Source: Octopus vulgaris (taxonomy: Eukaryota). Taken from it: a stretch of DNA of 64,000 nucleotides. Both the position numbers and the translations under genes were made by a program. The stretch is taken from positions 97,340,001 to 97,404,000 of the forward strand of contig OX597818.1 of the NCBI GenBank assembly GCA_951406725.2, read 5' to 3'. Below, piece after piece: positions 1-64,000 of this stretch (position 1 is the stretch's first letter; every line of letters begins with the position of its first letter). The notes under the pieces were generated by a model that did no database searches, was not told the DNA's origin, and worked only from the letters and a program-made list of their open reading frames with translations.

Positions 1-620
1 TGTCACACTCACCTGTCAAATATTATTAATCTCCATTCTACCCATTCCCTGATAAAACTCACACACCAAGTGATCTTGATCTGCTCCTCATCTTCAAATC
101 CAAGCTGGACTCTACAATTTTTGCCAGTTACACTGATCCACATGAGACAGCTGAGTGGTTGAAACCATCTTTCTAGACAGGTATCTTCATATTCAAAGCC
201 CATAAATCTCATGTGGTTTATGCAGTTATGCAGTGTTCTATTCTCATACTACTGCAATAGTATAAGCATAGAACACCATATAAGCATACAACACCTGGAG
301 AAGTCCTTCACCACACTAACTGCAAGGTTGCCATCAGAAAGGCAAAGGTTCCCTTGGTCATAGCCTGCAATTTTTCCCAACTACCAAGTTGCTGCAGCGC
401 CTTTCAATTCTTTGCCAAGATAGTCTCTATCAACAGTTTGGAATTATCCTGTCTCTACTTAACAATCAAGATGGTTCTATTTGCAGCACTTCCACTGAAA
501 TTTCATACTTTTTCTGCAAACATTGATCTGCAATATTCGTGCTTAACCTTTACTGGCACCGTCTTGGTAGGGCTTGCAAGAATCCCCAACACTGTCCATC
601 CTCCATTGACTCTCTTACAT
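1..620 (-). mobile_element. Highly degraded LINE (RTE-like) remnant
   Basis: Minus-strand fragments resemble the post-RT region of RTE elements (CLERW...LMWISV), with many stops and frameshifts. Confidence 0.35.
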
Positions 621-1629
621 AAAACAAAATAACACTATTATACTTCTTGTCTGTAATGTATATATCTCCTTTTAGTATAGAAATATCAACATTTTACTAG
701 CAACAGACAAAATGTGAGTTTCTTTATAAAATTGCTAAGATACATTGTTATTGTTAAAATGTTTATATTTTAGCTTGGTTGCTATTATTTTTATATTTTT
801 TTTTATTGATTTGCTAAATCATATGTTTCACAATCCTTTTGGATTGGCTTTTCATCTATTATGGCTTGACGAATAAGATAAAAACTGTGTTGCAACTTTT
901 ATGCTACTTTCTGTCCGGTTATGCATAAATGTCAGTGTATATATTTTTGTGTAGAGATAGTCAAAAGTATACACACTTCTGTTTTTCATCAGCAATATAT
1001 TTATTTCACAGAGCTTTCAGTTTCTAATGGAACTCTGATAAAATATATTTCAATTTTCCTGTCTGAGTCAATATTGTTATCTGCTGAGAGTTAACCATTT
1101 TGAATAAACATAGCAATAACATTTTAGAATTTTTCTTGGTTAATATTCTGGAGTTCAAATAAGATACAAGGTTTTTAGAATATCTTGTCTTTGTGGGTGA
1201 TTTAATGTCTGTCAGTATTATAACACATTTTTATAAGGTTATTGTTATCAAATTTTCTGTAATTAAAATGTAATATAAAATTTTTGTGTAACATTGGTTT
1301 AGAATCTGATAGGAGATTGACTGCTATTCCTTCTTTGGATGCATTTCATGTGTACAGTAAACTGTTTGTTACCACATGGTAGTTATTGATGTTCTGTGAG
1401 TGATAATTCCTATTGATAGTACAAACCTTATTCTTTGATCTGTAACGTGTTGCAAGTGTTGTAGCCAAGATCAATACTCTTCTGAAGTGTAGCCAGATGG
1501 GAAAGATATACAATAGCTATGTACGTAACATATATTTGCATGAATGTGAGTTTATATGTATGCAAGCATGTGTTTTCATGATGTAGGTCATTTTTTAGCT
1601 TTAACATCTCTCTTATTCTGTTTTAATAG

Positions 1630-1670
1630 GACATCTTGGAATTTACAGTATGCACTGTAAAACCAATGAG
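1630..1670 (+). other. Possible 41-nt 5'UTR exon of arfaptin
   Basis: Acceptor ctcttattctgttttaatag|G and donor GAG|GTAATT. The ATG exon at 11731 has its own acceptor, so upstream UTR exon(s) are expected. Support is splice signals only. Confidence 0.25.
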
Positions 1671-1899
1671 GTAATTTGATCTGTGCTGGCTACTTGTTCA
1701 GTGAAAGCACAAAATATGCACAGTTAAGAAGGCAGTCTGGAAAGAAATGTGTTTCCTTCCACACCACAGTGGAATTGTGGTTAACAGGGATTTATTTACT
1801 ATGTCATCATTCATTTTGTAGACAAAGCTGTCCTATCCAGTTGAACCATCTCTGTTTCTGGTTAGGTTAAACTTGATTTAAGGATTATCTGATTCATTT

Positions 1900-3400
1900 T
1901 GTCAATAAGACAGTATCATAGTTTTCTCAGACACCAGTTGTCAAATACTTTCAGATGATGAAGTTCCTTGATTAGAACCACATTTTACAGTTACAATGAA
2001 TGGAATATAGGGATCTTTGTGCAGAGCTTAATTTCCCTATAGGATCAAAGGACAAATTCCAATCTTATGATGGTAGTTCAAGCTACTATAATGTGCTTCT
2101 CAATTGTTTCTTGAAGTAACCTGTTGTTGGAGGAAGAAAGAGCCAAAGTAAACAACTCCTCCATTCGCTTTGAATGTTGTTAACTTTGGTCACCTCTAAA
2201 GTCAGCTCATAAGATGTTGATGTTGACTGCATTTAACTTTCAACCGACTTAGCTCAAAGCTTTCAAGAAGTCTTCCATCATGATTTTCAGGTCAATATTA
2301 GATGAGCTCAGAAGGGAAATGTTATTAAGTACAGACAAAATTTTAAAAATTTATTTATCACTAGCAGTATCGCCCGGCATTGCTTGGGTTTGTTTTGACC
2401 CTTTAGAATTGGAATTTTTGAAAAGTAAAAATTTCGCATTATGTAGCTTGTTATTCTCTTTAAGTGAACATTTTTCTGGTTGAAATACACCAAAAAATGG
2501 TGACACAGCATTCAAAAAATAGGGATTTTCATAGAAAGAAAGCACCTTTTTGATGTAAATAATTTTTGGTGTTAACCTGGTCTGATTTGAATTTTTTCTT
2601 CTACGGAAGGAAGAGCAAGCCTTCTTTTATCATACTCTCAATTTTGGTCAACTTGCACCACAGGGTCTTGGAGGAGATAGTGTTATTTGAAGGCTACCAA
2701 ACCTGCCTTACACGGACAACATCAGCTTTATATATATAGAGATAGCTTGAATCTTGTTGTACCAAAGAAGAACAGTGGATATCACCCAGTTAAACAGTTA
2801 GTTAAATAAAGTTGATGAAAGTGCACAACCCTGTTGAATACTATATTTTATTTGAAATGTATAATCCTCCTTACTGTTGTAGATTTTAGTGAGAGTGCTA
2901 AAATAGTCTATCTTTGCCAGACAGCAGTTTCAGTGACACATCATCTGCTTCTCATATTATTTCACTCTTTTTGATATTGTATTGAGTTGCCAGTTGTTTA
3001 TAATCACTATAGGCTGTTGGAATGTCAAGCTCCTTCAAATGATGATAAAATGTGCAGATTTGATCAACATGTGAGATGAAACTGAAAGCAGTGATAGCCA
3101 CGGATTAATCTTGTGGATGAAGCTGAGGTCTTTCAAGTAGCAAGGTGGTGGAACTGAAGACGAAGCTAAAGGAAGCAAACACTTTAATTGGAAAGGTGGG
3201 ATAATAAGGTATTATACTTCAAAGCAGCACAAAGAGTTAGTCATCCAGTATATTTAACAAAGAAACAAAGAATGGAAGTTTGCCAAATATCCTGTTCATA
3301 TAAATTCTTGAGGCTAACATAAAAGTGTTCAGGACTAAGATTTTTTTGTCTAAATTTCATTGACATTTCAGAATGAAATCAGTTGAATATGTAATTGAAT
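1900..3400 (-). mobile_element. Degraded LINE reverse-transcriptase remnant, interrupted by a Helitron
   Basis: Minus strand near 2800-2860 reads FQIKYSIQQGCALSSTLFN, matching the non-LTR RT motif G..QGC.LSP.LFN. Boundaries approximate. Confidence 0.5.
2361..2742 (-). mobile_element. Non-autonomous Helitron
   Basis: On the minus strand it starts 5'-TCTCTATATATA and ends ...CCCAAGCAATGCCGGGCGATACTGCTAG-3' (subterminal hairpin plus CTAG). Inserted between A and T with no TSD. Near-identical copy at 37079-37469. Confidence 0.85.
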
Positions 3401-6400
3401 AGGGAAGGTATGTGTTATCTATATGGCATATATTAATTGCAGATAGCTGAGTCACTAGCCTATTGGTGGCTTGTATACCATAAAATTATTGTTTTATTTG
3501 TGTTTTAGAATCTTTGTTCTCAGTGGCCCTATACATAGCTCAATAAAATTACAGCACATTTGTTTCTGTTAGTGTGGATAAAAGAAGTGTTGAGTCTTAT
3601 AGAACTCAATTGTATATCTAATCATACTGTAACAGTAACCATATTCTCTAGCCTATACATGAAGATAGAAGAGGTCTCATTTGCTTATGTAGTCTTCATT
3701 CAGGTCTTCAGTCTTCTGTCTATGCTGTTTTCCAGCTATATAACTTTATTCATCTATAGATACAATATATTTATAGATAGGTAGGCAAATTAGCATTAAG
3801 TAAATACTGCTCTGGTGGGTTATGCTGTATGTTACTGAAAATTGACAAGTTTCATATTATTGGGTTGTAAAATGGGTACATTTTTTATGGACCCATTGTT
3901 GTTATTGAATTTGGTTCTAATAGATATATTACAAAAATCAACAGTGTAGTGCTCTTGTAACTGAAAATAGTGAATGGGTGTGTTTGGTCTGCTGTTTACC
4001 AAGATGTAAGTTGTATATGAAGAATGAAGGGTTAGTTAATTCATGAAAATTATTACCAGATGTATCTAAATTGTGTACTTTGCATCTTTTGGATAGTTTT
4101 AAAGGCAACATGAATTAACAGAAAATATAAATAGACATTTTTTTGAGGGTTGTAGCTGGGTGTATGAGACAAAATAGAAAGACAAATGTATGTTATTGAC
4201 ACATTTAAGACTCATTCAGTAGATTAGTTAAGCATAATAATTCTCTCCATTCTGTTGGTGAAATTTCCCAAGCTAATTCTTAAGATATTTTCTAGATGTA
4301 TAGATGGATGATTACATTTCATCATCATCATCATTTAACATTTATCTTTAATACTAGCAATAGGTTAGATGGTTTGACAGGATCTGATGAGCTGAAGGAC
4401 TGCATCAAATTTCATTGTTTGCTTTGGTATGATTTCTATGGCTGGATGCCCTCTCTAACTCAAACTACTTTACAGAGTGTACTGGGTGTCTTTTGGTACA
4501 CCAACCCTAGTAAGGTTGCCAAATAACTTGCAAGACAATGCAAAAAGGCCTTAACTGAGTGTGGGTGTATTATTGAAAGAGGTGGCTTTATTCTTGTGTT
4601 GAGAGTGCTTTGCTACAGAGGAGGTGCATGGTCACACCAGATTATATAAGGGTAAGTGGGAGTAGCTGAAAAAGAGATAAAGATGGTGGTGATGAGTTGT
4701 TAGGACAGGCTCTCAAGGTACAAGAAGGTGAGTATATGAGAGAATACGGACAGTGACTCAGATGATTACATACTGCTTTTAAAATTAAAACAAGCAAAAA
4801 TGATCCAATTGTCAGCTATTTAAATTTAGAAACAGTTTCAGATTAGGATGACATTTCAGGATGTAGGTAACAATAAATAACAAGATTTCTCTTACGTCAA
4901 AATGCAAGGTTGGTTTTGTTTGTAATTGATTGTTATGACTGCAATAGCTTGCTGATACTTCTGTTATTACTGCTGTATGAAAGGTGAATAAATTAGTTCA
5001 GACATGATTTGTACTCTGAGGCTAGATGCTCTAATTAATCTAGTCATGTTTGCTACTGTTTGTGTTACTACTTTTAAAGGTAAAATATGCATGATGAAAT
5101 ATTAGTTTTTACTGAAGCCCTCCCCATAGTACACTATGGTAAATTAACCATGTAGAACCCTATCTATTCAAGCTATGGTAGGATTTAAATTAAAAGTTGT
5201 CATCTAGTGTATCATCCATCAATTACATTTGTTGTTACTGCTTACGACAATGAGAATTACCTCTGCATTTCCTAGACAGGAGAACTGGGTGTGTGTCTTG
5301 ACTGTTGCCATTTTGAATTACTTACAAATTTACTCAGCCCTGTATCTCTAATGGTAATCCTCTTTTCTGTTTTTTTTGACATATGTCTTTTTCATGCTGG
5401 TATGGGTTGGTTAGTTCTGTCAGTCTTCATCGTGTACGACAGGCCTTGATTTTTAACATGGATTTACTTCTGGATGCTTTTCCCATAGTCAACTATTTTA
5501 CCGCATGGACTAGGTGCATTTTATCATGATACCTGTACAAGAGATGCTGTCTGTAGGTGTAAAGTGTCTCCTCTACACTGTATCAGTTTTTTATTTAGAG
5601 TTATAAGTGCAGATTTAGCTGTGTGGTCAAAAAGCTTGCATCTTAACCATTTAGTTTCAGGCTCAGTCCCACTATGTGACACCTTGGGCAAGTGTCTTCT
5701 ACTATAGCTTCAGAATTACCAATGCTTCTTGAGTGAATTTGGTATCCTGGTAATGTAATGGTTCAGCAAAAGAGAATGATAGCATAAGTATCAGACTTTA
5801 AGAAAATAAGTACAGGTGTCGATTGTTCCAGCAAGGTCGCAGTCCTGTCACTGAAGCAAGTAAAAGATGAAGGGTGTGTGTGTGTGTGTGTTTGCATGTA
5901 CCCTTGTCTTGACATAATGCAATGATTGAAAAATGAGTATCACCATCATCCAAATGATGTCGTTCATTGCTAGTCTTCCATGAAAAACATATGTGACCAA
6001 AGGGGACTATTGCCTTGATTGGAAATAGAATATTGATTGGTGGTAAGGATACAGAAAACCTATCTGAACAAATTTTATCTGATCTATGAAAGCATGAGAA
6101 TGTAAATGTTAATTGATGATGATTACTGCTCTCCTAAACAAGTAGCTTTCATTGTATTTTGTGGAGTGTATATCTCTTCCATTTCTTTTTTCCATTTTTG
6201 ACATAAAAATATTTAAACAAAAGCTAGAAAAACAATGTAGAGTAGTTACTAAGTATTACATTTTTTTTTTTTTTTTTGGTTGGCAGCACCAACAGACTAT
6301 ATAGCACTCAATAATTTTCCTTTAGGCTATCTAAGTATTCATTTTTATCTTATCAATGTTCTTAGCTCATTACTTGTTGATAAAAGGAGAGGCTTCAGGT

Positions 6401-6664
6401 AACCCATGAAGTATGGTTTACAGCATCCTGGAAGAAAAGCTGTTTTGTTCCTTTGAGAATTTCTCAAACATACCAACAGTTTCTTTGCTTTGAATAGGGT
6501 AATGGTTTTGACTTTTGTGAAGGAGCAGTTGGTTACTTTTTGAAAAAAATTTCTCGAAATTATTTGAATGTTTTGATGAATAAGGCCAATAAACAATATA
6601 ACTCCTTGTTACAATTTTTGCTGAAGCAAATGAAATATTCTTCTTTAATGGTCTGTATAGATTA

Positions 6665-6707
<43 letters not shown>

Positions 6708-7660
6708 GAGATAGAGTTAGAGAGACAGACAGAGTGGATAGATCAATTTTTGTAGTCTTCTGCAGGTTAGCTATATACACTGTGCAAGTATATCTGTCTT
6801 CCAGTTGGTGATTGTTTTTCTAGGCTGTTCTGAAAAAACCCTAGTTTCTAATGATATAAATAGATGAAAACTGCTAAATTGGTTCAGCATGTGGTTATTT
6901 CTAGCATGTAGTTTGTTTTATTTGTTGTTTCTTTCATTCTTTATAAAGCAAATTGGTCTGGTTTTAGCTGGGTTTACAGACCTAATTTCCAAGTACAATG
7001 AGAAAAAAAAAAATACAATTTCATGTGTGTCTAATTATTTTTAAAAAACTACTTGACATGCATTAATTCAAGCTAACTTGTGGAGATGACTTTTGCCAAT
7101 ATAGATATTACTGTATGAAATATTCTCTACCATTAATCAGTAAATCGGTGAGGTGCCTATTTTCAGCTAGACTGACTTAGGAAGTTGTCATATGCCATCT
7201 TTAGCTGTATAACACAATCTACTTAGTGTAGCAAAGTTTGAAACAAAGACCAGTGGTTTGTATTCGAGTCCTTTATAATTTCAGTAATTTTGCTGGCTTG
7301 TAAAAGAAAAAATACAATTATTAGCTGGCAGCTTCAGTATTTTTTCTAGCTCATTGTTTTGAGTTCAAATTCTATTGAGGTCAGCTTTGCCTTCTGTTCT
7401 CTAAGATTGATGAAATAAAGTACCAGTCAAATACTGGAGTTGATGACCTCCTCCCCTCAAAATTGCTGGCCTTGTGCCTATGTTAGAAACAATTTCATTC
7501 TCCCTTTTAACTTGTTTTTGAATCATTGTAATCTACACTCCTATTTTTCTATCAAATCCTCCTATCTAAAAATACAATATGTTTGCATTAAAAAAATTCA
7601 TAATGTATATTAGGACTTGATGAAATTAATTTCATACAAATGTATGCCATTAAAAAATTT

Positions 7661-8055
7661 TCTTTTCTACTCTAAGCACAAGGCTCAAAATTTTGTGGGG
7701 AGGGGGCCAGTTGATTAGATCGACTCCAGTATGCAACTGGTACTTAATTTATCGAACCTGAAAGGATGAAAGGCAAAGTTGACCTCAGTAGAATTTGAAC
7801 TCAATGTAACGACAGATGAAATACCTATTTCTTTATTACCCACAAGGGGCTAAACACAGAGAGGACAAACAAGGACAGACAAATGGATTAAGTCAATTAC
7901 ATTGACCCCAGTGTGTAACTGGTACTTAATTTATCGACCCTGAAAGGATGAAAGGCAAAGTCGACCTCAGCGGAATTTGAACTCAGAATGTAACAGCAGA
8001 CGAAATATGGCTACACATTTCGCCCGGCATGCTAACGTCTCTGCCAGCTCGCCTT
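7661..8055 (-). mobile_element. SINE family B, internally duplicated (dimer-like) copy
   Basis: Block aactggtacttaatttatcga(c)cctgaaaggatgaaaggcaaagt(c)gacctcag...atttgaactca occurs twice. Other copies at about 9233-9438, 10655-10845, 16410-16605, 25692-25905(+), 36220-36425 and 53437-53652. Confidence 0.8.
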
Positions 8056-11000
8056 CCATTAAAAAATATTAGTGCAGGAATAAGTAACTGTTCACTTGCA
8101 TTTATAAAGTGATGTAATCAACATAATTCAAACTCTAGTATCATATTTTTTGACCTGGCTTTTCATTTTAGACTGCATAGACATCATAAAAAGAGACAAT
8201 TTGAAGAATTTTTGATCCTTTCATTCTAAAAAGTACTTCAGTTTCTTGTATCCTTTAGTGTATGTAGAAATTACGAACTACTTTGTATGTTATTTCTGGA
8301 ATGCGTAATACTAAATAGGTGAATCTGAAACAATGAAGAACAAAGAACAGTGAACATCCGATTGTTTTGAGCTACTATTTTATGATTGCTGTTGACCTGA
8401 GGCTCAACAAGAAGAATGAATAAATAATACTGTATTATTTTTATTGAGCTATCTATTTTATTTATTTGCTGTTTGTTGCATTGCTTTGCTTAAAGCTGAA
8501 ATCTATCCGAGAGAAAGCACATATTTGAATATTAATTTTTTCACTGTTTAAATGTTGCTGGTCAGAAATTGAGACTGTTGTAGATCTACTTGTGACATTA
8601 AAAATCTCTTAGTTACTCTAAGGAGGTTAATTAAAGTGAAATAATTTGACAATTTTTTTGCTGACTGTTTGCTTGAAAGCTGGTTTAAAAAATATTCTTT
8701 AACGTTTTTGGTAAATAGTTAGCTTTTCTTATTGCTTCCAGTAATCTATTGGTTTTGATCAATTGCTTAATTATTTATAGAAGTTAAACAGTATTATTAA
8801 TAATGATAGAAAAAAAAAAAGGCTATAGAAACAATTATTTGCATTTTACCATATATGTCCCAAACTAAGAACAAGTACACCGCTTCCCCATGTGTCATAA
8901 GATGTGATGAAATGGATTGGCAACAGAAAGAGTTTCTGATTATAAAACAGTTTCAGAAAAATGGCCCATCTCATTTAAAAATGGAAAAGTGAATGTTGCT
9001 TCTGCTGTTGATGATACAATTATTTGCTGTGATAAGAATAGTTAATGAATTTTATTAAAATAATCAACAACAAAATAAGCATTCACTATGGAATACTGGA
9101 AACATAAGATTAGATTAAGTCCCACTGCATACTTTGTATAAGGGTTTATTTTTGATTGCTAGTATCAGTATTTCCAGGTTGGGCCTATATATTCTTCATT
9201 TAACTTACATGCTAGTTTAAATTTATATTGGTTTTAAATTTTAGCACAAGGCTAGCAATTTTAGAGGAAGGGTTAAGTCAATTGTATCAACTGACTTAAT
9301 ACTCAACTGGTACTTATTTTATCAACCCTGAAAGGCAAAGTTGATCTTGGAAGCATTTGAACTCAGGACTTAAAAACAAATGAAATACTGCTAAGCATTT
9401 TGCCTGGCATATTAGTGATTCTGCCAACTTGCCACCTTAGTTTCAATTTATATTCAGTCCACACTGCAAAATGGTTGGCATTTGGAAAGGCATCCAGCTG
9501 TAAAAAGCATGTCATAACCAACCCCATCTGTGCTCATGCCATGTAAAAAACACTCAGCCCACTCTGTAGAGTGATTGGTGTTAGGAAGGGCATCCAGCTG
9601 TAAAAAACAATGCCAAAACAAACAGATGTATGGTGCAGGCTTCTGCTTAGCCAGCTCCTGTCAAACTGTCCAACCTATGCCAGCATGGAAGGAGGGCATT
9701 AAACAATGATAATGATAGCATTTACTTTTCCATGCTTTCATAGGTTAGACAGAATTCACTAAGGTAGATTTTCTATGGCTGGGTGCCCTTCCTGTTACAA
9801 TTTCTTCCCTGTTTCTAAGCAAGGTAATATTTCCCCATGGCCAGACATGCTTCCATAGAAGGTTGGAAGCAAACTATACTGTTTCTGCAACAGTAATGCT
9901 TATTTACAACCCTCATACAATGTCATGACAAGGTGACACAGGCACACACATATATGACGGGCTTCATTGAGTTTCCATCTACCACATCCACTCAGGAGAG
10001 TTTGGTTGGTGTGGAACTATACTAGACACTTGCTCAAGTTGTCATGTCATTGATAAACAAACTCCTTGACCACATAACCATGTCTACTCTGACTAGTAAA
10101 TATTAATTTCATGCATAAGGAACAAAACCTCAGATTTAGAAAATTCAGATTGTCTGTTATATTGATGTCAGTATAAACCTCATATTATATTTTGTCTTCA
10201 TTAATGAAAGCCATTCAGCTTGGAGTTGAGTTCAGAACATAAAAGGGTCTTAATCAAACCTATCCACAGCTTATTTTACCCTATGCTCTGAAGTAAATAT
10301 TAATGATTTTATTTTTTTTAAAATCCACTTTTATCATTCTAATTATTGCCTTGACCTCATTGAAAACTATAGTAGATGTTTTAAGTTTCATATTATTCAT
10401 TATCTCATCAAAGCTTAATGTACTATTGTTACATATCCTTAATTTTTATTTGTTAACTATCAAAATACTACAGTAATTCCCTACATGGACTTAACTAATT
10501 TTTTTATATGAAGAAAACACTTCTCTTGTGGCTAGAATCATACACACATGTAATCAGCTTTAGATATTTTTCTTTGTTGTGATTTTTAAAACTGTTAAGA
10601 ATTACATTTTTTCAACAAGCAATTGAAAGAAAATTTTGGCAGACTAATATTAATTACAAATTTTGGTACAAAGTCAGCAATTTCAGTCAATTAGATTGAC
10701 CCCAGTTTTCAACTGGTGCTTATTTTATCAACGCTGAAAGGATAACAGGCAAAATCGACTTCAGTGGAATTTGAACTCAGAACATGAAGACAGACAAAAT
10801 GCCACCAAGCATTTTGCTTGGCATGCTAATAATTCTGCGAGTTTGTTGCTTTTAAGCAGACTAATATTAACAATGTAATTATTGAGCTGTGATATTAATT
10901 TGTACATTAATGGAAGAATATTGGTCTCATCAGGTGATTCCAAATTTGTAACATTTTTTAAAATAGAACCTCTCTTCTGTGTGTGAAGTGTATCATCAGC

Positions 11001-11735
11001 TTTCTGTATATTAATTCACATGAATGAGATGTCAACAGTGTTAATTACCCAAGTACATTTTTGATGATGTTGTTCTGTAATGAGTGATTAATTATTTGTT
11101 AAACTTTTCTCACACACCTGGTTGGTATTTCATAAGACTCCAGTTTATTTTCAACTTTTGAGATCTTGTTCTACAGAGATCTATATTTTTAACTGATTAT
11201 TTTTACTTATTTTGGTTTTCAAATGCAATTACCTAAAATTGGCTCATTAGTTGATTGATTAACTAATAAGTTAAGGGATATCAGTTGTTCAGTTGTTTTT
11301 GTAGTATCACATATATTAGTTACAAGTCTTTTTTTAAAATGCCTGGTAAAAGATTCAATGATGTTAAAGTTTGGCTTTTAGTAGACTTCAGTGATGAATT
11401 AAAATATTACAAATCAGTAATTTTTTTTAAAGACAGAACAAGAGAATGCATTCGAAACACTGTCATGTTTCTCTTACATTATATTCAGTGACTACCAATT
11501 ATAGTGTATGTTATCAGATATGATTATAAGAACTTAGAAGTATTGATGGAGTTAGGACTATTAATATTTTAAACTATGAAAAATAAGTAACTTTTACGGA
11601 AAACCATAAAAAATAAAATAAAAATGATTTGAACATAGTTGTGGCTTTCATAACATATGCATGCACACATACACACACACACACATTCATCAGTTTTAAA
11701 ATGTGTCAAATTTGATTTTCTTTATTTTAGAAGCC

Positions 11736-11973
11736 ATGTCAGCTGAAACCCCCCAACGTGCTGTTTCTAATGGTGCACCGGACAATGAGGAGGACACATT
11801 TGAGAAGGATTTGAATGAAATGCTTCAGGACGCTCCAAGTCTAAACGATAGTTGTTCAACTGTTCAGAGTGGCAGCCCACGGAAGATCGCTACGGCTGCT
11901 GCAGCACCTCCTACCACCTTTAATTCCAACCCTGCAGATTCTTCACACACTCGACCATACACTGGGCCACCAG
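11736..11973 (+). CDS. ARFIP: Arfaptin, first coding exon (disordered N-terminus MSAETPQRAV...TGPP)
   Basis: Acceptor ttttctttattttag|A at 11730/11731, Kozak-like GCCATGT at 11733-11739, donor CAG|GTGAG after 11973. It ends in phase 1, which matches the phase-1 acceptor of the AH-domain exon at 54286 (G|CC = Ala). Confidence 0.8.
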
Positions 11974-12554
11974 GTGAGGATGCTTCTTTCTCTCTATTTC
12001 TCATATATGTACCTGGCCGAAGAAAATCAAAACTATTTTTGGACAGGATTTGGATAGATTGCAAATGGTTTTGAGGCCTCTTTCTTCAAATATCCCTATC
12101 TTTCAAAATATGCTGAAACATTTTGTTGTTCAGATCATATGCTGAAAAATTTTATGATTTAAAAAAAATATTTGTTATGTGTGTGTATGCATGCGCACAT
12201 GTTGTTGAGCCCAAGGTCAGCCCTGATTGAGTAGACCTATGGCCAAGGGCTCATGCTATAAGCATCCTTATTTTTTTAGAGACTTGTGCTTCTTTTTAAA
12301 GGTAGCAGTGTATGATTTTATAAAAATTTGCCTACTATTTTTAGCAGTTGAATGACTATGGAGAGAAGCTCTCTCATTGGTTTGTATGTGTGAGGTTGTT
12401 TGTTGTTCATGTATGTTTTGCTAACAACTTTCATTTTGAACCTAACATATCATTTTAAAGTGTATTTCAATAGGGAAGGAATTGATTGCATTTATTAATA
12501 TCAAGTAATGTCTCTTTTCAATATACATTTAGTTCTATATTTAAGAGATGAGGA

Positions 12555-13422
12555 ATTATTTACATTTGACGGATATTTGTCCTCACCTTGTTTGTTGTTA
12601 ACATGACGTTTCTGCTGATTACCCTCCAGCCTTCATCAGCTGTCTTGGGGAAATTTCAAATCTAGGTTCTTATTCCTAAGGTATTTTTTGATGTTATTAT
12701 TATTATTCAGGTCACTATCGAACTCAGAATCTTGGGGTTAGTAGCCTGTGCTCTAAATCACTATGCCACATGCCCGTAGGCAATTATGGAGTTAATTTTA
12801 GGGATTATAAATCTAATATTTTCCTATCCTTCCTTAATACCGGTTCCCATATGCTACTCATATCTGCACTCGGTCTGCTTAGAAGGTTGTTGTGCCCTAG
12901 CATATGTGTTGCTTCTTTTAATTTTCATATTTTCCGGTGGTGTTCTCTGTCTATTATTTTAATTTCATCCCTCAGGGGAAGGTGGTCTCCATTTTTCCAT
13001 TCATTATCAGTTATACCTGATTTATCAATATCTCATGTCACAGCTTTGCAATGTTCGTCTACCCTTATTTTGAGGGGGCAGCATGTTTCACCTTTGATAA
13101 CCTACCACAGCTGCATGGGACGGAGTACGTGTAGTCTTTGGTCATATTCTCTTCTATTGGTCGTTTTACTCGAAGGAGATATTTGCAAAGTGTTGTATTG
13201 CTTTTGAATACTGTCCTGATGTCATATGGACTGCATATCTTTTGTATCTTTTCAGTGAGGCCTTTCACATAGAGTAGACAGACTGTGGAGAGTTTATTGG
13301 TTTCATCCTCTCTTTTCTTCATAATTGGAGTGGATAGTATGTTTTTGGGGTAGTTGTGTTTGTAGAAATGTTGTGCTAACAACAAACAAGACTAGGACAA
13401 ATATCCATCAAATGTAAATAAT
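12555..13422 (-). mobile_element. Penelope-like retroelement remnant with GIY-YIG fragment, inverted terminal repeats and hammerhead-like motif
   Basis: ORF 13065-13385(-) LLYVKGLTEKIQKICSPYDIRTVFKSNTTL...YSVPCSCGR matches the Penelope linker/GIY-YIG start (LPYV.G.SE.I...VY.IPC.CG). Ends 12555-12603 and about 13374-13422 are inverted copies. CTGATGA...GAAACGTC lies on the minus strand at 12639-12605. Confidence 0.8.
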
Positions 13423-13959
13423 GTAAATATTGTAATATACATTTCTTATACAAATGAAGCTGTTTTAATTTAGAGCTGTTAAGGAGAACATATAAGTGGG
13501 TTCACTGGCTGAATCTCACCAGCAATTGCTTTAATTGCTTGATTAAAAGGATTTTAACAAGTGACAGGCTGGATTAAAGGACTGCTAATATAATATGGTG
13601 ATTAGTGGGTGATTATAAAGGAGCAGTTAGGAGATCAGCTATAAAACACTGCCTTAGAAAAACCTGTTCAACAATGATGATGGTGATAATGGCATTTACT
13701 TTATTTAATGTGGTTATTTTGTATGATGTTGATAGGTACTTTTTTCTCTTGATATGCATTCATATATACAGAGAGAGGCAGTGAGGAAGAGAAAGAAAGA
13801 TAGAGGGAGTGTAGGTATGTCTGTGTGGCTAAGAAGTTCGTTTTGCAACCTTATGGTGCCAAGTTCATTCCCACTACATGGCATCATGGTCAAGTGTTTT
13901 CTACTATAGTCTTGCATGAATGGAATTTGGGAGACAAAAACTGTTCAGAAGCCTGTTGC

Positions 13960-14009
<50 letters not shown>

Positions 14010-14953
14010 TGGTCAATGAACTTCATTCTTTCAAGGCAGTACTCCAGCACAATGTGGTGCCCCAGCAAGGCTGCAGTCTGATTACTGAAACAGATAAAAG
14101 ATATATATATTTTTAATAGGAAAAGGTTAACAAGAACTTTGAAATTGTTGCTTGCTTGCTATCACCAGACACTATCAACCTTTTCCTTGTAAAAATTATT
14201 TAATATATACTTCACTAAATAGTACTGAATAAACCTTCACTTTAATGCTAACTTGTTTTTATATATAGCTTTGTATAAAAATATACAGTCCATTGCAGGG
14301 TTGCCCATTTACAAATGAGAGTAGACCAGAGCAATGTGAAATTAAGTGCTTTGCTCGAGAATACTATGCACTACTGGTTCAGAAATCAAGACCACAATTT
14401 TGTGATCATGAGTGCAACAGTATAACAGAAAATAGCTGCCATATATACTGAGAGCAAACCTGGTACCATCTAACTGCATAATGAATTTCTTAACCACATC
14501 CTTATATATGTACTTGTCTATACCATATAGCTATGCCTCCACTTTTTACACTTAAGTGAAGCTATTCTGTCTGATCTGTTGAATGTTCTGAGCAGTAAAT
14601 GTAAAGTTGTCATTGTATATGAATATTGAACAAAATATATATTTCCAAGTCATACTTGTTTGATGACTGACTTGATCTGCAGTCATATGATAAAAGTTGA
14701 TTGTATCTGGGAAGGGCCATGGATAGCTTTAAAGTATACATGCCACATTCACCTTTGTTTGATTTTGTAATAAATTTGTCAGTAATTAGGTCAAAGATAT
14801 CTGATGAAACTTTTCAACACTTTTTAGTATAGGCAGCAGGTTGGTGGTGTAGTTATGCCATCAAGCAGAATGTTTCATGATACTTGTTCTAACTCTCTGC
14901 ACTCCAAGTTCAAATCCTGATGTGGTCATCTTTGCCTCTCATCTTTCAAAGGT

Positions 14954-15115
14954 GAAAGAGTACAGCAGGGATCACCACCATCCTCTGCCGGAGCCTCGTG
15001 GAGCTTTTAGGTGTTTTCGCTCAATAAACACACACAACGCCCGGTCTGGGAATCGAAACCGCGATCCTCCGACCGCAAGTCCGCTGCCCTAACCACTGGG
15101 CCATTGCGCCTCCAC
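14954..15115 (-). mobile_element. Young tRNA-derived SINE with 32-bp flanking direct repeat
   Basis: Minus strand GTGGAGGCGCAATGGCCCAGTGGTTAGG (A box) ... GGTTTCGATTCCC (B box); CpG-rich. gtggtcatctttgcctctcatctttcaaaggt is duplicated at 14922-14953 and 15116-15147. Confidence 0.8.
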
Positions 15116-16004
15116 GTGGTCATCTTTGCCTCTCATCTTTCAAAGGTTGATAAAAAGGTACCAATCCAAGGTGATAGATAGGCAGAATTATAAAAAGTCT
15201 GACCAACTGCCTTATAATATTTGTTGTCTCTTTGCATTTTGAGTTCAAATCCTGCCCTGGCTGATTCCCCAGCTTAACACTGCCAACAAACACCTTGGGT
15301 GCCTTTAGCAGAGCTCACTTGGTTTCAGGCATTCAGTTCAGGTTTCTAGTTCAAGGATACTTCCCTTCCTCCCACCAGGTTTGGAGACCTTATGGCAAGT
15401 CCTGGGCATTACCTTCTCTCCTGAGCAAAACATAAAAGAAAAAAAAATTGATACAGTACTTTTCACAAAATAGAGCAAAACGTCTGTACATGTATGTGTG
15501 TTTCAAATAGCTATCAGGATTTCTACAAAATATTTTAAGAAGATAATTTTTAACTTGTTTTAAGAGACATTTTTGTATATATTTACATATATTAGTAGCA
15601 AAAAAAAGGTTTCTGGAAAGCTCATATATTCCATGAGTTCAGTGATTATTAATCAACTCTTCAGTGGTGTATTGTGCATACATGTGTACAGGTTCGGAAA
15701 AGTTGGATGTCAGATATGATGGATGCCGCATAATGTGTGTGTGAATTCATGTTCAAGTTTAATTTTAAGTTTTGTTTTTGTTAATGAAAGTGTTTTGGTT
15801 TATGCTCTTTTCCTTATGTGTATGTATTTGTGTAGAGAGCTGTCTCCCTATTTTCTGATCTATCTACAGGTTAATTATACTGCCCCCCCCATCCTTCCTG
15901 CACTCCCACTTATCACCTCCTCTTTACTGCATCATTTCTATTTATTTACCTCCCCACCCATACTGATATTTACTATCAACTATATCTCCAACATGTATGC
16001 ATTG

Positions 16005-16224
16005 TAAGGAGGTGCAGAAAAGTTCCTGGCTTTGTGTAAAATAAAATAAAAGAGGATCAGTTAATTATGATTTTATTTAACATATTCCCCTCTTAGATTC
16101 ACACACTTATTGCAGCAGTCCATCAGTTTTTCTAAGCCCTGTAAAAGAACTCAGAATGTTGGGCCTCCAACCAGGCCTTTCGTGATACCCTTAAAGCCAG
16201 GAACTTTTCAGCTCCTGCTCATGT
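16005..16224. mobile_element. Mariner-type MITE
   Basis: Terminal inverted repeats ggtgcagaaaagttcctggctt and aagccaggaacttttcagctcc, with TA-like flanks. Confidence 0.6.
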
Positions 16225-16803
16225 ATATATACATGCATACACATATATTTATGTATGTGTGTATATAATATGCACGCACACACACACACCTGCTTCAGTA
16301 TGCTGCAAGATAGGGACACTGTTTGAAGAAAATTCCTCAGGAGGATAAGCAAAATAGTCAAACATTTCAAAAGTATTTTAACCTCTCCACCAGGAAACAT
16401 ACAAATAAGCAAGCCTGAAATTTTGGGGGATGGAGTAAGTTGATCATATCAACCCCAGTATGCAGCTGGTACTTATTTCATCAATCTGGGAAAGATGAAA
16501 AGCAGAGTTGGCCTTGGTGGAATTTGAACTTGGAACATAGAGCTGGAAGAAATACCACTTAGCATTTTACCTGACGGGCTAATGATTCTGCAAGCTTGCC
16601 ACCTTCTTAATAATAGTTTCAAATTTTGGTGCAAGGCTAGCAAATCTAGAGGCAGAAGCAGTCAATTATATTGACAAAAACAAGTGTCATGAAACATTCT
16701 GCTTGATGGCATAACTACACCACCAACCTGCTCCCTATACTAAAAAGTCGACCTTGGTAGAATTTGAACTTGGAACATAGAGTTGAGATAAATGCTACAA
16801 AGC

Positions 16804-16865
<62 letters not shown>

Positions 16866-16986
16866 GGGTGTTAGGTGTGGTGTACAGAAATTGAATATTG
16901 AGAAAAAAGTTGTCGGAATTTTGGAAAAAAATAATGAAAAAAATAAAAAGATTCTTTTTTCCAAAATTCTGATGACTTTTTCTCTC

Positions 16987-17027
<41 letters not shown>

Positions 17028-17488
17028 TATAAAGGGCAATTTGTTTCCAGTATTGCACTATGTGAAAATGTGATATGTGTAAAACCTTTGAACAATGCAG
17101 GTGAAGAGTTAATTAAAATATGTAGGGTGATATCAATGAATTACAAGGAATGATATAGCACTACCACATATTGTTTGTTTAATAATCTAATAATATTTCA
17201 GAATAAATCTTTTTCCATGAAAGGAACAAAGTAATCAAATATTCTGATGTACTTATTATAGGTTAACAGTCTTAGACTTAGACGGATTGGTGATATCAAC
17301 AACTCTTATAGGCTCTTTGATGATATACAGAAGCAAGCTGGTTGATTGGTAGAATTCTTAGATCAATGGACATTTTGCTATGTGCCAAGTATTCTTGCTC
17401 TTATTGTTCTGAGTTCTGCTCATAATGAGGTCAACTTGACCTTTCACCTCTCTCTGGTTGATGTAAATATTCTTTTAAAAAACTTTCT

Positions 17489-17554
17489 TTTAATTTTTCC
17501 AAAATTTAATTTTTCCAAAATTTAATTTTTCCAAAATTTAATTTTTCCAAAATT
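17489..17554. repeat. Tandem 16-mer (tttaatttttccaaaa) x about 4
   Basis: Directly visible. Confidence 0.85.
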
Positions 17555-17642
17555 TACAGTTGAAAGTCTCAATGACTTGAAACCAGTACTGAAATGTTTT
17601 TTATAAAATTATTTTAACATTTTCTACCTTGACTTTTTTTCC

Positions 17643-17682
<40 letters not shown>

Positions 17683-19258
17683 TTCTTTGAAATGAATACA
17701 CCGAAATGGCTACACTGGACTACCATCTTGAGAAATGATGTATTTGATAAATATCATTTCAGACTTTTTCATCATCATCATCATCTTTTAGCGTCCGTTT
17801 TCCATGCTAGCATGGGTTTTGTTTTGTAAATATATTTTATGACAGTTAATTGAATAGTTGAGTACATTTTTTACTATTCTCTTGTGTGTAATGAAATATT
17901 TTAAAAATAGGATAATGCCAATCTTTTCATATCTGGAGCACATACCATTGAAAGCCTTTGACTTCCTATCATTTTATGAACCACCTGCACAGCAAAATGT
18001 TCTCTGACTTCCACATATGCTTTTGAAAGGGATGTCTTTACAGGTTATGGAAACAGCTGTTTCATATAATACGTTTGAATGTTATTGCTAGAAGTGAATA
18101 TTAATTTTCATTAAAATCACTCCCTCTGCTATCAATAGTGCCAACAGCTGATACAGTCACTACACTTTGTCTAATTTATAGGAATATCAGTAGGTATTCT
18201 AATGTTGTGAGGCACTCTCTACATAGTTTGCAAAGCATATTGGTAAATAAATGAATGGTACATGCAACCTATTTATAATAAGTTCTCAAAGTGGATGAGC
18301 GGGATCACTGCCAGAGCAGCTGTCTGGCTTCCATGCCAGTGGGCACGTAAAAAACACCACCTGAGTGTGATCGTTACCAGCGTTGCCTTATTGGCACTTG
18401 AACAAAACATTTGAGCAAGGTCATTGCCAGTGCCGCTGGACTGACTCCTGTGCAGGTGGCACGTAAAAAACACCATTTCGAGCTTGGCCGTTGCCAGTAC
18501 CGCCAGACTGGCCCTCATGCAGGTGGCACGTAAAAGCACCCACTACACTCTTGGAGTGGTTGGCTTTAGGAAAGGCATCCAGCTCTAGAAACTCTGCCAG
18601 ATCAGATTGGAACCTGGAGCAGCCATCTGGTTTGCCAGTCCTCAGTCAAATCGTTCAACCCATGCTAGCATGGAAAGCGGACATTAAACGATGATGATGA
18701 TGTTGTTGACATTTGGTGTTTCAGGCAAGACCTTTTGTTAGAGGAAATGGCACTAAGTACTTGGGCATAGTAGAAACTATAGGGAAATAGCATTATTTCC
18801 CCTTTATCAAATGGTGTTTGGTGTATCGAATAGATTCAAGCTATAGTACAGAGTTATTAAAATGAAGTGACAGTCATTGTTATCTGTAGGAAAAAGGAGG
18901 TTGAAATTGTCATGAATTATGTGCTAAGAGTAGGTAGTTAGTACATAATTTGCAGAGGAAGAAGTAGTTGGTATCCTGTCAAGCGTTTGTCAGTAGAAGA
19001 CTGTCAGCATGACAAAGGTGTATTGACTGATTAAATTTATAAGGTCATTTACTTGGTATCTTTGGAGCTTAAGATTTATCAGAAAAGTATTTTGTTCTTG
19101 AATTTAGTATATTATACATAAAGTATACAATAAAAAAAGTAATAGAAAAGGTCCAAGGCATATGCATGGCTGTGTGGTTAAGAAGCTTGTTTTGCAACCA
19201 TATGGGTTCAGTCCCTACTTTGTAACTGAATTTAGTTGGCAGAAACTGTGTGGAAGTC

Positions 19259-19303
<45 letters not shown>

Positions 19304-19310
19304 CACACAC

Positions 19311-19945
19311 ACAATTTGTGCCAGGTAGGATCACAACTGATGCTATGTACCTGGTTAGTCAACTGCAGGAGAAGTATTTAGCCAAAAATAAGTGTCTGTA
19401 CTTGGCTTTTGTTGACATGAGGAAAACCTTTGACAGGGTCCCCTGCTCTCTTATCTGGTGGTGAATGCAGAAGCTAGATAGATGAGTGATTAGTGAGAGC
19501 TGTGCAAGCCATGTGCAGGAATGCTGCCAGTAAGGTGAAGTTGGCAACAAGCATAGCAATGAATTCAGTGTACAGGTAGGAGTTCACTAAGGTCCAGTTC
19601 TCAGCCCCCTCTTGTTTACCTTAGTCCTCCAGGCCTTAACTGAGGATTTCAAGACCGGCTGCCCTTGTGAGCTCCTCTATGCTGATGACCTTGATTTTAT
19701 AGCTGAATCATTATCTGACCTAGAGAAGAAATTTCAGGTGTGAAAGCAAGGCCTGAAATCAAAGGGTCTTCAAGTTCATTTAGCAAAAACCAAAGTCCTA
19801 GTAAGTAGGAAAACTGACAAGTCATAAGTCCCTTCAGGGAGATGGCCCTGCTCAGTATGTATGAAGGGTGTTGGTAGAAACTCCATATGTTGTATCCAGT
19901 GCAAGCTTTGGACACAAGAGGTGTAGCAGTATCACAGGAAGGTTA
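19311..19945 (+). mobile_element. RTE-type LINE reverse-transcriptase fragment (pseudogenised)
   Basis: FVPGRITTDAMYLVSQLQEKYLAKNKCLYLAFVDMRKTFDRVP, then LLYADDL (YADD at 19678-19689), with stops and frameshifts. Confidence 0.85.
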
Positions 19946-19949
19946 GCCC

Positions 19950-20575
19950 AGCTTTGGTATTGCAAGAAGAGTGGTGAGTGTTTTTCTCAACTGTGCCCCA
20001 CACATAGTAATCCATGGGATTACAATTAGAAGGATTAGGAGGTCAGAAATTTGGGCTGGTGAAGTCATAGAATTTCTCCAACAACTACTTCTATTTCTGG
20101 GGGTATGACAAGGGGCCAAATCCTGCTACCACACATATAGCCTTCCAGCAGTAATCCTCTCCAGCCTGGGTTTGACGACAGTCTCCAGCAGCTTCACATA
20201 GTTGTCTAAATTGAGCCTAAGGCCATGTTCGAAGATATGAGGATAAATTCTGGCATGCAGACATAGTTAGAATACATTCTGTGTCCCTTTCTGCCAGCAT
20301 GTCACATCTTACATCCTTTAGTGTTCACAGAGCATTCAGCAACAGTCATGATGTTTGACACTCAGTGCGAATCCTCATGATTCAGGTCATTCTTTTCTAA
20401 TATTTGGTTGGCTGGTAAGGTGATGAAACACTTGTAGTATTATGCAATAAAGCCTGTTTACTCATTCCAATATCTCCTGTTTACACATTTTTTATATATA
20501 CTCTACAGATATTAATGGATTTTTGGATGAACCTTCAATTTTCACTGTGAAACTGCATCTGGTATCCAGTACCTG
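19950..20575 (-). mobile_element. Tc1-like transposase remnant
   Basis: Minus-strand motifs YVW*QDLAPCHT (about 20101-20140) and F*PPNPSNCNPMDYYVWG (about 19995-20048) match QQD.AP.H and WP..SPD.NP..W of Tc1/mariner DDE transposases. Confidence 0.7.
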
Positions 20576-20747
20576 TACATAAGCTTTATAAAGCAAAATA
20601 CGAGTTCATTCTCAAATTGAATTCATATATATATATATAAATATATATTTAATTAGAGGATTTGTTAACCTCCTGAAGGGATGGTTGCATCCAAGGAAAT
20701 ACTGGTTCAATACCTTGTATTTCGGGTGAATGAAATTCCCTTAAAAC

Positions 20748-21210
20748 AATAGGTATATATTAAGTATGTACTTTATATCCATTTAAAAGAAAAGAAAATG
20801 GAGATAAGGAAGTTAATTATTGTTTATTATTAACAAATTGGTCATCTTCGCTTCTGACAGCCATTTCAATTAATACTCAATAATCTAATTACAAATTTAT
20901 ACATTAAATTTACATTTATATGACATGAGTATAATTTCATCAGAGGAAAAAAAAAGATGTACCTTTGGATGTTATATGTGGACCTATCAATTCATTTCAG
21001 CATTTTTTTTTTCACTGATGAAATTATACTCATGTCACATAAATGTAAATTCAATGTACAAATTTGTAATCAAATTATTGAATATTAATTGAAATGGCTG
21101 TAAGAAGCGAAGATGACCAATTTGTTAATAGTAAACAATTATTAACTTCCTTATCTCCATTTTCTTTTCTTTTAAATGGATATAAAGTACATACTTAATA
21201 TATACCTATT
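20748..21210. repeat. Long fold-back inverted repeat (about 210-bp arms, about 40-nt spacer)
   Basis: 20748-20959 is a near reverse complement of 21001-21210. The surrounding element is bounded by (TA)n at about 20626-20648 and 21229-21261. Confidence 0.9.
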
Positions 21211-21226
21211 ATTTTCTTCTTTTAAA

Positions 21227-21265
<39 letters not shown>

Positions 21266-21348
21266 ATAGTAGGGAATATAATTCCAAACTTACAGGGAAA
21301 AATTCAATTTAGCAATTCTAAATCAAATTTCACAATATATAATATATG

Positions 21349-21505
21349 TATATAATTAAGAGAAATAACCTCTATTAAGCAATTCAATAGTGAAAGACAT
21401 TATCTATATTATATAGAAACAATTTAAATATACTATAATAAATATTATTCAAAAAATCATTCACTATTGAATTGCTTAATAGAGGTTATTTCTCTTAATT
21501 ATATA
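21349..21505. repeat. Inverted repeat (about 46-bp arms)
   Basis: tatataattaagagaaataacctctattaagcaattcaatagtgaa pairs with ttcactattgaattgcttaatagaggttatttctcttaattatata. Confidence 0.85.
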
Positions 21506-21774
21506 TATATATAAAATTTGTGTGTGTTGCATCTGTGTTTGTCTCCCCACTGCTTGATAACTGGTGCTGGTTTGTTATATCCCTATAATTTAGTAGTTGA
21601 AAGAGAGAGCAATAGAAATAAGTATCAGTCGTAAAAGAATAAGTATTCGATTAAAACCCTTCTAAGTAGTGCCTCAGCGTGGCCTCAGTCTAATGACTGA
21701 AACAAGTAAAATATAAAGATAAAATATCTTGTTAATGGTTTCTTTTTGGTATTTAGTCTTTATTTAAGATAAGA

Positions 21775-22582
21775 TATGCTGTGCTTGAGAAGACCTGGCA
21801 AGCGAAGTAAGACCATAGCCCATGGCCTATGCCAGTGGGTGTAACCAGCCCACTTATGAATACCCCCTCATTCATTGGGCAATAAACTTTGCTTGCGAAG
21901 ATCTATTGAAGCAAGTGAAATCAAAATCAAAATCGCTGACGTGGCTGATGACAGTACTACCTGATTGTGCCAGTGGAATGTTAAAAGCACATCTGAACTT
22001 GGGGTGTAACCGGCCGACTTATGAGTGTCCCTTATTCATTGGACAATGAACTTTACTTGCGAAGACGTATTGAGGCAAGTCTAAGCAAATCAAAATTGCT
22101 GATGTGGCCAATAACAGTACCACCTGATTGGCACTTGTGCTAGTGGAATGTTAAAAGCGCATCTGAGCGTGATCGTTGCCAGGGCCTCAGATTGGTTCCC
22201 ATGCTGGTGACACGTGAAAAGTACCGTTCGAGCACAATCGTTACCAGCGTTGCCTTGCCGGCATGTGTTGGTGGCACGTGAAAAACAACATTTGAGTGTG
22301 GTTGTTGCCAGTGCCACCGGACTGGCTCCTGTGCAGGTAGCATGTAAAAAGCACCTTTTGAGTGTGGTTGTTGCCAGAACCGCCTGACTGGCCATTGTGA
22401 CGGAGGCACGTAAATGCACCCACTACCCTCTTGGAGTGGTTGGCATTAGGAAGGGAATCCAGCTGTAGAAACTTTGCCAGATCAGATTGCGGCTGGTGCA
22501 GCCTCTGGCTCACCAGTCCTCAGTCAAACTGGCCAACCCTTGCCAGCATGGAAAGCAGACGTTAAATGATGATGATGATAAT
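21775..22582 (+). mobile_element. Long copy of an interspersed retroposon family with internal tandem units and (GAT)n tail
   Basis: Shared 3' block gagtggttggcattaggaaggg(c/a)atccagctgtagaaac...gacgttaaatgatgatgat. Other copies at about 18290-18702(+), 29250-29530(+), 56315-56598(-) and 9460-9716(+). Confidence 0.7.
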
Positions 22583-25500
22583 GATTTCATACAATCACTT
22601 TTTCTTCAAAATGTCATTTATTCTTACATCTCTGTTGTATTCAGTGAGCATTTTATTCATTAATTCATTCTTTGGGATGGATTTGAGTGACATTTTGCAT
22701 TCCTAGTTAGATTGTGCAAGATATAAAACAGACAGATGATTTTGTTAAGGATGGATGTATATCATATTCTGCTTCACAGTTATCATTAATTAACATTACC
22801 CTCCTGTTTATGGAAGCCTAATTGGAAAATATACTTTCACTAGCTAAATATATTAGTTTAGTTATTGAGAAAGCAGTTAAATCTTTATTTTTATCAGTGA
22901 CAAGGTATTTTTTTTTATTGCAAGATAGAGTTGTATTCCATTTAGATAATTAAACTCATTGTGTGGTTCTGATTTTATTTAGTGCAGTAAGGTTCTCTAC
23001 CATTATAGCTCTAATATAAAGACTTCTCATTAGTAATGTGTGACTGTTTCTGTTGTGCCATAATCACCTGATGGTTTTTTTTACAAAATGCTATCAAGTT
23101 CATTGCATTTTAAAAGTTTTGCTCGAGGGCCTGATATATATATATACATACATACATACTGACCTGGTGTTAGGTTTATTCATGGAAACATACTGACCTG
23201 GTGTTAGGTTTATTCATGGAAACAGTGAATTAACAGAATCATTACAGTAGCAGACAAAATGCCTTGTGGTATTTATTCTTGAACTTTGCAGTCTGTGTTC
23301 AAATCTTGTGAGATCCACATTCATTCCTTCCAGAGTTGATAAAGCACCAGTCATGTACTGGAGTTGACTCAACTGGTTGCTGATCTCCACCAACATTCAG
23401 TAGGTTGGCATGGTTATGTAGAGCTCATATCTTTGCTTAACTGTGGGGTGCTGATGACAGGTGACGTGACTCACTGGTTATGTATGCTACTGTCACATCA
23501 CCATCTATAAAACCAGAATAATTGAATAACAAGTTCAGATTCAATGTCACAAATTACATCTATATGCTACATTAAAAAATTCTTTTAAAGATTTTGACAT
23601 GCAATGACTCAAACCATGAAGATCCATCTTAGCCTTGATGCTTTAGTAATTTCTCTCTATCGTAATACATAGAGCAAGCTACACACTCTTTGTTTTGGTA
23701 GTCTTATCACTCTGAAGTGTTTTTGTATCCATAATTAATAACTTTGGCTTCATATGAAAACGGAAACTTAAGTGTTAATAAAATTCACAAGAAACAAAAG
23801 TCCAGGAAATTACTGAGTATATATTTTGAGTATATTTACTCTTGGTCCTGTTCTTTTGCTTTGTAGCTTAACAAAGTGTTTGAACGCTATGGTTGGGGTG
23901 AGAATAGTTTAGTTAGTGACATAAGTTGATGAGAGTGTAATTTATGTTTATATGTTTATGCATACATGTGAGGTACATATACCATGTTTGGCTATATAAA
24001 AAGATATAAGCAGAGGTCTATAAGCTGGTAAGATGTTAGTTAATTGGCATAAAACATTGGCACATTCCCATTTACTATCATTAGAAAACTTTCAGAATTT
24101 AAAGCTGTTCCAAATCCACAAATTGCTCCTTTAAATTAACTCTGTTGTGAATAGAGTCTACATTAAAGAAACAAATATAGTTTTAGAATAGCTCCCTTGG
24201 TTTCCTGAGGAAATCTATACTCTCAGCTCTAATCAATTTTCATCATCTGTAATATGAAAGGCTGAATTGGCTCTAGAGTAACCGGAATTACCTTGTAACT
24301 ACTGGTTACAGACACAAAGCTTGTTGTAGTGGCTTGTCTGTTGCTGACTGCTGTTTATATCCAACAGGATTTTTTTCTCTCTTCAGTTTTGGAGTATTAA
24401 TTTATGCTTTAAAACATGAGTGAAATTTAAGGTGACCTACAGCTGCTTTAGACACCTTTCATGTTGTTATTATATGTCATAATATTTGACTTTTGTTATC
24501 TCCTAATATAACTAGGCAATGTGAAGTATCAGCTTTTGTCTACAATAAACATTTATTCTAAAGTAAAAAGTACTTGGTTTTGTAAATATCACTGAACATG
24601 CTGAAACGCATTTAAATATCTTTTTATTCGTTAATATTCTAAGACTGTAATGGATATATTTAAAAGGAAAAAAAAAGGTATGTACATTATAAATCAATAA
24701 TGATTATGAACATGTTTAAACTGAAATTTTTATTAGAAATATATATATGGGTTGATATTACTGTGCAAATATGTTGTGCTGATCAAATGCAGAATGGTTG
24801 TATTGCATTGATATTTTAGAATCGGAAAAAATTTAATATTTTAGGGTTGATAGATTTTCTTTGCATGTAGTGTCATTACCAACAAAACACTTAGTTTAGT
24901 CTTTCTTGGTTTTGGGTTCATTGCCCTCTCTTGTTGACTTTTAATTCCTAAGAAGTGATTAAATTTTGCATGAGTAATATCTTAAGATTATTTAAGTTAG
25001 CAATATCCTTCTTCTTATTTTTGGATTTGTGCTAGGTAGTTTAAAATTAATATTTTCATATTTAATGTTCATAAAATAGAAAAGTTATTAGATTATCTGC
25101 CTGCTTTTTAAACTGTATCATGAGAGAATGTTCTGTGAAAGTTTATTTTCGTTAAGTTTCAACTGAACACTAATTTAAATGTGTTATTATCTGTGGGAAA
25201 CTTTATCTTTTACTATTCTTTTTAATTTAATCTTGAAGACCTGTTTATCACTGTAATTTATGCAAAAATACAGTATATTAGCAGTATAAATAATTGACAC
25301 ATTGGCTGTGTAGTTGAAAAGTCTTCAGTTGATAAAAAAAGGAAGTAGATTTACTACAGTAGAAGGAAGTCATGTTCAAGGAGTATTTCTTTAACAAATA
25401 TCTTATTATAAACAATAAAAGCTTATATAAGAAATAATTATATGCATTCTACTTAAAATTATCGGTTCAAAAGTCTTCATCATTTACAATAATATTTTTA

Positions 25501-26466
25501 TAATAGCTACAGTATTTGATGGCATGAAAGACGCATAAGTATATTACACACCTTATTTGCAGCAACGCATATTTGAAAAAAAAAGAAGATTTTTAATGCA
25601 TTAATGCATGCAAAATCTAAAGCAATTGAGCAGAACATTACAAAAAGTACCTTAGCTAATTTAAAATAAAAATAATTATTAGTATGGAGTTTAAGGTGGC
25701 AAGCTGGCAGAGTTGTTAGCATGTTGACAAAATGCTTAGTGGCATGTCATTTGTCCTTATGTTCTGAGTTTGAATTCTGCTGAGGTTGACTTTGCCTTTC
25801 ATCCTTTCGGTGTTGATAAATTAAGTACCAGTGAAACATTGGGATCGATGTTCAGGCCTTGTGCCTTTAGTAGAAAGGATTATTATTATTATTATCATTA
25901 TTATTGAGTTAGGATTAGTATAAGAGACCATCTGGATTAAAATTAGCCTATAGTAGTGAGCTTATTTGAAGGCCCAACTTAGCATATAAGACCTGGGGTT
26001 GTTTTTTTGAGATTTGTTTTTGAAAAAAAATTGCATCTTATATGCAATCAAATGTGGTAATTATTATTTTAAAAACAATGGAGCATATATGTAAAAAAAG
26101 ATTTACCTATTGGAGAATCAAAAATTGCTGCTGCCTGTTAACGGACTAATTCACTCTTCATATCCTGTCACTGGTGTATACAAGTGGGAAATGGTTGTTA
26201 ACATTTAAAGGCCCAGCCCATTTTTATTGCATTTGAATGTAACAATTCAGTGTTGCAGTCATTGGGAACACTGTTAGTGACTAACAAGTGTTTTGACAGC
26301 TAACAATGGTGAATTCAACTCCTGCTACAAACAAAATATGTAACAGATTGGTGTCATCTAAAGGAGGATAATGGTACAAAATCTTGAATAAATTACTGAA
26401 TAGTATCATATTTGGCAATGGCTATAAATAAAAATAAAAAGATTGTGTGTGTGTGTGTGTGTGTGT

Positions 26467-26696
26467 ATAACTGTCACTAAATGTGACTAGGGTGTTAGAA
26501 ACACCTACATTGCTAGAAATAAGAGCTAAAATGCTCTAACGCTGTAGTCATAAATGTAAACATATACACAAACAGGTCCCTGTTAGTGTATATGTTTACA
26601 TTTATGTATGTTGACTACAGCGTTAGAGGATTTTAGCTCTTATTTCTGGCAATGTAGGTGTTTCTAACACCCTTGTCACATTTAATGATAATTTAT
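26467..26696. repeat. Near-perfect palindrome (about 230 bp, 2-nt loop at 26577-26578)
   Basis: aaatgtgactagggtgttagaaacacctacattgc...aacagg|tc|cctgtt...gcaatgtaggtgtttctaacacccttgtcacattt. Confidence 0.9.
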
Positions 26697-29600
26697 AAGC
26701 AACACAAAAATTTACAAAAGTAAATGGAAGAGCTCTCTCAGGAAGAACATACTATTAATTTTTTATAATAGTATATGCTTTGAATAGTCCATTGTTTGGG
26801 TTAGCTCAGTTTTTGAATAACTTCTTGACTTCCAGTGAAATACTCAATCCAAAGTAAGGAATACTCAATCCGAAACATAGATGGTTCAAATTCATACAAT
26901 TGACCTTCCTGACATATTCATTTCACTATCATGATATATCTACTTCATCTGGTCAAGCCTGCTTGGACATTTTTAACTCACACACAGACATCCATCTCAG
27001 ACCTGCATTAATTGAAGGAAATCTTCAGAGAGGCATGCAGTGTTCCTGGTGATTTGATCTACATATGTATTTTCAAACAACCAGCTTGAGTATAGCTATG
27101 CTTTGGATTCCATAGCAATATGTCACTTGCCAGTGTCTGCTTAATCACAATTAATTGAAGATATCCAACTACAATCAGCATATAATAAACCTGTTCCTCC
27201 CATCATACTTTCGCTTCTCTCACTCTCTTCCCCTAAACTCAGCTTCTTTCAAAATCCTCTCTTCTAATCTCCCTCTTAGAGTAATGAGTATGAGGTCTTT
27301 AATAGTTTTAGTTCATATTTCAAATCTTGTTTGTTAAATTTGTTCTACTCTTATTCTGTTGGCTTTCAAACTGTCCGTTGTCTCATCTGTATGACGATTT
27401 TGTACTTATAATTTTCATTTGTGGAAACACAGCATTTTTCTCTTACTTGTTTCAGTCATTGGACTGCAACTATGCTAGGGTACCACCTTGAAGGGTTTAG
27501 TCAAAGAAATCAACCCCAGCATTTTTTTTTTCATGTTTGGCACTTACTCTCTGTTTCTTTTGTCAAGAAGTAGTGGGTGAATAAACACAAACACACATAT
27601 ATATACAGGCAGTGGTGGGACACACACACACTCACACACAATTGTTTCTTTGTCTACCAAATCCACTCATAAGGCCTTGGTTTACCTGAGGTTATAGTAG
27701 AAGACACTTGGCCAAAGTGCCTTACAGTGGGACTGAATCTGATACCATGTGGTTGGGAAGCAAACTTCTTACCACGCAGTCACACCTGTACCTATTTGTG
27801 GAAAAATTTAGTATTTTTAGTTGAAAGTACAGCTTATATACAAACTCTCCTAAGTCTGGATTCTTTATTGGCTTTGCTGATGAGAATTCTATTAATCAGT
27901 TGCTTAATCAACTGAACTACCTCTTAAATAAACATATAAATGATTGTTTCCACATGTATATATTTAGTGTAATTCTCATTCAATGACAAGGCTGAACCTT
28001 TGAAGTACATGTACAGTCCATTTGGCAGGCTTCCACATATTTTCTGCCTACACCCAGTTTCACTCACAAAGCTTAAATCAACCCTAATCTATGATAAAAG
28101 ACACTTGCCCAAGATACTGCACACTGGATCAAACTTGGGACTTCATAATTGCAAATCTCTTAACCACCTGGCCATACCTTCTTTCATATTTGAGGTAGTA
28201 ATGCCATAGTAATATCTAAATATTTTAGTTTTTGAAGTTAAGTGAACAGTACAAAAATTTTGAAGTCATGTTAAATGATTACATCAAGATTTATATTGAA
28301 TATTAAGTGTAATTACATAAATCTCTAGTTGCTACCTTTATCTTTTATCCTTTATTTTGATAACTTTTGTTGGTAGGATTGTTATTGATGGCCAAATTAT
28401 TTATGTGTTCGTGAAAGAGAACTAAACAATGCCAGAACAAACTTAAAAATAACTAGCTTTAGCTGTCTTAGTAGTACATTGTTGTGTGACTAAAACAAAA
28501 AAAAAATGCTTATTCATCTTTTAACTTTTTATCTTTTACTTGTTTCAGTTGTTGGACTGAAGGGCTTTAATCAAACAAATCAACCTGCTTGTACTTATTT
28601 ATTTTTAAAGTTTGTTGCTTATTTTATTGGTTGCTTTTGCAGAATTACTAAGCTAGCAGGATAAAAACAAATGAAAACCAGTTGTCAAGCTCAGATATAT
28701 TTTTTCATGCTCAGAATTGATGAAGCATGGAATAAACTAACTGCATCAGTTGTTAGCCATCAGGTCACTGCATCCTTCGAAACTTCCATGCTTCCTGAAA
28801 TTCGCCATCAGTATGCCTGATGCCCCCCCCCACCGTTTTTTTTTTTTTGGGTAAACTTATTCACTATTCACTTCCTGTGCACATTCTGTGTACTGTTCAT
28901 GCAGTTTTAGTTACTTTTTCTGATGAGCTGTAGTGCACCTGAGCACTGTATACAATAAATTCATTAATATTACTAATAAAGTGGGTGCCCGAGGGGGACA
29001 TAGACACACACATACATACACACATAATGAGCTTCCACATGATCTCTGTGTGCTAGATTTACTCACAAGGCATTGGTTGGCCTTGGCTATATATAGGAGA
29101 AGGCATTTGTCCAAGTTGCCTTGCAGTGTGATTGAACCTAAAACCACTTGGTTACAAAGTAAGCTTCTTAACCACTCAGCCATGCTTGCTGCACCTTAGT
29201 TAAAAGTCTTAAAATTTTATTCCCTCAATTTTATATATATATGTATATATGGTCATTGCCAGTGCCGCCTGACTGGCCCCTATGCTGGTTGTATGTAAAA
29301 AGCACAATTCAAGCGTGGTCGATGCCAGTGCCACCTGACGTTCCTGCATGCTAGTGGCACGTAAAAAGCACCCACTATACTCTTGGAGTGGTTGGCATTA
29401 GGAAGGGTATCCAGCTGTTGAAGCTTTGCCAGATCAGATTGGAACCTGGTGCAGCCTCTTGGCTTGCCAGTCCTCAGTCAAACCATCTAACCCATGCCAG
29501 CATGGAAAGTGGACGTTAAATGATGATGATTATATATATATATGTATATCTCATAGACACTGATGATTTGATTATTTTTATTGCTTGGACTTGTAGAACT

Positions 29601-30584
29601 TGTAAGCAACCAGTTTTTTTTTTTCAACCAAATGTTCCCCTTTCCCTCTGATTTTCACTCCACTTGCACTCTTTGCTTACTTACCCTGTCCAGTCCTCTG
29701 TACCACTCCACTTACATTCACCTCCTTGTATCTTGAGGGTATGCCCTAGCACATCTTTACCACCATCTTTCTCTCTCTCTCTGATTGGGATAGCCATATA
29801 TTTCCTCTACAGCAAAACATCTGTTTCTGTCCTACTGTCATAGTTTAAATTTCTCATCACTTGGCACAAAACCACCTCCCTCAATACCACTCACCCTCTC
29901 TTTGTCTTGGAAGTTATCTGCAGTGCAGTTTGGTGCCATGGAAAAAAAAACAAAAACATCCATACGTTCTGTAAAGTGGTTGGTGTTAGGAAGGGCATCC
30001 AGCTGTATAAACCGTGTCAAAGCTGACTGTAGAGCTTGTTGCAGTTCTCTGGCTTATTTGCTCCTATCAAACTGTCCAACCAATTCCAGCATGGAAAATG
30101 GCTGTTAAATGATAATGATGCTAATTATTGCCTAAGAAGGTATACATCATTTACATCTGTCACAAAATAAATATATTCTGAAGATTACCTCCAAACAATA
30201 AAACGTTTGTTTTTTTTTGTTTCTCATTTTACTTTATTCTTCTTAATGTATGGGTTTTAGAATCCAAGAAGTTTATTAATTGCCAAGTTGTATAGTTTCT
30301 TCATGAAAAGCTGTTTGAGCACTTAGAAGGGTGTAACCAATAGGAAACTTTAGGATATCACATTGCCAAGACCTTGACTTGCAGACAATGCTGTCAACAT
30401 TTGAAATGCTGAAATTCAAACCAGATTTGTTTGGTATCCTTCCTCAATTTATAAGCTATTGATATCATCAAAATAGGCCACTGCTTTGCTGTAGATATTT
30501 AAATAATTAGCAAAGTGGTTTATTTAAGACAGTTGTTTTTTATGAGCTTCAGTGTGTATGTGTGTTTGAAAAATGTCCCTTGAT

Positions 30585-31172
30585 ACTCTCTCTCTCTCTC
30601 ACATTCACTCTCTCTCTCTCTCTCACATTCATTCACTCTCTCTCTCTCTCTCACATTCACTCTCTCTCTCACATTCACTCTCTCTCTCACATTCACTCTC
30701 TCTCACATATTCACTCTCTCTCACATATTCACTCTCTCACATTCACTCTCTCTCATGTTCACTCTCTCCCGTTCACTCTCTCTCTCTCACGTTCACTCTC
30801 TCTCTCTCACGTTCATTCTCTCTCTCTCTCACGTTCATTCTCTCTCTCTCTCACGTTCACTCTCTCTCTCTTACGTTCACGTTCATTCTCTCTCTCTCTC
30901 ACGTTCATTCTCTCTCTCTCACGTTCCTCTCTCTCTCTCGTTCACTCTCTCTCTTACGTTCACTCTCTCTCTCTCACGTTCACTCTCTCTCTCGCGTTCA
31001 CTCTCTCTCTCTCTCTCACATTCACTCTCTCTCTCTCTCTCTCTCTCACATTCTCTCTCTCTCTCTCTCTCACATTCGCTCTCTCTCTCTCTCTCACATT
31101 CACTCTCTCTCTCTCACATTCACTCTCTCTCTCTCACTTTCACTCTCTCTCTCATTCACTCTCTCTCTCTCT
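30585..31172. repeat. Compound (CT)n minisatellite, unit about CACATTCA(CT)n or CACGTTCA(CT)n
   Basis: Directly visible tandem units. They explain the three overlapping low-complexity ORFs at 30562-31345. Confidence 0.95.
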
Positions 31173-31845
31173 GTCGTTCATTTTCAAACTCATTGAGTCA
31201 TACTCATTCACTTGCATACTTATTTACTCCCACAGCCACATATTTACTCCCACATTTAATATCAGATGTTTTAAGTAAAATAGTTGAAGTATGGTATACT
31301 GATTCATTACAAATGATAAGAACCTCATTCTGTCATGTAAGATAATTAGTTCAAACTGCTGTGATGTTCCCAATCAAAGTTATTGTTTTGACAAGAAATT
31401 TCTTAATATTGAACATGCAAAACTTTTATATCTTTGAAATCTAAACTGTGTTTAAAATATCAATTAAAATGCTAAATTGTCCCTTTCTCTACTGTTCACT
31501 TGTTTTATATAGCTTAAGATCTGTTTATGATGATACAGCTTAGGTTTTCCTATCTTATATTTGTTTAGATATATTGTTTCCACCTGAGTTTCATTTCATA
31601 ATAATCTGTTTCATGTGAAATTCCAGTTAGGTGTAATGATTCCTTGTTTGTACACTAATGACCTAGACCTTGTAATAACAGTGCTATTTTTACTTATATT
31701 ATAGAGTTCTTTCCTTCTACATTACATTCTGTTTTGTTTTTTTCCCTATATTCTTGGTATACTTTGTGTCGTTGCAAAGATTAACTTTGTGTATGTATTG
31801 CTTTCATGATTGCTGACCTTTTTGTTTTATCTCTTCTGCATTCAG

Positions 31846-31854
31846 AACAAGAAG
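31846..31854 (+). CDS. ARFIP: Candidate 9-nt cassette microexon of arfaptin (AACAAGAAG; adds E-Q-E)
   Basis: Branch-like tgctgac (31811-31817), polypyrimidine tract, TGC at 31837-31839, acceptor ttcag, consensus donor AAG|GTAAGT. Phase 1 to 1, no stop. Confidence 0.6.
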
Positions 31855-33838
31855 GTAAGTTTGGCTTATGAAATCAGCCCTATCACAACATCTACTTCTC
31901 TTCTCCTGTTTCATAAGGAAGTGCCTTTATTGCCAGTTTTTTTAATATTTAGCTTATTTTGACCATCATGGTCAAGGCCATATTGAAGCCTCACACACAC
32001 ACACACGAGCAGACATGGCTGTATGGTTTAGAGGTTTGCTTTTTAATGACAAGGTTTAGGGGGTTTTGAGTTCAGTCCCACTACACATCACCTTGGGCAA
32101 GTTTTTCTACTTGTTAGCAAATTTGGTAAATGGAAGCTGAAAGATGTTCACAATGTACGTGTGTGTGTGTGTGTGTGTGTATGTCTGCATCTGTTTACAT
32201 TTATGCTCAATGAAAGTTGCAAGCTGCAAGCAGTGTTGTCATTGTTACTTGTCAACAAATTGTCCACTTACTTTGCACCTTAGAGATTCCTTACTTGACA
32301 GAAAAGATAATGGTTAGTGATGGGAAGGGCATCTAGCAGTAAAACAATGCCTCACTGATTTATTCATCTAACCCATGGAGAAGTGGACATAAAATGAACT
32401 AATACATGTACACACACACACTAGATTTAAATAAATAACCAACTGAAAATAGAGGAGTAAAATGTAATTGTAGGTGTCGGTCTTGGAAATCTTTATTTCT
32501 TTTTTTCTGCAGTTCTTATCTGAAAGAAGAAAAAAACCGATTCTGCTGCTAAATCTGAGAGATTTATGTTTCTTGAACTCATATTTCAATATGTTGGGTT
32601 GCTGTTAGAGTTGAATAGTTGTTCTGAAGTTAATAGAGTATCGAATAGTAAATTAGAAGTGAAGGGTACTACTACTGTTCCATCAAGGGCAGAGGATAAT
32701 GGAAGAGAACTGGGAAGATAGTTTAATTTGATCATTATAGTTTGAAAGGCATCATAATTCTTCCTTTATTTATTATTGTTGTAACGTTTCAACTTTACTG
32801 AAACTTAGTGTTGTTTCTCTCTTTGGTGTATTTGTTTTCAAAATTGACAACATGTAAATATCTAAATTTTTTTCTCTTATATTCTGTTGCCATTTGTTTC
32901 TCATTATTGATGTTGTCTCTATATTAAATACTCAGAGTTTTTAGTATGAATCACTCTTTGAGTTGACTTCTATGCATGTTTGAAATCATATTGTCTAAAG
33001 TGTTCTCTCACACTCAAATTCCTACTCACACTCTTACTTTCTCTCTCAGCTATATGCACTCACTCAACCACATGTATTCTCTCATTGGATATTATGCACT
33101 TAATTTTTTACAGTCAATTACAGTTATTCTCTATCATTTTTATTCACTTGCATATTTTTTTTTCACTCATATACATACATACATACTAATTTTCATTCAT
33201 GTGTGTACACATACACTCCTTCTTGTGCACATACACTCCTTTCCAATCAAATGTGTGCACACATCTTTACCCTCACTCACATTCATGTACGCTCTCACAT
33301 TCATCACTTACTCACATTTGCTTCTGTTTCCATCTTATTTGCTTTTGTTCATGCACGAACTAATTTTTGTTCATTGATGCACACACACACACATTTTATT
33401 TCATTCACTCATGCAAACATATACCTTCCTTTATTCTCATGTATACAGACACATACACACACACATTTGTTTCATTTGCTATCTCTCTCTCTCTCTCTCT
33501 CTCTGTCTCTGTCTCTGTCTCTCTGTCTCTCTGTCTCTCTCTCTCACACACATTGACTCTTATGTGCACAGTTTCTTGCTCTCTTTGACAATTATTTATC
33601 ATCATCTGTAAATACTTTGGGCATTTTACGAAAACATATTTCCTAAAATATCATCTCCCCTCTTGATTTTGAGATTTACCTCCCTTCTATAAACTCTTTT
33701 TTTTGTTTTTTGTCAAAATTTTTCAAAATTTTAAATATTTCTTGTCTCTTTCTCTACTACTGCTTTTATATCATATTGACCATTTCTTTCTTTACATTAG
33801 CTTTTTGCTTTTTAATTTCTGAATTATAATTTTCAATA

Positions 33839-34223
33839 GGCGTAGGAGTGGCTGTGTGGTAAGTAGCTTGCTTACCAACCACATGGTTCCGGGTTCAGTC
33901 CCACTGCTTGGCACCTTGGGCAAGTGTCTTCTACTATAGCTTCGGGCTTACCAAAGCCTTGTTAGTGGATTTGGTAGATGGAAACTGAAAGAAGCCCATC
34001 GTATACATGTATATTTATATGTGTGTCGATGTTTGTCCCCCCCAACATCGCTTGACAACCAATGCTGGTGTGTTTATGTCACCGTAACTTAGTGGCTCTG
34101 CAAAAAGAGACCGATAGAATAAGTACTAGGCTTTCAAAGAATAAGACCTGGGGTCGATTTGCTCGACTTAAGGCGGTGCTCCAGCATGGCCACAGTCAAA
34201 TGACTGAAACAAGTAAAAGAGTA
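33839..34223 (+). mobile_element. Full-length tRNA-derived SINE (family A, CORE-like centre)
   Basis: GGCGTAGGAGTGGCTGTGTGGT (A box), GGGTTCAGTCCC (B box), central ccttgggcaagtg, 3' end tgactgaaacaagtaaaagag. Degenerate copies at about 5605-5870, 13810-14100, 27439-27790(-), 36846-36995, 48354-48685 and 49480-49790(-). Confidence 0.85.
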
Positions 34224-37078
34224 TAATATGAAGGAACATAAACAGTTATTTTCACTTATTTGGTTCAGTCTAGTCAATATTATCTTGAGTATATGGTAGT
34301 TACCTAGCTTACATTAAAGATAAAATGACCTAGCTACTTTATGGATCTTAAACCATTTCTCTCTAATTTTATTTCTTAGTATATTTTTTATTACAAGTCA
34401 AGTTCTTTCAGTTTAAAAGTACAACAAACAAATGATACCTATTTGTATCATATTTAGTATATTTTGATGTAGGTTACATTATTGATTTTATTACTCTAGA
34501 CAGAGAAATTTCTCATGGCTCGACCTGATGATTATATTTGTCACTGTCTTTATCTACGTAGAAGTTTCTATTTTTCATCCATACATATTCTGAATATTTT
34601 ATTAAAATTGATTGTGACTCAATCAATCTTTAAAAGCTGTTACTACCTTCTTTCTAAACCATTTTTTTCTAATCTTTCTTTGGTGTGTTTGTGCATGCGT
34701 GTGCTTGTGTGTGTATGTATGTGCACGTACAGGTGCGCATGTGTGTATGTGTTTATATATATTTTTATGTTTTGATTGTATTTTCATCTTTTAGCTTTTA
34801 CATTTAATAGATACAAAAAAAAATTTCTATTTACTTACATCTTCACTTAATTGCTTATGCCAATATTTCTTCCTCCCCACTTCTGTTAATCCAGTCAGAA
34901 CAAGTTTAAAAAACTACATATGATCAATATTTTAAAATTACAGCAATGAATTATTTTTTAATTTAATTCCTTTGATTACCTAAGATAGTTGGGCATTGTT
35001 TTGTGCATATATAGTATACTAAAAACAAATTAATATTTTTAGAGTGTAATGAAAATTTTATTTCTCTCTAATGTTTATATTTGAAATGGCTGTCCCAACA
35101 AGAAAACAATTCCTCAAGAAAATTTGAATCATGAAGCTCTCTTAGCTTATTGGAATGGTGGCAACTTACACAGGGGAACATGCATGATCTGTTGTTAGTT
35201 TCTTGTATTGTTACTTGTATTATATGAATTTCAAATAAAAATTTTTCCTAGTCTTAAAATTATCATTCCACTTTAAAGTGGCTGATGATTTGTTAAGTGT
35301 TTTGTATTTATTCTGGATGAACCTTGTTTTATACTATTTCTGTTGTGTTTGGGGAGAGTCATTTTCTTTTTGTGCCTTATAATGTAACACACTCACTGGT
35401 AAAATTTCCACTTATTTCTTATTTTTATTTTCCTAAATACACAAACTCACATAACACACAGACTCATATAAAGAACCTTGCAAAACAAATCCAAATATGA
35501 AGTAATACTATTTGTTTAATGACAATATAAATACTGTTCATACTATTGACACATAAGCAACTATGATCTAATAGCATGTACCATGTTTTCACTAATTGTT
35601 TTGGGTGCCTATGTAGTTGCAAGCAGACATAGACACCCTCTAAACCTCTCTATCCATTGACCCAACTGATTATCGAGGATGTGATGGCTAGGAGAGAAGG
35701 CTGCAACAGTACACAGCTGGTACCCATTTCAACTTATTAAACTGAAGCAATGTGAAATGAAGCACCTGGCCTAAGGATACAACATGCTACCTAGTCCACA
35801 AATCAAGCCCATGACCAAATACGTGTGAACTCAATACCTGAGCCACTTAGCCATGACAATATACCATGTTTAAATAGTGCAGAAAATGTGAAATAAAAGG
35901 ACATAACCTGGAAGATTAGTAGCTGCTCACTTGCTTCAAGCTCCCTTAGATTTACAAGTAAATATATTAATATAAGTGGATTGGATTAGTTTGATGTTTC
36001 AATTGTTGTAAACATCTTTTTTTGTTAATTGCATATATAGTTTTTGAAAGGAGAAATTTGGGTTTTATATCTACTTAAAATTGTAAATCCTAAGCTAGTT
36101 AATCGAGTAATATTTTGGTAAAATTCAAATGAAGAAAAAAAATCCCTCATTTCTTTATAGATATCAAATTGAGGGTTCTTCTTCACAGACTATGGTATAG
36201 TTATACTGCACTAGAGTATTCTTTTCTACTCTTGGCATAAGGCCTGAAATTTTGGGGGAGGGGACCAATCAGTTAGATCAACCCCAGTACACAACTGGTA
36301 CTTAATTTATCAACCCCCGAAAGGATGGAAAGCAAAGTTGACCTCGGCAGAATTTGAACTCAGAACATAAAGACATGAAATACCACTATGCATTTCGCCT
36401 GGCATGCTAACATTTTTGCCAGCGTGAACCTTCTGAACTAGGCTATTAAGAAATGATGGTTTTCTGATTAAATTCGGGATGAGGTCCTTTTGTTTTACAC
36501 AATCTTGATCAATTAAATTATTTCATTTTCTTATAAAATACTCAATGTGTGTGTGTGTGCATAGTACTGGGTATGTATGTATTTGTATGTCTACATGTAG
36601 TTTGACATACTGTCATTAACATAATTAATTGGACAACTTTTTATTTCATTTACAAATGCAAAGATCAAGGTAACTTGTAATTTTTTTTTCTATAGTTGTA
36701 GGGTAAAGAAATGGGTGAAGTTAGCCTGGATATTGTAAATGCTCAAATATTTTGTGTTGTTTAGCTGTAGGTCTACCATGAGCAAGGAGACATATAATCA
36801 ACCATGTTCTAGCTATCTCCATCTACTTCTTATAGATACATACATAGGCATATATGTGGATTTGTGATTAAAACGGTTTCTTCCCAACCACGTGGTTACA
36901 GGTTCTAGCCTACTGCATGACACTTTGGGCTGATGTCCTCTGTTAGAGCTCTTGTGAGAGGATTTGGTAGACAGAAATTGAAAGAAGCCCATCATATATA
37001 CATACACACACTTGTACATACATATGTATGTATAGGTGAATATGAGTATGTGTGTGTATGTGACTCCTTGTCTTGACA

Positions 37079-37469
37079 TCTCTCTATATATAAAGCTGAA
37101 GTTGTCTGTGTATGGCAGGTTTGGTAGCCTTCAACTAGCACTATCTCCTCCGAGACCCTGCGGTGCAAGCTGACCAAAATTGAGAGTATGATAGAAGGCT
37201 TGCTCTTCATTCCATAGAAGAAAAAATTCAAATTGGACCATGTTAAGACCAAAAATTATTTACATCAAAAAGGTGCTATTTTTCTATGAAAATCCCTATT
37301 TTTTAACGATTTTTTTTATTGCTGTGTTGCCATTTTTTGGTGTATTTTAACCAGAAAAATGTTCACTTAAAGAGAATCACAAGCTACAGAATGCAAAATT
37401 TTTACTTTTCAAAAATTCCAATTCTAAAGGGTCGAAACAAACCCGAGCAACGCCAGGTGGTACTGCTAG
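37079..37469 (+). mobile_element. Non-autonomous Helitron, second copy
   Basis: A|TCTCTCTATATATAAAGCTG ... CCCGAGCAACGCCAGG..TACTGCTAG|T. Same family as 2361-2742 in opposite orientation. Confidence 0.85.
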
Positions 37470-37482
37470 TACATACATATAC

Positions 37483-37568
<86 letters not shown>

Positions 37569-38273
37569 TCATACATACATATGTATGTATAGGTGAATAT
37601 GAGTATGTGTGTGTATGTGACTCCTTGTCTTGATATTGTATGGTAGTTATGAGTGTCACAGTCATAAAAGCAGTGTTATGTATCGTCATGATTGTCATTG
37701 TTTAATGTTCGTCTTCCAATGGTTTGACAGAAGGCTGCACCAGACTTCTGTGTCTATTTTGGTATGGTTTTTATGGCTGGATGCCCTTCCTAACATCAAC
37801 CACCCACAGAGTGGATTGAGTGCTTTTTACATGGCATGAGCTCATGCAAGGTCAGTTTTGGCATGGTTTTTACAGCTGGATGCCCTTCCAAGTACCAACC
37901 ACTTTACAGTGTGGACTGGATACTTTTTGCGTGGCACCAGCGCTGACAGGGTCACCAAATAACTTGCAAGACAAAAGTCCTTTGAGAGCAAAGGGGCATT
38001 ATTCTGCGTAAACATGTCTAACCATGGGTAAACATTATCTTGCTTGAAAAAAGGTGAAGGTTATTGACAGGAAGGGCGCCCAGCCATAGAAAATCTACTT
38101 CAGTAAACTTCAGCTGACCCATGCAAGCATGGAAAAGTGGACGTTAAAACAATGATAATGTTATATATATACATACATATTATTACTGTTTATTTTATGT
38201 TCAGTCATAATAAAAACAATTTTACATTAATCTTAAGGGTTACTCCAGACTTTTCTAGAATATAAATTTATTG

Positions 38274-38367
38274 TTCTTTTATAAAAATAGTATTGACAGT
38301 GTTTTCTGATGATTACTAAGCTGGCTGAAACGTCAAAGTCACTGTCAATACTATTCTTGTTAAAGAA
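38274..38367 (+). ncRNA. Minimal hammerhead-ribozyme-like core inside a short inverted repeat
   Basis: CTGATGA (38306-38312), degenerate stem II, GAAAC-GTC (38327-38334), stem I TTTT/AAAG extended by arms aatagtattgacagtg and cactgtcaatactatt. Confidence 0.45.
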
Positions 38368-38515
38368 TAAAAAGAAAACGCATACACACACACACCAGTC
38401 TACATTGTTCCATGTACATTTGCTACCATATTTCTGTTGAAATACACTGCTCTTGCAACAAGCAAAAATGATAGTTCTAAAATCTCCCTAAGAGATCAAC
38501 ACAGTAGCTGTACTC

Positions 38516-38908
38516 ACAATTAATATTCGTAGCCATTTTAACATGGCTGTCCAGTTGAGTGGACTCTGTGATTTTTTAACCCCAAGAGGACATCTCCTTT
38601 GGCTGGTTAACAATGCCCAGCTGCATCCGATAAAACTAGGAGCAGAGGAGTGAACCCTTATCATCTCCTAGTGATGGGACCAGTAGACATCATTGACAGA
38701 CAAGGTGTCCAGTACTGACGAGTGACAGAAATAGCCTGAAACCAGGACTGGTCTACTTGTCCCATTGCTAGGAGATGGTAGGGTTTTGCTCCGCTGATCG
38801 CATTTTTATCTGATGCAGCTGTGCATCGTAAACCAGCTAGAGGAGGTGTCCTTTTGGGATTAAAAAATCACGGTAAACTCTGTTAAAGTGGCTACGAATA
38901 TTACTTGT
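38516..38908. repeat. Fold-back element (about 170-bp imperfect arms, about 60-nt spacer)
   Basis: taatattcgtagccattttaaca...gggaccagtagac pairs with gtctacttgtccc...tgttaaagtggctacgaatatta. Confidence 0.85.
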
Positions 38909-40198
38909 TTACACTGCTTTTGTTTCAATTAATTTAGAAAATGATGAATTTTATGAAATAACTGTTATTATTAAGCTACTGTTTGGAAAATAAATAAACT
39001 TGAAATTTTGATGGAAGATTTTAATTTAGATAATTTTGAAGCAGGAAGTTTATATCATTGGACCTAGTCTAAGATGAATTTATATCATTGGACCTAGTCT
39101 AAGATGAATTGGTACCAAAAAGGTTAGGAGATTGTGATATGATAGATTTGGCTGTTATATCTTGCAGGCTGAGTGACCATATAGTGACATAATCACTTTG
39201 TTTATTGTATGAAAAATAAGTCTGCTTTCAATTTAGTTAAGGTAAATAACACATGGTTGTTAACTGCTGAAAAAGGATGTACTTGAAATGAAAGGAAATT
39301 ACTTTAGATTCTTAACTCTTCCTAAAAAAAAAAAAAAAAGATATGCAGCTACAAGAACAAATAGAATTAATATTTTAATATGTATTTCCTTTTATTTATT
39401 TGACTTGGTTCTTTTTTTCTTTTTGTTTTGTTAAAATTAGTGCTTTAAAATGTTCAGGAAAAATATTAAACTATGTTATTTTTTTATGATTCTTTGGGGT
39501 ACTTTTTAAAAAATTTTTTTGTTAATAGAAATCATCAGTGATTGTTTTGGATTTGTGTTGGCTGCTAACCTATCATTACAAGTTACATTTATGCACATAC
39601 ACCTGGTATCTCTTAGAAATCTGATATTTTCAGTATTTTCAATATTTTCCTATTTGACTTATAAGGAAATTTTTTTATTTTTATTGTAACTTGATACTTC
39701 TAAGCTTTGATAAACGTCCTGCTCAAGAAATTTTATATAAATAAATAAAATTTAAATTCATGAACAAATAAATTTTATATTAAATAAGATCATCAAAAAG
39801 CAGTTTCAACAAATCTGAGAACATTAGATTTCACTAACGATCTGATGAAATGATTGAGTGATTTTGTATTGCAGACTTAATCGACATATAATAACATGAA
39901 AATTAAATAGATAATATAAATAAGTAAATAAATAGTAGCTGTTAAAATAATGATGATGAATTTGCTATTTAGACATGTAATAATGATTTGATATTTGTTT
40001 TCAAATAAGAGTTTTATATAACATAACAAATATTTTAAAAATTTTATTGTCTATTAGTTAATAAATTCAATTAATTAATACTTTAATTTCCTGTTGCTTG
40101 ATATGTTTGTGCAAATGTTTATACAAATGCATGGGTGTTTTGGGAAGTTTTCAATAACTGGTGTGAAATGTTATTGAATGTGCTTTTTTTCTGGTTAG

Positions 40199-40297
40199 CT
40201 ACCCCTTCAGAGAAGTCTAAGAAAACTTCAAACTCAAATGGGATGACTCGAACAATATCAAGCAAACTGTATCCCACAGGTTGCTTTTCTTTGGCAG
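40199..40297 (+). CDS. ARFIP: Candidate cassette exon of arfaptin (ATPSEKSKKTSNSNGMTRTISSKLYPT[GCFSLA])
   Basis: Acceptor tgctttttttctggttag|C. Donors CAG|GTTGCT after 40279 (81 nt) and CAG|GTTAGT after 40297 (99 nt). Both are phase 1 to 1 and stop-free; the exon is a GC-richer island in very AT-rich intron. Confidence 0.5.
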
Positions 40298-41321
40298 GTT
40301 AGTTTCTTGAAATCCCAGCTGGTAATTCTTTTTTGAAAAATCTTTTTTTTATTTAATATTTTCAGTCTGTGTATGTGTTTGATCCCTCCCCCTTTATTTT
40401 CTTTTCATTTTCTATGGTTGAGGAAAACATTCGTATTCATTCCAATCTAAAGCTTACTATTCTCTGGGTCTTTGTTTTAATTATTCTCTTGCTTAAACTT
40501 CATCACATTCTTCTGATATTTCCTTTTCTTTTCTTCATCCTTGAAAGTATGTTTTGGTTTCATATTCCACGTGATGCACAGAAGTAGTTTCTTGAATTTT
40601 AATGCTTAACAGTTGGTTTACTGGATTGTTGTTTATGAATTGTTTTTGATGGTGTTGGTTACAATTGTTTCACACTCTTTCTAAGCTTTATCTAAAAACA
40701 AAAATCCTTTTTCTTCCAGACTTTCTGTAGAATTATGTTTTTATATTGGGATAAACAAGAAATCACTCCCTTCTCATCTGCCATCCTTTACTTTTGCATT
40801 TTTGTTTTATTTCAATCTCTCTCTCTCTTTGATAATTGTACTTTTTAAAGTCTGGATTATTTTGTACACACACACACACTTATGTGCACATGCAATGACA
40901 CACCAATATGTGGTTGCATGTATACCTAAATACATACATCATACTGTACAAATTTTTTACATAGTGACATACACATGCCTTTGTTATTTTGTATATGTAT
41001 ATATCACATATGTGTTAATATATATGTGTATGTTAACATGCATATACAGATGCATATGAAAGAAAGTATAGAATATATATTTAGTTTTTGCAGTTATTAA
41101 TTGTACTAATTGCTAAGTCTATAATCTAGAGACATTATCAAGTTGAATTTCATTAACTATTGAAAGAATGTAATTAAAAATAAAATATAAATTTGACTCT
41201 TTAAGAATGGTCCTTATCTATTTGCCTTTATAATGTGTAATGCCTGCAGAAAAGACCAGGGAAAATTTTTGTTTTCTAAAATGCTTTATTTAATTTTGAA
41301 ACTTATATGTTGTCCTAATTA

Positions 41322-42552
41322 CCATAAAAACCCATGTAATTTGTACACCTGTGTAATTTGCACAGGTGATTTTTCAGGATAAAATTTGTTAAAAAAAGTT
41401 TCTACTCATGTAAAATTCGCATCTAAAAGTTTTCAGAATTGTCAATATAGCCAAGGGAAAAAAATGGTTTTCAATTTAGTTGTATTTAGCATATAATTTC
41501 ACTTACTTATGATTAGATTTTTATAAAATTTTCATTAAATAAAAATAATTTCTGTTTAACAGGTATCACATTGAAAGCTGTTAAATTACAAGGTGTTTGT
41601 ATTGTTTATGATAAACTTTATTTCACATTTCTTGCCCACAAGAGATTGTGTCTGATCTTTAGCATACTGTTGTATGTCTTCTTAAATCATGATCACAGGA
41701 AAAGTTGTTAAGAATTACCAACAAAAACAAAGCTGATTAATATGCACAGGTGTTGCAAATTAAGTTTAATTATCAATAAACATCAGCTTGGATGACACTT
41801 TCCTCAACCGACAAGGGAAGGTGACCGATTAGACTGCTTATGTAAATGGAATTCTTTTCACACTTATAAAATGTTGAGCAAACTTAAAAATTTGTCATTA
41901 CCATTATTGTCAGTATGGGCAGAACTTATGAATCATTTACTGTGAAGGAGAAATTAAATATGTTGAATATGAATTTGAACGTGGCAATAGAGCTGCCGGA
42001 AGGCATTTTAATGTTAATGAAGCCAATGTTCGAAATTGGCGTAAACAGTTCAACAAACTTAAAACTGTGCCTGGTAATAGACAAAAATAAAAACATACAA
42101 TCAAGATTGTCCATATTATTACATTTTTTTCAGTCAGGTATATCCATATCACTATGTATATCAATGGTGCTCCATTGCAATAGGTAGAAACTCCAAGCAT
42201 TGTAAAATATGGCCTGAACTGTGTTTACCAGCATGAATGTCAGACTTCAAAAAGTAGTTAACTATTTAATGGTTTTAGTAAATTTATACAGAAAAAGTAA
42301 GCATTATACTGTCTAGCATAAATAAAAGTCAACTTCATTATATTTAAGCCATTAGTTTTTCTGTAAAAACCTATTCTGACGTTAAATGAATCAACTTCAG
42401 GTACAAATGTTTACATTTTGTATGTCTTTTTTCAACAACAAAAATTTCCAAAAAAAATAGAGGAAGCGATCTACTCATGTAATTTACACAACCCCTAAAG
42501 TTAATTTTTATTTTTGTGGAAAAAAGTGCATAAATTACATGGGTTTTTATGG
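41322..42552 (+). mobile_element. Pogo/Tigger-like DNA transposon, internally deleted, with Brinker-type HTH remnant
   Basis: TA|CCATAAAAACCCATGTAATTT ... AAATTACATGGGTTTTTATGG|TA. Frameshifted MGRTYESFTVKEKL / VEYEFERGNRAAGRHFNVNEANVRNWRKQ at about 41915-42050. Confidence 0.85.
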
Positions 42553-43022
42553 TATTAAATATTTCATTGCTTTAAAGTTCTGTTCCAGCTTCAGATCTTG
42601 GTCATATCTTTTATTCTATTCTATTTTATATTTTTAATTTATGACCTCCTCACTGCATAAATTCCTTTGGCAAATATTCTTATAATAATGCCACCTCACT
42701 CACCTACTGTTCTTTCAGCACACAAATTTCATCTATGTGAAATCTCAGCTACTTTCTATCAAGCTGGAATATCTTTCATGAATGGAAACACAAACACATC
42801 TTTCACTGAGCACTCAACTACCTATTCACGTCCAATAGGAGCAAAATATACACAACATATCTCTAGAAAGCACACTCACAACACCCGTTTTTCATATTCA
42901 TGAGACATAAACAAAGTTTTACAATCTCTGATAACCTTGGACGAGACCTTCCGTTCTAAAAATAGCAAGATTAATAAACAATAATTTTTTCCTTTTTAGT
43001 GTGGGAATGTTCAAATTTGGAG

Positions 43023-43233
43023 TACTGTATTTTCTGGCATACAAGTCAACATAGAATATAGTGTAACATGTAGTGTAAATGTTCAGATATTGTGACTATC
43101 TTTCCAAATCCTGCAGCATTTCACATGGAGTTTTTGGTCTTTCGAAGTTGTTTAGGTGTATGACTTGACCTTCTTTTTTTCAGTTGTAAATTTTGGTGTG
43201 AAAAATTCAACTTCTATGCCAGAAAACATGATA
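43023..43233. mobile_element. Pogo-type MITE
   Basis: TIRs tactgtattttctggcata and tatgccagaaaacatgata. Confidence 0.6.
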
Positions 43234-43450
43234 CCTGCTGATCCTTTATTGAACACAAAGACATCCTTCACTAAAGCGCTGTTGACTTTCATAAATAAGC
43301 AGCCAGACACAAAACACGTTCTTGACTACATCATACATAATTATATCTTCTTGATCTTCTCTGTATCTCCATAACTGTTACTATATTGGCTTCAACTTGA
43401 ATCTTTGTAAACTCGGTTATGCTGTACTGCCCTTATAAAACACACAGGAT

Positions 43451-43653
<203 letters not shown>

Positions 43654-44609
43654 CACTTGATGCATCAGTCTCTCTCCTTTTCATATCATCTCTACCTTGG
43701 CTCCAATCCGCATATTCCATCTATACTTAATAGATATATTTTATTCAATTAAAGGAAGAGGGGCAGTGCCAGTATTATTTGCTGCAGATTATCCCAGGCT
43801 AGTCAGATTAATGTAGTTGATATTTAACTTTATCTTCTGTAAACTGATATTTTGGTTGGGTGGGAAGGGAAAAGGAATTTCAAAAGTCAGTCTTTTACGG
43901 TGGTTGTGGGAATGGTTAAACAAGGTTGTAACATGGAACCTGCAAGAGGAAGAGGAGAAGAGGCAGGTGAACTTAGGTAGTTGCGGTATGTTGTGTGATG
44001 TTTCAGAAGATAAGTAGAAGTAGTGTTAGAAGAGGAATTTTATTACTTTTTTTAATGCATTCTTGGATATTTATGTATATAGAAACAATAATGTTCTAGA
44101 TATGGAAGAGTTTGATCAGTTCAATTACCGCGAGGAGAGGAAAATTTAACAATTTGTGGTGTTGCTCATGGTCTTGGAATGAGAGAGCGAAAGAGAGAAA
44201 GAGATAGATTTGTGTTGTGACTTTGGCTGTAAGCTGATAAATGTTCCAGACAGGAGCGAAATGCAGTGACTGTTAATAGAAGCAATTTAAAATTTCTTTT
44301 TCATGTAATTTATTAAACTCTTTAATATAAATGGGGAAAAAGCTAGTCTTACATTTGATCTTTAGAAAAACAATTGTTCAGAACATTGTTTTCACTGAGA
44401 ATTACTTTAAAGTGGGATATTATCTGCTCTCTGTCAAAACTCATCCATTTTTAACTTTGCCTGTTATTGTTGAATTATAGGAACTCTGATAGGATGGGAC
44501 TAGTGTGGTTTCTTGTTCATTTTTCCAGATAGGCATTAAGGAACAGGGAAGTACAAGTTACAGCCTTCTATAATCTTTGTGTGTGTGTGTGTGTGTGTGT
44601 ATAAACATA

Positions 44610-46900
44610 ATATCCTCCTCCTCCATGAGTTGGGTGGGTCTTTTTCAACCATCTGCCACTTGCTGCATTCCTTTGTCATCTCCTTTCTGAGAATTAGCCT
44701 ACTGAGATTAGCTTTTTCCACTTCTTCCCATGTCTTCCTCAGTTTTCCTCTTCCATTTGGATCTCTTGACATTTCTTTATCTTTCTACCATCCATATGCA
44801 TTACATGACCCTTCCAACCTAATCTCTTCTTCACTAATATACTTTTCTTTGTATTCAGTAATTCTCTCAGCTCACATGTGCTGCATCCTTTATGCACACT
44901 AACATTACAGTCCAAGAGTTTGCTTGCTTTATTTCTTTCCAGCTTCTGCACATCCTCTGTTTTGAATGTCTATGTCTTGCTTCCATGCAGCACAACATTT
45001 TATACACAAGCAGCCTACAATCTATCTTTCATTTGTAGAGAGAAATGGCTCCCTGACTTTTTCCCATCCTGATCTTACTCTGATTACTATTCTTGTGGAG
45101 CAATTACTTCTTCCACTGTTAATCAAGTCACTTAAATAACAAATGCAATAAATGACTTTAATGAAACCTTCTGAACATCAGAAAGAATTTATTTCATTGG
45201 TGGTTTTACTGCTAACTATTCCTGTGCATTTGCCTCATTTGAAGACTGGGTTTTGCCAGTTTACCTGTGATCCCATTACATCCTGTGCAGCCTCATTTTA
45301 TATTTATCACACACACAGAATTCTTACCTATTCTTTTTTCCTGCATAGCCAGCATAGCCACTTACCAGGTGACAACCAAGTTCTGTCTTCTTTCTTGTTA
45401 AGACTTCAGTTTTTGCTAAGTTTACTTTAAGACCTCTTGTCTCTAAATTTTGCTACATTTTCTTCCCTGAATCTTTTACAGATTCAGCTATGAGAACTGG
45501 GTCATTAGCACGCAAGATTTCCTTTGGCAAAACCAGTCTTAAATGCCTCTCTTATAGCCCAGGGAGCAATAGTAAACAGGAATAGGCTGAGAACTGAATC
45601 TTGGTTGACACCTTTCTGCACACTGCCAAATCTTAGCATCTTTGGACATAACTTTCACACTGCTCACAAAGCACTCATCTAAACCTTGTTTTCTTAAAGA
45701 TGGCCAGTATCCTGTCCAAGTCCTTTTCTAGATAAGTGAATGCTTGATAGAGTGGTTTACTCATAGTTATCTCTGCAGGATGAAGGAATCAGTGATTCTC
45801 CTAACTTGGCACAAATATAAACTCTCATCTAAGCTTTCTCTTTCTAATCAGTTGTTCTAAAATTCTTTATGCTACTTCTATAACTTGGTTCATCAATTTA
45901 ATAACTCTGTGTTTGCTTCTTTCTAGACTATTTTCTCTTTGCTTTTACAGAAGTTGGCCATGATATAACTGTGCCAGTCGTTGGGTATGACACTTCCCCC
46001 TCCCCATATTCCCTGGTCGTCCATATGAGTAACTAGCTTGAGCTCTACTTCCCTGGATATTTTCAGAATCCCAGTTACTATCGCAAGTCGTCTGGTAGCT
46101 TTGCTGACTTTCAAATCCTTAACCTTATTGCATTTAAACCTGTCATATCCAGCCAAAATATTCTGTTTTATGTTCAAATTGGCCAGATCCAACCTCTCTA
46201 CAATAGCATTGTAAAAATAAACTATCACATTATCGAAATCTCAAAGCTACAAGATAATCCATGATTTGATTCAAAACAATGTGAATAAATAAGCATTATA
46301 TTTGACCGTATAATCTGGATGCTAAAGTATGATGGGCCATTTCAACAATATAACTCACCTAAGTTGGTCCCTCTGTTCAGCCTACATGGGATAGACCCTC
46401 TTTTTCCCTACATTCTCCACATTCTGCAGTCTGTTGTAACATTTTGAAATCTTTTCTCATCATCATTGATGAGGATAAGTTCATCTCCGTCATTTGGATT
46501 ACTCTGACATACTGATTTGCAATCTGGGGGTACATCATGCCTTTAATCCTCACATTGTGGAACATTGGCAAACCTCTTGTTTTTAGCTTCTCTCTGTGCT
46601 ATATATAACTGTTAATTAGCTGTTCTTCTAGCTAGTCAGCATATTGTTCTTTCTTACCATTTTCTTTGTCTTTCTGAGCAATTCTCTTAGCCTTTATAGT
46701 TCTAACTATATTATTATTCCAGTAACATCTCACTTTGTTTGATTGCTCCAACCATTGACTTGGTTATCTGATGGAAACTCCCAGTTGTCCTCTACATTAT
46801 AAGCCCGTATCTCCTCTTTTTTGCTGTAAATGTCACCTAGAACCTCGCAAAACCTACTGAGGGTTCTTTCAGCTTCCTTTTGGAGAAGAAAGGTGTAAAA
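44610..46900 (-). mobile_element. Degraded RTE-type LINE remnant
   Basis: Minus-strand fragments such as LGWKGHVMHMDG and RGKLRKTWEEV (RTE C-terminus) plus RT-like pieces. Boundaries approximate. Confidence 0.6.
46119..46327. mobile_element. Probable piggyBac-type MITE nested in the LINE remnant
   Basis: Begins ttaacc-ttattgcatt and ends atgctaaag. Degenerate TIR and right TTAA not intact. Confidence 0.35.
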
Positions 46901-47644
46901 ACTGAAGGAACCTTTGTGTATTGCTTACTCAGCTCTTATCTTTATCGAGTGGCATAGTTTTCTCTGGTAAAAGACTTAGCATTTGCAACTCTGTAGCTTT
47001 TATGTTTATTGGTGAGCATGAAGTCTCTCCAGCTTATGTGTTCACCTGATTAGTAGGTGATTAAATGATTGGCTGATTACCTTTGCAGATGGCTATGTTA
47101 TTTGTGTCCCAACGCTAAGCCTCAATCCATCCTCATATCCATAACCATCATGTTCTCTGGTGTAGCTATCACAGTGCTGCACAATATATCCATTAAAGTC
47201 ACCAGCCATGATAATTATCCTTCTTTGGACGTTATTACTTTTTAGGTATAATATCTCTCTCTTCTACATTTCTCCCCCTCCTCTCTCTCTCTCTCACACA
47301 TTGACATGAAAATTGGATATATGTTTCTGTGAATGCATGTTTATTTAATATACTTATATATACACACATAAATACAAGAGACTGCAAGCTTTTGCTTGAG
47401 AGAAAATCCTTTTTTAATGCACAAATATACATAGAAAAATTTCTGGAAAATGTTAAATTTATCAGCATTTTAATTTTTTTTTTAACTAAATGCATGTTAA
47501 ATTTAGATAATGATAATTTTTCACTCTGATAATGTCAATTGTTATTTGAGTTTTTCCGTATGCTATTTAATCAAGTGTTGCTGTTTTTTTAAAATCTTTT
47601 GATCAATAAAACTGGAAATTATGCAAGTTTAAGCTGTTGTTTAA

Positions 47645-47865
47645 CCCTTTTGATACTAACTCACCCTAAAATGTCTCTTTGTGGTACAAAGCCACTTACT
47701 TTAAACTGATCACTATATTTAAATTGTATATCATAATTTTATATTAGAACTTTTTTTTAAAATTATACATGAATATTAATAATGAAAATCCTCTAAACTC
47801 TTTGATTACTGAAAAAAAATAATTTGACCACAATATATTTCATTTGAATTATGGTCCCAAAAGGG
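47645..47865. mobile_element. piggyBac-type MITE
   Basis: TTAA|CCCTTTTGATAC ... GGTCCCAAAAGGG|TTAA. Related copies at about 55438-55662 and split at about 38415-38455 and 38910-39126. Confidence 0.75.
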
Positions 47866-48714
47866 TTAATATGTAGAATAGTCATTCTAAATTCTTTTGG
47901 CTTTGTCATGTGCTGGAGATCAAATAAAAAATTTAGTTACTCACTTTGCATGGAAAGCTAAAAGTTACTGTTGTGCTTCACATGGAAAGTTAAAGAAAAT
48001 TTTTTCAAAGTTAAAAATTTAGAAGAAATCTAGTAAACTGAAACATGTGATCTAGATAAATTTACAGCTATTTGTCATCTTTTTAGAAATGATGCACTTT
48101 ATTCTTTAGACAACTCTGTGAAGTAGAAATTTAAACCACTACATTTAACTTATTAGAGTACAGGCATTGCCTTCCTGATTTGCAGATAACATATTTGCTG
48201 AATAGTTAATTAAATAATATATATATATATATATATATATAGGACTGTGTATTGCTGAATACCTGGAACTTGTATAATGTAGATAGCTGTAGATTTATCT
48301 GTTATACATGTTTCAGGTATTCTGATTTACAGTGTTCTATATATACTAATTATAGGCACAGGCTTAACTGTGTGGTAAGAAGCTTGCTTTCTAACTACAC
48401 GATTCCACATTCTGTCTCATTGCATGGGGCACATTGGGCAAGTGTCTTCCATAGCCTCATGCTGACCAAAACCTTATAAGTTGATTTGGTAGATGGAAAC
48501 TGAAAAAAGCCCATTGTATATGAGTGTGTAGCCACCTCTTGACAACTGGTGTTGGTGTATTTACATCCCTGTAACTTGGTTCAGCAAAAAGGAGTGATAG
48601 AAAAAATATCAGGGATCAATTCATTCTACTAAAAATCTCTTCAAGGCAATGTGCTATGCTGGGGCAATGAAACAAGTAAAAGATAATTAATTAACTATTA
48701 ATTGAAGTCTCCCC

Positions 48715-49310
48715 AGTGCACTCTGCTGTGGAATGTCATTGAAACAAATGGAGAAGTTTCAGTATCTCAGAGCTGTATTCATGAGTGATGGTGAGTGGGA
48801 GGTTGAATTTGATGCTAGAATTGCAGGTGCTGGCACAGTAATGCACCAACTGCAGCATTTAGGCCTCACAAGATGAGAGGTAAGTCAAAAAGCACAACTG
48901 TCTTCAATTTGGTTTCCATGCCTATCCTCACCTATGATCATGAATGTTGAGTATCAACTTAAAAGAGTATGATTGCAAATGCAAGCAGCCAAAATGGGAT
49001 TCCACTGAAGGATCTCTGGAGTAATGTTATTTGACAGGTTGCATAGCATCGAGATCAGAGTCTCTCTCCAGGTTGTGCTACTACTACTACTCTACACCCA
49101 CAGCTCTGGTGCTCTGGACATGGGATTAGAATGTCACAGAAATAATCACCAGGTGGATTCTTAAAGCTGAGCCAACTGGTAGGTGACCTAAGAGTACACC
49201 AAGAATGAGATGGTTAGTCACTTGGGAATCCATCTGGAAAGTCTAATGATTCTTGCTTCTGATACAACCCTATAGAAAGGGTGTCTGAAGACACTACCCC
49301 AGTGATAATG
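48715..49310 (+). mobile_element. RTE (Expander/Rex3-like) LINE 3' fragment
   Basis: KQMEKFQYLRAVFMSDGEWEVEFDARIAGA...PILTY...QAAKMGF, matching V..F.YLG..F.SDG....EID.RI..A of RTE elements. Confidence 0.7.
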
Positions 49311-52300
49311 GATGGAGAAGATGAATGGGTTAAATAAGGGAAGATTGTTAATATCATATCCTGATAGAGTTTACATTATAGCTCTCTGAGCGATTGAAGA
49401 ACATCATCCTCAAAACAAATCTGTAAGAGGTTCCCAGTTATTTTTCTGCTCTTGGGGATCTTTTTTTTTTCTTTTTTAAAGCCTGGTACTTATTTTGTTG
49501 GTTTCTTTTGCTGAACTGCTAAGTTACAGGGACATAAGCACACCGACACCATTATCAAGTAGTTGTGGAACACATGAATGTCTCTCTCTCTTTCTCTCCC
49601 CCTCTCTCTCTCTCTATATATATATATATTTACACACACTCACACACCACAAGCTTTTTGCAGTTTCTCTCTCCCAAATCCACTCACAAGGCTTTGGTTG
49701 GCCCGAAGCAATAGTAGAAAACTCTTGTCCAAAGTGCCATGCAGTGGGATTGAACCCAGAACCATGTAGCTGGGTTAACAAACTTGCTGCCAGGATATTT
49801 TCATCCCTCTGTAATCTCTGAAACCAAGACCTTCATAATTAAATCATAACCTGATTTATTCACATTGTGCAGGTTTCAAATTTTTGCATTGTTCTATATA
49901 TTATCAAACAACTATTGCTTATCTTGTCTTCTTCATCATACTTGTGTATAATAAAATTCTAGCATGTTTTTTTTTTAAGAAGTATGAATTTTCTAGTGCC
50001 TTTAATTGTATTTTCAAAAATCCTCAGTACGCCTATTGTTGCGCACACTGTGAGAATCAGTAATTTTTTAGGCTCTCTTATTGCATCATGAAATTTATAG
50101 TTGTAAATATATGTTGGCTTGCTGACTGTAAATTTGGTATGGAAACATACTCTGATGGATATTTTTGCAAATGGTTTCTTCAGTCATTCTGTTGGGGACA
50201 GCCTTTCTAGCATTAGTGGTATGATAAAATGCACCAAGCACACTGTGGAAAGTGGTGATAGGAAAAGCATCCAATATTGGAAATGTCCAAAAATGAAATG
50301 TATGAATGAGACGTGGGTCCTGTAAGCTGCACCAGTCTACTCAGCCCATTCAAAAAGGCAATGATTCTGATTAAGAACTGATGCTGTGTAGAGGGGGGCA
50401 TCTTTAGTTCACTTGCATAGGATAACCTATTTAGTGCAGGTGGCATGTATACACTGTAAGACACACAACTACTAACTTGTCTGATTTTCTCTGTGTATGT
50501 AAGATTAAGATCTTGATGAATGTTGTGACCTGTCCAACCCATGCTGACATTAAAAAGTAGATGGAAAATAGGATTCATTATTTTCTTTTCCTTTTTTTTT
50601 TCATTTTAAACATTTTATAATTAATCATTATTGTTAATGGTAGTATTCATTTAAACCTCTTCTAAAACTTCAGTTCATGCAAAATATTTAATCTTTTAAT
50701 AATCTACAATGCACTGCTAAAACTGAAATGTATGATCCTCTGGCCTTCCTGTAATAACCTAAATTATAGTGACCTGTTCAACCCTTGCCAGCATGAAAGG
50801 TAGGCGTAAAATGATGATGCACTCTAAGGCCTGCAATTATCTGTTTCCATAATGTTTTAAGAGACAAATCTCCTTCTGGCTAGACTGCTAGTATAACATT
50901 GGCTAATTTTCCCTGGTTGACTGCTATGTATTTTCAATAATTTCATGTATCTCCACTTGGACGCAGAAGAAGGATCTTACTATAAGATAATAAGATGGAA
51001 TACTTACAATACATAGTCTGTTAACTGGTTGGCTTGTTATCTCTGTCTTCAGTAACTTAACTTGATAATGAAAATTGCCACAATTAAAACAAATACAATC
51101 TAGTTAAATACACATTTCTATGGCATTATTGAACCTGATCGTTTAAATATAAATCCAGAAAATATAGGAAATCCTGACAAGATGTGATTGGTTCTCTCTG
51201 ATTTCAACAAGTACAGTTAGGTAAATGTTTACGTTGTAGTTCTGTGCTGCTCATTAGCCAGATATGTTTTATACAGACATAATAAAGAAAATAATGTCTG
51301 TACTTAGAAACTTAGAAGGGCAGCATTGATTATTTACTTTTCCTTTACTTTGAATTCTATATAAAAAATTAAAAAAAATAAAAAAAGAACTGATTTGCTT
51401 CCATTGATTGCTGTATTGATCAAGTGTAATCTCTACGAAGCTATTCATGTGAGCTGCAATGGAGAACACCAACTGTAATTGTTTAGTGTATTGCTTTAAA
51501 CTGATCTTCCATTTATTCATTGCAAGCTTCTTTTGAAGCTTGCAGATTTTTTTTTTTCTAAGTGGTATTGAGGTTCATAATATCATCCTCCATCTTTTAT
51601 TTTTTGTGATAAATTTTGAATATTCTTACGTAGCTGCTAGAATTATCCTAGAAACAACCATTAGAATCCCCAAAAAGATTTTTACAATTAATAAACTGTC
51701 TTGATAGAGCAACAAGAGCAAAATGATAAGAAAGGTGTGTCTTGTATTTAAATTAGCTTCACATTTTATGTTACAAATATCTAAAGCACTGAACCTACTA
51801 TAAGATTATTTTAAGAAATTTAGAGAAACAATTTGATTTTTATGTTTTCTGTCTTTTGACAATGTAGTTCTAGGCTTTAGGTATAGAAGCTGTAGTAGAC
51901 AATTGTATATATATCCTATAGAAGTAGTGGCAGACAGCTATAAAATATATCTTTATAAAGACAGCTAATTGCTTAGCCTTTTAAAAGGTAGCTAACATAA
52001 AATGGAATATATTAGATCATAACATACACACACACGTGTATGTATACATTGTCTTTCAGTCTGTCTGTCTGTGTATAATGTGTGTATGTATATATGTATG
52101 TGTGTGTCTGTGTGCACACATATTAGAGTGTGTGTGTGTGTAGGCACATGGCTTAGTGGTCAGATTGTTGCACTCTGATCATGAATCATTGTTTTGATTC
52201 TTACATCAAGTAGTGCATTGTGTTCTTGAGCAAAAGCACTTCATCTCACGTTGCTCTATGGTCATTTCGACATGTGGCACACTTGCACTTCTGTGGGTAA

Positions 52301-54285
52301 TGTTGATTTGATGGAGGAAGAGAGCTAATGTACAGCACAAGCATTTAATTGCTATAAACAATCTATGCAACTGAAACTCTTGAAGGCAGTGCCCTGGCAT
52401 GGCCACAGTCTAATGACTGAAACAAGTAAAAGATATATACAAATGTGTGTGTGTGTGTGTGTGTATGTGTGTGTGTGTGTATATGTGTGTATGTTTGTGT
52501 TGTGTGTGTGTGTGTGTGTGTATATGATTTTATCAAGTCTTCCATTTGGATTCTCTTTTTCAGTATGATGAGAAATGAATTTTTCAGAAGTAAATTATCT
52601 TCCACTGTTCCCAATGATAAATGGTTACATTCTCTCTATTTGTCTTTTCTGTATTTCTTAACCTTTCAAAACTTATTTAAATGTTAAAGGCATTCCCAAC
52701 TTAAATGCTTACATCTATATTTACTTATTTATATTTGCTATGTAAAAATCTGTAGTTCTTGAACGAAGCAACACACATAAAATGATGAAGAGATTCTTGT
52801 TTCTTAACAAAATACCTTGTATTTCATAATGTGACGAAAGATTCTCTTGTTTGTCTTTGCCCTACTTTAAAAAAAAACAAGAAAAAAGTTAATGTACTGG
52901 GTCTACATTGAAGTGGATAACCCAGTGTTTTATAATATTCTGATAACTCAGTTTGTGATTTGTGAATTTCTAGGTTATTTTTCAGAGGAATTGGAAAGAG
53001 TTGAGAAATGTTAGACTTAAAGCTTTTATCTTAGTGATGTTTGGAGGTTTTGTTTATATGGCCAGAATGTGCTAGATTTCCATAAACTACTCAGAAATGT
53101 AGTGAAGAGGTTAATTTTGTTGATGTCTATTTTTATGTTGTTAATCTGTGAACATTTTTGTTGAACTGTATGACAACATTGTATCTTAAAGTAGTGATTT
53201 GTATCAACTGCTGTTGTACTGTAAAGTATAATTAAGAAAGTGACGAATTTCTAATGAGTGGTTACTTCTAAGTACACTTCAGAAGTAGAATGTTTTGGCA
53301 ATAATGGCAAAGACTCACCTAAAAACTTTAAACTTTTGCATAAATAAGCAATCAAAAAACTTTTTTAATTGTTTTTGGTAACGGGTCCTTTTCAGGAGTT
53401 TTGAAACTTAAAGCTACAGTTGGATTAATAGATTGTTTCTTTCTACTATAGGCACAGGGCCTGAAATTTGAGAGTAGGTTAGTAGTTGATTACATTGACC
53501 CCAGTGTTCAACTGGTACTTATTTTATCAACTCCAAATGGATGAAAAGCAAAGCCAATTTTGGCAGAATTTGTACTCAGAACATAAAGCTGGTAGAAATG
53601 CCATAAAGCATTCTGTCCCATGTGCCAACGATTCTGTCAGCTCACTACCTTAACATTTGAGTTAATATTACGATTGATAATATTAATTCCAAATTACAAG
53701 AAGTAAATAATATAAAACTTCAATATCATATTAAAGTTACTTTCAGTCATCTACACTCTGCTCTGGCTGGTAGTACTTCTAGTTTTACTACTTTAACATT
53801 TTTTAGTTTAATCTATGACATTTTGAACCCCTATCCTTAATTCTACCATTTATTTTATCAATTTTCTGTTTGCTTTTTAATTATTGCCTAATTAAATAAC
53901 TTAGTACTTGCTTAATTGTTATAAACTTTGGACATTGGATACCACAGAATAATTTTTTACTCAGCATGTATAAAAGTTCTAAAAATCATTTTGCAAAATA
54001 TAAAGTTTCCGCATCAGAAATGAATTGTATTTAAACTGAAACTTTACATGTTATTTAAAAAATGTCTTTTTTTCTTTGAAGTGGTACTTGAAGGTAAGTA
54101 AAAAAAAAAAAAAAAAAAAAATAATAAATAAAGCTAATGTAGCAATTGTACAAGTGTGGTTTATACTGATGTCTATTAAATAATAATTATGCCTGTTGTC
54201 TTTGATGTTACTAAAATGCTTTATAGCTATTTTTAGCTTCATCTATCTATATAAGTTGTGTATTTTCAATTTGTATCTATTTCAG

Positions 54286-54696
54286 CCACAAGTAATATTC
54301 CACTGTCGAGTCCTCAGAGCAATGGAGATTTCGTACCTAAAGGCAGTGTCACTCAGACTGCTGTATCCAAGATTGACACAATTCGCTCATGGAGCTTGAA
54401 TACATACAAATGTACTCGTCAACTTTTATCTGAAAAATTTGGCAAGGGTTCGCGAACTGTAGATCTGGAGTTGGAAACTCAGATCGAAGCTTTGCGTGAA
54501 ACACAACGCAAATATTGCAACATTTTGCGTTTGGCACGTTCTCTAACCAATCATTTCTATTATGTGGTGCAAACTCAAAAAGCCCTTGGAGAATCTTTCT
54601 CTGAGTTAGCTGCAAAATCTCCAGATCTCCAGGAGGAATTTACTTACAATTCTGAAACACAGAGAACACTAAGTAGAAATGGTGAAGTACTATTGG
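54286..54696 (+). CDS. ARFIP: Arfaptin coding exon: amphipathic helix and start of AH/BAR domain
   Basis: Translation [45 protein letters not shown]...[23 protein letters not shown] is recognisably arfaptin. Acceptor tttcag|C and donor G|GTAAGT, phase 1 to 1. Confidence 0.95.
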
Positions 54697-54883
54697 GTAA
54701 GTAAATTATTAACTTGTTGTTCCTGTTATTTTATATTTTTGTTACAGTATGTAATTAAAATTGTAGTTTAACACTTGAGTTTACTTCTAAAATTTTTTTT
54801 TGTCTGGAAACTGTTATGAAGTGACTGGATTGTTTTATGGACTTGTTTCTATGGCCTTTTTAATCTTTGTCTCTTCTTTCTAG

Positions 54884-54977
54884 GTGCCATGAATTTTTTT
54901 ACTTCTTCTGTGAACACACTATGCAATAAAACTATGGAAGACACTCTACTTACAATAAAACAGTATGAAAATGCTAG
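54884..54977 (+). CDS. ARFIP: Arfaptin coding exon ([31 protein letters not shown])
   Basis: Acceptor ctcttctttctag|G and donor AG|GTTAGT, phase 1 to 2. Conserved arfaptin AH-domain sequence. Confidence 0.95.
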
Positions 54978-56035
54978 GTTAGTTAATGATGTTCTAATTA
55001 TTGCTTTTTGTATTTTATTTATTTTCTATTTTAGAAATGCACTGAATTATCGTAATCTAGCTAACATTTGAAGATTTTCAATTTCTTTGCCAATATTTCA
55101 TGTCATTGTTGAGTGCAGCTCATTGTTTTCTTCTCACTGCTAACTGCACGTGAGTATAGTCCATAATTGTAAAATACTAATTGCTATGTAACTAACAAAT
55201 GTATTTTATTAGTTTATAGTGTTAATCCTTGAGCCTCCCATGGGAAGAAAATCATCATTGTAAACATTATAAAAGCTACAATATACTCAAGCATACTTTA
55301 CTGTGTGGGATGTTTTCAGAGAAGTGTGGTTTACTGTGGAATTAGTAAATGAAAGATTATAGTAAAATTAAGTTCATTTTTCTGTTATTCATAAAAAGAA
55401 AATTTCCAGTTTAGAAACTTGGGTTTTCATTTCAGAACCTTTACTAGTTAAGTCTTTTGTTACCTTAATTCTGTTGAATTACAGTGCCATTGTTTCAATT
55501 CATTTCGAAAATAATGAAGGATTTGGTAAAATAATTTGGTCATTATTGTTTGGGATATAAACTAACCTAAAATTTTGATGGAAGTCTTAATTTAGATCAT
55601 TTTAGAACAAGAAGCTTGTCATAAACCCAAGGGCAGCCTCAGGTAGGTTGGTATCAAAAGGGTTAATTAAAAATTTTGGCTTACATGTTACTGCAATTTG
55701 AACAATTGATAATTTTATTATAGGGTGGCAAAATCTAGAAACCTGTTCATATTGATTACTTAAATTCCATGCAATACATTTGCAATGCCTTAGATTAGCA
55801 AGACTGCAGGACTGGAAAAGTGGCTTCACTCTAAATTTGCTATTACATTACGATTATATGATAGGATGGGTAGCATCATTAAAATGCATACTCTCTAGCA
55901 ATATATGTAAATGTAGATATTTGTAGAACTAGTCAAACATGTCTAGTTTGTTTTGTTGATTATGGTTATATTTAAACCTAAATCATTTCGTGTTGGAATT
56001 GTTAGTTGTTTTTATCTATGATTTTCTTTTTCCAG

Positions 56036-56210
56036 ACTGGAATATGATGCATATAGAAATGACCTTGAGTTTGCTCAAATGGGACCACGAGATAGCAATT
56101 CTATACCCAAAGTTGAAGATGCCAAGACCAAGTTTGAAGAACATAAACAAAAATATGAATCTCTACGTGCTGATGTAGCCATCAAGCTAAATTTTTTGGA
56201 AGAAAATAAG
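56036..56210 (+). CDS. ARFIP: Arfaptin coding exon (LEYDAYRNDLEFAQMGPRD...YESLRADVAIKLNFLEENK)
   Basis: Acceptor ttttctttttccag|A and donor AAG|GTAAGA, phase 2 to 0. Translated by hand because the ORF track shows a different frame. Contains arfaptin motifs R.EYDAYR.DLE and LR.DV.IKL.FLEENK. Confidence 0.95.
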
Positions 56211-57180
56211 GTAAGATAACAGTTTGATTCCTAAAAAAAATTTCAAATGAAAAAACAATTGAGTTATGTGTGTTGCACTTGCACAAAAGTTATGACACAA
56301 GGAATTAACGCATCCATCATCATCATCGGTTAATGTCTGCTTTCCATGCTAGCATGGGTTGGACGATTTTAACTGAGGACTGGCAAACCAGATGGCTGCA
56401 CCAGGCTCCAATCTTGATCTGGCAGTGCTTCTACAGCTGGATGCCCTTCCTAACACCAACCACTCCGAGAGTGTAAGGGTGCTTTTACGTGCCACCAGCA
56501 TGAGAGCCAGTCAAGCGGTACTGGCAGCGGCTACCCTCAAATGGTGTTTTTTACATGCCACCTGCACAGGAGCCAGTCCAGCGTCACTGGCAGCGGCTAA
56601 TTAATCTAATACTGAAAATATTTACAGAGAACAAGTTATGTATTTTCAATTTATTATTTACCCTATGATCCTCCACACTTTTCTCTCCCTTCTTTGACTC
56701 TCTCAAGATTCCTCTCTATCCTAGTAAGTATTCCTTTTCCCTCATTCCTTCTCTCTATAGTCACCTATTATAGTGTTGGATAGCCCTAACCTCTCCTTAC
56801 ACAATCACCCTATCTCCCTTTCATCTTTTTCCCTCCCTTTTTCTCAATCCTTTCATTCTCCCCTGTTCGCTGCTGTACTCCTCCATTTTCTCCTCTTATT
56901 TACCCTCCCTTATCTTTGTACCTTGGCTCATTGCCCGCTCTCTCTCTTTTTTGCTCTCCTTCAGTTATTGTGACCACATTTGACCAATGATGCGGCAATC
57001 ATTATTTAGTGTGGGTGCCACAAAGAAAGCACCCAGTGCAATCTGTGATTGGCATTAATAAATGCATCCAGGCATAGAAACCATACCAAAGTACACATTG
57101 GTGCATGGCACAGCCCTCCACCTTGTCAGATCCTGTCAAACTGCCCAGCTCATGCCAGCACGGAAGCTGAATGTTAAATA

Positions 57181-57891
57181 ATAATAATCCTTTTTATTAT
57201 TTGTACAAAGCCTAGATTTTTGTGGGGATGGGGACAATCAATCACATCCCCAGTACTTAACTGGTACTTAATTTATTGACCCTGAAAGGAGGAAAAGCAA
57301 AGTCGACCTCAGCAGAATTTGAACTCAGAATGTAGTGACAGATGAAATACTACCAAGCATTTCACCCAGTATTCTAACAATTCTGTCAGCTCGTTACCCT
57401 AATAATAATAACAGTAGTAATGATAATATTAATAATGATTTCAAATTTTTCCACAAGGGCAGCATTTTTGGGGAAGGATTGAGTTGATTACATCAACCCC
57501 CCACCCCACCCCAGTGTTCAACTGGTACTTTTATATTGGTCCTGAAAGGATGAAAGATAAAGTTGCCCTCAGTAGAATTTGAATTCAGAATATGGCAATG
57601 GGCGAAATACTGCTAAGCATTTCACCTGGCACACTTACAATTCTACCAGCTCATTAGTAGTAAATAGATAGTGGATTGGTAGAATTGTTAGAGCTTTGGG
57701 TGAAATGACTTGTAGAACTTGTTCCAGCTCTTTATGTTCTGGGTTCAAATCCTTCCAAAGTCAACATTGCTTATCATCTTTTTGGGTTGATGAACAAAGT
57801 GCTACTAAAGTACTGGGGTCAATCTAATCGGCTAATCCTTTCCTTTACAACTTCAGGCCTTGTTTCTGCCTTAGAACCCAGTATTATTATT

Positions 57892-57923
<32 letters not shown>

Positions 57924-58378
57924 TGAAGGTGGTGAGCTGGCAGTCATTAGCATGCCAGGCAAAACGCTTAATGGTATTTCATCTGTCACTATGTTCTGAG
58001 TTCAAATTCTGCCTTTTGACTTTGCCTTTCATTCTTTTGGGGTTGATAAATTAAGTACTGGTGAAACACTGGGGTCGATGTAATTGACTAGTCCCCCTCC
58101 CCAAATTCCAGGCCTCATGTCTATGGTAGAAAGGATTATTATTATTATTTTCATTGAAGGTGGTGAGCTGGTAGAGTTGTTAGCATGCCAGGCAAAATGC
58201 TTAGTGGTATTTCGTCTGTTGCTATGTTCTGAGTTCAAATTCTGCTGAGGTCAACTTTACCTTTCATTGATAAATTAAGTACTAGTGAAACACTGGGCTT
58301 GATGTGATTTAGTCCCCTCCCACAAAACTTCAGGCCTTGTGCCTATAATAGAAAGCACTATTATTATTATTATTATTA
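57181..58378. mobile_element. Cluster of five SINE family B copies (two minus, then three plus)
   Basis: Minus copies at about 57181-57400 and 57436-57652; plus copies at about 57670-57900, 57924-58150 and 58155-58378, with (ATT)n/(ATC)n tails between them. Confidence 0.8.
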
Positions 58379-59263
58379 CAAATACTCCTGACTATTTTTA
58401 TGTTTTGCAACTGAGTCCTAAGTCTGAAACTGAAGCCAAACTAAGCTGTTACTGTTTATTTTGCTATGTGTATTGCTTAGTGATAATAGATATCCTGATG
58501 AAAGTTATTGAATTCTTATCATTATGACTGTACCTAGTGAAGCAGATCAGCAATAGGACATATTCCATCACATACAATGTATTGCTTGAACTTGCTCTTT
58601 ACAGAGGCAGTGTATTTTTTTGTTTAGTTTATGAAGCCACTGCATATTATTTCACATATTTTGTCTTTATAAATAAAATATTGTCCTTTTTACAAACACT
58701 ATTGCATAAAACATTCAAGTTTATCCTGCTTCAGTCCCCATAGTAAGCCTCTCTCATACAAATTGTTGCTTTACTATCCATGTGATGGCCATGGCTCCTT
58801 GGCTTCTCATGGAGTCACAGAGGTGCAATCATGACATATGGTGTATCCTGGGCATTTTAAGATCTGTTGGAGCCCATTCCTCGCTAGGTCTGACCACAGT
58901 CAATTTCTTCCAGGAAGAGAGAGATAAACAGAATGAAAGAGAGAGAGAAAAGGAGAGAATTTACCCCATACAGGTCTTAGTTCCTCCTGCTCCTAACGGA
59001 ACATTGGGTGATGAGCTGCCTCCACTGAGTGCAATCTATTACAGCTGCTTTTGCATCATTCTAGGTCTATTGCTGTTCCTGTAAGTCCTCATGGACCTGT
59101 TTTTGGGTGGTCTTCCTCTCCCTTGTTTACTACCAGCTGATGTCCTTGTCAACCCCAGTACAGGACTGGTACTTTATTTATTGATCCCCAAAAGGGTGAA
59201 AGGCATAGTTGACCGTGACAGGGTTTCATCTCAGAAAACAAACAGCTGGAATGAATACCTTAA

Positions 59264-60351
59264 CCCCTTCGTTACTATATTTCTGACCAAAATACACCCC
59301 TTATGTGTTTCAATTAATTTCTAATATAATCATAAATTTAGTCTGGTTTCATTAAACAACTATGACTTTTTTATTTATCAATATATTAATGTGATTTTTG
59401 GAAGATAATTTAATGAAATGTTCTCAACCAATTCTATACTATAATTTTTGTCACAAAGTGACTCTAATTGCAGGTAGATACAGGTAAATTCAACAAAATA
59501 TAAGATTATTAAAATTTTGTTCAAACATCGCTATAGAAAATGGGTTATTAGCTAATATTCAATTGGGTATACAACAAAATTTTACGATAGAATTTGTTAT
59601 TCTGGGTAACTTTCTGATACCCATAATAATATTTATGGCAAAATAGTCTTAATTTCATTTAAGGTTGTGGGAGACCACTAACTATCCTTTCTTTCGCTTT
59701 GTTTACATTTAGCGTAACGGTTCGTTTCCGCCGTAATGATTTCAAATAGGCTCATTCGAAAAAGTAAAAAGAAATAGTCTAAGGCTTTACTCTCCGGGGA
59801 AAGTCTGTGGCTTGGTCCAGTTTCTTCAGAAAAATCACCGAAAGAAACAGTTTTTAAATTTTCACTCCATTCAGGTGCCAATTTATTTTCTTTATCGCTG
59901 TTGGAGCTCTCAGATTCACTGTTTTCACTTTTGGAAAATGAAACATCAGATTCATTATCAAATACCACGTGCTTTTTTTTTTTCAGTCATAGAGTTAGAT
60001 TTATGAAGGTCTTCAGTAGAAAATCCTTCGAATTCTGACTCACTGCTTGATATAATGAAATTCCTATTCATTTTTTGTCAGAATTACAAATTTTGAAAAC
60101 ACAATAGAAACAAATTTCGGAAAAAAATCTCCCAAAATTCACGGAATTAAAATTACACTTCGATCGTTGTACAAAACTGTAGATGAACTGTTTACGAAGT
60201 ATAATCACATGTTTTCACGAATGTACTAAAGAGATTTGCTCTGATATTCTCATTTAAATATGTATAGGTAAATACGGGCGGGTTTGTGCAGCTTGGTCAC
60301 ATTAACCAAAATTTTTTTCGGGCGGCTTTGGGCGGTTTGGTAACAAAAGGG
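59264..60351 (-). mobile_element. Internally deleted piggyBac transposon with N-terminal transposase remnant
   Basis: TTAA|CCCCTTCGTTAC ... GTAACAAAAGGG|TTAA. ORF 59678-59968(-) has an acidic/Ser-rich N-terminus and ALDYFFLLF...IITAETNRYA, typical of piggyBac transposases. Confidence 0.88.
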
Positions 60352-61629
60352 TTAAGGCAGTGATTTGGTGTTCTACTGACTTAGCAAACTTAACTTACTC
60401 ATGAGATGGTAAATTATGAAAAATTTTATTGGAGACAGCGGGATTTTATTAAATTTTGCCCTTCAGCTGTTGCGTGGTACACTGAGTTATATACACAAAT
60501 TGGTATAGGGACAGCAATGTAATTTGTTATGTGTTGAATATTTGTGTCGCATGGGCTTAGGAAGTTTGTTTTGCAGGCATGTGATTTAGGGCATGCTGTG
60601 ACTGTGAACAAGCACCTTGAACAAGTATTTTCTATGGTAACCCAGGGCCTGTGTGTGCATATGTGCACGTATATATATCATGATCATGCACAGTGTAGTC
60701 CTAGGTCGATTGTATCCTGTCAAAGTATCCAACCCATGGAACATTAACATTAAATAATGATGATGATTGTGTGCATAAGTGTGTGTGTTTATGTATTTGC
60801 ATACATTTGTGTCTACAAAAGTTACTCACTCCAAGTGATGTTGCTTGTCATTTTTCTATCAATAAATCATCTGTTTGCTTTGCGCCCTTGAAGACGTGTG
60901 AAATAAATGATCCCTTAATTGTGAACAGGTTAGGGTTAGAGACAAGAAGGGCATCCAGCTATAAAAACGATGCCACAATAATATAAATTTCTAACCCATT
61001 CTAGCATGGAAAAACAGATGTAGAAATGAACACTGAACCTTCTTTCTCCTGAGTGGTAGAGTTATCAATGCCCTAATTCAAATTAATTACTAAAATGCTT
61101 ATCAGCTTACTGGTTTTAGGAAAAATAAAACTGATGCCACTCTTACAAATATTTGTCACATATTTCACCTGTTATCCTTTTGTAAGTGTCTTATATGGAA
61201 CAAATACTAAGATGGACTGGCATTATACTCTTTCAACTTGTATTTACTTAATTGTCTAAATAATTACGTACTAAGTTTATTTAACTTACCATTCACAAAT
61301 CCTTAAGTGACAATTCTATTATTATTATTATTAAAAATTTGTTTTCAATATAAAGCAACAACATTACAAATATAATTGTACGTAATTAATAAGATTCAGT
61401 GCAATCTATCATGTATGATATATAATTTTTCTTAGAAGCACACCTTTCTGGAGCTTGTGCTTTTGTTTATCTTTCCACAAAATATTAACCCAGATCAGTT
61501 CAAAATAAATCTTAACTATCATTTCATCTAAATCACAATTCTCTTTTAATCTAAAAAAAATAGTCAATCTAAAACGGTCAAGTCAAAAAACTCCTGGACT
61601 TGTTATTTTTAATAAAAAAATTACTTATT

Positions 61630-61850
61630 TACTCTTTTACTTGTTTCTGTCATTTGACTGTGGCCATGCTGGAGCACCGTCTTTAGTCGATCAAATAGAG
61701 CCCAGGACTTATTCCTTGTAAGCCTAGTACTTATTCTATCGGTCTCTTTTGCCAAACCAGGAAAGTTACGGGGCCGTAAACACACCACCATCGGTTGTCA
61801 AGCGATGTTGGGGAGGACAAACACAGACACACAAACAAACACACACACAT

Positions 61851-61919
<69 letters not shown>

Positions 61920-62082
61920 CGACCGGCTTCTTTCAGTTTCTGTATATCAAATCCACTCACAAGGCTTTGGTCGGCCCGAGGCTAAAGTAGAAGACACTTG
62001 CCCAAGGTGCCACACAGTGGGACTGAACCCGAAACCATGTAGTTCGTAAGCAAGCTACTTACCACACAACCACTCCTACGCC
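61630..62082 (-). mobile_element. Full-length tRNA-derived SINE (family A) with internal (CA)n(TA)n
   Basis: Reverse complement of the element at 33839-34223. Confidence 0.85.
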
Positions 62083-62114
62083 TAGCTACTTACCACACAG
62101 TCACTCCTTCCTAA

Positions 62115-62930
62115 GTTTTAACATAGTTTCCTTTGAAATAGTCACCTTGTGTAGCAATACACTGGTCCCAGCATTCCTGTCACTTTTGGAATCCAGCCCA
62201 GAAGTAATTTTCCATAAGCAAGTTGAGGACCTTCTACAATTTGCTCTTGATCTCAACAATGGTATTAAAACAGCAACCTTCGAGCTGCATTTTCATCTTG
62301 GGGGATGAGATCGAAGTCTGCAGGTGCTAAATCTGGCAAATAGGGTGGGTGCAAAAGTGATACTATGTTGTTTTTGGCAAGAAGCTCACAAGTGAGGTGA
62401 GCTTAGTGATAGGATACATTCGTGAAGAATCCAATTCTTTGTGCTCCATAGATCTGGTCGCTTTCACCAAATGTCCTCCCTGAAATGCTTCAAAGCATCA
62501 TTAATTGTCCTCCAATGGTCCTCATACACAAGCTGATGAATTTTCTTCGCATATCTGGGGGTAATGCTTGTGGCAAGTCTTCCAGATCACTCATCGTTTT
62601 CCAGGGACATTCTTCTCCTTTTGAAGTGCCTGTGTTGCTTGAAACATTGCATACGATCCATTGCCTCATTACCATAAGCTTGCTGAAGCATGTTCAATGT
62701 CTTTGTAGCAGACTTGCCAAGTTTAATACAAAATTTTACATGGGTTCTTTGTACCTGTCCTTGACAAGAATTGCAGACTCCAGCCAACACGTGATTATAA
62801 AAACACAACTTTTACAATTTGCGAAGTAAACACTGTGATGTCACTCAACACACTGCCTCATGAAGGTCACTGCTAGGTCTCACTGCACATGTAACCATAT
62901 CTGTTGGCGTGCTACAGAAACTTGCCTGGG
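62115..62930 (-). mobile_element. Mariner transposase pseudogene
   Basis: ORF 62587-62808(-) QRTHVKFCIKLGKSATKTLNMLQQAYGNEAMDR...FKRRRMSLEND is a mariner N-terminal HTH. The C-terminal like sequence near 62125-62170 resembles CIA.QGDYF.G. Confidence 0.8.
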
Positions 62931-63407
62931 AATAGTCATTGGTATAGATTTCTGTGCAGTTCATGATACTCATAAATAAATGGCAGTTAGGCAACAATTG
63001 TCGTCATTATTGAGTTGCTAAGATCTTGATGAATTGTTTATAACCTACTTTTAATTCCTAGTTGCAATCGTTTCCTTAGTATGTTAATGACTTCCTTGAA
63101 GAAATATTATGACTGTTGTATTTTCCTATCTTCTGAAAATATTCATGGCTTCAGGCTGGTATAAGCAATCTTCAATGTTGTTGTCATCATCATCATCACC
63201 AACAATAACAACGAGGTGGTGGTGAGCTGGCAGAATTGTTGGAATATTTCTTCCAGCTATTAATATTCTGAGTTCAAATCTTGGCATGGTCAGCTTTATT
63301 TTTCATCTTTTGAAGACCATAAAATAAAGTTCTAACCGAGTACTGGGGTTGATGTAGTTGACTTACTCGCTCTCCTCAAAACTGCTGACCTTGTGCCAAA
63401 ATTATTA

Positions 63408-63897
63408 TTATTGAGTGAGAGCACAGTGCATGCCATCAAAGTGACACTGGGGTAAAATATACAATGCCTAGTATACTCATCATAACTACCTGTCTGATAA
63501 GGGTACACTAGGCACAAACATCACAATCATATGTGCACAACATGGTGATCTCATATCAAGATAAACAGTGCATGACCTTGCAGGTGGGGCCCAGTTAGAA
63601 TTTTCTTAAGGTCAAGTAGCCCATCCTGCTCAAAAGGTCCCTGGATAAGGGTTGTTTAAGGATGTTGGATGAAACACCCATGTTTCCAATGGTGTATTAT
63701 CCAAAGAATTCCTCTCAACACATGGCTATGATGCTCCCCCACTACTGCTCATGATCAGAGATGCACATATCATCAGTCACCAAAGAACATGCTCAGTTGG
63801 TTGCGGTCAAACAACTGACAAGCAAATCTGAGGCATTGAGCAGAATATTTGCTGTAGCCCATCTTTTATACCAAGACAAAAGAATGTACATGATAAC
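63408..63897. mobile_element. Unclassified interspersed repeat bounded by (ATT)n
   Basis: GC-richer block between ATT-repeat SINE tails. There is no second copy in the window, so the call is inferential. Confidence 0.3.
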
Positions 63898-64000
63898 TTA
63901 TTATTATTATTAAAAATAGTAAGATTGTGGATTGGTAGAATTGTTAGCATTCTGGGCTAGATGCATAGTGACATTTCATCCATCCTTATGTTCTGAGTTC

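Follow-up and report, generated by a model that had tools for sequence, protein, structure and literature searches.

A nine-nucleotide optional exon in octopus arfaptin with a probable neural, eMIC-type acceptor

The window, a stretch of 64,000 nucleotides from Octopus vulgaris (contig OX597818.1, positions 97,340,001 to 97,404,000), contains most of one arfaptin gene on the + strand, and the O. vulgaris genome has one Arfaptin match. The final coding exon lies just beyond the window end (L007, about 209-361). The exons within the window are the following.

11731..11973, + strand: exon A, upstream coding exon with the ATG at 11736, its last codons reading R-P-Y-T-G-P-P; donor 11973 used in 4/4 runs
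40199..40297, + strand: exon B, alternative, 99 nt (33 aa); in protein records P0003, P0125 and P0126, not in P0001, P0121 and P0124
54286..54696, + strand: exon C, encoding the amphipathic-helix region and the beginning of the Arfaptin (AH/BAR) domain, PF06456; acceptor used in 4/4 runs
54884..54977, + strand: exon D, coding
56036..56210, + strand: exon E, coding

Exon C matches PF06456 with an E-value of 1.4e-28, which assigns the gene to the Arfaptin family, and its product is 100% identical to Octopus proteins. The translation of exons A, C, D and E together with a microexon between A and C equals the first 309 residues of XP_029636031.1, and the same chain with exon B placed after the microexon equals the first 342 residues of XP_036358834.1; these two O. 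sinensis proteins match the window translation over all the exons that it contains.

The microexon is flanked by introns of 20 kb and 8-22 kb. Microexons range from 3 to 27 nt, and the length of 9 nt, bounded by canonical AG/GT sites, falls within this size. Its elements are arranged as follows.

31780..31843, + strand: AG exclusion zone, 64 nt (measured)
31813..31817, + strand: branch-point-like motif CTGAC, with a putative branch A at 31816
31818..31836, + strand: polypyrimidine tract containing TCTC
31837..31839, + strand: TGC (UGC) at -9, candidate eMIC/Srrm234 enhancer
31844..31845, + strand: acceptor AG of the microexon
31846..31854, + strand: cassette microexon, 9 nt, AACAAGAAG, inserting E-Q-E; insert present in protein records P0002, P0124 and P0126
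31855..31860, + strand: consensus donor GTAAGT

A sequence-only reading of this DNA had recognized the CTGAC, the tract, the TGC, the 9-nt exon and the GTAAGT, and all of them were found where it had placed them; additional TGCs occur at -35 and -47 of the acceptor. Its claim that E-Q-E is inserted without a frameshift is borne out, because exon A ends in phase 1, the frame reads G-AA CAA GAA G-CC, which gives E-Q-E before either exon B or exon C, and all four exon combinations translate openly with 0 stops. It had further taken both flanking exons to be constitutive and phase-matched. The exons at 11731-11973, 40199-40297 and 54286-54696 do have a common phase, but the 40199 exon is itself optional and cannot be called constitutive. 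Over the four acceptors measured, the AG-free zone amounts to 64 nt at the microexon, 35 nt at exon A, 49 nt at exon B and 28 nt at exon C, and the combination of CTGAC with a TGC adjoining the AG is confined to the microexon acceptor. The exon B acceptor has a TGC at -18 in addition to its 49-nt AG-free zone, and single features are therefore not specific.

The 42.3-kb intron between exons A and C contains a single copy of the 9-mer. A loose pattern (YAG, 3-27 nt, GTRAG, a tract of at least 70% pyrimidine and a TGC) finds a single match in that intron, which is the microexon site. When the local sequence was shuffled 300 times with dinucleotides preserved, 29% of the shuffles also matched (mean 0.35), and the loose motif by itself is therefore weak. 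A strict pattern, the criteria of which were taken from the microexon site after the fact, matched 0/300 shuffles. The motif is suggestive of an exon and does not amount to proof. We take the decisive independent support to be the database proteins that carry exactly E-Q-E at the same junction.

E-Q-E was found in three of the ten proteins of three octopod clusters, in identical form and at the same junction: XP_029636031.1 (O. sinensis X3), XP_036358834.1 (O. sinensis X1) and XP_014787141.1 (O. bimaculoides X2, from an older source only). The tripeptide constitutes the sole difference within the pairs P0121/P0124, P0003/P0126 and P0001/P0002, and the isoforms include forms of 356 aa and 359 aa. 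From the way in which RefSeq models are built, models with so short an exon would imply junction support in RNA, although the entries, annotated as arfaptin-2 isoforms, provide the sequence alone, with neither tissue, regulator nor function. The microexon that the sequence-only reading had claimed for arfaptin is thus real. It is also optional, since contigs crossing the exon A donor run straight into exon C and skip it in 4/4 runs (four studies). These are assembled, tissue-unlabelled contigs, from which rare forms are lost, and none of those examined at the exon A donor in the 4 runs shows an inclusion junction. The cassette behavior is accordingly documented by inclusion in 5 of 191 proteins, which are protein records and not junction reads, and by skipping in all four runs. 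The expectation that standard annotation would likely miss the exon fails for the three public models named above, which include E-Q-E; some credit comes from the only O. vulgaris record seen, CAI9723248.1, which does not have the insert, and from the older source of the O. bimaculoides model. The Argonauta records seen do not have the insert either. No account of this exon was found in the literature searched on octopus or cephalopod microexons, splicing and arfaptin/Arfip. The available main text of bioRxiv 10.64898/2026.09.05.749416 has 0 mentions of arfaptin, its supplements possibly listing the exon, and the one supplementary file of PMC8797185 that was available gave 0 matches for Arfip, arfaptin, CG17184 and octopus.

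A closely related insert, D-Q-E, is located at the same junction in two of the eight members of the cluster that contains the arfaptin of Acanthosepion (Sepia) pharaonis, and is the sole difference between P0129 and P0131. The carriers are unnamed assembled proteins that we call cuttlefish-like from their cluster membership, and they account for 3/80 contig counts of the cluster, a figure that is not an inclusion level. The pattern PP[DE]QEA[TN] is matched by 5 of the 191 proteins compared, all cephalopod or cephalopod-like. A search with the N-terminal region added no further protein, its 6 matches all being known from the other comparisons. No three-residue insert was found in the gastropod and bivalve proteins compared (15 of the 32 members of the oyster cluster; best 120 of 593 matches), and no orthologous insert was present in the non-cephalopod proteins among the 191; neither Nautilus nor a named squid is represented among the matches listed. 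The 361-aa forms of oyster were considered as microexon carriers and rejected, the difference being a C-terminal extension. Because D-Q-E occupies the same junction in the cuttlefish-like proteins, the microexon likely predates the octopus-cuttlefish split, and a coleoid origin is likely from these comparisons.

The regulator presumed by the neural reading is encoded in the same genome. SRRM_C (PF15230) gives a match of 32.6 bits, above the cut-off, in O. vulgaris, at the following position.

G000:C25:37317492-37341960 (L001, L002, L004): Srrm234 eMIC-coding region, two exons with a 24-kb intron; the first exon ends at 37317628, the second starts at 37341781

The second eMIC exon, 24,152 nt downstream, encodes ARKRPVPYHRP followed by an RS tail and a stop, and the eMIC domain of octopus Srrm234 is intact and open throughout; in flies the domain belongs to a neural alternative last exon. 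According to PMC8797185, with which PMC10551640 agrees, eMIC exons are marked by a strong branch point, a tract rich in UCUC, a UGC close to the 3' splice site and an extended AG-free zone, and eMIC acts through U2AF and SF1. The octopus acceptor displays the UGC, the long AG exclusion zone, the UCUC tract and a strong branch motif, although its branch sequence is CUGAC where PMC8797185 gives CUAAY. The correspondence of the long AG zone, the near UGC, the UCUC and a CURAY-type branch with the features given there makes an eMIC-type acceptor likely. The octopus exon further shares with eMIC (Srrm234/SRRM3/4) microexons a very short, frame-preserving length, skipping by default and a membrane-trafficking host, the BAR protein Endophilin B being among the four positions shared by fly and mouse. 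Against the fit count the CUGAC branch as well as the strong donor and the long introns on either side (20 kb and 8-22 kb), as the eMIC exons of flies have weak donors and lie between short introns; in donor and introns the octopus exon resembles the mammalian pattern more than that of flies. In contrast to known eMIC microexons, the octopus exon has no non-cephalopod ortholog in the proteins compared, and its regulation is predicted.

Based on these features, we consider it probable that the eMIC-bearing form of Srrm234 acts on the acceptor with its UGC and thereby brings the 9-nt optional exon, which adds E-Q-E, into the transcript in neurons. Recognition by default would fail because of the small size of the exon and the weakness of its acceptor, and neuronal eMIC would switch the exon on by promoting the assembly of SF1 and U2AF, the mechanism given in PMC8797185. 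The same source describes the non-vertebrate eMIC as confined to neurons by the processing of Srrm234, and states that in flies the acceptor signature is seldom found outside eMIC exons.

That signature, along with the 9-nt length, is the main argument against a different regulator. A genuine, conserved cassette microexon could instead follow a muscle, gland or developmental programme (Rbfox, Ptbp, Elav-type or QKI) and not the neural eMIC. UGC is a short, common motif, the optional exons taken up at the junction are unrelated to one another (33 aa in octopus and 11 aa in the cuttlefish-like cluster), and amphioxus and vertebrates carry other inserts in the same linker, all of which such a programme would accommodate; yet the full eMIC-target acceptor, a signature largely unique to fly eMIC exons according to PMC8797185, leaves this a possible but unlikely explanation. 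The skipping of the microexon in the contigs of all four runs, the 3/80 contig counts for D-Q-E and the high variability of the linker among animals would also suit low-level, near-neutral splicing of an exon tolerated in a disordered linker, without regulated function. We regard this as improbable, as octopods and decapodiform-like transcripts, separated by a deep split, agree in the length, the position and the x-Q-E sequence, and the three D-Q-E contigs indicate that in some samples the inclusion form can be the one assembled. The frequency of the loose pattern in the shuffles and the lack of the insert in the O. vulgaris and Argonauta records seen are, finally, what a chance pseudo-exon or an annotation artefact would produce, but the insert recurs in independent models from two Octopus species and, as D-Q-E, in proteins assembled de novo, and alternative donors or acceptors at exons A, B or C cannot give E-Q-E, so that we attach hardly any weight to it. 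Neuronal inclusion through Srrm234 is the reading followed below.

The insert splits a conserved stretch, R-x-x-[T/S]-x-P-P / A-T-S-N-[I/V]-P-L-S, directly after its first half. This half is present in 21 of the top 40 matches, the pattern having been written after viewing them, and isoforms without it exist in several molluscs. The 14-3-3/basophilic kinase consensus is R-S-x-pT-x-P, and the stretch before the insert resembles a 14-3-3 or basophilic kinase site. The motif threonine is kept in Octopus and Argonauta and is replaced by alanine in the cuttlefish-like cluster (RSYAGPP); because the cuttlefish-like proteins lack it, the phospho-motif reading is weakened and the partner uncertain. 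A short linear motif may nevertheless be tuned by splicing: the acidic E-Q-E, rather than altering the BAR fold, could adjust the partners of arfaptin at the neuronal Golgi, a step we hold with less confidence than the inclusion itself. E-Q-E begins at residue 80, 38 residues ahead of Trp118. Judged by eye from its sequence context, Trp118 is the counterpart of Trp99 in the amphipathic helix of ARFIP2, a residue required there for binding PI4P (PMC6504893). Exon A has no Pfam match and the linker is variable, and the insert is therefore likely to leave the BAR fold alone.

Vertebrate ARFIP1/ARFIP2 and amphioxus arfaptin, like the octopus gene, have optional exons in the linker that separates the conserved N-terminal motif from the amphipathic helix. 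Those seen comprise about 14-36 aa of sequence unrelated to the octopus E-Q-E, the likeness being one of linker region. The microexon is likely a new example of a well-described class, that of eMIC microexons, which was already in the databases. Neural microexon programmes are described for vertebrates and flies, and no worked-out cephalopod neural microexon was found in the literature searched. Flies need arfaptin for synapse growth (PMC3667727), and arfaptin is linked to the formation of mammalian secretory granules (PMC6504893). We offer only tentatively the larger reading, in which the exon would have originated in coleoids as an eMIC target, would have persisted since octopus and cuttlefish diverged, and would give neurons their own arfaptin and tune the formation of Golgi carriers or dense-core granules. 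If true, the exon would exemplify in detail a neural microexon programme that cephalopods built on their own, in parallel to flies and vertebrates. The preprint bioRxiv 10.64898/2026.09.05.749416, a survey of splicing by tissue across 20 bilaterians, O. bimaculoides among them, presents recurrent, lineage-specific neural exons as the rule, and a coleoid-only example is therefore to be expected on that account. The microexon would carry a known rule over to a further lineage and leave the rule itself unchanged, and a tripeptide exon in both coleoid branches would constitute a clean and cheap test case for cephalopod eMIC activity.

Further features of the gene were noted. Exon B is optional and known only from Octopus records, and cuttlefish-like proteins have an unrelated optional insert of 11 aa at the junction used by the microexon, so the intron between exons A and C repeatedly gains exons; a scan of this intron for AG/GT-bounded 33-mers found no octopus copy of the 11-aa exon (best score 4). 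A second candidate for the loose pattern, a 16-nt stretch at 59065-59080 in the last intron, bounded by AG and GTAAGT with TGCs upstream, was rejected, as it shifts the frame and is absent from all protein models seen; it probably arose by chance. Exon A has a tandem NAGNAG acceptor (TAG AAG) at 11728-11733, of which the first AG is used in the contigs of 3 runs; P0122, an O. vulgaris model, looks as though it used the second. The choice touches the 5' UTR or an N-terminal extension. Upstream of 11731, two differing 5' sequences (runs X1 and X8 versus X3) join one shared stretch, which suggests alternative first exons. Neither the window nor the 20 kb before it contained these sequences or the 5' UTR exon seen as loose contig ends. 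At window position 11831, the window has C and the contigs of 4/4 runs have T, representing either an allele of the assembled individual or an assembly difference. A long (CT)n/CA-rich tandem repeat at 30511-31345, about 500 nt upstream of the microexon and pyrimidine-rich on the transcribed strand, might speculatively serve as a Ptbp-type element. The intron is dense in high-copy interspersed repeats over 12500-30500, where contig depth is very high, and ORF fragments near 13065-13391, 19108-19464 and 59678-59986 look, by eye, like decayed pieces of retroelements or DNA transposons.
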